From the NCBI GenBank assembly GCA_964016885.1, contig OZ024743.1, positions 313,534,001 to 313,598,000 on the forward strand: a stretch of 64,000 nucleotides of DNA. The letters run 5' to 3'. The stretch is from Eledone cirrhosa. Taxonomy: Eukaryota. Positions 1-64,000 of the stretch are shown one piece after another. The position numbers and the translations under genes are program-made. The notes under the pieces were generated by a model. The model saw only the letters and a list, made by a program, of their open reading frames with translations, did not search any database and had not been told where the DNA came from. How positions within the stretch are numbered: the first letter of the stretch is position 1; every line of letters starts with the position of its first letter.

Positions 1-102
1 AGAACACAGCCCATCATACTTTGCTCTACGAGGGCATTTCGAGTGCTCATACGGGTTACCACATACGGACGCTTTAAGCATCCAACACCAATTATATATA
101 TA

Positions 103-142
<40 letters not shown>

Positions 143-675
143 GATAGTTATATAGTTGCACAAGAATTTAATAGTAAACAAATACCATATATGTTAACGC
201 ATTGCTGTATTAGTATTGAAGGTATAGTTTAGATTCTGTTGAAGCAAGATATCAGAAATGGCGATGAAGATATCGCCTTAAGCAATAAACTTACGTATAA
301 CATTCTAAATAAGAATCTTATTAGACAGTTTGACAGTTTCTACTGTAGGCTTTCAAAACAGCGTTTGTGGAAACCATGCAATATTTAGAACACTGCATCA
401 AGTTTCCATAACAACTAAAAATTTTAAAGAGATAATTCCACAGAGAAATTAAATATAATACTGCAGTAATTGGTTTATTATCTCTATACATAAACCAGAA
501 AAGTAGAAAATCTTTCTGCATGTAATCAGTAAATCTAAAATCCCTAATCATTTTATAAATTTCATAAAATTCCCGAACTATAATATTTCTGATGCTTCCG
601 TCAGATATACGTGCCGTGACTGAAATGAACAGGATTATATGCAATATATGTATATATATATGTATATGTGTGTGT

Positions 676-773
<98 letters not shown>

Positions 774-863
774 GCATATACATATACATACATACACATA
801 CACATGTGACTATATATATATATTCACACACACACATATATATATACATAAACATATACACCC

Positions 864-894
<31 letters not shown>

Positions 895-909
895 ATATAC
901 ATATATATT

Positions 910-957
<48 letters not shown>

Positions 958-1076
958 CATATGCATATACATATACATACACATACACATATGACTATAT
1001 ATATATATGCACACATACACATATATATATATATATACATAAACGCATATATATATATTGTATATACATATATATT

Positions 1077-1122
<46 letters not shown>

Positions 1123-1139
1123 TACTTTATATGGTGTGA

Positions 1140-1457
1140 AAGAAACTTGGTATAAGAGGGATAAGTTGTGGTGTGCTGGAGAGAAGGCTGAGATGGTATG
1201 GACATGTGATGCGCATGGAGGATGACCGCTGGGTAAAGAAGTGCCAATAAATCCCAGTAGAAGGAAGACGCTGTAGAGGTAGACCACGAAAAACATGGGC
1301 GGAGGTGGTGAGAGCAGACCTCAGATTACTGAAACTCACCGAGGAGATGACGAAGGACAGGGACAAGTGGAGAGATGCAGTGCTGAATAGGACCCGTCCC
1401 ACCCTTGCAACCAGGGAAAAGCGGACGTAAAATGATGATGATGATGATGATGATGAT
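1140..1457 (+). mobile_element. 3' end of an RTE-clade LINE (5'-truncated) with (GAT)n tail
   Basis: Translation reads [48 protein letters not shown], the typical RTE C-terminus. One internal stop; ends in gatgatgat. Confidence 0.85.
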
Positions 1458-2433
1458 ATATATATATACATATATTTTATATATTTTTTATGTTTTCCGG
1501 TAGTGGTCGTGTGTATGAGAGAGAGAGAGAGAGAGGGAGAGAGTGTGTGAGTGTTTGTGTGAGTGTGTGTATATGTGTGTTTCATTTCTTAAGTGGGGTT
1601 GAATATAAGAAACTGTGGTGTCGTAGTGTTGATGCCCGTAACATATGGTAAAATAAGTTTTAGCACAATAACATGCAACAAATATAACAACCATAATTGT
1701 AACAAAAACACGAATAACAACAGTAATAATACAGAAACAACAACAATCATAATATCGACGAGCCCATCAGTGTTCTTTTGAGAAAACTAAAAAAATAGAA
1801 TCCTTTGTTGACAGTCATAAAACATAGATGGGCAAGGCCGTACGGTTTTTGTTCTTGCAGTGTTAGCGATTTTTGTTGTCGTCAATGTGGTTTTGTGCCT
1901 GCAATTAAGCTGGCTAAATTCTCTGACGCATCCTACGGCAGAGATGGTGATCACCACGCATACTCGCACATACACCACAATAAATCAAGATGATAACTAC
2001 ATTCCATTTCCCCCATGACATTTCCTCCTCACCGCTACAATACCACAGTTCTTCTTCCCCATGCCCACATAAGTAATGAAACAAGCATACACACACATGC
2101 ACCACACATACACACGTACACATGTGCGCAGTGACCCCCCTCCCCACTCCCGAAAAAAAATATATTCAATTTATTCTAGAACATTTCTTCCACAATGTAT
2201 AAAGAACCTTTACCCTTATATGGAAAACTTATCATTTTACCGACACTTAAATCCTCTAAGCCACCCCACTTGCTAAGGTGATGGCCAGACCACGGCAAGT
2301 AGTTTTGTCAACAGTCTGGAGTTAGCTGTTGAAATGGCACGAACTCAGCGCCGGGTTTCTATTCTTTCTAATGTAGTCACACTCTCTTATCCCAAGTATT
2401 GAGTACTTTTTCTAATTTAATACTAATTCAATC

Positions 2434-2495
<62 letters not shown>

Positions 2496-2569
2496 GTCCC
2501 GTAACTCAGGAGTTATGGGACCATTCATACGGCGTTTCTTGGGCATTTTAAGCATGGCAGAGCCCATCC

Positions 2570-2712
2570 CTCTACATGCCTAAGTATAGCAGATTTCTTC
2601 CCGAGAGAGATAGAAAATGAGAGAGAGAGAGGGAAAGAATCGATCCCAGTAGTAGACTGGTACTTTTTTCTCGACCTCCAAGTGATGAAAGGCAAACTGA
2701 CCTCGGCTGGAA
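2570..2712 (-). mobile_element. Partial tRNA-derived SINE (octopus OK-like family)
   Basis: Matches the recurrent motif ctggtacttt..tcgacc..gatgaaaggcaaa..gacctcggc seen in many copies in this window. Confidence 0.6.
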
Positions 2713-3420
2713 TCGCTCCTTTGTCAGTGTTGAACAAACGAGCAACGATGGTTGCTGGACACTACGGCTTAATACGGGATGTTTGTTTACAAACACACCA
2801 AGCATTATAATAAATGTTCGGTGAATCTATACGTACATATATATATGTGTGCATGTATGTATATATATACATACTACAGCACGTCTGTATACATATATGC
2901 ATGTACGTATACATACTTATATTTAATTAACAGCCGTACTAAGAGTGAGAAATGAAATTTCGTTTCATTTTTTCCATTTATCGTTTTCGGTGCGCCCGGC
3001 CGATTAACTCACTCGATATGCAAATTAGGGTGCTCAGCCGTTAATATGCATAAGGAAAGTATATACTTTCAGCCGTTCAATCATCTGTCAGGAAGGTATA
3101 CGGTGCTGACGATAGCTAATAAGCTTGGAACTAGTACATCGTTCCTTTGTAAGCGTTGAACAAAAGCGCAACGATGGTTGCTAAACACTGTACGGCTTAA
3201 TTCGGGATGTTTGTTTACAAACACACCGAGCATTATAATAAATGTCCGTACGTACATTTATTATAAATCCATACGTACATATATATATATTTGTGCATGT
3301 ATGTATATATATACATACTACTGTACGTCTGTATACATATATGTATGTACGTATACATACTTATATTTAAGTAACAGCCGTACTAAGAGTGAGAAATGAA
3401 ATTTCGTTTCATTTTTTCCG
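2712..3420 (+). mobile_element. Retrozyme-like/PLE-type element: ~426-bp monomer with long terminal direct repeat and internal hammerhead
   Basis: 2712-2980 is repeated at 3138-3420; the hammerhead lies at 3100-3142; a further fragment of the family is at ~4285-4340. Confidence 0.75.
3100..3142 (+). ncRNA. Type I hammerhead ribozyme motif (one core mismatch, GGAA for GAAA)
   Basis: acggtg-CTGACGA-t.agct-aata-agct.t-GGAA-ctag-TA-catcgt: 6-bp stem I, stem II, palindromic stem III, GUA site. Confidence 0.75.
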
Positions 3421-3429
3421 TTTATATAT

Positions 3430-3836
3430 ATATATAAAGTTATAAATATAAACTATCGCCGTATTTTGACTAAAGAAATTAAAGAAATGATTTAGCCTGA
3501 TAGTGGGGTTAACTTATAATACGGTGATAGCTTATATTTACAATTTCAAATTCGCTCGCTGTTTCGAAAATATTCTTACTTGACATTACAGTTGCTAAGA
3601 TTATAGCTTCTAATTTGAATGGAAGAAGACGGGTGATGTGTTGGTGTAATGGTAGCATAGTGGTCTGGATAACCAAAGATGTGGTTTCGACTCCCATGTA
3701 CGTCAATACTTATCTTTTTCCATTTCTCCGAGGGTTCTTAACCCCACTATCAGGCTAAATAATTTCTTTAATCAAAATACAGCGATAGCTTATATTTATA
3801 ATTTCAAACTCGCTCGCTGTTTCGAAAATATTCTTA
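3430..3836. mobile_element. (TA)n-embedded element: ~258-bp permuted monomer with direct repeat plus inverted 5' arm, containing a tRNA-like gene
   Basis: 3517-3578 is repeated at ~3775-3836; 3440-3511 is the reverse complement of ~3740-3800; same family as 58842-59062. Confidence 0.7.
3635..3705 (+). tRNA. tRNA-like cloverleaf (anticodon loop CTGGATA), probably an element-borne Pol III module or pseudo-tRNA
   Basis: Acceptor GATGTGT/GTACGTC, D arm GTGT-AATGGTA-GCAT, anticodon arm GTGGT-CTGGATA-ACCAA, T arm GTGGT-TTCGACT-CCCAT; TTTTT ~10 nt downstream. Many G-U pairs. Confidence 0.55.
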
Positions 3837-3853
3837 TATATATATATATATAT

Positions 3854-3900
<47 letters not shown>

Positions 3901-4341
3901 AATACATTAATAAATGATATTAAAATATATTAGATTAATCAATACATAATACATTAGAATTATTGATAGCTTTAACTAGACGTAAATCCAGAGAACGTAT
4001 ATCCAGAGAATTAAATAATTGGATACGCATTACTATAAAAGTCTGCAACTGGGAGACAAGATAAAATGGGTCGCTATCATATTTGAGCCCAGAATATAAC
4101 TATGTACAACATATTCCCTGCAACCTCTCTCTCTCTGATGCGAGGGAAAAAAATGTTCAGAAAGCCTCTTTATTATCCTCATAATTCCAAGATCAAATCT
4201 ATCAATACTGATCAAGTGATGGAAAGCAAGCAATATACGTATATATATCATATATAAGTCTAATATATATATATATATATATTAGGTATCAGCCGTACTA
4301 AGAGTAGGCAATGAAATTTCGTTTCATTCTTTTCCATTTAT

Positions 4342-4387
<46 letters not shown>

Positions 4388-4440
4388 TGAGAGAGAAATA
4401 TATCCATATATATGTATATATATATCCATATATATATGTA

Positions 4441-4541
4441 TACAGGGTGTCCCCAAAATGTATGCCCACTTTGATTACCTGTACAAGCAATATTTATTAG
4501 AATGCTGTGAAGAGTGTATACATTTTTTGGAACATCCTCTA
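4441..4541. mobile_element. Tc1/mariner-type MITE remnant
   Basis: TA-cagggtgtccccaaaatgtatgcccactt ... aagagtgtatacattttttggaacatcctc-TA: imperfect ~29-bp TIRs with TA flanks. Confidence 0.6.
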
Positions 4542-4689
4542 TATATATGTATATATAGTGAAATAGAGCGGGGGAGCTGAGGAGGAGCGAGAGAGATGGA
4601 AAGAGAGAAGGGGAGTGAGGGAGAAATCCACGTGTTGCAGGAGTTTAATTAATTATAGTCACTACAGTTTATGTTTTGTCATTATGTTT

Positions 4690-4865
4690 TGTCACAAGGC
4701 CAGCAATTATCCCAGTGCATTACTGGTACTTTATTTTATCGACCCCGTAAGGATGAAAGGCAAAGTTAACCTCGGCGGGATTTGAACTCAGATGATAAAG
4801 GGACGTAACTATGCTGGAAAGCATGGCGTCCGACCCTCTACCGATACTGCCTATCCGCCGCCCTT
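4690..4865 (-). mobile_element. tRNA-derived SINE (OK-like)
   Basis: Reverse strand has A box tggcagtatcgg-like and B box gagttcaaatcc; shared body ggtcgataaaataaagtaccag. Confidence 0.85.
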
Positions 4866-5749
4866 TTGTCATAATATATGATAAACATCTATCGATGTAA
4901 TGACAAGATAAAGAAACTGAGGAAACATTTAAACGAAAATCATAATAATTTAATTTCCTAAAGGTTAGATTTTTAAAACAACCCGTACAGAGATGTCTGA
5001 TGATAGCTTGTTGGACTAGGCTATATAGTTATTATTAAAGTAACTCCCTGGCTAATGGCTACAGTAGAGTACATGGTAATAAATTAAGAAATCTCAACGT
5101 CATTTTTTCTTATGATCTCCAAGGACTTGTGTAACGGGATTTTACAGTAAAACAACTACTTATCTTGATCTAATGTTGATTCTCACTAGAAGTTTGAAAT
5201 AAAAAAGAAACATTCATCGTGTTTATATATTTGGATTTATACGTGAAAGCACGTGTTCTAGTCATTAGTGTTGTCAAATCACGACCGTTAGAATGTATTT
5301 TTGATTTCTGGACCGAGCGGTACGCTGCGTTTTTTTTAGCAAATACGTTGCTCATTCTGCGAGGAGTTGCGGTAGGCAGACAGTATGATCAATGAAAAGA
5401 CAAATAGAAATATTGTTTCTTTTGCCTGATCTACTGCTTTCTTTTTTTCTATACGTTAACGTAAGATTTAATTTATAATTTAGTGGAAGGATCATGTTTT
5501 AATAAACATAGTATTTTTCCTTTAATATAAATATTAACAAATGTTTAAAATAGTTAAAAGGATTCCTAAAATAATAAAAGTTGTATCTTTGACTGTGAAT
5601 GCAATAACGTATGGAATCAACTACAGCGGATCATGTAAATATGTTATGCTCCCGTCGGACATGTTGGCGAATGTGTTACTGCAACGGTGAGGGAGATGCA
5701 CAGAAACAACCAGTCCGCCTCGCGTAGAATCATATTAAAGAAAATATTT

Positions 5750-6150
5750 TGAAACCAGATTCTTTACCCTGTAGCTATGATGCTGGGATTATTTTCTCCC
5801 ACAAAACTTGCCCACGTTTACTTGAGTAATTAGAGAATATGAAAGAATGGTATTCTCACTAAGAATTTCTTCACATTCTAATCCTCTCAGAAGATAATAT
5901 GTTTGTATGCTTAGCGGTAGGTCAAATATAATCGATTACATTATGTATGTCAGTAAATACGGTATTTACAATTCTGTATCTTGCTCAAAGAGATACATAG
6001 CATCCCAGACGATAGCAGTGGACGAAATTAGAACGTAATTGTCCATCTCTTCAATATTCACACAATACAAAGGAATCTTTCAAAAATCGATTGGTTTAAA
6101 AGGGTCACGTGAAAAGCCGATTATGCTATTAGACTTCTATAACAACAGAA
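5750..6150 (+). pseudogene. Highly decayed piggyBac-like transposase fragment
   Basis: Piecewise translation gives ..FLH.. and PSQTIAVDEI...FTQY..., resembling the piggyBac catalytic DE region. No open frame. Confidence 0.35.
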
Positions 6151-6361
6151 AATTTACTCAGAAAGCATTAATGGAAAATTTCAAAAGACAGGTTATATTT
6201 TATTAATACTGAAACTGTATATAGTATTTTATATATGATATTTTCTATAGAAGTAAGGCAAGCGTACATAGTTTTATATAGGATGCAACTGCGTTAAAAA
6301 CTACACTCCTCGAATACAATATAAAAGCATTAGCAGGTATATATATATTTATGTGTATGTA

Positions 6362-6392
<31 letters not shown>

Positions 6393-6645
6393 CTATAAGC
6401 CTGAGAGTGTATATATATTCCATCATGACAGCCGTCTAATGACAGAAAAAAGTAAAAAAGTGAAAATATAAAAGAACATATATATGTGTGGGCTATAACC
6501 ATCTAGTTTTGTTTCTTAAAATAATATATTTTGTTAAACCGCCAGCCCATCACCTATATAAATGTATATATACTTGTATATGTCTAAATATGTTCATGCA
6601 CACACACACCAGGCACACAAATATATATATACATACATAAATACA

Positions 6646-6703
<58 letters not shown>

Positions 6704-7839
6704 TGTGTGCGCGCACGCGCGTATGTGTCTCTCTCTCTGTGTGTGCACCAAGACTCACTACGTAGCCCTAGTAAATGAGTATGTATATATATATGTGTGT
6801 GTGTCTATGTAAGTGTATCTGTGCGTGTTTGTGTTTATGTGTATGTGTGTGTAATCATACAAGGGAATGTGGATGAGCGTAAATTACCTTTCAACACTAT
6901 TATATGTATCTATAATATTATTAGACTTGCTCTAGATATTGCTCCGTGTGAAGCCATAAGGCTGCAGTATATAATTATCCATGGAATGAGCAATGTTTAA
7001 AACTACTTAAATGGTGATAGTCTGCATTTCAACAGCAATGGCAATTCAATTAATTGTAATCTTAACACAATAAGTATTTAAACAAGAATACATACACATA
7101 CATTCAAACAAATTTACAACAAACACACACACACATATATATATATGTATAGCCATTATTGGTAAATACTTTATCATAAACATTATCCCCGATGTCAAGA
7201 ACTCAAACAAATATCGTCCTTGCACCTAAACCTGACCTAACCTAATAAATATTTTCGACTCTAAACATAGAATAAAAACTAACCTTATTCTTCAGAACCA
7301 TATGCAAAGCCTACTCCCATGAATAACAATCTTTTAACTAGACACGGAAATCAACACCTTAAAGAATAGAAAAACTCAAATACAATTAATATCAAACCAC
7401 AACACCTCCAGCGGTTTAAACGGACCCCAACCTAAGTGTAAGACGTCGAGGGCCAAAAAACTGGAATAAGGCGGGTATCTTATTGGAATACTCCTTACTG
7501 TCTAGCTCCTGAGAGTTTAGCTCTTTTATATAGTTACAAAATCTGACATAACTATATATGGTGGATTTTTTCAAGAGGCATTTCGAAACTTTGCTGTATA
7601 ACAGCTAAGATCAAGTTACAATGCAGCAAAAACATAAATGATGTAGTGTCTAACTTCCTCATGTATCAATGACTAACCATAAGTAAAGATCCCTTTCAGT
7701 CACGAATTCCGAGCAATGTTGTTTGTGAAAACACAGAAGTCGCCCATGCATACAGATCTACAATGTCAACACCACCACCGTGGTCCAAGGAAAAGGCAAT
7801 GGATGATATAGCTTGGAACCAGTCATGACTGAAATCATT

Positions 7840-7952
7840 TCGTCAATCGTTTGAACTGGAAAAGCGTGAAATAGTGTCTTGCTGAAGAACATCGCCTCGC
7901 CTGGGAATCGAACGCACATTATCATGATTAGGAATCCGACGCTCTAACCATT
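7840..7952 (-). mobile_element. tRNA-headed SINE fragment
   Basis: Reverse strand tggttagagcgtcgg...gcgttcgattccc (A/B boxes). Confidence 0.55.
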
Positions 7953-8864
7953 ATACACACGCACACATACACATATATATATAATTTATTTTACACAGCA
8001 GAAAGTTGTTATAGATGATATTTAATATTCACCGATTTAATGTGATAGAAAATGTGCAATGTTTTAATAGCCAAGAGAAAGTGATACACATTTTAAACAT
8101 CAAAGCATAAAACAACATCAACTCTTCCTATATTGTCTTTTCAAAGTAGAGAATTCCGAAATGGTATCGAACATAACGAAAATGCAATTACTATATTCGT
8201 ATATACGGGGGGGGGGGGGGGGGCATATTTTCTTTCAGACATCTATTAATAAAAAAAGAATAATAATATTAAAAAACGCTACCATGTTCTGCTTTTATCT
8301 TTCTTCTTCGGTGTTTTCATATTTTCATATAATTCCCTTGCAGCTTTTAACGTTCAATAATTTGTTCATACTATTATTAAATATATATATACAGTGAACG
8401 AAATGACTATAGGTACATCCATAGAAGTATACATAAATATATCTATTTAAGTATACTCAGTTTATACAGTGATATATGCGCAATATTGCTGTTAGTTATA
8501 AACGTTCGATGCTTGTTAACTACATAGGTTCTAATTCACTGGATACCTTTCTAAGGAAGTGTCTTTGCTATAATCTCGGGTCAACTGAAACCTTGTGAAT
8601 AAAATCGGTCTGGGTAAAAGTTTGTGAAAGCTTGATGTATGGAGTGCACCTATTATTTCATGTTTAGCCTCATCATATATTGTGTCCCGCAGGATTCAGC
8701 CTAGGAATTGCATGAAGGGTACACGTGCTTGTTGAATACTTAATCACGTACACGTTAGATCAGAAGTAGGACGTTCAGTTAATCGTAATAGTAGAATATT
8801 CATCGTTGAAATCAACAGAGGATTAATCAGCATTTAATTATATATTGCCTCGTCCAATATTCTT

Positions 8865-9020
8865 GAGAGCAGCGAATTGGCAGAGTCGTTAGAACGTCGA
8901 ATAGAATGCTACGCGGTACTCTTTTCCGCTTTTTTGGGGGTGAGTTCAGATCCCCACGAGGTCAACTTTGCTTTTCAACCATTCGTGTCGATAAAACATA
9001 TCAGTCTAGTACTGGAGTCG
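8865..9020 (+). mobile_element. tRNA-derived SINE (OK-like), diverged
   Basis: tggcagagtcgttag A box, gagttcagatcc B box, gaggtcaactttgc body. Confidence 0.7.
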
Positions 9021-10063
9021 ATTCATTTTGTAAATATCTTTCTCACTTCCATTCTTTTCACTCTCTATCATTCTCTGGAAGATATCCGCTATATTCTGAT
9101 CTGGAGAAGAAATGGACTCCACCATAGTATAAATAATGCCCTAGTTACGCCGTATGTCAATTTGGTGCCCCTGAAATGACCTCACCAATTATGGGTCCAT
9201 ACCTACATACTATATACTCGAGAATTTGAGTTCAATTGCTGCTTGACTTGTGTTTCATAATTCTAGATGTTGATAAATTAGTACCAGTAACAGTGCAGTG
9301 GTCGGTTTAACCCTTTTCACAGCAAATTACCTCTGTGTCTACGATACTAAGCTGTTCATTTCAATGTTTTATATTTATCTAAATACTGTCTATCAAATAG
9401 CTTCTAATTTAAATACCGTGTAATTTTATGTAAGAATTGTTGTAAGTTATGTTCCAAACAAATATTTAAATTTCAACGTTAGTTACATGTGTATTGCTAA
9501 ATCATTTCCAATTCTTGGTTTTCCTCAAAATTATTTGAAAATAATCACGAATTTGGTGGTGTATTTCTCTATAGAAGGGTTAATTGGAGTCAGTAGAATA
9601 AACACAACTATAATACTTTATCAGAAATCATTACTGAAAATCAATTAGCGCTAAATTATCAACTGTCTAATTAATATTTATGTCAGTTATTTGCAAAATA
9701 GTATTTAATGTATTAATGTGACGACAAAATTAACAAAAAATAATGTTTGGGAAGTAAAAAGCACGAACGCCATATGTAATTGCTGACGAAGCTACAACTC
9801 ATATTAAGAAGTAACTTCAATTACTTAAAAATTATGTCACGTAATTTAGATGATATAATTAAAACGCCGAAAACTTCTGTTAAACATTTAATTTGATAGT
9901 TATGAAATATTTCAGATAGTACTTAATGATATTGTTTTAAAACATTTTTTAACGACAATTCATTTTTAGAGAATATATTTCATCAGCTACCCACACTTCA
10001 AGAGTTGAGGACAAATTATAGAATGAAAATTAAATTTTAATATTGCTTGTTTTAAAATTTCAT

Positions 10064-10450
10064 TTAAGTAGTTATCGAATAACTAAAGGTAATACTTTTA
10101 CGATAAATTACTATGATCAACTCCCAATATGTATTCCGCCCCTCTTTCTGCCATCCACAATCACTGATTTGCCACGACCACATACCGACCACCCTGTTAA
10201 CTTTCAGTACTTCTCGAGAGTTTTCCAGCTCCCTAAGACAGTTGTTAGCTTCCATTTTGGCAGTGACTAGCTGAGAGATACCGTTGCAAATGTTATATTG
10301 TTTAATCTTGAAGAACACCAGTTTTTGTTGATACATACTAGATACGCTTTTGACAAATTCGGGAGAGCTAAGGATCAAAATCGCAATGTTTGTTCTGCAA
10401 AATACGGTATTTGATAGCAATGACATTAACAAACATCTATTGGTCTGCAT
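10064..10450 (-). pseudogene. Possible decayed Mutator-like transposase fragment
   Basis: ORF contains ISDCGWQKEGR, reminiscent of the DGxWQKRG motif of Mutator-like transposases. The rest is weak. Confidence 0.3.
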
Positions 10451-11394
10451 ATTTGGGGCGCTGACACCAAATATACATTCAGCTTTGTTTTACCTGCTCT
10501 AGCTCTAGAGATAAAGAATCCCTTTTGAATGCATTGAAATTAGGGATCCAAGTAACAGCCTTCGTTTTAATGCATTCTGATTTAAAGTGTTGTCGTCGTT
10601 ACTACAAAGTTCGAAGCAGCGAAATAAACAATCAAATATGATACTTTATTAAAGAATGAATATATGGAGATAGCCTTTAATCTATTTTGCACACCATACA
10701 TCTAGTCCATATGAAATTCTAATTTTATTAATTAAAATTAAAATATTTATGTTTGTTTAGCGTAATATTGTTTATACAACATAGTAATTATATATCTTAT
10801 CAGTAAGCTATTAAATCGCATGTTACCTTTCTATTGAAAATAAAATTTTCATTTACGACGTATTTTATGCGCTGTTGGTTTCTATGTTATATATTTTCTG
10901 CACGCTTCGAGGTTTTAGTGTTTTGTTTTATTAGGCGTGTGCTACAGGAAGCTAATTTTAATGGAAAATCAACACAAAGAGTTATCTTTAAAATATGGTA
11001 CATATAAAGATATTTGCATTACTTTAAAAGGAATTATTATCACAATAAAGCTTGAAAAAAATACACAGAAGGAAAACCGAAACAAAGAAACATCTTACAT
11101 AAATCCAGAGTATTTTATGGGATAACACATCTAGAAATCATTTTATCCGTAACAAGCCACGCTGGAATATCATAAATATGAATATAAAAATAAAAGTGGT
11201 TTTCTCGTGATGCTGAGATTCATTGTTATGAAATCTAATGGCGAAATCATTTCGCAGGATACATTGTTCTGGAAAACAAACTGAATGAAATGTGTAATAA
11301 AATACGAAAGTGAAATGCATATTTATAAGTAATTTTGGAAAACGTATCTCCTTCATTCTCTTCAATTTTAACTGTAAAGACTGCTATTACATAC

Positions 11395-11555
11395 AGGCAG
11401 CGAGTTGGCAGAGTTGTCAGAGCAATGGCTCGGATATGTTGCGGTATTAATTTCAGCTCCCTACGTTCTGAGTTCAAATCCTTTCACGATTGCCTTCGTT
11501 TCTTTATCTTCTCGAGGTGAAAAAAACAAGGTACCTGTCGAGTGTTGGAGTGGAT
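11395..11555 (+). mobile_element. tRNA-derived SINE (OK-like), diverged
   Basis: ttggcagagttgtcag ... ctgagttcaaatcc ... ggtacc. Confidence 0.65.
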
Positions 11556-11943
11556 TATTCTTCTCTCTTGTTTGCGTTTTTTCTCTCTCTCTAGGTTTGT
11601 TCCCTTTGACGACAACCTGATATGTGTTTTGAGATCAGTGATCAGACCTTACTTTATTAAGATCGTTTGTCAAACTATTATGATTATGTATCAATAGTTT
11701 ACAAACATTTCTTCTTGTTCGTTTTAATGTGGGCTGCATTGTCTTTTTGGTGAGTATGGTTGTCTTTTGTATGTATAACGTGATTTATGTTATGTAATAT
11801 AGTAGCCAGTATTGATTGTGTAGAATAGTGTGTCCAAATGGGTTATCTAACTAAATGAATCAAGGTGACAGTGTATATATATTAAGGTTACTAACCACAT
11901 AAATGCGTGTTGTTTTCGATAGTAACTTTTATATATACGTAAC

Positions 11944-11995
<52 letters not shown>

Positions 11996-12119
11996 AAAAT
12001 TAAGATAAATCAAAGTGAATTTAATCTAAATCAAATTTATGGGTGTCATGCCAGAAAGGCATGCGCCATATCACCCGTAAAATAAGCTCCAAGATTCTAA
12101 TGAATAGGTCCGAGCATTT

Positions 12120-12301
12120 TATAACAACTAGAAATTGATTAACATATAAAATTAATCATATTATAAGGTATCTATTTTTGAAGTTCTAGTTAACTTTATT
12201 TAGTTACCTACCTAGCTATGTGTGCTTACACACTTGTAAAAATTATCCCCAGTGATTGTTTCATATGTTTATTTATATGTTAATCAATTTCTAGTTGTTA
12301 T
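12120..12301. repeat. Inverted repeat (~30-bp perfect arms) adjacent to (TA)n
   Basis: tataacaactagaaattgattaacatataaa ... tttatatgttaatcaatttctagttgttata. Confidence 0.8.
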
Positions 12302-12329
12302 ATATATATATATATATATATATATCTTT

Positions 12330-12442
12330 ATTACACATAAATGACTTTTATAGGACTCGAACTGATTCATTCGTATGGAATCATAAATATTTCATACGAA
12401 TGAAACAATTCTAGTCATGTAGAAATCATTTCTATGTATAAC
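12330..12442. repeat. Hairpin element, same family as 58379-58499 (3' half of a hammerhead: GAAA-caattctag-TC)
   Basis: cattcgtatg...catacgaatg axis; the right arm cgaatgaaacaattctagtcatgtagaa matches the reverse strand of 58381-58420. Confidence 0.6.
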
Positions 12443-12519
12443 ATAGATGACTATATTCTACCAACGTATTGAGTACATTTTAGAACTATGATTACCCTCG
12501 ACACAATCCAAGAATCTAC

Positions 12520-12598
<79 letters not shown>

Positions 12599-12820
12599 TT
12601 CTTTATTAGTCACAAGGGAACAAAAGAAGGGGACAAATACAAATGGGGAGTTTACATACAGGTATATGAAAATAAAACTATTAATAAAATAACAAATAAC
12701 AATTGAAATCCCCAATAGGAGGGAGGCGTTACATAGGGGTTGCACACACCCCGAAAAAATGTACAACCCTCATCTCCAGGAGCACCAAGAGTGAGTACTC
12801 CCTTCCTCTTTTTCCTCAAC

Positions 12821-15800
12821 CTACAGGCTTATATAGAGAGAAGACCTAACCACTCGGGCTATCTTTGCCACATTCACCCACCTTTTATAAAATCTGCTGG
12901 GGTACAGCACCTCACTCTCCATCCTGATGCTTCTTCCAAAATGATATTTGAAAAAACGAATCAGCTGCTCGCCGGGGAGAAAGGTGTCTGACCTCAGCCC
13001 TTTTAACCTCGTCCACCATATAACCTCTTTCATCATAACCATAACACATAGGAAAACCGCCTCTCCCTCGTTTTTGAAGGAGGGTGGCGGTTTGATCATG
13101 AAAATGGATTCGGTGGTCAACTGGATTGGTCCCACTCGCGACAATAGTCGTTCTACATAGCCCCACAGGCCGGTAACGCCCAGGCAGTGTACAAATGCTT
13201 GCGCGACGGTTTCCTCGTCGCGCACGCATCTCGGACAGATCTTTTACGAAGGGTCCCTGCCCGGGCGCCTATGTCTGTAGAGCTTATCTCGAACTGGTAG
13301 AGCTCCTCGGTAGCACTTCCAGGCCAGGGACTTTTGGAAGTTTACCATTGGTCCCGGGCGGAAGGTCCTACCGAACAGACAGGTCAGTTCGTCCTCCTCT
13401 ACGCCTAGAGTTTCTCCGAGCGTGTCATCGCACTTGCTGCGGACCAACCCTCTATAGAATGTCGAAGTGGAGACTCCACTGATCACCGGATCCGTTTGCC
13501 AGAGGAATGTGAGCGCTTGAGCACATTCGATGTGCCAGTCACCCATTTTCCTCGGTCTTTGCTTGACCCAGGACTGCAGCTCGGTCAGCAAGACGAGTCG
13601 TGGGAAGGCTCGCCTCACGAAAGGGAGCCCACACCGGCTGTCCGGTGAGGAATACGTGGAGGTGCCGCAGCCTGAGCGCGTGTTTGCGCATCGTCAGCCA
13701 CAGCATCCCCAGCGCCCCGTTGGCCACAGATGGATCTTCTCACCAAAGGAGCCCATTTCTTCCAAAGGAATTGGAAAAGCGCGCGCTCCATTTTGGTGAG
13801 CTTTTTGGCTGGACAAGGCACGATGGTCAAGCGGTAGTAGATGACGGATGCTATAAAAGTGTTCGCCACCTCGGCTCGACCTTTCAAGGATAGTTTGCAC
13901 TCGGCCCCCGTCTGGGTGAGCGCAAACACCTTGACCGTTACCTCGTTCCAGTTCTTCTCCACCTGGAGGTCCTGACCAAACCAGACCCCGAGCAGCATTA
14001 CCGGTTTCCGTCCAGCGTCCGACGACGACATCGGAAGGCATCGGTGTGTCTCGCCATGTTCCGAGTTTCAAACCGACGGACTTGTCCCGATTCAGCTTCG
14101 CTCCTGTGAATCTTTCGTATTCCTCCAGTAAGGTGCCGACCTCCCCGATTTCCAAGGTGCTCGACACCATTACTGTCATGTCGTCGGCGTAGGCTGACGC
14201 TGCTTTTCGCAGTAGTGGCTCGAGAGTCAGTACGTACAGAAGGGAGGAGAGAGGGCATCCCTGTCGGATGGATCGCGTGATATGTAACGGATCCGAGATG
14301 TAGCCGTTCACCTTGACTCTTGAGCAATGTTGCTGCTGTGCATTGCAGCAATCCAGCCCCTGAACAAGGGTCCGAAGCCTGCCGCCTCGAGCACCGCATC
14401 CAGATAACGATGGTCAAACCTATCGAAAGCCCCTGACTAATCCAAGTTGAGCAGGGCCTCACCGAAGCCGGGTTTACACCCTACCCTCTCTATGATGCAT
14501 CGCATGAGGTGGAGGTTGTCGTGTATGGACCTGGTCGGGATTGCGCATGTCTGCGCTTCTCCTACCAGCCTCTTTGCCAACACCTTGGCCAAAATTTGTA
14601 ACTCTGTGTTTAGCAGAGTTATGGGCCGGAAGTTGCCTATGTCATCCCCCTTATTCTCGTCCTTCCTGACTAACGTTACTACGCCCTTGGTCACATAACT
14701 GCCAGTTGCAGTAGACCGCTTCCAGGAGACCGGAGAACATGTCCGGCATTGCTACATAAAATTCGTAGGGTAGACCGTTGAGGCCTGGAGATTTGCGTCT
14801 GCCGCATTGGCTCAGCGCGTCCCCTATCTCAGTGGCCGAAATCGGCCTTTCGCAGAACTTTGCCTCGCTCTACGAGAGTCGCGGTAGGCCGTCGAGGTAT
14901 GGACCGAAATTCATAGCCCCTCCCGGCGCGCCGCCCTGCCGGAACAGTTGAGCAAAGTGCCGCTGAAAGGCCACGCACATCTGCTTCGGCTCACGTATCA
15001 CGCGTCCGCCTTGGTCCTTCAAAGACCGAATCGTGGACTTGTTGCCACTCTTCGCCTCCGTCACACGGGCCCAGCTAACAGCTTTGGCTCCCTCGTTTCC
15101 CAGAGCACGTATTTTGCTTCTGACAACGCAGCCTTCATGCTTTGCGTCGAAGAACTGATCCAAGGCTGTTCTCGTCGCTAGCACGCTGGCTACGTTGCTA
15201 CTCCTAAGTGCCTCTTCTACTTTATCTACCAGTTCCTTTTCGGTTTTAGTTCTATCTAACACTAATTCTTTACTAAAACCTATCGAATCTAATCTAACTG
15301 CCCTCTTGAGAGAGTACCACCACATGTTGTTGACAATGGCGCCGGTCAAGTGCTGCTTAACTAAAATGCTAATCCGTCTCCTGTAGGCTTTGCATGTCGG
15401 TGACGACAAGTTCAGCTTCCAGTATCCGGGTCCCTGTCTATGGGCTTTGTCAAGGTTGACTAAGTAGGTCACTAATTTGTAATCTGAATAGGCAACCATG
15501 AACATTTGTGGACAGCTTAACATGTCCCTATCCTTCTTTCTAACTAGAACCCTATCTAGGTACGATCTAGATTTTCCGCTGAGATTAGTCCACGTCCACA
15601 GTGGCACAGTCGGAAAATCTAGTCGATAACTATCGGCCAAGTCAAATCGGCCGATTAACTGTTTGAGGCTGTTACACCACCCCTCTATCGGGACATGCTC
15701 CCACATAGTCCCAACGTGCATCTAGGATTCTATTCCAGTCCCCCACTAACAGCAGGGAGCGGGACGTTCCCAGAAAAGTTGCTAGACGTTTGAAGAAGTC

Positions 15801-16150
15801 TGGCCCCGGTGTCCCAGATGGGGCATATGTGGCCACCAGCCTGAACGCTCCACCTTCACTACCGCCAACGTCTAGGACCACCAGTCGACCCTCCGGGTCC
15901 AGATGTACCGTCTGTGTTACGAGGTCCAGGTGTTTCCGCAGCAAAACGGCAACCCCACCCTACCTCCCGGCTGACTGAGAGATGCGTAGATCTCAAAGTC
16001 GTCGAAGATGGGAGCCAGTTGTCGCTCACTGTGGATCCTGGACTCGCAAATTACTACTACATCCATACTGTGCGACCTGAGGTCGTTTAAGAGTTTGCCC
16101 TGTTTTCAGGGCATCCCCAGGCCGCGTACATTCACACATCCATCTCTTAT
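12821..16150 (-). pseudogene. Tx1 ORF2 (APE endonuclease-RT), frameshifted with deletions
   Basis: Split over ORFs 15672-15944, 14870-15721, 14437-14694, 13694-14311, 13615-14031, 13244-13618 and 12821-13225, each matching the 41621-44083 or 40930-41511 proteins. Confidence 0.9.
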
Positions 16151-16199
16151 ATTGGCCAAGTTGGTGCTGAAAAGTTAAAAGAAGAGGAAAAGAAATCAC

Positions 16200-17114
16200 T
16201 CACCTCTTCGTCTCCTGGGGACCAGGTTGCACAATTTCCATGGAGGTGTTGGGGGGGGTTGTTTGGTGGGGTGGTGGTCTCAGGTGGGATGTGGACGGAG
16301 ATGTTTGGTGGAGAGGGGGTGTCTGGTGGGATGGGGGTTTGACGCAGGGGTTACCTACGTCGTTATGAAATTTTTCTTTTAACTGTTTATGTGTGTCCAT
16401 GGAGGTCCTAATCATTTTAAGATTAGGATTCTCCGAAGAGTGTGTAAAGGTTTTCCCTTCGGTCTCCACCGAAGGGCTTTTATATATGGTGTCTGTTAAA
16501 GTTTTATCGTTAGTATTTATGTAGGTGTAACATTTTTGTTGTGTTGTGTTGCTTTTTGTCTGTGGTTCTTGTGTGTATTTACGTTTTGTAGTAGGTGTTT
16601 TGTTTTCAGGAGTGGGTGTTTTTGTTTGTGCTGTTTGCGTCGCTTGTCTTGCTGTTTGTGTATTTGTTGCATTTTTGTTTGTGTTATGTCTTTTCTTTTT
16701 TCTTTTTACTGGTCGGAAAGGCTCTCCCTCATCGTCACTGGGTGACGATGATGAAGCCTCATCTGTGTTGTTGGGGAGGGTTACATTTTGGGGAGCTGTT
16801 ATGTCTGTGGGTGTTTCTGGAGTTGTTTTAGGTGGGGAGGGCTTGGGTGTGACTGTGTTTGTCGTTTGTTTTGTTGTCACTATTTTTTTATGTTGTTGTT
16901 GTTGTTGTGGTGGTGGTAAATGTTGTGCTGATGTTGCAGGTGTTGGCAGTAGTGCCTTTTTGGGGCTAGTTAGCCGAGGACAGGAAGCTCTCAGGTGACC
17001 GCTGCTTAAGCAGTGGTAACATGAGGGCCGCCTACCCTCGACCGAAATGTTTATGTATATAAGCCCATCCAGCAGCACACGTTCCTGGATCCTAGCTATT
17101 CGTTCTGGTGTCAT
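16200..17114 (-). CDS. Tx1 ORF1 C-terminal part (CCHC zinc knuckle + Thr/Pro-rich region)
   Basis: VEGRRPSCYHCLSSGHLRASCP; homologous to 38832-40649. Confidence 0.8.
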   Translation of the reverse strand: MTPERIARIQERVLLDGLIYINISVEGRRPSCYHCLSSGHLRASCPRLTSPKKALLPTPATSAQHLPPPQQQQQHKKIVTTKQTTNTVTPKPSPPKTTPETPTDITAPQNVTLPNNTDEASSSSPSDDEGEPFRPVKRKKKRHNTNKNATNTQTARQATQTAQTKTPTPENKTPTTKRKYTQEPQTKSNTTQQKCYTYINTNDKTLTDTIYKSPSVETEGKTFTHSSENPNLKMIRTSMDTHKQLKEKFHNDVGNPCVKPPSHQTPPLHQTSPSTSHLRPPPHQTTPPNTSMEIVQPGPQETKR

Positions 17115-17940
17115 TTGGACCAGATCTTCCAGGCTAGTTCCGCTGAACAGGTCGCCGGAGGACTTACCTACCGATATTATATAGTCTTTTTCGAGGTTTA
17201 AAAATCCACATAGTACCCATCAAATATCAATATTTGGTGTGATACTTTGGATTTTTATTTTCTGTGTTCTTTTCCCCATGTAAGTGGGGAAAAAGGTGAA
17301 CAGCGGTGACACAATTTGCGACACAGAATATTTCTCTGCCGTCAATTGGTCTTTCATTAGAATGGATAAACTCCCGTAGAGCCTACCCTTCTGAATAAAA
17401 GCAATGTATTTATATATATATATAGAGAGAGAGAGATAGATAGATACATAGATAGATATAGTGTTGAACACTGTAAGAGGAAGTGAACAAAGTGATGTAG
17501 TTCCATAATTTTACGATCGTTTCAGCTTAGGAGACACGTAGTTGTAGGTTAGTCGACGATGTAAGCGTAAATCCATGTATCCAGCATCGAAATGTACGAG
17601 CTCTGTGAAGGCTTCTTTATGTATATATAAATATATAACATATTTAGTGGTTATGGTGTTGGGCGTAACATCCTGAGTTCCTCGTTTGATTTCTAGACAA
17701 AGTACTGTGTTTGTTTCCTTAATTATTTCCTTTTGCTCCAATCTCTGCAACTGAAAGACAATACTTTGAGACGTTTGAAAACACTGACAGCCAAATGGAT
17801 GACTCTTGGTATCCTCAATCACTCTGGTAGATTTTCGTCTGGAAGAGGCAAACGCATGGTCAGTCAATCTGTTGTACGTAGCCCATGACCAGTCATCTAT
17901 GAAGGTGACTCTTTGACACACACACAGACACACACACACG

Positions 17941-18017
<77 letters not shown>

Positions 18018-18469
18018 GAATGAAAATACAAGAAGACCGTATTCCAATATCTTCCCTTAATGTTTAACAATTACATAATACGCCTTTCTCTGGCCGGCTT
18101 ACACCATCAAATCATGACTCGTAAGCTGTAATGATCGAAGATGTCATCAGATGTAATGAACGTAAAGAGTTTAGTCTAGTAATTCCTACTGGGTTACATT
18201 CAAATATAAACAAAGAATTGATACTATGGCGGCCCAGATCGTGATGTCATCACTACGACGGACGTGTGTGTATGTCAAAAGAAGTTTATGAATCTGTATT
18301 TGATCTGTATTTGATTTCTTAGTCCACGATGTTCCTGGAATATCTGCAGTTTAATATGTTAAGGAAAATCTGTGAATACATGGTATTTTTGAAGATGGAA
18401 AATCTGGAATATAATTTTGCAAATATTGGATACAGTGTGGATTTTATACGTAAAATAGTCTAGAAAATA

Positions 18470-18657
18470 ACTGTTTCTACTTTTGGCACAAGGCCAGCAA
18501 ATTAACCAGTGCATTACTGGTACTTTATTTTATCGACCCCGTACGGATGAAAGGCAAAGTTAACCTCGGCGGGATTTGAACTCAGAATATGCCGTAACTC
18601 TATGCGTCAAAGCATGACGTCCGACTCATTACCGATACTGCCAATACACTACCCTTA
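18470..18657 (-). mobile_element. tRNA-derived SINE (OK-like)
   Basis: Near-identical to 4690-4865 and 20305-20497. Confidence 0.85.
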
Positions 18658-19469
18658 GAAAATAACAACTGACAATGAGGTCATTAGCAGATAAACATTT
18701 TGCTACTTTGTAGAATCTAATGAGATTTTTTTAGTTGAAACGACAGGTGATAGCGTGTGACAACATACAAATGTTTTGAGACAATTCTTGATTAGATGTT
18801 TGCCAGAGTGTTTACTATTCTTTGCAGTGATATACTGGCTAAATTGTGTTTACATCGAAGGTGTTAGTCTGTGTAAATCAGTAGCCATTAAAAATATGAA
18901 ACATTTAAAACTATCTCAGATAGTTGTTTGCTGACTCGTAAATAGTTGTTTGATGTCAAAAGATTTTGAAAAAGTAAGTTTATATATTATAGACGTAGTC
19001 AATGCTGAGCGGTTTTAAAGTTCACTTTGCAATCATGAAGTCCCGGATTCAATCCTATTGTTTGGGCTATTGCATAAAACTCCTTTTGGTTTTCTTTTAG
19101 ACACATGACGTGTGCTTTTTCTCCCCTAACCCCGTCCTTCCTCTCCTCACTCATTTCTTACTCTATTTTCTGACAAACGACTAGTTAACATTAACACTCT
19201 TTTCCCGCTATTTCAAGCGTTAAAACGATACATGTCTTCCATGTACTGTGTCGTTTCCTTTGTTTAACATTTACACACACACACATCACATACACACACT
19301 CACACACACACACACACACACACTCACATACACACTCACACACACACACTCACACACACACACATACACACACATACACACACAAAGACAGACAAACACA
19401 CACACACACACACACATACACATACACACACATACTCATGCATTCATATATATATTATATATATATATT

Positions 19470-19542
19470 TATTAAAATAGCAGATTAAAGTTTAATCAAA
19501 GAATTGCTGCTTTCACCCTTAACGGGATCTTCTAAAACTATA

Positions 19543-19585
<43 letters not shown>

Positions 19586-19778
19586 ATAATAATAAATGTG
19601 AAGACTGAAAACCGAAGAGGGCTCGATAAGGAAACATATATGTCAAATATATAAAAACCATTGTGCAAATATTTATTAAAATAACAGATTAAAGTTTAAG
19701 CAAAGAATCATAACCGGATCTTCAGAAGATCCCGTTAAGGGTGAAAGCAACGATTTTTGCTTAAACTTTAGTCTGTTA

Positions 19779-19786
<8 letters not shown>
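19470..19786. repeat. (TA)n-embedded inverted-repeat element with hammerhead-like core (CAGAAGA-t.ccc-gttaa-ggg.t-GAAA)
   Basis: 19470-19535 is the reverse complement of 19722-19786; a third copy lies at 44528-44592. Confidence 0.6.
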
Positions 19787-19855
<69 letters not shown>

Positions 19856-19856
19856 A

Positions 19857-20043
19857 AATGTGGTTGTTGTTAGGAAGGGCATCCAGCTGTAAAATACCCT
19901 GCCTAATTTCAGTTCTCACCGGAGCAAGGTACGACATGGCCAACTCTGACCAGACTTGGCTCCCGGCGTGGATGGCCCATTTAACCCATGAAAACATGCA
20001 AAAATGGATACTAAACGGGAATGATGATGATGATGATGATGAT
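19857..20043 (+). mobile_element. SINE 3' part with RTE-like tail and (GAT)n
   Basis: ggaagggcatccagctgtaaaa ... acccatg..catg..aaatgga..taaa..gatgatgat resembles the RTE 3' end at 1400-1457. Confidence 0.6.
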
Positions 20044-20304
20044 ATATATACTGTAGTACAAGTTTGGTAAAAATATCCAAGGGTAAGAGCACTTAGTCCA
20101 TATGAATAGTTATAGCAGTGACATATGCAGTTACTTTCTAAAACTTCAAAAATATTTTAAGTGGAGTTAGACATATGTGTTTATATGGCAGGCTCAATGA
20201 GTTGGGCTGTTATAACCTAACGAAACTTAAGTACCTGTGCACAAATTATATATATACACTAATATATTAGAAATGTTTAAATCCAAGCATAGATTCGCTA
20301 AAAT

Positions 20305-20497
20305 AATAATTGTTTCTACTTTAGGCACAAGGCCAGCAATTACCCAGTGCATTACTGGTACTTTATTTTATCGACCCAGTAAGGATGAAAGGCAAAGTCA
20401 ACCTCGGCGGGATTTGAACTCAGATCGTAAAGGGACGTAACTATGGTGGAAAGCATGGCGTCCGACCCTCTACCGATACTGCCAATCCACCGCCCAT
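20305..20497 (-). mobile_element. tRNA-derived SINE (OK-like), well preserved
   Basis: Full A box, B box and body on the reverse strand. Confidence 0.9.
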
Positions 20498-20604
20498 TCG
20501 CTAAAATAATAATGATAGCTATCATCCATGTAGCGAATCTGTGTTTGAATTTCAACATTTCTATTTTCTCATTTGAAATCATACAAATGCCTCTATAAAT
20601 CATA

Positions 20605-20708
<104 letters not shown>

Positions 20709-20777
20709 AAAAAGAGATGAAATCGAAAATGCAACTGAAGTCTTATTTTTTTTAAAAATATATATATTTATTTGGTT

Positions 20778-20815
20778 CCTTTACCGGTTTCGCAGTTCTT
20801 CTGCTTTTCAAAAGG
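20778..20815 (-). ncRNA. Minimal type I hammerhead ribozyme, U3-A8 variant
   Basis: Reverse strand: cctt-TTGAAAA-gcag-aagaa-ctgc-GAAA-ccgg-TA-aagg. Confidence 0.85.
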
Positions 20816-20864
20816 TGAGTTTTTCTCACGTGAGAAAAAACCACAGACCCTCCATCTCAACTCA

Positions 20865-20902
20865 CCTTTTGAAAAGCAGAAGAACTGCGAAACCGGTAAA
20901 GG
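20865..20902 (+). ncRNA. Minimal type I hammerhead ribozyme, U3-A8 variant
   Basis: cctt-TTGAAAA-gcag-aagaa-ctgc-GAAA-ccgg-TA-aagg; G10.1-C11.1, palindromic stem III CCGG, GUA site. Confidence 0.85.
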
Positions 20903-21033
20903 AACCAAATAAATATATATATTTAAAAAAAAAATAAGACTTCAGTTGCATTTTCGATTTCATCTCTTTTTCTTTATACTTTCACTCGTGTAGGACACCT
21001 CGGTTATTTTTCATTTTGTAAAAAAAACCTCAC

Positions 21034-21093
<60 letters not shown>

Positions 21094-21096
<3 letters not shown>

Positions 21097-21458
21097 TGTA
21101 TATATATAATGTATTTTGCAATACACTGTATGCTTAATTGAAAGCATTTTGAAGACCATACGCCATTGTTTTAAAGTAACGACAATGTCGCTTACTTACA
21201 TTTTCAGCAAACAAGGGGAGACAAGCTGACAGAGCTCTGTTTCGTACGTTTTGGTACTTATCAAAGCTTACTACTCTCTCTGTTTGCTGAAAATTATGTG
21301 TGTTGGTACGAAACAGAGCTCTGTCAGCTTATCTCCCCTTGTTTGCTGAAAATTTAAGTAAGCGACATTGTCGCTACTTTAAAACAATGGCGTATGATCT
21401 TCAAAATGTTTTTAATTAAGCATACAGTGTATTGCAAAATACATTATATATACATTCA
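21094..21458. repeat. Palindromic element (~153-bp arms) between (TA)n tracts
   Basis: 21094-21247 is the reverse complement of 21306-21458 with few mismatches. Confidence 0.9.
21223..21269 (-). ncRNA. Type I hammerhead ribozyme, U3-A8 variant, GUC site
   Basis: Reverse strand: aagct-TTGATAA-gtac-caaaac-gtac-GAAA-cagagctctg-TC-agctt. Confidence 0.85.
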
Positions 21459-21491
21459 TATATATATCGCTATTTCAGAGCACCAATTCTA

Positions 21492-21525
<34 letters not shown>

Positions 21526-22051
21526 TGTACATTGTACACACTCACACATCTATATATATTATATATACTATATATATATGTGTGTGTATCTTTGTGTTTG
21601 TATGTTTGCGTGTGTGCGTTTATTTACCCCCCTGGCTGCTTAAAACTAATCCAAGCAACACAAATGTTTTATATTCTAATAAGTTGAGAAACCTCGCGTA
21701 AATCCGTCGATGTGGCTACAAATCTAATTTTTGCGAAATTATCTTAATGAATCGTTTAAAAGTTACTCTTGAATCAAATAGTAAATTTAACGGTAATAGC
21801 TTTTATTGGCATATCAAATGATCTAAATATTTATTTTTTTAGGTAGCTTAACCATTAATCGTTTTACACATCCATCTACATCTACTAATGTATTTTTCTA
21901 TTTCCTGTGGTGTTTTCTGTTGCATCCTCGCTCTCTATATATAGTTTTCATAAGTTTTATCTCTCGGAAGCAATTATATCACTAGTGTATTAAGAAATAA
22001 ATACACACTCACACATACTCACACACACACACGCACTCACACACACACGCA

Positions 22052-22091
<40 letters not shown>

Positions 22092-22529
22092 CGCGCGCAC
22101 TCACACACATACTCACACTCACACCCACACACACTCACACAAACACATACGCACTCACACACACACGTACAACATTTTAAAATTTACTTTATACTTATTT
22201 ATTTTTTCACTTTATAATTGTAATTTCTTCAATTTACTCATCATTTATTTCTCGGTGCCAGTGACCATGTCGCAAACATTGCGACGACATATTTGACATC
22301 AAGATCTCTCTCATAAATATAAAGAAAAGTTAACAGTTCTTGTGTGGTGTTTGAATGAATAAAATGAATTTTCCACGATGTAAATTATTTGCTTACAAAA
22401 CAGGGGCTCAGATCAAATTATTTGCCTGACAAGTACGACTCTGAAATCTTCCTATGAAGTTCGTCGTCAAAACATGAACTGATTAGTTTATTATGTGAAT
22501 TATCGATGTAATAGCCACAATGAATTCTT

Positions 22530-23175
22530 GACAATTTTACCTTTACGAAAGGTGAAGTAGATCTCGGCAGGATTTGAACTCAGAACATAAAGAGCAGTAA
22601 CTAAATACCGCAAAAGTATTCTTTCCAATGCTCTACCGATTCTGACAACCCAATGATAATAATCAAGATTTTTAATTAAGGCACAAGGCCTGCAAATTGT
22701 ATGAGGAAAAAGTCGATTATATCGACTCCAGTACTTTATTATTACTTTAATTACTTTCGGCTCCAAGGAGACGAAAGTCAAAGTTAGCCGTAACAGGTTT
22801 TGAACTGCGAATCTTAAGAACTTAATGAACTAAGGATGCACTAACACTACAGCCAATTTATTGCACAAATTACAACAGCAACACCAAACATAATATTGAT
22901 GATAAGAACGATGAAAATAACAATAATGGGGGCGGGTGGATTATGACAGAAACAACAACAATTATAAATGTTTCTACTTTTGACACAAAGCAAGCAATTT
23001 GAAGGGAAGGGGAAAGTCGATTAAATCGACTCTAATGCAATACCGTACTTCGTTTTATCGACTTCATAAGGATTGAAAAGTAAAGTTGACTTCACACTGA
23101 TTTGAATTCATAACGTGAAGGGTTGTAACAATATACTGCAAAGCATCTTGTCCGACGTTCTACCGATACTGCAAA
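22530..23175 (-). mobile_element. Chain of three diverged OK-like SINEs
   Basis: Repeated gcacaaggcc / atcgac / gatttgaactca / ctaccgat motifs at ~22530-22650, 22670-22870 and 22965-23175. Confidence 0.7.
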
Positions 23176-23924
23176 TAATATTGATAATAATAATGATAAT
23201 AATTCTAAATTCCGAAAGTGAATGTTTCAAATTTAAAATGGTGAATTATCCAATAGGTTAACATATTATTTAACTTCCTCGTTGGTGTATACATAAAATA
23301 AAATATCATAGCACCGCTATGTATTCCCTTTTATATATTTCTGGTCGCGTTGATTTCTTATGGCAATTATATTCACAAAGTGGTATTATCTGCCGTGTTA
23401 GATCGATTTCAACTCTTGTTAAACATTAACAACAAATTCAGCAACTCAACATGTTAACAACACAAAAAATATATAATCGATTAATGAAGCAATAAATTAT
23501 TCCTCTAAAGGTGTTTTAGGCTATAGATCTTGAAGAACGATTTTAGATTTATCAAAAAAATTAATGAAAAGAATAAGCAAAAAGCGAGATGTATATTGTA
23601 TAGGCGATTATTGATTATGCATATATTTTATGTTTTATTGAAGAAAACTAAATTGACATTGTTGTGTCACCCTAAAGGAGCAGCATGGTTTCTTAAATAT
23701 TTTGTTTCTTACCATCCTTTCTTTTTTATTTATTTATGTATTTCACACATTCATATTTACACACATAAACGCATGAAAACACACACTCATCTCCTTATTA
23801 AACTTTGTTATTATTATTAGTAGTTAATTCATAATTATTATCAATGCCGTTGTTGAGATTGTTCTTATCAATATTCTATATTTTACTATCATTACAGTCA
23901 TTATAATGATAATAAAGATAACGG

Positions 23925-24300
23925 TTTTTGATTTAGGCACAAGGCCAGCAATTGTAGGGAAGGGAAGTCAAGTTCATCAGCAACAATGCTTGACCTTTTC
24001 TTTATTTGCACCATAAAGATGAAAGGCAATGCTGACCTCCACGATATTTCAATTGAGACCATAAGGAGTCGGACTAAATCCCACAAAGTATTTTGTTCGC
24101 CGGTCTGACCATACTGCCAATCCACCGCTTAATAATGACTTTTAACTTTGGCTAAAGGCCAGCAATTTTCGGGATTGAGTAGTCGATTATATCGACCCAG
24201 TACTTGGCTGGTACTTTATTTCATCGACAATTCAATGGTAAAAGGTAAAGTTGACATCGGCAGGATATAACTCTGGGGCGCAAAGAACCACCGTTCTCAA
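23925..24300 (-). mobile_element. Two tandem OK-like SINEs
   Basis: aggccagcaatt...gatgaaaggcaa...actgccaatccaccgc, followed directly by a second copy. Confidence 0.7.
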
Positions 24301-24349
24301 CCCACCACTCAATAATATTACTAATGACAATATTGAAATATTATTATTA

Positions 24350-24800
24350 TCATTCTTAACGCTTTTACTCTGGCAGATGTTATACCGACACTATACCAAA
24401 AGAGCGAGTCATACCCAATGAGCAACGGTCTTTCGGATCATTCCTTCTCCTTCAACCTTCTAAAACCCTCCTTAGACACATTATTGTTCCTATTGTTCCT
24501 GTTTGCTGAAAAAATCCTGTCCCGATGGTAATTCCTAGCTTCTGAAGCCATGCTTCTAATTTTTTACTAACTGCTCACAGTCTTCTTTTTTCTGATATTT
24601 TACTTCCCTTTAAGTTGTTCAATCTTTCACCCTTTTCTTAATTCACCTCGTGTTTCGCTTTCCAGAATATTAACATCTTTCCTAAGCATTCTGATGTTGC
24701 CTTCAATTCTTTTTTCCAACATGGTTCATTGATCTGCTTTCGTCTAGTCTGTTTCAGACCTAACTCTTTAGCAATGTAGATACTGTTGGTTTCTGTGATG
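24350..24800 (-). pseudogene. Fragment of a non-LTR retrotransposon N-terminal region (R4/Dong-like)
   Basis: Reverse strand encodes ..[38 protein letters not shown].., resembling the PxWKxR region upstream of the RT in such elements. Confidence 0.4.
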
Positions 24801-24804
24801 GTTC

Positions 24805-24828
24805 TAGTAGTAGTAGTAGTAGTAGTAG

Positions 24829-24861
<33 letters not shown>

Positions 24862-25148
24862 CAGCAGCAGTAACAATAACAGTAGTACTATTAGTATTAT
24901 TAATAGTATTAGTAGTAGCAGCAGTAGTAGCAGTAGCAGTAGCATCAGTAGTAGTAGTAGTAGCAGCAGCAACAGTAGCAATAGAAGTAGTAGTTACTAC
25001 TACTATTAGTTGTAGTAGCAGTAGTAGCAGCAGCAGTAGTAGCAGTAGCAGCAGCAGCACTAGTAGTAGTAGTAGTAGTAGCAGTAGCAGCAGAAGCAGC
25101 AGCAGTAGTAGTAGTAGCAGTAGCAGTAGCAGCAGAAGCAGCAGCAGC

Positions 25149-25203
<55 letters not shown>

Positions 25204-25225
25204 TTCGCCATCATCATCATAATCA
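24805..25225. repeat. Compound (TAG)n/(CAG)n trinucleotide microsatellite
   Basis: Directly visible. Confidence 0.95.
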
Positions 25226-27374
25226 CTAATACTATTCAGTGACTAGAAAAAATATATTTACAATTTTGATTCTATTGTACCAACCGTTTAAACCTCCAGC
25301 AAAATTCGATGTTACATCTCCCATAAAATTTAAGTTATCAGCACAGTTTCAGTGTCAAGATCGCTTTTAAATTCTTAAATAAATTTGTGGATCATGTCAT
25401 ATTTCTTGGGGAATTTCTATAGGAGCTGGCATGGCTGTGTGATTATTATGTTTGTTTCGTAACCACATATTTCTGGGTTCAGTCATACTGTCTGGTAGCT
25501 TGTTCAAGCCTCTGGTTGATAAATGTCCTCAGAGGGAAATTTGTTAAACGGAAACTGTACAAGAATGCTGCATAGAATTCTTAGATTCGATAGACAAATA
25601 TTTTCCTCTCCAACAGAGGTATTGCAAAATATTAAGTAGTCATTACGGAAAGATCAGTTATTCTTGCGCTCCCTCCGTCAGATCGATAATAACTGCAGGA
25701 AATAAACCCCCCAAAACAGGATGCTCTTACATTATAACGAATGAACGCCTTCTGCAGCAGAATTGTAATATCAAGTCCATAATATATTATGCCGAAGTTA
25801 CTCTTGTTAATACCAAACAAGCACTGAGCAGTAACATGTATGGAATTATGGCATAGTACCTTGTTGATGCTATCTTTCGGTCGCAGCTCTAGGCAGAAGC
25901 GTCACCTATATTCCGATTAAAGGGTGTGCAGTATTTAAATACACAGAGCCCGAACATATAGCACAATAGTTTCTGCACGGGAGTACAATACCAAAAATGA
26001 TTAAAAGCAAAGTTGTCAGCAACGATCGGAATCCAGAGAACGCAGGAGACTTGAAGAAATATCGTGAGGCATTTAGTCAAACGCACTCACACCGTTGCCA
26101 ATTCTCGTAAGATAAAAAAATAAAAATAGCCATAAAACAAAATTGAAAAAAATAAAAAAATAAACACTCATTATTTTTCATCTATATCTCACCCCTGCCT
26201 GGAAGTAAGTGCGTTCGGTTATTATCGACCGGGAAAATTGTGTTGACTTAAACGTCAGACTGTCATATGAAGCTGACGTCACAATCCACATGACAGATAA
26301 TCTACAGATTATTTCCAACATTTCACCACATCCAGCAAAGCTCACTCATTCCCTTGTTTCATTCATATGTATTTCCTGAGTGAGATTAAAAAAAACAAGT
26401 ATAATTTTGCTGTCAGTCAAAACAACATAGTTGTATCTTTAGCTACCATTTAAACGCTGTAGCCAGGAATGTTAAAAGCAGAATGTGTGTGGAAATGTTT
26501 CTTTTCACCAAAATATATGTTTTACGGTAATATATGTTTTTCGTTCTGTGTCTCTGTTTTTCACGAATACCTTTATTTCCCATACCAAATTGCTTGTTTT
26601 CTTTCAGCTAATCTTTTTAAAGCAAACGTAGTTTTATTTCAGCTTTCAATTACATTCAACCAATGGGAATAACGTGAAATACTTCCCTCATTATAAAATT
26701 ATATATTTTTTGTAAGTGTTATTATCGTGTGATTTCCCATGAGCCATATTTTTCTGTGTTGCCATAGTAATTGAATAAATAACATGGCTACTCAGAAGCA
26801 GAGTGTTAAATAAGGATATTAAAACGCTGTTCATGTTAGTTTGGTCCCTTTACACTGCCATTGAGAAACAGTCTTTATTATTCGATTTACCTATGAGACT
26901 AGCAATTGCCGATTTTCTGTTTTAGTTGTTTTCTTTCATTATTGATAGTCATTTACGTCCTGTTTTCGAATCTCGTCCTGGTCAACTAGTCGACAAATAT
27001 CAATCTAGTAATGGGGGTCCATTCTTGATCTATATATCTGTCTCAAGCCCCCACCTCTCTCTCCCAGAAACGAAATCAGCTACGCTCTGACCTGGACTGA
27101 AATCCGTGTCTCACCAGGTTCAAATAGCAACGATGGTATCCATGTGACTTCTTCAAGGGTTAAGAGCCTGCAGATAGATGGAAGATCAAACCATGTAACT
27201 ACTAATTATTTATTTATTAATTTCAAGAACGTCAGTATTCCGCGTGTCATAATTTTCGATTATCATTGGTTCATAGGTTTCAAACGACTCCGTCCACCTC
27301 AACGACGCCAAACTGAAATTAATATGCATAATGCCAATGAGGGAGTGAGAGGAGAGAGTGTGAACGCTGTATCC

Positions 27375-28060
27375 AATAACTATTAACTTGTGTGCGTGTG
27401 TATGTACGTGCGCGTATGTTTATGTGTGTGTGCGTACGTGCAGCGTTCCATAGAAAGTAAAAACTATCAATATGTGTGAGTGTGTGCGTGTGTAAGTTTA
27501 CGTGCGTGTGCGCGTTTCCATGCGTGTATGTGTGTGGCGTTCCACAATCGCCACGCAGTTTATCTGTCTGTATGGCTACTGTCAGTCTAACAAACAAAGA
27601 GTTGTGAAGGGAGTAAATAGAGACCTTTCTTTACTTTGAGGGACATCTTTTATATTTATTATTGTGTCATTTTTTATACACTATGTATATGTGTCAGTGT
27701 AGAGACATGTGTGTGTGTGATGTGTGTGGAAATAAGAGGGGAAGGAAAGCAATAACTATTAACATGTGTGCGTGTGTATGTACGTGCGCGTATGTTTATG
27801 TGTGCGTGCGTGCGTGCAGCGTTTCACAGAAAGTAAAAACTATCAACATGTGTGAGTGTGTGCGTGTGTAAGTTTGCGTGCGTGTGCGCGTTTCCATGCG
27901 TGTATGTGTGTGGAGTTCCACAATCGCCACGCAATTTATCTGTCTGTGTGTCTGTCTGTATGTCAGTCTAACATACACAGAGTTGTGAAGGGAGTAAATA
28001 GGGACCTTTCTTTACATTGACAAACATCTTTTATATTTACTATTGTGTCATTTTTTGACA
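27375..28060. repeat. ~376-bp tandem duplication upstream of the Helitron gene
   Basis: aataactattaac.tgtgtgcgtgtgtatgtacg...attgtgtcattttt starts at ~27375 and again at 27751. Confidence 0.85.
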
Positions 28061-28061
28061 A

Positions 28062-31000
28062 TTGCTCGAAATGAATACTGATAATAAAAGCAATTCAACT
28101 TTATCAAACAGTGAACTCCAGCGGCGACGGCGGGCAGCCAGCAATGAAGAAAAACGGGCCGAACAGCGCCATCGGAACGCCGAACCTCAGAGGCGAAGAC
28201 GTGCGGCCATGAATGAAGAGTTTAAAATACTAAGTATGTGGGTGGTGAAGGAGACCGAGGTAGATTACTGCGCAAATATTCGCGGCAAATTAACAATTCA
28301 TTAGCTTTAGCATCGCAGAGAGTTAGTGAGATGTTTGAGAGTGGAGCATGGCAACCGAATGTAGTCATTCAAGGCCGTTTGTATCATTGTATCGGTAATT
28401 TAGAAGTTGCCCCAGGAGAGAGGCCTCGATTCGCTCAAATTTACGTTAACGATCCAGATTATAGTGAATTGGAGGAGGATATCAGGATCGGTTGGATGAA
28501 GTTTCCGGGAAATATAACTGAATTGGAACGGCAAAGGTTAAGTGATTTGATCCGTTATTTACAATCATGGCTTAGACAGTGTAATCCTTATGTTATGGAT
28601 TTCATGTTGGTGGCTGAACTGCAAAATGTTCAGCAGCAAACATTGGTGATTAAGGCTGACGCCGTGCCAAGGAATCAACACGGACGGCGATAAAATGTCC
28701 CTGAAGGATTTCGTGAAGTTGCTGTGTTGATGGACGATAAGCCTGGGTCGAGAGATATCGTCCCCAATCGCAGAGATGGTGGTCTCAAGACTATCAATGA
28801 GTCAAATAGGGCATACGATCAATTGCATTATGTTCTTTTATTCCCAAAAGGTGAAAATGGATGGAACCTGTCTGTTCATTTAGATGATCATGAGAATCAA
28901 CATCAACAGGAAGGTGGCAATAGACACAATAATTCGATTCGCGACTTTTACGCGTTCCATTTGAACGAGAGGAATCAACAGAGAAATGCGCTATTTCAAG
29001 CCAGCAGATTGTTCCAGGAATACTGTTGTATGGCATTCGCAAAGATCGAAAATCAAAGGCTAAATTATATAGCTACACACCAGCAACATATCAAAGCTGA
29101 ATTGTATAATAATATACAGGATGCAATTACAAGCAAATTGGTCGACGCATTATTTTGCCATTGTCGTTCATCGGCGGCCCGAGATACAAGAACATTCGCT
29201 ATCAGGATGCAATGGCTATTGTCAGAAAATTTGGAAAGCCAGATGTGTTTATAACGGTTACATGCAACCATGAATGGACTGATATTAAAGATGCACTTTT
29301 GCCAGGACAACAGCCAACGGACCGTCCTGATATTGTGGCAAGAGTATTCAAAGGATATCTGAAAAAGATAATGGATGATGTGGAAAAAAAAGGAATCTTT
29401 GGAGGTATAGTTGCTTTTACATACGTAATTGAATTCCAAAAAAGAGGATTGCAACATGCACTTTGCTGATCATTTTACATAGAGATTGCAAATTGAGATG
29501 TGCTGAGGATGTCGACAGCATTGTGTGTGCTGAACTGCCGGAGAATGAGGCACTACGCAAATTGGTGGCAAAGTCAATGGTGCACAACCAATGCGGAGTG
29601 GCAAATCGGAAAGCGCCTTGCATGAAAAATGGCCAATGCAGTAAGCACTTTCCGAAATCTTTTGTCACGAACACTTCCTGGCACGATGGGGATGCTCATC
29701 CCTCATACAGAAGACGGTCGCATGCAGATGGCGGTTTGGTCGAAAATGTAAACGGTCGACAGGTTACAAATCAATTGGTTGTGCCATACAATCCATATTT
29801 GATTATGAAATATCGTTGTCATATTAATGTGGAAATTTGTAGCCCAGTCAAAGCTTGCAAATATCTATTCAAATATGTTTACAAAGGTCATGATCGGACA
29901 ATGATCAATGTCAGGAATGAGGAAGCGAACCAAGGAGATGGAGTTGGCAGGTTCCAGGATGTTCGCTCGATTGGATCTAGCGAAGCTTGCTGGAGATTGT
30001 TCGATTTTGATCTCAATGAACGCAAACTCAGCGTTCAGAAACTGACGGTTCACTGAAAGAATAGTCAAATGGTCTGTTTTCAGGACACTAGAAGAGGTGT
30101 CGAAAGAATTGCTAACGCACCACCTCCTAAGACGGAATTGACTAAGTAGTTCAGGCATAATAGGGAACATGCTTTGAACCCGGATCAAAGGCAACTCTAC
30201 TGCGATTTCCCTTCGCACTATACGTGGGATAAGCAGGGAAAGAAATGGAATTATAGAAAACAAATATTGAGATTCATGACTAATGGACGGGTTTGTAATG
30301 CCCATCCAGCACCTGGTGATGTGTTTTATCTCCGAATTCTGTTGCATAATGATTTTCGAGAGGTAAACAGAGCTTCGCTGATTTGAAAACAATCAATGGC
30401 GGGGAATATGAAATATACCAGGCTGTGTGTCAGCATCTGCGACTCCTTCAGGATGACGCTGAATGGAATAACGTCATGGAAGCTGCAGAAACAACACAGA
30501 TGCCAGCTCAAATGAGGCAGTTGTTTGTCACGATTCTAGGATTCTGCAATCCTGCCGATCCAAGAGAGTTATTTGAACGCCATTGGAGAATTATGGCTGA
30601 TGATTTTAGGCATAATCTTCAGGTCGATGATGAAAATTTGATGAAAGCTATTGTTTTGCTCAATATTGAGCAACTGCTTGAAGTTCATTTCAAATGTTTA
30701 AGAGATTTCAATTTGCCAATTCCTGATGAAGAAATGCGACAACGTGTCTTAGCATTGAACATGAGATTGCAGCTTAGACGGTTGCCTCTCGATCGAAGGG
30801 AACTATTCCAGTTTGATCCACTGGAACGGCAACGTATTGTGGATGAACGTATGGCAATGTTGACCCAATCTCAGAGAGAATTTTGTCGATGGCGTTCTCC
30901 ACTCGATTTCCACTAATGAGCAACTTTGTGCTTTCATAGATGCTCCAGGAGGCACCGGAAAGACATTCTGTTTCAACACTATGTTATCGGCAGTCAGAGC

Positions 31001-32238
31001 ATAGAGGAAGATTGCTCTCCCTTTGGCCACCAGTGGGGTCGTTGCCACTTTGCTGAATGGTGGAAGCACCTTCCACTCATGTTTCAAGGCTCCATTGGCT
31101 CCGGATGAGTTGAGTGTCTGTAACATTACAGGACAAAGTGAACTCGCGGGCCTTATACGCAATACGTCTCTGATTATTTAGGAAGAGGCTCCAATGGCAC
31201 ACAGATATTTGCTGGAGGCATTGGACAGAACTTTGAGAGATATCTGCGGTGGTGACCTGCCATTCGGTGGTAAGACTATCGTTCTTGGTGGCGATTTCAG
31301 ACAGGTGCTACCAATTGTAAGGAATGCTCAAAGAGCGCAAATTGTCGATGCATGTCTGAAAAAGTCCCCGTTGTGGCGCCATTTCAGAGTTTTGCGATTA
31401 CACAATAATATGCGACTTCGTATGTTCGGGCAAAACGTAGAGGCTGAGACATACGGCCGATGGTTGATGCAGTTGGGAAACGATGAATTGCCACACGTTG
31501 GTGATAATCAGACTGTAAGAATCCCAGACCATTTGGTCATGCCACTGGACCGCCAAGCATTGATTGACTGGGTGTTCCCTAATTTGAATGCTTTTTGGCA
31601 GAATATCTCCTGGATATGGGAACGCGTTATTCTAACTCATACGAATGCAACGGTCGATGAAATAAATTCACAAGTAGCCGGAATGTTTCCTGGAGAGGAA
31701 TGGTTGACCGTCAGTGCAGATGCAATGGAGCATAATCAGCAGAACAATATGGATGTTCCGACTGAGTATCTGAATTCACTTCAAATACCCGGATTTCCCC
31801 CCACATATTTTGAGGTAGAAAAATGGTATGCCGATTATATTGCTTAGAAATATCAATCATAAAATGGGTCATTGCAATGGTACCAGATTGATTGTTGAGA
31901 GATTGATTAACGGAAGAGTTTTAGAAGCTGAACTCCCAGGCAGAGAGGAATCGGTTCTCATTCCGAGGATCATGCTGAGACCAAGTGAAGATCTGCTGCC
32001 ATTCACTTGGCAAAGTAGACAGTTTCCCGTCAATTTGGCCTTCTCCATGACTGTCAACAAGGCACAGGGACCGACTTTCAAGCGAGTCGGTGTCTACCTG
32101 AATGATCCAGAATTCAGCCATGGGCAACTGTATGTTGTTGCATCTCCAGTGTGCGATCCTGATGGTATAACATTTGCAATTGATACCACTAACAGAGGAA
32201 CAACCCTGAATATTGTCTATAATGAAACTTTGTGCTGA
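28062..32238 (+). pseudogene. Helitron Rep/PIF1 helicase transposase, multiple frameshifts and stops
   Basis: Rep motifs GKPDVFITVTCN, YVIEFQKRGLQHA (HUH) and KYLFKYVYKG (Y2). Helicase motifs DAPGGTGKTF, GGDFRQVLP, QFPVNLAFSMTVNKAQG, FSHGQLYV. Confidence 0.95.
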
Positions 32239-32997
32239 TGTATGCATATCTTTAATGCTATCAATAAGCAATGTAAATGATTCGGACATTGGTGTCCTTT
32301 GATCAGTATTGTGAGCTTTGACAGAGTTATCATTTATGTTCAATGTCATTTAATGTCGTTATGAGCAATAAAAACAAACAAGTATTGGTAAAAATTGCTT
32401 TCACTGCTATGTTGCGCAATAAATACCAACAATTATTGGTAGAAATTGCCTTCACTGCTATGAATATTCGACGTAAATGATTCAGACATTGGTGTCCTTT
32501 GATCAGTATTGTGAGCTTTGACAGAGTTATCATTTCTGTTCAATGTCATTTATTGTCGATAATGAGCAATAAAAACCAACAAGTATTGGTAGAAATTGCC
32601 TTTAAATGTATCGCTTCTGATAGCGGTGGTAATAAAACCGCATCTTATGCTGAGTCTGGCAAAAAGTTTGGTGCCTATGGCCGGCCAGGGCTAGAGTAAT
32701 ATTGAAAAACGATTCTATTCTCGAAGTAGAAGGATCCGCCATTTGGAGTTCAAACCAGGCCACCTCCCCGAGTTGAACTCTGGGCAATATTGACTGTCTA
32801 TTACTCAGTGGCTAAGAGCCTGGAAATTACTGAATAAATGTTTGTGTCATATAATTTGTTGTTTTATTATTATAGCTGACCACTTATAGATAAGCATGTT
32901 ATCCATATCCATATTAATTTGGCATTTGTATAAACCATTTCAAGTAAATAGAGACCTTTTTTACATTGATGGATATCTTTTATATTAAATACCTATA

Positions 32998-33348
32998 TCT
33001 ATATCTACATATAATATAAAAGATTGGAACTTCCATCATCCTTTTGAGAAACGTGGAACAACCACGTCTATCCAATGATACACGTTTTACAGTCAGGCAG
33101 AAGATGAACCATCTCCTAGAGGTCACTATTCTAGGTGGGAGCACCTAGATTGTTCATATACTATGCACAAACGGTACCAACGAAGAATCTGGTATATCTG
33201 GAAGATCTTTTTACTGTTTTTGGTATCACACAGACACCACGGACTCGCCTCATACTGTAACCAGACAAACATTCAATACAGTCATTTTCTCTTTTACTGT
33301 CTTCTCTTATCATCTATTTACGCGGGCGAAGCTGGGTACGTCATCTAG
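32998..33348 (+). mobile_element. Non-autonomous Helitron
   Basis: Starts a|TCtatatctacatataatataaaag; ends gcgggcgaagctgggtacgtcatCTAG|t. Confidence 0.65.
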
Positions 33349-33409
33349 TGTTTATAATTTGTTTTAATTGTTTATTTTGTGTTTGAATCCTATCGAGGCA
33401 AATGTTTAT

Positions 33410-33615
33410 CCATTCGGTGGATTGGCAGAATCGTTATAGTGTCGGTTAAAAATGTTTGTGGTATTTATTTATGAGTTCAAATCCAGCGAAAATTGTTTTT
33501 GCCTTTCATCCTTCCGGTGCCAATAAAATAAAGTATCAGTGAAGTACTGAGATCGATATAATTGATTTTCCTAGACGCCGAAATGTTTGGCCTTGTCTAT
33601 AAATTAGAAGCCATT
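33410..33615 (+). mobile_element. tRNA-derived SINE (OK-like)
   Basis: ggattggcagaatcgtta ... gagttcaaatcc ... gcctttcatcc ... ggccttgt. Confidence 0.75.
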
Positions 33616-34530
33616 ATGCATACACGGCATGGTAGTATCGGTAGAGCATTAGATCAAATAAGAATCCAGAGAATTTAGTTGAGTCACCTTTTCGTCGTTC
33701 TCTGTTACAATTCCGCTGCTGAGGTCGACATTGCTTTTAACCTGCCCAGTAGCCACTAAAATATTTAGAGCAACAACACCACGAAATATATAAGGAAAAT
33801 GAGGGCGAAATGTAGCTGGTTTATGAAAAATTGATAACAGTACACAGAGAATGCTGAAGATATTAACCGCTGGTAAGAAATATATCAGATATATACTCGA
33901 ACATTCAATAGCATTCCCACCCAGCCCCAATATCCAAAGTGCTCACAAGCCCATTTAATTCGGAGAAATCTTAATTCTAGGCGGTATTCTTACATTACGT
34001 AGTTGGTGATTTAGCACCTGTGAGTGTGTGGGGTGGGAGCCGTTTGATTAGCGTATGTGGTTTGGTTATTTTATAAGTAAATGTTTGCTTTTAGTTATGC
34101 GTATTTATATAATTACGTACCCAATGAGAATGATTAATAAAGCTGAGTTAGATGGATCTCTGTTCAATTCGTATGCAAGGAATACTTTCAAATCGAGTAG
34201 TTTACTGGGTCCTTAACGGAGTCGGTCGTTTGCTCGTTTACAGAGGATAGATTGCATTCAATGTGCAGTGACATCTTCTTGTTGGTTAGGCTTAATAACC
34301 ACCCAACAGACCTCTTGGTAACCAGACCTTCATTCCTTCACAAAATTACTAGCCCTATAGTCACTGACACAGGTTTGCAGCTACAATAAAATAAAAAAGA
34401 AAACGATCGGACCAAGGAAACAGTGGTTCTATTCGTCTTCCTATATGTATACTACCTTCAGACTGCAACACCTGCCAATAATATATAATACTGGAATTGT
34501 ATAATCAAGACCGTAGCAGTATGTCATATT

Positions 34531-34588
34531 TTATATGATGAAGACGTACTGAAAAAACAACACTGTACCTTTGAAATATATATAATAA
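34531..34588 (+). ncRNA. Degenerate type I hammerhead (C3 to A)
   Basis: ttat-ATGATGA-agacgtac..gtaccttt-GAAA-tatata-TA-ataa, abutting (TA)n. Confidence 0.55.
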
Positions 34589-34607
34589 TTTGTTAATATT
34601 TTGAATA

Positions 34608-34639
<32 letters not shown>

Positions 34640-34702
34640 ATGTATGTATATATATATATATATATATATACTTACATACATACACACACACACACACACA
34701 TA

Positions 34703-34782
<80 letters not shown>

Positions 34783-34977
34783 CATATATATATACATACA
34801 TACATATATATATATGTAATATTAAGGATACTATTTATGGTTATGTATATACTAAAACTTTTTATAGTTATATATATTTTAAACCTTAAACAGTGAAGGT
34901 CAGTAATTGATTACTACCTTATTGCCAGTAAGATAAATAGCTCAATGTAATAACATCAGTTGTTCTACAGAGCAGTT

Positions 34978-36352
34978 ATATAGAATTCACAAGAATCAAA
35001 GCTGTGTTCAAAGCATTTATTCACTTATAATTGTTTCATCCAAACCTAGGCTTGGGGACTTCGGAGCATTTTTCAATGTTTGTACACATGATTGACCTCC
35101 TTTCTAACGCAAGAGACGTACATATACATATGTATATATTGATGTACAGTGGAGTGACATATATTATATTATATTTCTGTATAGCAATTCAAATTCAAAA
35201 TCAAAATCACATTAAAACAAAATCAAAGCAAAATTAAAATACAATCAGCAGTTAACATAGATAATGCAAGAGGATAGTTTGTTAGTCAGATGTAGTAGTT
35301 ATTTTAGTTATTTTATGCGTTAGTTACACGTGGGGCATGCACGTGTGTCTCATTTATATATGATTATTGTGCGGCAGGCTGTTAGATGTAATAGAAGCAC
35401 TTAAAGCGGGTAAGTAAGAGTATTATGGAGGTTGTAGTGGTAAGGTATTTTTTGTATATGATACAGAAGTATGCGTGCAGAAAAATAGTATAAAGGAGAA
35501 GCAAAAGAAAATTATGGTTTTTGTATCCACAACTATTTTCACATTCAAGAAACGTAATATATAGTTTATACATCCTTCACATAATTAACGATGATTTCGC
35601 ATTGGATGCTTGATGTATTAATTAAATCATTTTAGCTTGCTGCGGCTCAGTGTTCTTTAATCCAATTTTATAGAGCAGGTTGTTACTGTTGCGAGAATTT
35701 ACATCGGTTTATTATCCGGAAGTATGTGTGTGATTAAGGGGAGTTAATGCGTAAGGGGAGGTAACTAGCTGATTTCTATAACTAAATTTATTATTCCAAC
35801 ATACAATATAAGGTGTCTCAATTGAGTCCCTTATACAGACGGTAATATATTCAGTTTCCAATTTCAAGTATCCTATTTTTAATTACAGTCTACTCTATCA
35901 TGAAGTACTAAAGGTATCTATATTAGGTGCTTCTATTACATGTAACACCCTGCCGCACAATAATCATATATAAATGAGACACATGTGCATGCTCCACGTG
36001 TAACTAACGCATAAAATAACTAAAATAACTACTACATCTGACTAACAAACTATCCTCTTGCATTATCTATGTTAACTGCCGATTGTATTTTAATTTTGCT
36101 TTGATTTTGTTTTAATGTGATTTTGATTTTGAATTTGAATTGCTATACAGAAATATAATATAGTATATGTCACTCCACTGTAAATCAATATATACATATG
36201 TATCTGTATGTCTCTTGCGTTGGAAAGGAGGTCAATCATGTGTACAAACATTGAAAAATGCTCCGAATTCCCCAAGCCTAGATTTGGATGAAACAATTGT
36301 AAGTGAATAAATGCTTTGAACACAGCTTTGATTCTTGTGAATTCTATATATA
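34978..36352 (-). mobile_element. 5'-truncated Penelope-like element with inverted pseudo-LTR (~400-bp arms)
   Basis: 34978-35377 is the reverse complement of 35950-36350. The spacer on the - strand has decayed GIY-YIG-like residues (..IKEH.., LE..I). Each arm has a hammerhead-like TTGAAAA..GAAA-caatt(g/a)-TA motif (35021-35080 -, 36247-36305 +). Confidence 0.7.
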
Positions 36353-36355
36353 TAT

Positions 36356-36428
<73 letters not shown>

Positions 36429-36479
36429 CATATATGTATGTATGTATGTATGTCTGTATGTATGTATGTATGTATATAC

Positions 36480-36817
36480 ATGGTGGCTGCCAACTCGTTT
36501 TCGAGTACGGCCACTACTTTATATCCATGTAGGAGAACCCCTACCGATGCGCTGAACGAGTGTGACTTTTTAGTCCAGCCAGCAACTTGAAAACTCTGGT
36601 ACAAACACTACACTTGTGACAATTATTGACACATAGTGCTGGGCCCATGGTACCATGTGACGACAAGTGCAGAGAGATCTCCAGATATAAAGCAATGCCT
36701 GTGCCGTGAAGCTTTTATAGTGAGCAAAGGCACTGCACAAAGCCAGTCCCACTCTCTTAACCAAGATGATATTTACCAAAAAGAAGACAAGTCAACATCA
36801 TTGTTACCAGTAGCACC
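36480..36817 (-). mobile_element. RTE-derived non-autonomous element, internally deleted
   Basis: Near-identical to 60735-61330 but lacking ~255 bp; (ATGT)n tail at the 3' end on the - strand. Confidence 0.75.
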
Positions 36818-37729
36818 AACTGGTGACCTGATATATATACATACATACATACATACATACATACATACATACACACATATATATGTGTGTGTCTGAGTGT
36901 GTGCGTGTGCGTGTGTATGTTTAGCTGTGTGTGTGTCTGTGTCCGTGTATGTGTGTTAGTTGTGGGGGATGCCTTTGGAAAACTTCATTCGTTTAAATGG
37001 TATTCCACGAAAATATCAAACTAAAATATATATTCTATACTATTTTTATTGAAACGATTCTCCCTTACATGTGTAGTAAGAAAGATCCAAGCACACACAC
37101 ACTATATAATATGTGTTCAAGGACACACGGCTATTAGATATACATTGAATATTTTGTATATATAGATAGATAAAGACCTTGTTATAATATCATAAATAAT
37201 AGATAACACTTCTTTTGAAGTATTGTCCACGTATTTATTTATAAATATAATGAAAGGGGGGTCAGGAAAGCAGAAATATAATTAGTAAAGCTATATTTGA
37301 GAACAATTACGCGAAAATCAGAGACATCTGAATATGTTTGGACGATTCACTAAATGAAATAAATTTCTGTTATTGTACGTGTCTGAAAATATTTTGCATT
37401 TATTTTACGTGTCTCAGACGAAGCTTCTGTCTGAATAACGATACAATTTTCGCAAGCAGTTCATGACATTTCCATGAAAACAATAAGTTCAAATACAATT
37501 TGGTAACTTCCACTTTCAATATAGTTTATTTGGAACCCAGTATGAACTTCGTTAGGAATATAAAAAGAAATGGAATAGCGACAGTGATATCAAATGAATT
37601 GCTCTATAGAACAATGTGTATCGTCGTTAACTCTGAAATGTCCGTAAGTGCTTTGAAATATTTTCAAAGGGATTTCTTTCTTTCATATTAGCAGCTATTT
37701 TTTTCTTTTGGTTTGTTTTCAATCCATAG

Positions 37730-38210
37730 GCGTAGAGGTGGGTAGTTTAGTGGTAAGAGTAGAGTTTTGGGTTCACAATCATAAGGCCGTAGATTCGATT
37801 CAGAGACCAAGTGGTGGAAAGTTTTGTCCTTGAACAAGGCACTTTATTTGGTGTTGGTCCAGTTAATACAGCTAAAAATAAGTACAATCGTTGGATGGGG
37901 ATTAGGCCTGCGACTACTTGGACATTGGATCGCTTAACGCCCAGGAAATCAGGATAAACTGCAGGAGGGAACGTGCCCCAGTGGTTAGAGTGTTGGGCTC
38001 CCGAGAAATTTGTGGATTCAGTTCACAGATCAGTTGACATCTTGTGTCCTTGAGGAAAGCACTACATTTAACCTTTCTCCAGTTCACTAATCATAAAATA
38101 AGTACTAGTTGCAGCTTGGAACTAGCCCTTATAAGGACTGGTGTCTCATCCAATACCGAGTCTTGTATTTTCAGTTGCATAACACCCATGAAACCGGGAT
38201 AAGCTCCATG
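37730..38210 (+). mobile_element. Two tandem tRNA/CORE-like SINEs
   Basis: tagtggtaagagt / cagtggttagagt A boxes, B-box-like motifs, and the tgtccttga.caaggcact CORE-like motif twice. Confidence 0.65.
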
Positions 38211-38831
38211 AATTTTGAAGTCAGAGAGCAGACAGCCGGCCTGGTTCACACGCGTTGTTCTCGCCAACGTTGTAATAATTCGCCATCATACACATCAGAC
38301 ATATGCTCGTATCTTGACTACCTTACGGGTATATTATTGGAATTTCAAAGAATATAATGTATTTTATTTTAATATAAAAGTCAATAATTTTAAAAGGAAA
38401 ACATCTTTAAAATGTTTTTGCTTTCAGTTTATTAAATATTTAAGTCAATTATTTGTTTAGTTTGATTTACTATCCAAGAAAAACTCAAATACAAATAATG
38501 GCGAGGAATATTTAAATATTTTGTTATATCCGATTTTTATAGAACACATATATCAACTATAATATCTATATATATATTATAGTTGATATAAGTGCTCTCT
38601 CTCTCTCTCTCTCTCTCTTTCTATATCTATCCATCTATCTATCTATCTATCTATCTTGATAGAGTAAGACACGCTTCACATCGGCTCCGCTATTCCATCG
38701 GGATTTACCCTTACTATTGTAAGTACAGGATAAATTTTTCAGTGCAACACATTTGGAACACTAACCCCTGTTATTTAGGGAAACATTTTTGCATTTACCC
38801 CCTTTTTAGGGGGTAAAATAAATATCTAATT

Positions 38832-40649
38832 TTGCCGAAAAATTTCGTTCTTGGCAGCATGGCGGAAAAGATGGCAGACATGTCTGCCATTAGCTCTGCC
38901 ACGCCCCCCAAGTCTGAAGAACAAAAAATAATTACAACAAAATTAGACAACGAAACAAACAAAGAAAATGAAAAAACAAATGTTAAGGAAAATGAGCAAA
39001 CGGAAAACAAACAAACAGAAAATAATACAAATAACAACAGGGCAACTTTCGCCCAGAAAACAAAACAATCCATTACATACACACCAATTGACCTAACGGC
39101 CGCCAGAGAAAAACTGGCCGAAGCAAAGAAACACATTGTTTTGGGGGAAAACGGAATGTTTTCCATTAACTCCTCCCCAGAATTCAAGAAAGCGAGAACA
39201 GAGAACACAGTTCTCTTCAGAACAATCCTAAACCAAACAAGAAAGCCAGCACAGCCCAGCCAAATGGAGATAGAGTTGGTCCTAAAAGACTATATGAAGA
39301 ATATTCTCTTCATACGAAAGGACCGACTCTATGGCAGCATTTCGGTCCTAACAAAAGACAAGGAAACGGCGGAGAAGCTTTCCATAAGCCCACTCTCATC
39401 GACAACATACAGCTTCTATCCCTCCTACATGGGTAGAAGAACACAGAGAGTAAAAATACAAACAATGCTGCCCACAATGGACTTCTGGTGGGCTATTGCT
39501 GGCTTCATAGACATGGGCGAGGACACAGTGCTGTCAATGGGGAAGGCATCCGGAGATGCGTTCCTGGGAATGGGCCTCGACCTACTAGTCCAAATGAGGC
39601 CCGAAAGAATAGCACAAATCCTGGATCGCATCTGGCTGGATGAGCTCACCCCAATAGATATAATTGTAGAGGGGAGAAGACCAGCATGCTATTTATGCAC
39701 GGAAAGGGGACACATTAAGGCTAACTGCCCGAAACGTATCCCCCAAAAAGGACTATTGCCCACACCCACCACAAACAGTACACCAACACCACCCACCTCC
39801 AAAAATACACTAATACCACACACAGCAAACAAAATACAAACACCACCAAGCACAACACAAACATCACCACCACCAGCACCAACACAAACACCACCACCAC
39901 CATTACCAACCACAAGCACGACACAAACAGCACCACCACCACCACAAAACGCATTCCAAACAAATAATTAAAAAAACAGCAACAAATCTACCCCTCCCGC
40001 AAAAAAACAACAACCAGACACGACGTCCCTCCCACCTAGCGCTGAAGAGTTTCCCCCAACTTCTGAAGAAGAAGGAGGAGAAGCCTTCAGACAAGTTAAA
40101 AGAAAAAAAAGAAAGCACACACCCAGCACACCACAAATAACCCACACACAAACACCAACTCCAATAAAAAACACCCCACCCTCAACAAACAAAAATAAAT
40201 CTGCGCCTCCCCTCTCCGAAACATTGACAGCATCACAAAAAAAGACATTGCAATACACATATATAAATAAAGAAAACAAAAAACTGTTTAAATTAATAAA
40301 CAATAGCCCTTTGGTGCAGACCGAAGGGCCAAACTTTATCTCAACAGAGAACTTCACCCATTTAAAAATGATAAAGGTCCCTCTGGACCTTTATCGTTCC
40401 TTAAAAGAACAATTTAGACAGGACGTGAGCCCCCCCCCCTGTTTAAAACCGTTAAATCGCGTCCTCTTGAAAGATTTCCCCATGACCTCCCCTCTCCCTG
40501 ACACAACTCCAAACACCCCAACCCCACCACACTCGGGCACCCCCACACCACCGCAAAACATCCCTCCACCCAACACACCTGAAGCCATGGAAATTACACA
40601 GCCCAGAGAGGTAGGTGCTTTTCTTTCTTCACTTTCAACACCAAAATAG
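38832..40649 (+). CDS. Tx1 ORF1 (gag-like, CCHC knuckle), interrupted near 39970
   Basis: CYLCTERGHIKANC knuckle. The downstream ORF 40224-40649 is homologous to the C-terminus of copy A ORF1, implying a disruption in the A-rich linker. Confidence 0.85.
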
Positions 40650-40654
40650 ATCAA

Positions 40655-41511
40655 TTGAGAGTTGGCTGTTTGAACGCGCGTGGCCTGGGCTCAGCTTGGA
40701 AGCAAGCAAAGCTACTAAGTGACCTCAGGTCACGAAGTATAGATGTGATGGTTGTTTGCGAGAGTCGGATCAGCAGCGTGCGACAGCTGGCTCCCGCCTT
40801 CGATGACTTTGAGATGCACGCATCTCTCTGTCAACCCGGAGGCGGGGGGGGGGAGTTGCCGTACTGCTGGATAAACGTCTGGCTCTCGACGTACAGATTG
40901 TTCACTCGGACCCGGGGGGTCGATTACTGGTGCTGGACGTCGGAGGCGGTGAAGGCGGGGCTTTCAGACTGGTCGGTCTTTATGCCCCCTTCGGGGCTGA
41001 AAGAGCCGACTTCTTCCAGCGACTGGAGACTTTTCTAGGAACGTCGCGTTCCCTGCTTTTAGTGGGGGACTGGAATGGAATCCTAGATGCGCGTTGGGAC
41101 TATGCAGGGGCATGTCCCGATAGAGGGGGGTGTAGCAGCCTCAAGGGGTTACTCGATCGATTCGACCTGGTCGATAGATTTCGACTAGATTGTCCAACTG
41201 CGCCAACCTGGACCTGGGCAAACCGCAGTGGACAATCTAGATCGTACCTAGATAGGTTTTTGGTTAGGAGTAAGGATAGGGACGTATTTAGTTGTCCAGA
41301 ATTGATCATGGTTGGCTATTCAGATCACAAATTAGTGACCTGCGTGGTCAACCTTGATAGAACGCATAGACAGGGTCCCGGTTACTGGAAGATGAACTTG
41401 TCCTTGCCGGCAAAGAAAGATTACAGGAACCGGATTAGTGGCTTAGTTAAGATGCGGTTGACGGGAGCGATCGTCAACAGTAGGTGGTGGGTATCTAACG
41501 AGAGAGATTAG
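40655..41511 (+). pseudogene. Tx1 ORF2 APE endonuclease domain (frameshift in G-run ~40845)
   Basis: CLNARGL, VCES, LYAP, VGDWN, SYLDR, YSDH, GYWKMN motifs. Confidence 0.9.
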
Positions 41512-41620
41512 AGTAAGTTCGATAGGTTACAGTAAGGAACTAGCGGCGAATAGAAATAGGAAGGAAAGGGAGTTAACAGATAAACTAGAAGAGGCGATTA
41601 GGAGCGGAGACGTAGCCAGA

Positions 41621-44083
41621 GTGTTAGCGGCGAGAACGGCGTTGAGCCAGTTCTTTGACGCGAAGCACGAAGGCTGCGTTGTCCGAAGTAAAATACGTGC
41701 TTTAGGAAACGAGGGGACCAAAGCTGTTAGCTGGGCCCGCGTGACAGAAGCCAAGAGTGGGATTAAATCCACCATTCGGTCTTTGCGAGACCAGGATGGA
41801 CGGGTGATCCTTGAACCTGAGCGGATGTGCGAGGCCTTTCAAAGGCACTTTGCTCGACTGTTCGGAGGGGGCGGGGGGCCGGACGCGGATGTGGACTTCG
41901 GTCCATACCTCGACGGTCTACCGCGTCTTTCGAGCGGCGAAGCGGAGTGCTGCGAAAGGCCAATCACAGCCACTGAAATCGGGGAAGCGCTCAGCCAATG
42001 CAGCAGACGCAAATCTCCGGGTCTCGATGGTCTACCATACGAACTTTATTTAGCTATGCCGGTCTTGTTCTCCGAACTCCTCGAGGCTGTCTATTGCAAC
42101 TGGCAACAGAACGGGAGAATTCCCTGTTCTGTGACCAAGGGCGTGGTCACGCTAGTGAGGAAGGACGAGAGCAAGGGGGACGACTTAAGTAACTTTAGGC
42201 CCATAACTCTGCTGAATGCAGAGTTACAGATTTTGGCCAAGGTGTTGGCGAAGAGGTTGGCGCTTGTGGTGGGTGGTTTGGTGGGAGACGCGCAGACATG
42301 CGCTATCCCGTCCAGGTCCATTCACGACAACCTCCACCTCATGCGATACATCATAGAGAGGGTTGGCAACGAACCCGGCTTTGGTGGGGCCCTGATCAAC
42401 TTGGATCAATCTAAGGCGTTCGATAGGGTCCACCATGGTTACCTGGATGCGGTGCTAGCGGCGGCGGGCTTCGGACCCGTTTTCAGGGGCTGGATTTCTG
42501 CTATGCACAGTGGCAACATCTACTCTAGGATTAAAGTAAACGGCTACGTCTCGGAGCCGTTTCAAATCACCCGGTCCATCAGACAGGGGTGCCCCCTCTC
42601 CTCCCTTCTGTACGTATTGACTCTCGAGCCACTGCTGCGGAAGTTTGAGTTGCTGCGGGGCATACCCCTGGAACCGGGATTGCACAAAGCGGTCTCGGCC
42701 TATGCCGACGACATAACAGTAATGGTGGCGGACGCCTCGGAAATCGGGGCGATCGCCACCCTACTGGAGGAATACGAAAGGCTGACGGGGGCTAGGCTGA
42801 ACCGGGACAAGTCAGTCGGTTTGCAACTCGGAACGTGGAGGGGCAAACCGATGCCGTTAGACGGTGTAGTCGGGCGGTGGACGGAGGGCCCGGTGAAGCT
42901 GCTCGGGGTCTGGTTCGGACCGGACCTCCAGGTGGAGAAGAATTGGGGCGAGGTGACGAGCAGGGTGTTTGCGCTGACCCAGAAGTGGGCCAAGTGCAAA
43001 CTATCACTGAAAGGTCGGGTGGAGGTGACGAACGCTTACATAGCGTCCGTCATCTGCTACCGCCTGACCGGCGTGCCTTGCCCCAAGGAAAAGATCACCA
43101 TCATGGAACGCATGCTCTTCCAGTTCCTCTGGAAGAAGCGGCCTCCCATGGTGAGGAGATCCATCTGCTGCCAGCACCCTTCGAAAGGAGGGCTGGGTAT
43201 GCCGTGGCTGTTGATGCGTAGGCGCGCATTGAGGCTACGGCATCTACAGGTATTCCTCACCGGTCAGCCGGTGTGGGCCCTGTTTGTGAGGCGAGCCTTC
43301 CCACAGCTCGTCTCGCTCACCGAGCTGCAATCCTGGGTGAAGCAAAGACCGAGAAAACTGGGCAACTGGCACACCGAGTGTGCCCAGGCGCTCACGGCTA
43401 TCTGGCAAGCGGACCCGACTGTCAGTGGAGAATCCACCTCGACATTCTATAGAGGGCTGGTGGCTAGCAGGGGCGACGACACCCTTGGAGAGTCGCGAGG
43501 CATGGAGGAGGACGAACTGGCCAGACTGTTCGGTAGAACTTTCGGCCCGGGACCCATGGACAACTTCCAGAGGTCCCTAGCCTGGCAGTGTTACCGGGGG
43601 GCTCTGCCCGTTCGAGAAAAGCTCTACAGACACGGGCGCCCGGGCAGGGATCCAGCGAAAAAGATCTGTCCCAGATGCGTGCGCGACGAGGAAACCGTTG
43701 CGCATGCACTGGTACACTGCCCGGGCGTTGCCGATCTGTGGGGCTACGTCGAACGACTGCTGTCGCGTGTGGCGCCGATTCGATTAACCGCCGAGTCTGT
43801 GGTGAACATCAAGCCGCCGCCTCCCTTCAGAAACGAAGCAGAGGCGGTCTTTTTGTGCGTAATAGCCATGATGAAAGAGGTTGTGTGGTGGACGCGCCTG
43901 AAAGGTCTGAGGTCGGGTGACTTTCTCTCCGGCCATCACCTGGTTTACTTCTTCCGATACCACTTCGGAAGAAGGATCAGGATGGAGAGAGAAGTGCTTG
44001 GCCCCAGACAGTTTTATGAAAGGTGGGTGAAAGAAGCGAGAATGGCTCGTGTAAATGGGCCTTCTCTCTACATTGTTCTGTAG
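41621..44083 (+). CDS. Tx1 ORF2 reverse transcriptase + C-terminal zinc finger (820 aa open)
   Basis: KSPGLDGLP, RPITLLN, LDQSKAFDRV, RQGCPLS, AYADD, KLLGV, GGLG, CPRC..ETVAHALVHC. Confidence 0.97.
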   Translation: MLAARTALSQFFDAKHEGCVVRSKIRALGNEGTKAVSWARVTEAKSGIKSTIRSLRDQDGRVILEPERMCEAFQRHFARLFGGGGGPDADVDFGPYLDGLPRLSSGEAECCERPITATEIGEALSQCSRRKSPGLDGLPYELYLAMPVLFSELLEAVYCNWQQNGRIPCSVTKGVVTLVRKDESKGDDLSNFRPITLLNAELQILAKVLAKRLALVVGGLVGDAQTCAIPSRSIHDNLHLMRYIIERVGNEPGFGGALINLDQSKAFDRVHHGYLDAVLAAAGFGPVFRGWISAMHSGNIYSRIKVNGYVSEPFQITRSIRQGCPLSSLLYVLTLEPLLRKFELLRGIPLEPGLHKAVSAYADDITVMVADASEIGAIATLLEEYERLTGARLNRDKSVGLQLGTWRGKPMPLDGVVGRWTEGPVKLLGVWFGPDLQVEKNWGEVTSRVFALTQKWAKCKLSLKGRVEVTNAYIASVICYRLTGVPCPKEKITIMERMLFQFLWKKRPPMVRRSICCQHPSKGGLGMPWLLMRRRALRLRHLQVFLTGQPVWALFVRRAFPQLVSLTELQSWVKQRPRKLGNWHTECAQALTAIWQADPTVSGESTSTFYRGLVASRGDDTLGESRGMEEDELARLFGRTFGPGPMDNFQRSLAWQCYRGALPVREKLYRHGRPGRDPAKKICPRCVRDEETVAHALVHCPGVADLWGYVERLLSRVAPIRLTAESVVNIKPPPPFRNEAEAVFLCVIAMMKEVVWWTRLKGLRSGDFLSGHHLVYFFRYHFGRRIRMEREVLGPRQFYERWVKEARMARVNGPSLYIVL

Positions 44084-44314
44084 GTGAAGAAGTGAAGAGG
44101 AAAGAGGGAGCGCCTCCTTTCTGGGCTTCCCCCGCGAAAAGGGTTGCACACTTTTCGGGGGTATGTGCAATCCCGAACACGCCCCCTCCCTTTTGAGGAC
44201 TTTTTATTATTATATTATTATTGTTATTCCTTTTTCTTTACTCGATTTATGTAAACTCCCCCACTGTGTATTTGTCCCCTTCTTTTGTGCCCTCGTGGCA
44301 AATAAATAGAAATG

Positions 44315-44355
<41 letters not shown>

Positions 44356-44479
44356 CTATATATATATACGATATTAAATTTTAATATCGTATATCTACTC
44401 CCAAAACTTGTCGAGTGCTTTATATCAGTTATAAAATATTTACTTGTTGTATCCCAACAATTTTAAATAGAACTTTTGC

Positions 44480-44528
<49 letters not shown>

Positions 44529-44831
44529 TAAATTAACAGATTATAATTTAAGCAAAGAATCGCTGCTTTCACCCTCAACGGGATCTTCTGATATATATAT
44601 ATATATATAATAACTGTAATCTGAGTTTTTCGAATATTAATAATAACATTCGATTCGTTTGCAATTATGCAATTTTTTAGCCATATCAGTAGAATGAACC
44701 CTTCATTCTTGCTCTTGTGTTGGCATGTAAACAGAACTGCAGACACTAATGTTTCTGGGTATCACCTGCCAAACTGTCAGAGCTATGAAAATATATGCTA
44801 TTTTCAAAAATACACAGTGACTAATCGGCTT

Positions 44832-44924
44832 GATTTGCATATTAGCAGACTGGCTGATCAGTCAGATCTGCATATTAGCAGATCCACTGATCAGCCAGAT
44901 TTGCATATCAGCTGACTGGCCAGA
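44832..44924. repeat. 33-bp minisatellite (~2.8 copies) containing ATTTGCAT
   Basis: gatttgcatattagcagactggctgatcagtca / gatctgcatattagcagatccactgatcagcca / gatttgcatatcagctgactggcca. Confidence 0.75.
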
Positions 44925-45503
44925 TAGTTTCCTGTATGCGAGAGATAAATGGCCGGCTTTGCCACATTACATATGGGAAGCTCATAGGAATAATGTAAAG
45001 GGTATACCCAAAACATATATGAAAAAATATATAAAATGTATATAAAAATATATAAAGTGTATATAAAAAATATATAAAAATTATATAAAAATATAAAAGA
45101 TAAAAAAATAAAAAATAAAAAATATATAAAGAAAATACACATGGGGTTGTACATGAAAAAATACATAAAGTGTTGCATAATGGAATACGTTGACACACAC
45201 TACATAAAAAAATACACATGTAGTGAGTGCGGAAGAACAGCTTATAACATAGTATGTTACTGTGGCTGAAATAGAGTGCCTCAGTGATGTTTGATATGGT
45301 ATTGATTACCCCCATGGAAATTGAGCCACCGTATCATGGCTACTGCGACGGTGGTGTTTAAGATGAGGTGCAATGTCAAATGTGGAGCATTGAGGTGTCG
45401 ACTTACCCCACAGGGCATACATAGTTATCAAGGTATGGTGTCGGATCCCATGGACACGCGCCGCCATCCCTACTGGTGTCCGCTTCCGCTTCCCCGTATG
45501 GCT

Positions 45504-45935
45504 TTAGTTGGGGCCATCCGGGGGTACCCATGCGGAGAGTGTGCACTCTCGCTGGTGTCTACATGTCATGGTGATATCCGATTTCAGGTTGACTGTGTCA
45601 TCCTTTAATCTCACTATCTCCATGGCCTCGGACAAACATAGCCTGCACATCCTCTCACCGGCCGAATATGCACTGGCACGTTGAACGATACTCCAGTTGA
45701 GATCATACGTGGTGCCGGTGTCCTTCAAGTCCCATATTAGATCCACCAGCCTAGTGGAGTGTGTCTTGTTCCGTTCCTTGAAAGATTTCGTGTGATTGTA
45801 CATCCTCGATTTAAAGGTCGTGGATGCTGCGCCGATGTAGGTGCGCTTGGTGTTGTGCGTGTTAACCACACATTTATAAACGATGCTCTTCGTTAGGCAT
45901 ATTCCATGCAGAGGGCATTGTTGCAGGTTCGGTCT
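45504..45935 (-). CDS. Penelope-like element GIY-YIG endonuclease domain (Neptune-type), 5'-truncated
   Basis: In-frame upstream extension gives CPLHGICLTKSIVYKC..TYIGAASTTFKSRMYNHTKSF..IWDLK..CRLCLSE..N.KS....CRH. Confidence 0.9.
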   Translation of the reverse strand, partial: RPNLQQCPLHGICLTKSIVYKCVVNTHNTKRTYIGAASTTFKSRMYNHTKSFKERNKTHSTRLVDLIWDLKDTGTTYDLNWSIVQRASAYSAGERMCRLCLSEAMEIVRLKDDTVNLKSDITMTCRHQRECTLSAWVPPDGPN

Positions 45936-46575
45936 GTATTTTGCTCATTCCTAACGCTGGGTTCTGGCCTTATTACGGCGTTCTCTCTATTCTCTGCGTG
46001 TTTCTCGCCGCTGGGCCCTTCCCTGTCTGGCGTGTACACTATGGTTTATGTGTAACCGGCCCTGGGCAGTGCCTCATTACAATAATCGGCGTGCTGGTTA
46101 AACTCGTCTGCGTGTACTTTTTTTGTAATTTTCACGCACTTCCTCACGTAATATTTCGTTGTGCACTAAATGACGTACAGCATCATATGCATGCTTATAT
46201 ACACTTTCCAAATATTTTTGTGCAGTTTATTTTCATATATGTGCGTATGTGTGTGTGTATGTCTGTCTGTCTGTGTGTGAGTGCGTATATGGGTGTGTGT
46301 GTGTATATGTATGGATGTGTGTATATACAAGTACACACACGTATATGTATGTGTGTGTGTGTGTGCGTGTGCATGTACACACACACACATATATATGTAT
46401 ATATGCACATATATATATGCATATGTGCGTATATATATGCGTATGTGTATGTGTATGTGTATGTGTATGTGTGTGTTTGTAAGAGTAGGCTTGACTGAAT
46501 GCATATGTAAGCGTGTGTGTGCAAGTATGGGTGAGCATAGATGTGTGCGTATGTATGTACATGTGTGTAAATATA

Positions 46576-46611
<36 letters not shown>

Positions 46612-47109
46612 CATACATATATGTGACTGTGTATGAATAGATATATGTATATATGTGGGTCGTATGTCTACGTATGAATGTACCTATATATGAGAGGTGA
46701 ATGTATATATATATGTATTATACATGTGTGAACGCAAGCTCTATGTGTGTGTGTGTGTGTAGGTCCACACAGATAAGTGTACGGTTAATGGATCGGAATG
46801 CCTGTATATAGGTGTGAACACATGTGCGTGTGGGTGTATATGTATGGGGAGGCAGGCAAGCAAGGGATTGGCATGCAAATTTATAAAGACTCTAATACAC
46901 ACAGCAGTCATTTATGGTGACGGGATTGGGGTGAGTGACAGCTCATGCCTGAATGGAAATGGTCAGTGGGCAGATTTCAATGGTCAAGCACTATGATGAC
47001 GTCGGTAACTATCAACCAATGTAAGTGCCGCGCAAACAGGATGATGGCAGATGATAAAAATCGAAGAGTCTGCGTCCAGCAGAAAGAGAATTTGCTTCGA
47101 AGTCAGTAG

Positions 47110-47202
47110 ACGTATCTGAGGAACTTGCGAATCCAGAGTCGGGTTCGATCCACAAACAGATCGCACCTCGATCGGTTCGCCGGAGAAACAATTGTAATAC
47201 GT
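47110..47202 (+). ncRNA. Type I hammerhead motif with extended stem II
   Basis: acgtat-CTGAGGA-(actt.gcgaatc...ggttcgc.cgga)-GAAA-caattg-TA-atacgt, then aataaa. The base of stem II is imperfect. Confidence 0.7.
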
Positions 47203-47292
47203 AATAAATTGTGTACCGATGCATCACTGATTCTTCATTTTCCATATTATGTATATATATATATATACACACACACAGATATATATATATAT

Positions 47293-47652
47293 ATTTTCCA
47301 TTTTGACGTTATAGTCACTTATATATTATTAAATACTGTTGGGTTGTCGTGTTTGAGCTCTATTGATGAACGGTTCCAAACGTGACCATCCACACAGAAA
47401 AGTTTCGTGAAATAGTATTTTTAAGACTATATAGAGCATTTGTAGTTTTTCCAAATTGAAGGATGAGTATTTAAGCTTTATTTTAATCTGAGTTAAGACT
47501 CTATTGGTTTTTCCCTGGATTTCACAGAATCTGTGGATAAAATCTCTGTCTTGATTTTTTTTTAATTGAGTTTGAATTATTTTCCCATATCCTACGTTAA
47601 TTATTTTCCATTTTGACGTTATAGTCACTTATATATTATGAAATACTGTTGG
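47293..47652 (+). mobile_element. Retrozyme-like element: 310-bp monomer with 50-bp terminal direct repeat in (TA)n
   Basis: attttccattttgacgttatagtcacttatatattat.aaatactgttgg at 47293 and 47603. Confidence 0.75.
47357..47437 (+). ncRNA. Type I hammerhead motif (U3 with G8)
   Basis: gctcta-TTGATGA-acgg...tcgt-GAAA-tagt-atttttaag-acta-TA-tagagc. Confidence 0.75.
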
Positions 47653-47705
47653 CTTCTTGCTCACAATAATTTCTATATTTTCATTTATATATATGTATAT
47701 ATATA

Positions 47706-47825
47706 TATAGGAAAAAGAAGTATGACCCCGACGGCAGAGCTCAAGCCATTTCGACGGCTATTTGAGTCCAGAAATAGCCGTCGAAACGGCTTGAGGTCTG
47801 CCGTCGGGGTCTGCTTTTTCCTATT
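47706..47825. repeat. GC-rich hairpin next to (TA)n
   Basis: gaccccgacggcagagctcaagccatttcgacggctattt-gagtccag-aaatagccgtcgaaacggcttgaggtctgccgtcggggtc; related to 2310-2410 (shared aagtattgagtact). Confidence 0.85.
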
Positions 47826-48026
47826 TCCCACTCTACTACCCTAAGTATTGAGTACTCTGGTGCGTTATGGTCCATCTGGTTCCTTACCACAATTCCTTTG
47901 TTATATATATAATTTAGATGCCTCTACTCTACCAATATACTGAGTACTGTTTTTAAATGTTGTTACTCCTACCCCGACACAACTTGGGAATCTAAAGATT
48001 TTACCCCCCCCCCCCACATATATATG

Positions 48027-48076
<50 letters not shown>

Positions 48077-48085
48077 TATATATAA

Positions 48086-48120
<35 letters not shown>

Positions 48121-48199
48121 CATACATATATATCAAACTTGACGGGGCTCATGTTTGAATTCATTTCGAAATCAAAGACATGACATGTTTGAACCTACT

Positions 48200-49095
48200 T
48201 AGTGACATATTGAGCATATGGTTTATCTATAGTCCTAGATGGGTGTGAAATTGTTTAGACGGAAATTGTGTAGATGCCTATAGGGTGAATTTTACCTGCG
48301 ATTTAATAGTATGGTTACATGTGCTTTTGGGATCTTCTGCCACTTATATGTTAATTCATGAATTGATAGTTCAGTTGATCGAATAACTGAATGTTCATTT
48401 TATATATATCACGGTGATTGGAATGGATCGCTGTCAGCTTCGATATTTGTTCGATGAAAGAAACAACCAGCTCCTGAAATTAACGAATAAGTCAACTAGG
48501 AGCCGACAGGTAGATATATTCTTATCATAATTCTCAGGGATATTCAGAATGTGACAAAACTGACTCTTTGAATTACAGGTACAATTCATACGACGGGCTT
48601 CCGAACAGTTTCGTCTGCCCGATCTACTTTCATATAGAACGCTTGGATTAACCGAGGCTATGGTAAATGACACTTATCTTAGATGCAAAACAATGGGAAG
48701 AAACTGGGGATCGTAAGATTCAGTTGGCCATCTCATTTCATAGCACATGGCTTGTCTTCTGTTTCACTAGGTTATCTGGCCGAATATTCAAAACACACCT
48801 ATTTGTTGTTCTAAATAAAGGCTAAAGTCTGTCTAGAACCCAGAGGTTCATCATGCAGGTGCTTATTCCTGTTTATGTGGCATTAAGCGATTGAGGTTAC
48901 AGGACTTCCCGTGGACAGGACGCCAGACGACGCAAGGTTAAATCCCAAGCTATTCCTGGTAATTATTTTCAGCTGAATACACTGGAGCAACGCAAAATGA
49001 AGTGTTTTGATCAAGAATACAATATGCAACCCAGTTCAGGAATCGAACCCACGTTATGATAGTAAGTCCAATAGCCTAACCACTAGGCCACTGTT
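48200..49095. mobile_element. Cluster of older SINE fragments
   Basis: tagacggaaa.tg motif on both strands; reverse-strand tRNA head gtggcctagtggttagg...gggttcgattcctg at 49030-49092. Confidence 0.55.
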
Positions 49096-49769
49096 GAAAC
49101 AGTATTATTTTTCTCTTCTTCGACCAATTGCCTACCCACCGCTTGCCTGAGAAAATGTGTGGAGGTTCTAACAAAATGCAAGGAGCGCATTAGAAGAACA
49201 GTTAACTCCTTTTATGCCAAACTACCTCTGGTTCTATGATATAAAGCTGCTTGTGTTAAAGTGTTTGTATTTATCTAGAAACCTTCATTGTAATTATATA
49301 TAAGAAACCTTGTTATGTTAAGTTGCAAGTGTCAGCTTAATATTTTCAAAATGATTTAAACATTATAGTGTCTTTCATTAAAAATATGAGTTTTAAAATA
49401 CATTCGTGCGGAGTAATAACACAAAGAAACAAATCATAGCTGGAGTATTGGAAACTAAAACACAACTCGGAGGTCACACTTAGAAACATCAGTCAAGTCA
49501 CTCACCGTATTATTATAAGAAATATGAAAGTCAACGGCCCATTGGTAAATGTCGTTATAAATATAGTGTCTGAAAAATAGATGGATGGTTAAAGCTGGAA
49601 CCACTTTGATCATATATGAGCAAGTTCTAGCTTGCTCTAGAGCTGAACAACTACCAAGGTTGCGACAGGCTGCTAATCGATAATAGACCATCAATCGAAT
49701 ACGTTATAACTTCTGTCTTCTAAGAAAACGTACTGACACGTACACACACTACCGTTGTCACTCATATTA

Positions 49770-50265
49770 TTATCAAATCCCGCCGAGGTTAGATTTACCT
49801 TTCATCTTTACGGGGTCGATAAAATAAAGTACCAGTAATGCACTGGGGTCGATAATCGACTTTCCCCTCCCCCAAATTGCTGGTGTTGTGTCTATTGTAG
49901 AAATCATTATCAAATCCTGACGAAGTTAGCTTTGCTTTTATCGTTACGGGGTCGATAAAATATAGTACCAGTAACGTACAGGAGTCGATATAATCGACTT
50001 TCCCCTTCCCAAATATTTGGAATTGTGCCTAACTCTGAAACTATGTCGCTGGTGCATTGGCATATCGGTAGAGCGTCAGGCTTCCTGCTTCGCGGCATAG
50101 AGTTACATCCTTTTACGTTTTGAGTTTAAAAGCCGCTGAGGTTAGCTTTGCCTTTCTTCCTTACGGGGTCGATAAAATAATATACCAGTAACGCACTGGG
50201 GCCGATTTAACCGCTTGCCTCCCCACCAACATTATTGGCCTTGTGCCTAAATCAAAAGCCGTTAT
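49770..50265 (+). mobile_element. Head-to-tail chain of three OK-like SINEs (first two 5'-truncated at the B box)
   Basis: tcaaatcc..gaggttag..ggggtcgataaaata..accagtaa repeated three times. Confidence 0.85.
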
Positions 50266-51409
50266 TATATTTCTTTTTATTTCCTTTGATTTCGCCTTAT
50301 ATGTATTGCCTGCCGAATATCAACCAGATAATTGGGGCAGGCATCGTTGGTTTTGACGGTTGTCGACAGTTGTTTTTGTAGGTATTGTTCCGGACACACA
50401 TTCACGTCACAAGTCATACCACAGTGAAACGGAGTAGGACAAACATTGACGGATGAAAACAAACAAATTAAGAAAATATATATAGAAAGGTAGGGGTGAT
50501 AAAAAGAAGTATAACAGTATAAGAAAAATGATATCTTAATGGTAAATATTAATTAAATTCATTATAACTATTAGACATAAAAGATTGTATTTTGATATAT
50601 ATTACATATAAGACATATTATATTACATATAAGACAAATATTTACGACTTATGTGGGCGAAACTCGTTAGAATTCTCTTTTTGACATCATAGATGGTAGG
50701 TTTACCTAGTATGATTTTTACAAATCAGTACCGGAATAGTTTGGGATTTAAGGTACTAAATTTTATTCATCTCATTTCCAGAATTATGCAAGTTTTTCAT
50801 ACCCATTTACTGACACATTTCTATCAAACGTTACAGCCATGTCAATGAGTAAGCAGGTTATATATTTAAACTCTTTAATGATAATATAAGGGTAGTTTGC
50901 ATTAATGATAACTGAGTGAATGGTAATATTCCAAAGGATTGTGACATGACTAAACTGGCGATTCAGCAGAAAGAGGATCCCACCGAATCGACTTTCTTAT
51001 TGAGGTTGCGAGTGTCGCGTATTGAACTAGTATTGAGTGTTATCTAACAAGTGATGAGTAATTGTTAACGATTTAACGACAATCAATCATATCAAAATCT
51101 CGTGTTTTTTGCCTATATAATATGGTCCTGCTATATGGAGGTACACAATTTTATTTATGTTCGAAGTACATCCTAACAGCTCTGACGGTTTGAGGAGTAC
51201 AAAATTCCATCTGTCGCCACGGAATTACGTTCAGTGTTATTGTTTCATCCTCTCTTCAGTTCTACAGTTCATTGTGCTCCATTGTATCGAAATAGAAATT
51301 TGTAATTTTCTGCTGCATGTTCAATTACCTACTTAATTTAAGGAAATAAAACAGATACAACAGATTATTGCTCGTTCAGTTTCAGTTATTAGATGTTGTT
51401 TGTATTGAT

Positions 51410-54330
51410 ACTGTTTTCTGTGTGATCTTTGTTACATTATTTACATATTATCCAGTAGATGTATTTCCCCACCTTTTCATGTCTAATCGTATATTGAGTG
51501 TGAGGCCTCCCAAGATTATATAGCCAATTGTTTCAAGCTGTACGTCACACATCCTGCGCCATTTCTGATAATACCTGTCTGGTGAAGAGGCTCTGGTCCT
51601 GTGGAGCAAACCGCCTTCTGTTGTAGCCTTTATTCCCGAATATCACAATCAATAATGGGTATGAGCTCGATCTACGTCAGTGTGTTGGGTGCAAAGGTGG
51701 AATTGGCCGTGTAGTGTTTTGTTGTCATCTTCCTCTTTGCCTTGTTTCTGTTGATTTTTGCTGTCTCAGTTAACGGTAGATTAGCGTCATAATCTTGATG
51801 TGCGTTTTCAGTTTTAGGTTCTTTCGTTTACTTTTCTGCTCCTTTGAGTGCAAAATGGAGTTTCTATTGATTTTTGTGATCTTATATTAACATCATCACC
51901 AAGTCATTGGTGCTCTCTATGTACGTTCGTAAGCCTATTGTATGACAGATGAAGTTAGATTAGCCCTCTTCCTCTTTCTTGTCTTGGCAAATATAAACGA
52001 TCTACATAAACCATTTGTTAACTATAATGAGTTTTTCATGTTTTTGAGTCCATTCTTTGAACATCAGATAAGTTCCAATTAATGATGTAATAACTGTATT
52101 GTACCACTGGTATAATACAGCCTAGAAACAATTTTAGAATTTAGTTCAGTTTTCAGGATCAGCTTTCAGGATCTCTTCTTTCCGTATTTTCTCCTGCATT
52201 TGATTTTTAAAAATTCCATCACCTTCGATTATGCCAAGATATTTATAGGTGATTTCTGAGTCCAACTCCTGTATAATTGTATCTATATCGAGTTTGGCAG
52301 ATGATGTTTTTGTTAGATTTCCTATTTTAAACTTTGCTTTGGCGCATTTATGAAGGCTAACTCCATTCAAATATTATTGCTAAATTGCTTCACGGTTGTT
52401 AAAGTCCCCGTATCTCTTGGACATTTGTAGCGTACAATTTTAGGTCATCCATAAAAAACAAATCGTTAATGTCCTCATTGTCGCTGTTCATTGTATACAC
52501 GTATTTCATTGTATAAACATATTGAGCTTCATAGGGCAGGTCAAAAGAGATATTCCGCAATGATATTCCGTAATATTCCGCAATGAATTTTAAGTTTACT
52601 GACTTTATGACTTTGCTTAAAGAGGACTCTACTCCTTGTTGTCATGCTGATTCATACAATGTTAAATATTATAGGGGATATTTTGCACGTTTCTAGGGCT
52701 TCTAATACCCATTCATGTGGATTAAAGGATTTTCTATTATCAATCCACACACTGCTTTTATTTTTCTCTTTGGACAGACAATTTTCAAGAATCATCTTGT
52801 TATTTAATAGATGGTCTTTGCACTCATGTGAGTTCCGCTTTCCTCTTATTTATTCCTGTGGGATTTCATCAAATTATTTTATATCCGCTCACTTAGTATA
52901 GTCGACAGGATATTCTAAGTCGTAGTGAAACAATTTATTGGCCTATAGTCTTTGGATTCTCTGTTCCAGCTGTTTTGGAGAGAAGATATCTCATGAATTC
53001 TGTTGACCAATTCTGAATTGTGTTCGGGTGTTGTATTACGTCATTTCATTGGAAAGTGTTTTATACATCCCTGTAAGTGCATCCATTCAAAAGTTAGTGA
53101 TTTCCATTTATGTGTTTTACTAAGTGCCTGCCTTAGCACACGCAGCTCTATTTCGTGCCATTCCTTATAGTTAATTTCTCTCATTCTGTCTATTTCTCTC
53201 TTAATTCATTCAGTTTCATTATTATATTTCTTCTTCATTGCTCCATATATTTCTCCAGAATTGTTGAACTTCATTCATATCTGGTGGTTCCTTAATCTCC
53301 ACTTCCCTTTTTCCCGGTAAAATTTATTTGCATCAGTTTGAAAGATTTTGTTTTGTTTGTGGAACTTGCGTCTCTTATCGAGTCATCTATTTCTCTGTGC
53401 TTTGAGATTGATGCGTTGTTCCAAAGTTTCTTTGGTGTTCAATAGAATCTCTTCATCTGTGATGTTATACTTTCTTTTAACCTTTCTTGCTTTTCTAGTC
53501 TTTACATTCACCAACCTTGCCTATCTCTTCGACTATTCACAATTTCTCCCTCAGGTTATCAATAATTGTCTGTATTTTTCTTTCCATTTCGGTTGCTTAT
53601 TAACATGTCTGTTTTTTTTGTTTCTTTATTTCAATTTCAAGACCAATTTTGCAGCTTATAATTTTACCTGTAAAGTATGCGATGTTGTTAAGAGAGGTTA
53701 TATCGTTTCTACCTTCTGCTAAAATCTCTTTCATTGCAGTAGTGTAAATTTGATTTTATTAATATACATTTTATTGTTCTGAAACTTAGAAGGTTTCTCT
53801 CTGTCTTTCATTTCGGTACATAACATAGTTCCTAATACTCTGACAATGTCTTATTTGGCTTCTGAAATGTCTTATGCATTGTCATCTACAATCCTGCATT
53901 CGTTTTCATTATCCCCAGCAGCTGGTTTCCTAAGTTGTTATTCTTCAATGTTTCTATTCTGTCTCATTTTATCAATACTCTCCTTGACTTCTTCTTCCGA
54001 CATGTTATCAATTGTTACTGTCGGTGTTTTGATGTTCTTACGCTCTATTGCTATTTCTAGTTCTCCGTTATTACATTGTGTTTTTATCTGTTCTAACTCA
54101 GACAGTGCCAATTTGTTTTCTTTTACAATGTACCTACATGTGTTACCCCGTTTATTTGCATCTATGTTCTGGTGGGTGTTTTCGCGGAACAGTTTTCTTT
54201 ATTCAGTGTAATATTTGATTAGGGGTTGTTTAATGTTGTATAGAATGCTGTCATAATCTTTTTTTATATTTCTCCCTAGTTCATTTGTTTTCCGAGTTCC
54301 TGTGTTGTTCTATTGGTCCAAGCTTGGGGA
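51410..54330 (-). mobile_element. Heavily decayed R4/Dong-like (RLE-type) non-LTR retrotransposon
   Basis: Reverse strand DINDLFFMDDLKLYA (~52430-52475), YKYLGIIEG (ORF 52146-52370) and RHEKVGKYIYW (~51450-51485). Confidence 0.75.
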
Positions 54331-54774
54331 TTTCTCGGTTCTAACGAACTGTTGAACAATTAGTGAGGTAAGTTGTTCCAGTAGCCAACTATTCGATCCT
54401 AACCTGTTGCATCACTGAGGGACGCGTCCCTTAGTAACCCGCGTAATGTACGATGAGGTATGATTTAGGGAATTTTGGCATTTTGTATTTATAAATTCCA
54501 TTTTATCATTACTGGATATATATTCGTGAACCACACTAAATAGATTTTCTTAAAGAGGTCTGTTTACCCTCATTATATAAATATGTACACACTTTAGTGA
54601 ATGGCTGTTGATTCCCATGAGTTCCTCTGCCTTTTGACAGCTTTTGTTTTTGAAACTGAAGGGTGTCCAAATCTACCCCCTCCTCACAAAGTAAGCTTGT
54701 TGCGGTTGGCAGTGGTGCTGGGTTACATGTTACGAATCGCGTTCAAAAATTATCTGACTTATTATTATTATTCA

Positions 54775-55400
54775 AGCGGTAAAGGCGGCGGATCGGCAGT
54801 ATCGGTAGAGGGTCGGATGCTATGCTTTGACGCATAGAGTTACGGCCCTTTCCATTCTGATTTCAAATCCCGCCTAGGTTAACTTTGCTTTTTATGCTTT
54901 CGAGGTCGATAAAATATAGTACCAGTTATGTACTGGGATAATTGCTGGTCTTGTGCCAAAAAGTAGAAACAATTATTAAAGCGGTAAGGGCGGCGGATTG
55001 GCAGTATCGGTATGGGGTCGGACGCCATGATTTGACACATAGAGTTACGGCCCTTGCCTTTCTGATTTCAAATCCCGCCGAAGTTAACTTTGCCTTTCAT
55101 CCTTACGGGGTCGATAAAATAAAGTACCAGTAATGCACTGGGTAATTGCTGGCTTTGTGCCAAAAGTAGAAACAATTATTAAAGCTGTAGATTGGCTGAG
55201 TCGATAGAGCATCGGAAAAATGCTTAGCAGTAATTGTTTTTGATCTTTACGTTCTGAGTTCAAATCCCGCCGAGGTTAGTTTTGACATTCATCATTACGG
55301 GGTCGATAAAATACAGCACCAAATGGCACTGGGGTCGATATAAACGACTTTCCCCTCCACCACAAATTGCTGACCTTGTGCCTAAATGAGAAACATTTAT
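54775..55400 (+). mobile_element. Head-to-tail chain of three full OK-like SINEs
   Basis: Copies at ~54775-54975, 54980-55180 and 55182-55400, each ending gaaaca(a/t)ttatta. Confidence 0.9.
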
Positions 55401-55714
55401 TATCATTATTATTAATTGTACATGAAGGTATATATGATATTAATTCACAATTACATTTCACATTTATGTGAAAAGAAATTATTAATTTAATCTTCACAAA
55501 GGAAATATTTCTGGGATTTCGAAAGCAAAATAAATACATTGAAATAATGCCACAGTGTGTTACACATGACCAATATTTAAGAGAATTGGTTTAGCTGGTG
55601 GGCAAATGAAGATCGAACAATTTGATGAGGATTATTGAGAAATAATGGAAGAAAGTAGTATTTGTTTTTATTTCAATTTATTTTCCTTCAGATATGATAA
55701 ATGGTAGGAGGTTA

Positions 55715-56066
55715 ATAATAACGACGATGACGATGACGATGATGATGATGATGATGATGATGATGAAAGGAAGGGAGGGGGAAATATGAAGCAGGAGATG
55801 GAAAGGAAGGAGAAATAAAAGAAACAGAATAATAATAATAATAATTATTATTATTATTATTATTAGTAGTAGATGACAAAGGGAAGGAGTAGAAGATGAA
55901 GATGGACAAGAAGAGAAGGAAAAAAGGAGAAAGTGAAGGCGTAGAGGTAATAGTGTAGGTAGAAGAACCATACGATGTAAAAAGGAAAAAAAAATAGAAG
56001 AATATTGATAAGGAGGAATACGGATAAGAAGACGAAGGCGACGAAGACGACGAAGACGAAGACGAC
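55715..56066. repeat. Compound purine-rich/trinucleotide simple repeats
   Basis: (GAT)n, (AAT)n(TTA)n, (GAAGAC)n. Confidence 0.8.
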
Positions 56067-56722
56067 ATGCATTAAATCGCTTTGTGTTGATACAATAAAT
56101 TTAATTGGTTGAACTAAATATCATTTTTGACTGGGTTTGGTTTTGATTCGGTTTCACTTTATTGAAATCTGTAAAACAATGGCTGAATACTATTGACAGA
56201 TGCATCAATAAGCCTTATAATCGAGAAGGAAAAAATAAAATTTTATCCGTTATTTTATATAATGTAGTTGAATGTCAATTATCTAGTGCTAGTGTTATCA
56301 CTTTTTTTCCGTTCGGGGTTTTATTTTGATTGTTTGTTAAAAGCATTAAGGAAGATGCCGTGATGACATGATGTTTCATTGTTAAGATGTTCGGCTCAAG
56401 ATCGTCAGGTGTTGAGTATGATTCTTTTAACTGCTATGTGTCCTTAGGTAAGGCTTTTTATTTCAGGCTAATCCAGTCGACACAACTGGTTAAAAAAAAA
56501 TGAGTTGTATTTATAGTTCAAAGAGCCAGTCTCGTTACTCACCGTGTCACGTTGAACCTGGCAGAGAACTACGTTAAATATGCAAGTGTCTGTGAAATGC
56601 TCAGTCGCTTGCACGTTAATTTCACGAACAGACTTTTTTGCTGTTCGAAAAACAGGAATATTCGGCTTCGAAATTGTTGGGGATCCAAACACACACACAT
56701 ACACACATACACGCGCCCGCAT

Positions 56723-56827
<105 letters not shown>

Positions 56828-56855
56828 TACATACATACATACATACATACATACA

Positions 56856-56886
<31 letters not shown>

Positions 56887-57139
56887 GGACAGGCGTTGAA
56901 AATGTAAACACTGTTTTTGTGTTTGATGTGCCTCTCGTCGAAGGGATGTTGTCATTTCTGATTCCAGCAGGCAGCAGAAATCAACAACAAAATCAAAATA
57001 TTCTTTACAGTTTCAACAACTGTTTGACAACAGTGGATTAACTATTACATAATACTCCTACGACTTCTTCAGAAGTAAGTTCGCATATATGCTAACGACC
57101 ACGCACCGTCGTCTCTATAAGCTCACAGTCTCCTAATCA

Positions 57140-57350
57140 TAACGTGGCCTTGTGATAAGGTTGTGGGACTTAAGATCATAATGTCGTGAGTTAGATTCCT
57201 TGACAGGTTTGTGTTTGCGCTTTTGAGCAAAACACTACATTTCACGCTGGTCCAGTAAACTCAGCTGAAAAGGAGTACCAGGAATAGCCGGGGGTTTAAC
57301 CCTACAATGGACTGGCGTCGCTTTACGACATGAACACCGATACGCCTCCT
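57140..57350 (+). mobile_element. tRNA/CORE-like SINE, diverged
   Basis: cgtggccttgtgataagg ... gagttagattcc ... ttgagcaaaacactacattt ... gtccagtaaactcagctg. Confidence 0.55.
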
Positions 57351-58378
57351 GGCTTGAAACAGACTTTATATATTTTATATTCAAAATTCCTATTTATCAT
57401 GTCTGTGTTGTCTTCTTCAAAGGGCTACTCACCATAAAGCTTTGTTAATTATACTTCAAATCTAAAATATTTTCGTTTATGTTTTTATGTTGTATTTTTT
57501 CACGTAAGAAATATATATCAATATGGCTTTATTAAAACAACTTCATATTTATGTAAGTTTAAAAATATCTTCCAACTACGTTTCTTCCTTTGAACGAATT
57601 AGACTTGATAACTGGCACAAAGCAAACTCACAAATGTTGTAAATTATAAAATAATGAGATAACGAGAGAAAATTAGATTTTGGGGAGAAATTATGCAGGT
57701 TTTTAAGTAAAACTCATCTGAAGATAATAGATGGGATTGGCTTGACTTATAAGTATTATGTTTAACGGTCTAAATTTGTTATTTCATTTCTATTTTGTAC
57801 TGAATATAAGCAAACACAATTGTATACGTTGATTACCTTACCCCCCCCCCCCCACACATATATATATATATATAAAATAAAGATACAGAAGGTTAAAATA
57901 TATTTAACAACTCGGAACTCAATAATCTACTGGAACAACCTCATAAATCTGAATGGGTTCCTTCCATGCCAACGTATGGATTACTCACACTACACCGTCT
58001 CTCTCTCTCTACACGCACAGAGATGGTGTAGGGCAGGACAAAGGAAGGACACAAAATAAAAACTTAGTCACTGAGGAGGTCACAGAATATATGACGAAAG
58101 AGGTTTGGCAATTTATAAAAAGCTTCCAGTTATCGAACCAACCAGCCAACCGGAAACCTATAATAAGCTGATGTGAAATCCAACAGGTGTGTGTGTTTTT
58201 ATTGGCAGCATGACCCTCCCAAAGTATAACAACATCTGTTTCAACACACGTTTTCAGGTAAGAATCCTCGCAAAACAAATTCAAACACAAATATATATAT
58301 ATATGTGTGTGTGTTGGATTTAATCGGGCATAATCACAGTAAGTAAGGTAGTCAATACATAGCAGAGTAAACATTTTA

Positions 58379-58499
58379 AATATAGAAATGGCTTCTACAG
58401 GACTAGAACTATTTCATTCGAAGGAAATTATCAAGTAAGCTGACTGTCAATGTGATAAGGGGGGATTTATACATTTCCTGTAGAAGCCATTTCTATATT
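58379..58499. repeat. Inverted repeat (~23-bp arms) enclosing a degenerate U3-A8 hammerhead-like motif on the - strand
   Basis: aatatagaaatggcttctacagg...cctgtagaagccatttctatatt; reverse strand TTGATAA-t.ttc-cttc-gaa.t-GAAA-tagttctag-TC with poor stem I. Confidence 0.55.
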
Positions 58500-58706
58500 A
58501 AATACTATATTTATAAGAAAAGTGGGTATGTTTGTATAGAAAGCTGTACAATTCAAGTGAATTAGACTATCAAAGTGGCAAGTCGGAGGGGATTTGAAAG
58601 AGTTGAGTGTTAGAAATGTTAAGCCACTTGCATTGTACGGCCTCCTAAACATACATACCCACTTTTGATTCTCATATTCCACAATTCCTCAAACAAACTA
58701 CACAAC

Positions 58707-59062
<356 letters not shown>

Positions 59063-59342
59063 TATATATATATATACTGTGTAATGACCATATCATTCCA
59101 AAGATTTGGGCCAGCCTGAAGCTACATTAAATTACACTTGTCCTTGTCCAAGATATTATTCTTGTGGCTTAAACAGGGTCTATTGTGATTATAAATCTAA
59201 CTCCTTAAATGTTCGATTATGAGCGATGCCCTTTTTAACGTTCCTGTTAAAAAAGTCTTGCTTGCTTGTTAGTAAAGATTGAAAGACCTTTTATCAGAGA
59301 TCTGAGCGATTAGCGTTAACCCGTGTTTAAACAACAACGTAA

Positions 59343-60326
59343 TCTACTTATATATATAACCAGCAATTTCTCTGTCTGTCTGTCCGACAGTGGAAACACG
59401 TGCGTAGAGAGAGAGTGAGAGTGAAAGAAAGAGACAGACTACGAGAGGGGGATAGCGGGAGGGAGAGAGAGAGAATAGACGCTAAAACACTTGCTACAGA
59501 AACATTACCTTCCCCTCTCCACTGACTTTGGTCACTGAGGCCGAGTGAATCGCTGGTTGCTATAGAGACACCTTGCACAAGCCAGAAGTAACCAGTTCGA
59601 GGCGGTTCTGACTTGACACCATGCGAAGAAGGTTGCCATTGAATTTGTGGTTTGAAGAAGGTTGCCATTGAATTTGTGGTTGTTGCTGCTGATAATAAGG
59701 ACCATTTGAAGAAGGTTGCCATTGAATTTGTGGTTGTTGCTGCTGATAATAAGGACCATTGGAAGAAGGTTGCTGATGATGAGGTAATTTATTAATCGAA
59801 TTGCGCAGTTCCATAACCTACGTTTGATTTGTTCAATTTTTTTCTTCAATTTTTTTTGTTGTTTTTTTTTTTATTTCTTATTGAAAAAATATAAATAATA
59901 AAATAAGGTTAGAAATTTAAATACAATTAAATACGATTTCATTTCCATTTCCAGCAGCCAATGTCGAGTGTTCAATTTCATGAAAAAATTGGAAATAATT
60001 CAAAAAATTGAAGTTTAACTTTTGAACATTTGTTTTGACAATAAAAAAAATATTTCCTTATTCACACCTAATGGTATGATTAAAATTTCATAGGAATATT
60101 TGTTTCTAACCGCCAGTTATTTATTTTCTCCTTTTTCGTTTTAACATATATTTATTTCAAAGATTTCACCATATAGATAACATATATATTTATACATGCA
60201 TAAAAGACACACCTAGAGACGGTGTACATGTGGTGCCGAAAACATTTCTCAACCAAATCTCAACAATATCAGTATATACACTAGATTTGCTAGCAGAAAA
60301 CCGCCCACCGGGTGATTTTCTGCTAG
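59343..60326 (+). mobile_element. Non-autonomous Helitron with internal minisatellite (copy 1)
   Basis: a|TCtacttatatatataa start; 3' hairpin ctagcagaaaa.cgccc-acc-gggtg.ttttctgCTAG|t; duplicated at 62492-63540. Confidence 0.8.
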
Positions 60327-60647
60327 TCTATATATATAAAACTGATGTTGTCTGTGTCCTCATTTTTGCAAAGTCTATATAAATCCAGATTTCTACTCCG
60401 ATTGAGTTCAAACTTGCATTTATATATTCCTTGAGGTCTAAAGATATTAACTGCCGCTTTTTCATTTTTTTTATATTCTGTTGTTAAAGGGTGTTAGGCG
60501 CGGGTTATCCATCTCCGTCGCGCTCTTATAATATCTGTCTGTATGCCTGGCTGTCTGCATAACGTCATTGCTGACGTTTATCTTCGATACATTCACACAC
60601 AGACACGCACACACACACACGCACGCACGCACGCACGCACGCACGTA

Positions 60648-60690
<43 letters not shown>

Positions 60691-60734
60691 GCGCACACGT
60701 ACACGCACATATATATATATACATATATACTTTT

Positions 60735-61330
60735 ATGGTGGCTGCCAACTCGTTTTCGAGTACAGCCACTACTTTATAGCCATGTAGGAGAACTCCTACC
60801 GATACGCTGAACGAGGGTGATTTTTAGTCCAGCCAGCTACCTGAAAACTCTGGTACAAACACTATACCTGTGACAATTATTGACACATAGTGCTGGGCCC
60901 TTGGTACCATGTGACGACAAGTGCAGAGAGATCTCCAGATATAAAGCAATGCCTGTGCCGTGAAGCTTTTATAGTGAGCAAAGTCACTGCACAAAGCCAG
61001 TCCTACTCTCTTAACCAAGATGATATTTACCAAAAAGAAGAACAAGTCAACATCATTGGATACCATTAGAGTTGCAGGTGTTATATCAGAGTTTTCCTTC
61101 TCCTAGAATTCTGCCTTGACAAAGGCTAAGGAGTCATCTCTCCCGGTGATTTTGGATGGCCATTGACTCTTAAGAGCTCCTTTGCCATTTGACAGGTTTT
61201 GTTTTTACTCCTGCATGATGTCCAAAGTCACCCTCCTCACCAAGAAACCTTGGTGGGGTTGCCAGTTTAGTCGCCAACGACCCGATCATGAAACAGGTTG
61301 TACTGGGATACATGTTACCAGTAGCACCAT
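60735..61330 (-). mobile_element. RTE-derived non-autonomous element (RTE 5'UTR joined to RTE-like 3' end), ~595 bp
   Basis: Reverse strand contains ctaggagaaggaaaactctga, typical of RTE 5'UTRs, and ends tcgaaaacgagttggcagccacc. Confidence 0.7.
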
Positions 61331-61449
61331 ACATATATACATACATATATACATATATATATACATACATACATACAACCATCTTGCCCAGGTTTATGAG
61401 CATGAAAAACAAAAATACATATATACATACATATATACATACATATATA

Positions 61450-61892
61450 CATGGTGGCTGCCAACTCGTTTTCGAGTACGGCCACTACTTTATATCCATG
61501 TAGGAGAACCCCTACCGATGCGCTGAACGAGTGTAACTTTTTAGTCCAGCCAGCGACTTGAAAACTCTGGTACAAGCACTACACTTGTGACAATTATTGA
61601 CACATAGTGCTGGGCCCTTGGTACCATGTGACGACAAGTGCAGAGAGATCTCCAGATATAAAGCAATGCCTGTGCCGTGAAGCTTTTATAGTGAGCAAAG
61701 TCACTGCACAAAGCCAGTCACACTCTCTTAACCAAGATGATATTTACCAAAAAGAAGAACAAGTCAACATCATTGGATACCATCAGGGTTGCATGTGTTA
61801 TATCAGAGTTTTCCTCCTTCTAGAATTCTTCGTTGACAAAGGCTAAGGCGTCATCTCTCACGGACAAAGGCTAAGGGGTCATCTCTCCTGGA
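61450..61892 (-). mobile_element. RTE-derived non-autonomous element, 5'-truncated
   Basis: Near-identical to 60735-61150; small tandem duplication gacaaaggctaagg.gtcatctctc at the truncation point. Confidence 0.75.
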
Positions 61893-62087
61893 TATCTCTA
61901 CTTATATATACACATATATATACACATATATACATATACACATATATACACATATACATACATATATATATATATATACATATACAAACACATATACACA
62001 TATATAGATATACACATATACACATAAAAATATATGTATATATACACACACACACACACATACACACATATATTTATATATATATAT

Positions 62088-62437
62088 ATATATACAATAT
62101 ATTAACAAATGGAAACTATATTTATAAAACCATATTTATTTCATTATACATATTTCAAGGGCCACGAAGGCAAACTATGGTGCGCTTTCATCGGATAAAA
62201 TATAATATAGGTTAGTTTTATGAATAAATATTGACATACCCTGAAAATCCCAGGAGATTCCAACCAGAATGGTTGCATTTTTTCAGGGTATGTCAATATT
62301 TATTTATTAAACTAACCTATATTATATTTTATCTGATGAAAGCGCACCATAGTTTGCCTTGGTGGCCCTTGAAATATGTATAATGAAATAAATATGGTTT
62401 TATAAATATAGTTTCCATTTGTTAATATATTGTATAT
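62088..62437. repeat. Palindromic element (~158-bp arms, ~30-bp spacer) next to (TA)n
   Basis: 62088-62247 is the reverse complement of 62278-62437. Confidence 0.92.
62325..62390 (+). ncRNA. Type I hammerhead ribozyme with canonical core
   Basis: tattttat-CTGATGA-aag.cgcacca..tggtggcc.ctt-GAAA-tatgta-TA-atgaaata. The mirror copy at 62137-62202 (-) has CCGATGA. Confidence 0.8.
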
Positions 62438-62491
62438 TTACTCCAATAATTTGTTGAGTGCTTTATATCAGTTATAAAAATATTTTGCTTG

Positions 62492-63540
62492 TCTACTTAT
62501 ATATATATAACCAGCAATTTCTCTGTCTGTCTGTCCGACAGTGGAAACACGTGCGGAGAGTGAGAGTGAAAGAAAGAGACAGACTACGAGAGGGGGATAG
62601 CGGGAAGGAGAGAGGGAGAGAGAGTGAATAGATGCTACAACACGTGCTATAGAAACATTACCTTCCCCTCTCCACTGATTTTGGTCACTGAGGCCGAGGG
62701 AATCGCTGGTTGCTATAGAGACACCTTGCACAAGCCAGAAGTAACCAGTTCGAGGCGGTTCTGACTTGACACCATGCGAAGAAGGTTGCCATTGAATTTG
62801 TGGTTTGAAGAAGGTTGCCATTGAATTTGTGGTTGTTGCTGCTGATAATAAGGACCATTTGAAGAAGGTTGCCATTGAATTGGTGGTTTGAAGAAGGTTG
62901 TCATTGAATTTGTGGTTGTTGCTGCTGATAATAAGGACCATTTGAAGAAGGTTGCCATTGAATTTGTGGTTTGAAGAAGGTTGCCATTGAATTTGTGGTT
63001 GTTGCTGCTGATAATAAGGACCATTTGAAGAAGGTTGCTGCTGATGAGGTAATTTATTAATCAAATTGCGCAGTTCCATAACCTACGTTTGATTTGTTCA
63101 ATTTTTTCTTCAATTTTTTTTGTTGTTTTTTTAATTTCTTATTGAAAAAATATAAATAATAAAATAAGGTTAGAAATTTAAATAGAATTAAATACGATTT
63201 CATTTCCATTTCCAGCAGCCAATGTCGAGTGTTCAATTTCATGAAAAAATTGGAAATAATTCAAAAAATTGAAGTTTAACTTTTGAACATTTGTTTTGAC
63301 AATAAAAAAAATATTTCCTTATTCACACCTAATGGTATTTTCTCCTTTTTCGTTTTAACATATATTTATTTCAAAGATTTCACCGTATAGATAACATATA
63401 TATTTATACATGCATAAAAGACACAACGTGAGTCGGTGAACATGTGGTGCCGAAAACATTTCTCATCTAAATCTCAACAATATCAGTATATACACTAGAT
63501 TTGCTAGCAGAAAATCGCCCACCGGGTGGTTTTCTGCTAG
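62492..63540 (+). mobile_element. Non-autonomous Helitron with internal minisatellite (copy 2)
   Basis: Colinear with 59343-60326; more repeat units, a ~48-bp deletion near 63337, same 3' hairpin and CTAG. Confidence 0.8.
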
Positions 63541-64000
63541 TCTATATATATAAAACTGATGATGTCTGTCTGTGTGTGGGTGTGAGTTTGAATCCCTAAA
63601 ACTAGAGAAGTACCCAACCGACTGTATTCAAACTTTACACATGTAATACTTATGTTTCAGGGAGTGTTCTGCGCAAAGAAAATTCAAATTTTCAATTCCC
63701 TAGGGACAGCATTAGGCGATTGGATTCTTAGTCTTTCTCTTTTTAGATAGATATCAACATCGCGCATATAACATCGCGCACTTATAATATCTGTCTGTAT
63801 GTATGGCTGTCTGCATTACGTCTCTTCCTACAATTCGTTCTGCGTCCAGAACGCGCCCTTATAAAATTTGTCTGTATGTCTGGCTGTCTGCTGCCTCCGG
63901 TTATTCCGCCACCCTTGCTCAAGACAAATCTCACACTCATTCCCCAAACAGTTGGTAAGTGCACACAACTTCTTCCTCACGTTTTAAGCCACACTGTTAC

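Follow-up and report, generated by a model that had tools for sequence, protein, structure and literature searches.

Within a 64-kb window of Eledone cirrhosa DNA (64,000 nt, the whole stretch analysed here, with positions counted from its first letter), which is animal-like in character, microsatellite-rich and home to SINEs, Helitron pieces and LINE-type reverse transcriptases (RTs; Pfam RVT_1, E 3e-24), we examined a 714-nt insertion that adjoins a truncated SINE and amounts to 1.6-1.7 units of a repeat with a predicted hammerhead ribozyme. The features of the locus and the evidence for each are as follows, where X1, X4, X5 and X6 denote public runs whose contigs were compared with it.

About 2526 to 2713, minus strand: SINE without its head, which we take to be of tRNA type and octopod origin, ending inside the B-box region and having its last 2 letters in common with copy A (blastn, alignment with 6 window copies).
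2712 to 2981, plus strand: copy A, a partial unit (pseudo-LTR) of haplotype alpha (blastn, alignment, run haplotypes).
2943 to 2979, plus strand: hairpin a short way inside the right end that the copies share (fold of -9.2 kcal/mol; present in copies A, B and C).
2967 to 3006, plus strand: head-to-tail joint from the unit's right end to the unit start (recurs in X1 and X4 contigs).
2982 to 3136, plus strand: the part of the unit that is single-copy at the locus, with the hammerhead at its end (covered from 2982 by contigs of X1, X4 and X6 and from about 3016 by those of X5).
3085 to 3153, plus strand: type I hammerhead with its core at 3100-3142 and an outer helix I (3085-3096/3144-3153) beyond an internal loop (sequence, descriptor, contigs).
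3136 to 3137, plus strand: predicted self-cleavage site GUA/C, after A3136 (hammerhead consensus).
3137 to 3425, plus strand: copy B, of haplotype beta, ending at the shared right end and followed by (AT)n (blastn, alignment, run haplotypes).
About 4236 to 4341, plus strand: copy C, short and left-truncated, sharing the right end of copy B and likewise leading into (AT)n (blastn, alignment).

Copies A (2712-2981) and B (3138-3425 in this comparison) are direct repeats, 87% identical by blastn with gaps; in their alignment 251 of 270 aligned bases agree, with 19 substitutions and 18 gap columns. Measured from cut to cut (2711-3136) the period is 426 nt, and counted as 2982-3425 it is 444 nt, which bears out the direct repeat with a period of about 426 nt proposed by an earlier, sequence-only reading of the window and gives a unit of roughly 430-440 nt. 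No open reading frame of at least 120 aa lies within 2712-3425. Both free right ends in the window, those of copies B and C, coincide and enter (AT)n (2/2, a small sample), and the hairpin just inside this end may be a candidate signal for the start of reverse transcription. No target-site duplication was found at the six right ends tried. The head-to-tail joint into 2982 recurs, with different letters, in X1 and in X4, where it is marked by a loose end at 3004, and in X1 208 contigs extend past one or other end of the compared stretch; the joint is therefore common to other copies, and the duplication, whose uniqueness to this locus the sequence-only reading had named as the outcome that would speak against it, is not unique. 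Near the unit start, at 3020-3027, stands the octamer word ATGCAAAT, which is presumably a promoter element and which occurs again in a small repeat at about 44830-44905 on the minus strand.

Our picture of the family comes from the window together with the contigs of four of 24 listed public runs (four organism codes, four studies, contigs only). On positions 2982-3430, 5896 contigs were placed in X1, 346 of them only in part, followed by 11, 10 and 11 in the other three runs. Three segments at two sites in the window and 5896 different contigs in X1 make this a family of many dispersed copies; contig depth is no measure of copy number, and depth on the two flanks of the cut was set aside as evidence because it cannot rank the parts. 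The comparison between runs left out 3263-3430, so that the unit's right end was judged from the window copies alone. The three small runs may come from relatives, or from samples with traces of one species. Exact-pattern scans found no match in viral contigs, metagenome contigs or prokaryote genomes.

The hammerhead, as read from the sequence, has a helix I of 6 bp (3100-3105/3137-3142), CUGACGA at 3106-3112, a helix II of a U.U pair and 4 bp closed by the loop AAUA (3113-3126), GGAA at 3127-3130 where GAAA is canonical, and a helix III of C-UA-G within the palindrome ACUAGU. The established hammerhead consensus places the cut after GUA. A descriptor written after the motif had been seen matched once in the window and never in 400 shuffled 64-kb windows. 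Rfam hammerhead models gave no match to the window copy, with its mutated core, at E values up to 10, and an unconstrained fold of the locus does not adopt the hammerhead; Rfam matches to miRNA and snoRNA models were rejected as falling below threshold and tracking AT palindromes. At position 3128, A accounts for 1235483 of a depth of 1235755 in X1 (116 contigs) and for all depth in X4, X5 and X6. With A in four of four runs, the family core reads GAAA, and G3128 is a mutation private to the window copy; the CUGANGA/GAAA/NUH core is thus present in the family and broken in the window copy. The 6-bp helix I, 4-bp helix II and short palindromic helix III are those of canonical metazoan type I hammerheads, with whose architecture, as given in the available part of the published description, the motif agrees (PMC4209133).

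Polymorphic positions, counted from the variants listed, nine further rows lying outside the listing, and leaving aside five sites private to the window copy and five unconstrained positions (N7 and loop II), number 0 of 26 in the core and helices II and III and 28 of 190 in the flanks (Fisher p 0.02). The only two variable positions of helix I, 3103 and 3139, are pairing partners, although their phase is not readable. In the outer helix I, whose register was partly chosen by hand, 10 of 10 pairs form with the family-majority letters compared with 8 of 10 in the window copy; all ten also form in one X5 contig (assigned by equal depth) despite four further changes, and the commonest X1 variant at 3147 breaks one pair to leave 9 of 10. 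Judged by this conservation, the predicted ribozyme is genuine at the level of the family, its core intact and conserved, and the window copy is a mutated member. The hammerhead at 3100-3142 with a predicted cut after A3136 had been recognised in the sequence-only reading, and it stands.

Other hammerhead-like sequences were also noted. A third, more distant variant of the family occurs in contigs (X5 record 17 and rows of X6 and X1, over 3016-3237) with changes of its own in the outer helix I. Elsewhere in the window, at 62325-62390, a second motif of the form CUGAUGA...GAAA has an 8-bp AT-rich helix I and a weak helix II; it has no Rfam hammerhead match.

To the left of the insertion, base 2711 is A, whereas the cut is followed by C, and six of six other window SINE copies carry at that place the AT found here at 2712-2713. 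As the C is absent and the AT is common to the SINE, the edge of the repeat falls at the second to fourth base after the cut, within a 2-nt microhomology with the SINE; it would be the fifth base if the SINE resembled the copy at 8850-9180, which reads ATC. The repeat had been described as starting within 1 nt of the cut: its edge does adjoin the cut, but the first base is missing. It had also been described as interrupting the SINE, which we do not confirm, as the SINE is truncated rather than split. No SINE head was found to the right of the insertion, where the best nearby match is 17 nt at 4081 (E 0.84). With the head missing and no target duplication, DNA was lost at insertion or later. 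A literature search on the SINE motif returned unrelated matches only.

A random end would fall within those four bases with a chance of 0.9% per end, and at least one of six ends would do so with a chance of 5%. Among the six left ends seen, one lies at the cut (copy A). The others are copy C, whose edge is far downstream of the cut, X1 record 6 at 3077 (309 letters fail to fit), and X5 ends at 3021, 3085 (merely 15 loose letters) and 3129; four of the six include the uncut site. No pile-up of molecule starts or ends is listed in the contigs, a test of low power, and none of the 12 rows listed out of 134 has a loose end at 3137-3141. This contig test of ends is weak because junction contigs overlap the repeat little and no more than 346 of the 5896 X1 contigs were placed in part. 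Contigs that end at 3135, 3138 and 3140 were not taken to mark ends of the element, as these points lie about 30 nt from variant sites, like assembly branch points. The locus was picked for the coincidence of edge and cut. The position of the left edge beside the ribozyme cut suggests, without proving it, that the RNA copied into the genome is cut RNA.

The two halves of the insertion belong to different haplotypes. Haplotype alpha has 3139G, 3165C, 3167A, 3184G, a 2-nt gap at 3189 and 3202A, and haplotype beta has 3139T, 3165A, 3167G, 3184A, no gap and 3202T; X4, X5 and X6 each contain both (rows matched by equal depth). Copy A is alpha at five of six sites, the miss being T2713, a letter also supplied by the SINE, and copy B is beta at five of six, the miss being a private letter at 3167. 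Rolling on one circle gives halves that are identical at insertion, and such halves are not found here, so it is more likely that the template was a mixed multimer or that the RT switched templates; later gene conversion of the halves is possible.

In the available parts of their description, metazoan non-LTR retrozymes (Cervera & de la Pena 2020, PMC7229834) resemble this family in having short, non-coding, head-to-tail units of low GC (here a partial tandem, with the joint in X1 and X4) and a type I hammerhead with a short palindromic helix III, including a U.U pair at the base of helix II like that of the axolotl retrozyme motif HHR_Amex2. Compared with them, the present unit of 426-444 nt lies at the upper end of their 150-450 bp range, one hammerhead is found at the locus, there is no target duplication, and RNA circles are, for this family, a prediction. 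Non-autonomous Penelope-like elements (PLEs) and their pseudo-LTRs, again as far as the accessible portions of the sources go (PMC8557442; bioRxiv 10.64898/2026.07.22.740005), share with the locus a truncated copy before the full unit, a fixed right end, a (TA)n target without clear target duplication, and a hammerhead inside the repeat; their 30-40-nt 'tail' was not recognised in this repeat. At our locus the corresponding features are the partial tandem and the right end fixed at an AT-rich target in both window copies that show one. The preprint's rule for an active copy, in the part seen, is at least two consecutive complete hammerheads; our locus has one, and no contig spans the unit. Taken together, the locus is most probably the decayed remnant of an insertion by a non-LTR retrozyme or non-autonomous Penelope-like element that is present in many copies (probability of the class about 0.9). 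No partner PLE sharing the repeat sequence was found in the window, and a PLE-like fragment at 45.5-45.9 kb does not match it. The literature searched holds no description of this hammerhead-repeat family, though published supplements may list one; the supplements of PMC4209133 (all but one file) gave no octopus, squid or cephalopod match. Cephalopod hammerheads as such are not new, with 235 Rfam hits given for giant squid in the consulted part of PMC6962438.

The insertion might have arisen as follows. A mixed array would be transcribed and its RNA cut only in part, because a helix III this short would make for inefficient cutting except when two copies pair; ribozymes of this kind are described, in the passages available, as acting mainly as dimers (PMC4209133; PMC7229834). 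A Penelope-like RT/endonuclease acting in trans would nick AT-rich DNA, and reverse transcription would initiate internally on the RNA, at the fixed right end (3425), pass through an uncut hammerhead or jump to a second RNA, and finish by running off an alpha unit at the 5' end made by the ribozyme, which is the uncertain step. The cDNA end would then lose 1-3 nt and join the SINE through the 2-nt microhomology, with loss of target DNA. We hold the whole chain, including run-off on ribozyme-cut RNA as what set the left edge, tentatively and at a little under even odds. In its favour, copies B and C share their right end and enter (AT)n, as would be expected from the internal initiation and AT-rich targeting reported for PAc, a Poseidon element of Anolis, in the part of that study available (PMC11167929), and the edge falls within four bases of the cut. 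PAc also differs, in that the RT-EN is encoded by the element itself and RNA ends were not found at its cut, unlike what is hinted at here: no RNA-seq reads ending at the cut are reported in that part of the study, and ribozyme mutants insert equally well. These PAc results count against the run-off step, as do the five left ends found elsewhere, the lack of a listed pile-up and the choice of the locus for its coincidence.

The same observations give weight to an explanation that keeps the element class and drops the run-off, in which the edge results from simple 5' truncation, or from a deletion that later took away the SINE head together with the beginning of a longer array, joined by microhomology, and its nearness to the cut is chance. 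The 2-nt microhomology, the missing SINE head and the absence of a target duplication fit it, as do the other left ends and the lack of a pile-up; PAc, in the portion of the study at hand, uses uncut RNA (PMC11167929), and roughly one copy in 100 of a large family would look like this one. The low chance per end speaks against it, as does the abundance of linear cut monomers and multimers described for retrozymes of other animals in the accessible text of PMC7229834, from which ends at the cut site would be expected. We regard this explanation as a serious one, somewhat short of an even chance.

Two further explanations are much less probable. The sequence-only reading had an RT travelling about 1.65 times round one 426-nt circular monomer, and the length of the insertion agrees with that figure; the period and the head-to-tail layout would suit a circle, circles have been proposed as the template for retrozymes and PLEs (PMC7229834 and PMC4209133, in the parts available), and circle folds gave z-scores of -5.1 (2711-3136) and -6.6, or -3.2 without the AT block. 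Such folds are ordinary here and were discarded as evidence, as 3 of 25 random window pieces fell below -5.1 and 7 of 25 below -3.2. Moreover, copies A and B differ at the sites that mark the two haplotypes of X4, X5 and X6, and a circle has no 5' end, so that a stop at the cut is not explained by the circle itself; a single circle thus appears improbable. A local segmental duplication around a chance hammerhead-like motif would account for the lack of an Rfam hammerhead match, the mutated core of the window copy and the free fold without a hammerhead. It is very improbable given the intact and conserved family core, the joint in other copies, the different haplotypes of A and B, and a descriptor that found nothing in the shuffled windows.

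For the reading of the locus as a retrozyme or Penelope-like insertion, the class is already known, so that the locus alone is of modest interest, and what it offers is a lead to a family that can be counted. Because the family has numerous copies, marker haplotypes and a fixed right end, one assembly would allow two counts, namely left ends relative to the cut, and identical versus mixed halves, the latter setting a circle against a multimer or template jump. That a real share of this large family's copies begin at the cut and join units of different variants strikes us as rather doubtful. If it were so, the genome would record a Penelope-type RT that initiates within RNA and either runs off ribozyme-cut templates or jumps from one to another, and would offer direct evidence on the part of the hammerhead in Penelope-like transposition; in the portions of the sources seen, its function in these elements is called unclear (PMC8557442) and it is dispensable in vitro for PAc insertion (PMC11167929).

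Several neighbouring elements were recorded in the window. A fragment of a GIY-YIG endonuclease of Penelope-like type at 45504-45944 on the minus strand (Pfam E 0.021, below the cut-off; Atlas 0.96 to GIY-YIG-named clusters) is frameshifted, has a stop at its end and resembles a Penelope-like element with a C-terminal EN, which suggests that the genome contains Penelope-like elements. Downstream of the fragment a relaxed scan gave no hammerhead core, and the fragment has no confirmed relative in viral contigs. Adjoining copy B is a second repeat (3427-3836) with two truncated pieces, one inverted (3437-3512) and one direct (3518-3578), and a longer unit that bears a tRNA-like segment at 3634-3706 (Rfam 40.3 bits; ARAGORN tRNA-Ser) and ends in (TA)n; its relative at 58839-59062 (58.8-59.1 kb) is a palindrome. 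This repeat has a Penelope-like layout with no hammerhead seen and may be a non-autonomous element that carries a tRNA. A T-rich word with the ending CCATTT occurs in similar form in both repeat families (2967-2981, 3714-3727 and 59008-59021), forming the right end in the hammerhead family, and may be either a shared RT signal or chance. Further along the window lie a broken Helitron Rep/helicase at 28226-32238 (Helitron_like_N E 2.7e-9, PIF1 E 3.5e-32) and two related LINEs, at 38817-44083 on the plus strand and 12821-17219 on the minus strand, with an ORF1-like frame, an endonuclease and an RT; the LINE frame at 41462-44083 is open for 873 aa.

Follow-up and report, generated by a model that had tools for sequence, protein, structure and literature searches.

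The hairpin insertion and its two arms

Within the window, as the whole 64-kb stretch of DNA that was analysed is called here, positions 21094-21494 are occupied by an insertion that most likely consists of two head-to-head, 5′-truncated 3′ ends of one repeat family and a one-sided tail. The longer copy (21094-21305; sense on the minus strand) contains a complete hammerhead motif, is 5′-truncated around 21300-21305, has no tail, and abuts a (TA)n tract. The shorter copy (21306-21494; sense on the plus strand) is 5′-truncated inside stem II of the hammerhead and carries the tail at its end. The part of the ribozyme retained in this opposite arm (21306-21330, plus strand) is the 3′ half, i.e., the 3′ strand of stem II, GAAA, the palindrome, UC, and the 3′ strand of stem I, without the 5′ part of the core. 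The arm with the half ribozyme is, thus, the arm bearing the tail. The original prediction had the right arm begin at the GTAC of the 3′ strand of stem II, which is indeed where it starts. Its further statement that only the 3′ half of the ribozyme had been copied holds for the outcome; as to the process, the evidence favours two separately 5′-truncated ends.

The tail measures 35 nt (21460-21494, plus strand) and is made up of (AT)4 followed by 27 unique nucleotides. An (AT)27 tract (21040-21093) separates the insertion from a neighbouring hairpin element, and a (TA)14 tract (21495-21522) is present on the far side; (TA)n flanks both ends, and a target duplication is unreadable within TA. Ungapped comparison of 21086-21247 with 21306-21467 showed the arms to be 93 % complementary, while six substitutions and one 2-nt TA indel were seen when gaps were allowed. 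At four of the six differences the right arm has the letter that is commoner in the family, and the other two are outside the best 40 of 95 difference rows of the family comparison described below. Both arms share five letters that are not those of the family majority (21109, 21158, 21164, 21180, and 21190) and therefore descend from one source. The junction (21300-21309) repeats a 7-mer of 21251-21257, comprising a stem II strand and part of the loop; microhomology is only suggested by this, four of the seven letters belonging to the arm. An ATG in good context (21166-21164) was rejected, as the family letter at 21164 differs in ~99 % of the depth and the reading frame ends before 11 codons are passed.

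The hammerhead motif

The hammerhead that had been predicted on the minus strand (21269-21223) proved correct to the letter, a separate type I motif with a U3-A8 core and a GUC site. As first parsed, the 5′ strand of stem I (21269-21265) is followed by the core U3 U4 G5 A6 U7 A8 A9 (UUGAUAA; 21264-21258), in which U3-A8 replaces C3-G8, and by a stem II of 4 bp (21257-21254 with 21247-21244) with G10.1-C11.1 and a 6-nt loop. GAAA (21243-21240), a 10-nt palindrome (21239-21230), UC (21229-21228), and the 3′ strand of stem I (21227-21223) complete the motif, all on the minus strand. Taken from A15.1 to U16.1 (21240-21229, minus strand), the palindrome is a perfect one of 12 nt, which would form a 4-bp hairpin in a monomer and a 12-bp duplex in a dimer. 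By hammerhead numbering on this parse, cleavage is predicted 3′ of C17 of the GUC, between 21228 and 21227 of the minus strand. The predicted cut site is located 134 nt from the tail-less end and, hence, near the 3′ end, as in the terminal repeats of EN+ Penelope-like elements (PLEs).

Stem I is longer than in the earlier parse: 7 bp are followed by an internal loop and a further 14 bp (21294-21281 with 21213-21200), the distal 5′ strand (21281-21294, minus strand) also being a direct repeat (D12). The fold of the extended stem I has a z score of −5.0 relative to 200 shuffles. As a consequence of this extension the RNA is ~95 nt long, the extended type I motif occupying 21200-21294 of the minus strand, and the 58-nt spacer between the arms is mostly explained. 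Everything a type I core requires is present, namely positions 3-9, G12 A13 A14 A15.1, U16.1 H17, and the 3-8 pair. Three helices (7+14, 4, and 4 bp) are able to form, with stem I open, although only as a dimer is this arrangement the predicted energy minimum.

The motif is unlikely to be a product of chance. C3-G8 or U3-A8 matches were obtained in 0 of 60 block-shuffled windows, and a second descriptor gave an exact-core match in 3 of 100 shuffles compared with three matches in the real window. The sole Rfam hammerhead hit was HH9 at 17.1 bits (gathering score 52; E value 0.35), and nowhere in the 64-kb window did a hammerhead reach gathering, a score that gauges likeness to curated families and not fold class. 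Rfam microRNA matches, all of them below gathering, were dismissed as explained by the hairpin. Exact-pattern scans of metagenome contigs, viral contigs, and prokaryote genomes, collections that are not eukaryotic, gave 0 matches.

A high-copy repeat family

Positions 21094-21310 (217 nt) were matched, at 80 % likeness, to four out of six public runs. All four contained the family, with 1,186 and 1,263 contigs from one sample and 2,542 and 2,043 RAD reads from two samples. The motif belongs to a high-copy repeat family, of which the 64-kb window holds a single copy. Among the 1,186 contigs, 45 are at least 99 % alike. The summed contig depth near the 3′ end exceeds that at the core by a factor of 13 to 15, as is expected for 5′-truncated retrocopies, a gradient that the RAD reads do not have and that concerns contig depth, which is no copy number.

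None of the best 40 of the 95 difference rows is located in 21257-21267 or 21223-21244, while the flanks and loop II vary. U3 and A8 are, therefore, the majority letters, a state found in all four runs; a small C3-G8 minority is possible among the other 55 rows. A family consensus of C3-G8 had been named in the original prediction as the outcome that would tell against it, and no variant of 21264 or 21259 was seen in the best 40 of the 95 rows. The stem II pair 21256/21245 is U-A in the window and C-G in a family variant that occurs in all four runs. The double change was counted at its two places in 170 of 1,050 and 170 of 1,024 reads in run X4 and in 125 of 826 and 129 of 822 in run X5, and the contigs gave matching counts at the two places (11 and 12 in one run, 15 and 15 in the other). 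This covariation concerns one pair and unphased counts, and may reflect a single inherited event. The C-G variant, which makes up 15-17 % of the raw reads, retains the pairing and abolishes the GTAC palindrome. A contig joint at 21213/21280 was set aside, as 14 letters, the stem I repeat, fit on either side of it.

The runs also delimit the family. Reads leaving the 3′ side in run X4 have a consensus that equals window positions 21469-21482 in 14 of 14 letters (346 reads, agreement 0.78); in run X5, the first eight letters of the loose-end consensus match, and the contigs match more weakly. Because the loose ends of the family match it, 21460-21494 belongs to the family as a tail, which only the right arm carries, and is not host flank; the element accordingly runs to ~21494. 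On the 5′ side, beyond 21298, 292 and 233 reads as well as 10 and 14 contigs run into a new shared consensus, which is not that of the inverted arm. The minus-strand copy is, thus, 5′-truncated, since the family continues beyond 21298 with other sequence. In one other locus, a strand switch was found at 21178/21197 (55 and 77 reads, one start each). The tail, the 5′ continuation, and this second inversion point indicate that the palindrome is not the unit of the family.

A DNA transposon of the MITE or foldback type that has terminal inverted repeats of 150 bp, entered at TA, and carries the hammerhead as a captured passenger would account for long terminal inverted arms of 96 % identity, TA on both sides, the lack of coding capacity, and a contig depth that is highest at the termini. 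Such an element should have fixed, symmetric terminal inverted repeats, whereas family sequence extends beyond the arm on one side only, in the form of the tail, the reads crossing the 5′ side of the hammerhead run into new family sequence, and another locus inverts elsewhere. With several unrelated families of the window showing the same one-sided extension, this origin is considered very improbable.

A single inserted copy might also have given rise to the hairpin at a later time, by folding back or by inverted duplication, for example through self-priming at GTAC. Self-priming at palindromes has been proposed (PMC3846280), the junction is located on the palindromic GTAC with TTG before it and repeats the 7-mer of 21251-21257, and the arms have in common five letters that are rare in the family. 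These letters are, however, equally well explained by one source gene or by a divergent population in the runs. Moreover, each arm holds family sequence that is missing from the other, the 5′ half of the ribozyme in one case and the tail in the other, so that neither arm, as it stands, is a plain copy of its partner. Formation by fold-back is, for these reasons, unlikely; it would in any case be a variant of how a PLE insertion is formed and not a different kind of element.

Predicted folding of monomer and dimer

In predictions that take no account of tertiary contacts or magnesium, stems I and III have a probability of 0 in the monomer and the hammerhead fold lies 5.5 kcal/mol above the minimum. 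The 5′ strand of stem I and the start of the core (21262-21268, minus strand) are captured by the palindrome in this predicted inactive form, pairing with 21239-21233. Unconstrained cofolding of two copies resulted in a double hammerhead as the predicted minimum, with a 12-bp intermolecular stem III (p 1.0), a stem I formed in trans (p 0.98), and a stem II that is intramolecular in each strand (p 0.97-0.98). For the 51-nt form, the cofold energy was −33.3 versus 2 × −11.9 kcal/mol, and for the 95-nt form −77.3 versus 2 × −34.3 kcal/mol. An internal loop is present in stem I. The hammerhead of the neighbouring hairpin is also predicted to cofold to a double form, while a C3-G8 motif at 62333 is not.

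It had been proposed that the self-complementary words in all three stems favour dimers. Dimer folding is predicted, but stem III alone drives it. The isolated duplexes have energies of −20.1 kcal/mol for the 12-nt stem III, −1.6 kcal/mol for GUAC, and −2.5 kcal/mol for AGCU, which leaves stem III as the only footing of the dimer idea. GTAC and AGCT find no support as dimer drivers, given these weak self-duplexes, the intramolecular nature of stem II, and the existence of a stem II variant that is not palindromic. As the monomer is predicted to misfold and the dimer to fold, cleavage at the GUC in the source element should need two copies or the protein of the element. In a transcript of the whole insertion, the antisense arm is made first, the arms are predicted to pair, and the hammerhead stems have a probability of 0. 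The ribozyme is masked in this fold, and unless transcripts arise from within the spacer, the locus at 21094-21494 is, therefore, probably silent.

A hammerhead that is decayed or fortuitous and lacks a catalytic role, even in the source element, would fit the Rfam score of 17.1 against 52 bits as well as the predicted monomer ensemble, in which the active fold lies 5.5 kcal/mol above the minimum and stems I and III are absent. PLE hammerheads have also been described as poor cleavers in vitro (PMC4209133), and the ribozyme was dispensable for insertion in one tested element (PMC11167929). On the other hand, matches were found in only 0 of 60 and 3 of 100 shuffles, the core letters are steady, and the stem II pair is compensatory. 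In addition, U3-A8 preserves the 3-8 pair and its activity in vitro has been reported (PMC3088659), and the catalytic topology is the predicted minimum of the unconstrained dimer. Decay of the motif is, accordingly, regarded as decidedly improbable.

A more far-reaching proposal is that the hammerhead of the family acts as a dimer-gated switch, the monomer being locked by the 7-bp helix between the 5′ strand of stem I and the palindrome and freed only by the 12-bp duplex with a second transcript; several unrelated families would then spread as ORF-less hairpin retroposons. This is quite unlikely. If it were true, cleavage would respond in trans to how abundant the RNA of the element is, over thousands of copies scattered in the genome. 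The inverted arm of the hairpin retroposons would silence their own ribozyme and supply editing or small-RNA pathways with long double-stranded RNA.

Probable affinity to Penelope-like elements

The best explanation for the insertion, with a probability of roughly 80 %, is that it is a coding-less stump of an endonuclease-bearing PLE, in its anatomy closest to the Hydra clade. Membership of the PLE class is likely. Two published marks of PLEs are present: an inverted 5′-truncated copy and a tail of 30-40 bp (here 35 nt) at one end only (PMC8557442). No GIY-YIG or PLE-type match was obtained for any of the 123 frames scanned among the 287 frames of at least 65 aa, and the coding remnants in the window are of LINE type and Helitron type. 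A direct-repeat pLTR (partial tandem) is absent at the locus, which speaks against a PLE without disqualifying it, such tandems being described as frequent in these elements and not as universal.

The proposed course of events starts from a high-copy family whose type I hammerhead motif, with its U3-A8 core, is located ~135 nt before the 3′ end. The RT/GIY-YIG protein of the family would cut (TA)n and use both sides of the cut to prime reverse transcription, the outer start site giving the arm with the tail and the inner site giving the tail-less arm. According to PMC11167929, the tail is the stretch between two RT start sites, and both DNA strands are cut and extended. Both cDNAs would have stopped early, one at ~21305 and the other inside stem II, and a head-to-head join at the self-complementary GTAC would have left one whole and one half ribozyme. 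Of the source RNA, single molecules are computed to misfold and two molecules to form a classical double hammerhead by way of the 12-bp stem III duplex, while a locus-wide transcript would pair arm with arm, so that the copy is probably a silent passenger.

The resemblance to the metazoan PLE hammerheads described by Cervera and De la Pena (2014; PMC4209133) includes the type I topology, U3-A8, G10.1-C11.1, a palindromic helix III/loop 3 interpreted as the site of dimerisation, dispersed solo copies, and opposite-strand hammerhead pairs 100-700 bp apart. U3-A8 cores are reported there in ~1,300 Schistosoma PLE motifs versus ~2,000 canonical ones, together with dimer dependence at low activity. 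Natural covariation to U3-A8 has been described elsewhere, where in vitro activity is cited (PMC3088659). Whereas the minimal motif of PMC4209133 has a bulged helix II of 7-8 bp, the one described here has only 4 bp in helix II and no bulged base, and a full 4-bp helix III is located within a 12-nt palindrome and combined with a long stem I with an internal loop.

With the Hydra-clade PLEs (Craig et al. 2021; PMC8557442), the family shares the (TA)n target (26 of 27 families), a hammerhead near the 3′ end (within ~0.1-0.4 kb in the clade), and a 4-bp stem III. One family of the clade is annotated with an inverted 5′-truncated copy, and one member comes from an octopus (PMC8557442). The core differs, being U3-A8 here and C3-G8 in 25 of the 25 hammerheads listed for the clade, of which 4 of 25 have ACAG/CUGU as stem III, as does the motif in the window. 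The clade is, furthermore, defined by protein features (RWK and DKT motifs, a CxCX5C linker, and an EN without CCHH; PMC8557442), whereas no ORF was found in the element. Of six words from the window searched for in the supplement of PMC8557442, five were absent and one matched an unrelated Naiad coding region.

Penelope of Adineta vaga and Poseidon of Anolis (PMC3846280, PMC11167929) resemble the insertion in their head-to-head copies, a tail of 31-40 nt on one arm, a palindrome at the inverted junction, and an AT-rich target; inverted pLTRs with junction palindromes are described in PMC3846280. The present locus differs from both in that neither an ORF nor a direct pLTR separates the arms, and in that both copies are shorter than 215 nt.

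Dimers and retrozymes are covered in PMC6765202, PMC7229834, and bioRxiv 2026.07.22.740005. The latter two describe non-LTR retrozymes, which are likewise short, non-coding, and high in copy number and have a type I hammerhead with a long stem I. A short non-autonomous hammerhead retroposon of this retrozyme-like or SINE-like kind, ORF-less and moved in trans by a PLE protein, with the hairpin forming at insertion, would agree with the lack of an ORF in or near the element and with the very many short copies. Animal retrozymes have been argued to derive from PLEs, to lack autonomy, and to exist as many dispersed monomers (bioRxiv 2026.07.22.740005). Non-LTR retrozymes are, however, defined by head-to-tail repeats (PMC7229834), tandems that give rise to circular RNA, while the copies here form an inverted, head-to-head pair in which only one ribozyme is complete. 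No head-to-tail array of hammerhead-bearing units was found at the locus. Among the joints listed, none goes back by a unit length apart from one 90-nt contig, and the family extends 5′ of 21094-21310. A non-autonomous origin is, thus, distinctly doubtful.

Hairpin and hammerhead are both of already described types, and nothing here is a new kind of system. Searches of the literature and of supplements, which do not reach into Repbase and Dfam, did not turn up a prior description of the family. It may already be listed by Lunse et al. in 2017, reportedly the principal work on PLE hammerheads that cleave as dimers.

For work on what PLE hammerheads do, the family offers a good test object, with its perfect palindrome, unusually long at 12 nt, and its predicted monomer off-fold. 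The natural stem II variant separates pairing from palindromy, and the many copies are suited to covariation analysis. The window also points to a single mechanism of insertion that scatters near-perfect hairpins of 100-400 bp through the genome, potential sources of double-stranded RNA that annotation can easily mistake for MITEs or microRNA precursors. Protein assistance of the hammerhead, and its dispensability for insertion in vitro, have been described in PMC11167929.

Neighbouring hairpins and other repeats in the window

The hairpin on the other side of (AT)27 (20706-21039) has a complete U3-A8 hammerhead in each arm (20869, plus strand; 20811, minus strand) and a one-sided extension of 66 nt. 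As had been predicted, the two elements are unrelated: the best local score between them was 22, from TA-like words only, and no cross match was found. The neighbour would be a member of another family that was inserted independently by the same mechanism. That two families share one TA tract and the same core variant is unsurprising: U3-A8 is a common published core in PLEs (PMC4209133), (TA)n is the prevailing Hydra-clade target (PMC8557442), and a third family in the window has C3-G8 (at 62333).

Of the 13 other inverted-repeat rows in the window, six border on TA at one end, at a distance of no more than 15 nt, and carry 66-106 nt extra at the other. The third hairpin family (62087-62500) has its C3-G8 motif at 62333 of the plus strand, a long stem II, and a one-sided extension of 66 nt; the hammerhead copy in its left arm has a change of U4 to C. 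A decayed relative of the 62333 motif, with A at position 3, is present at 34528-34592 and ends beside a TA tract. At 44340-44441, a mini-palindrome of ~30 nt is followed by a one-sided extension that is 88 % alike to 62427-62485. A hammerhead-like motif with U3 and G8, a 6-bp stem I, and a 4-bp stem III is located at 47363 (plus strand) within 47292-47655, between two 54-nt direct repeats that are 310 nt apart and just after a TA tract; this region is possibly a partial tandem or a retrozyme-like unit. Further TA-adjacent inverted repeats are found at 34983-36344, 58911-59062, 47724-47811, 12332-12438, 19472-19784, and 3440-3801; most of these six have a one-sided extension, and none gave a hammerhead match with the descriptors used.

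A tRNA-like sequence (Ser, anticodon GGA, 40.3 bits) at 3634-3706 (plus strand) is embedded in a further copy of the repeat found at 58905-59068. Two related LINE-type elements, at 38817-44083 (plus strand) and 12542-17219 (minus strand), are 77 % alike and both interrupted; each has a zinc knuckle ORF1, an AP endonuclease, and an RT. A fragmented Helitron-like Rep/PIF1 helicase coding region occupies 28226-31847 (plus strand). Finally, an abundant SINE-like repeat of 200 nt, which presumably resembles the tRNA-derived SINEs of octopus, is present at 20302-20532 and in about ten other places.
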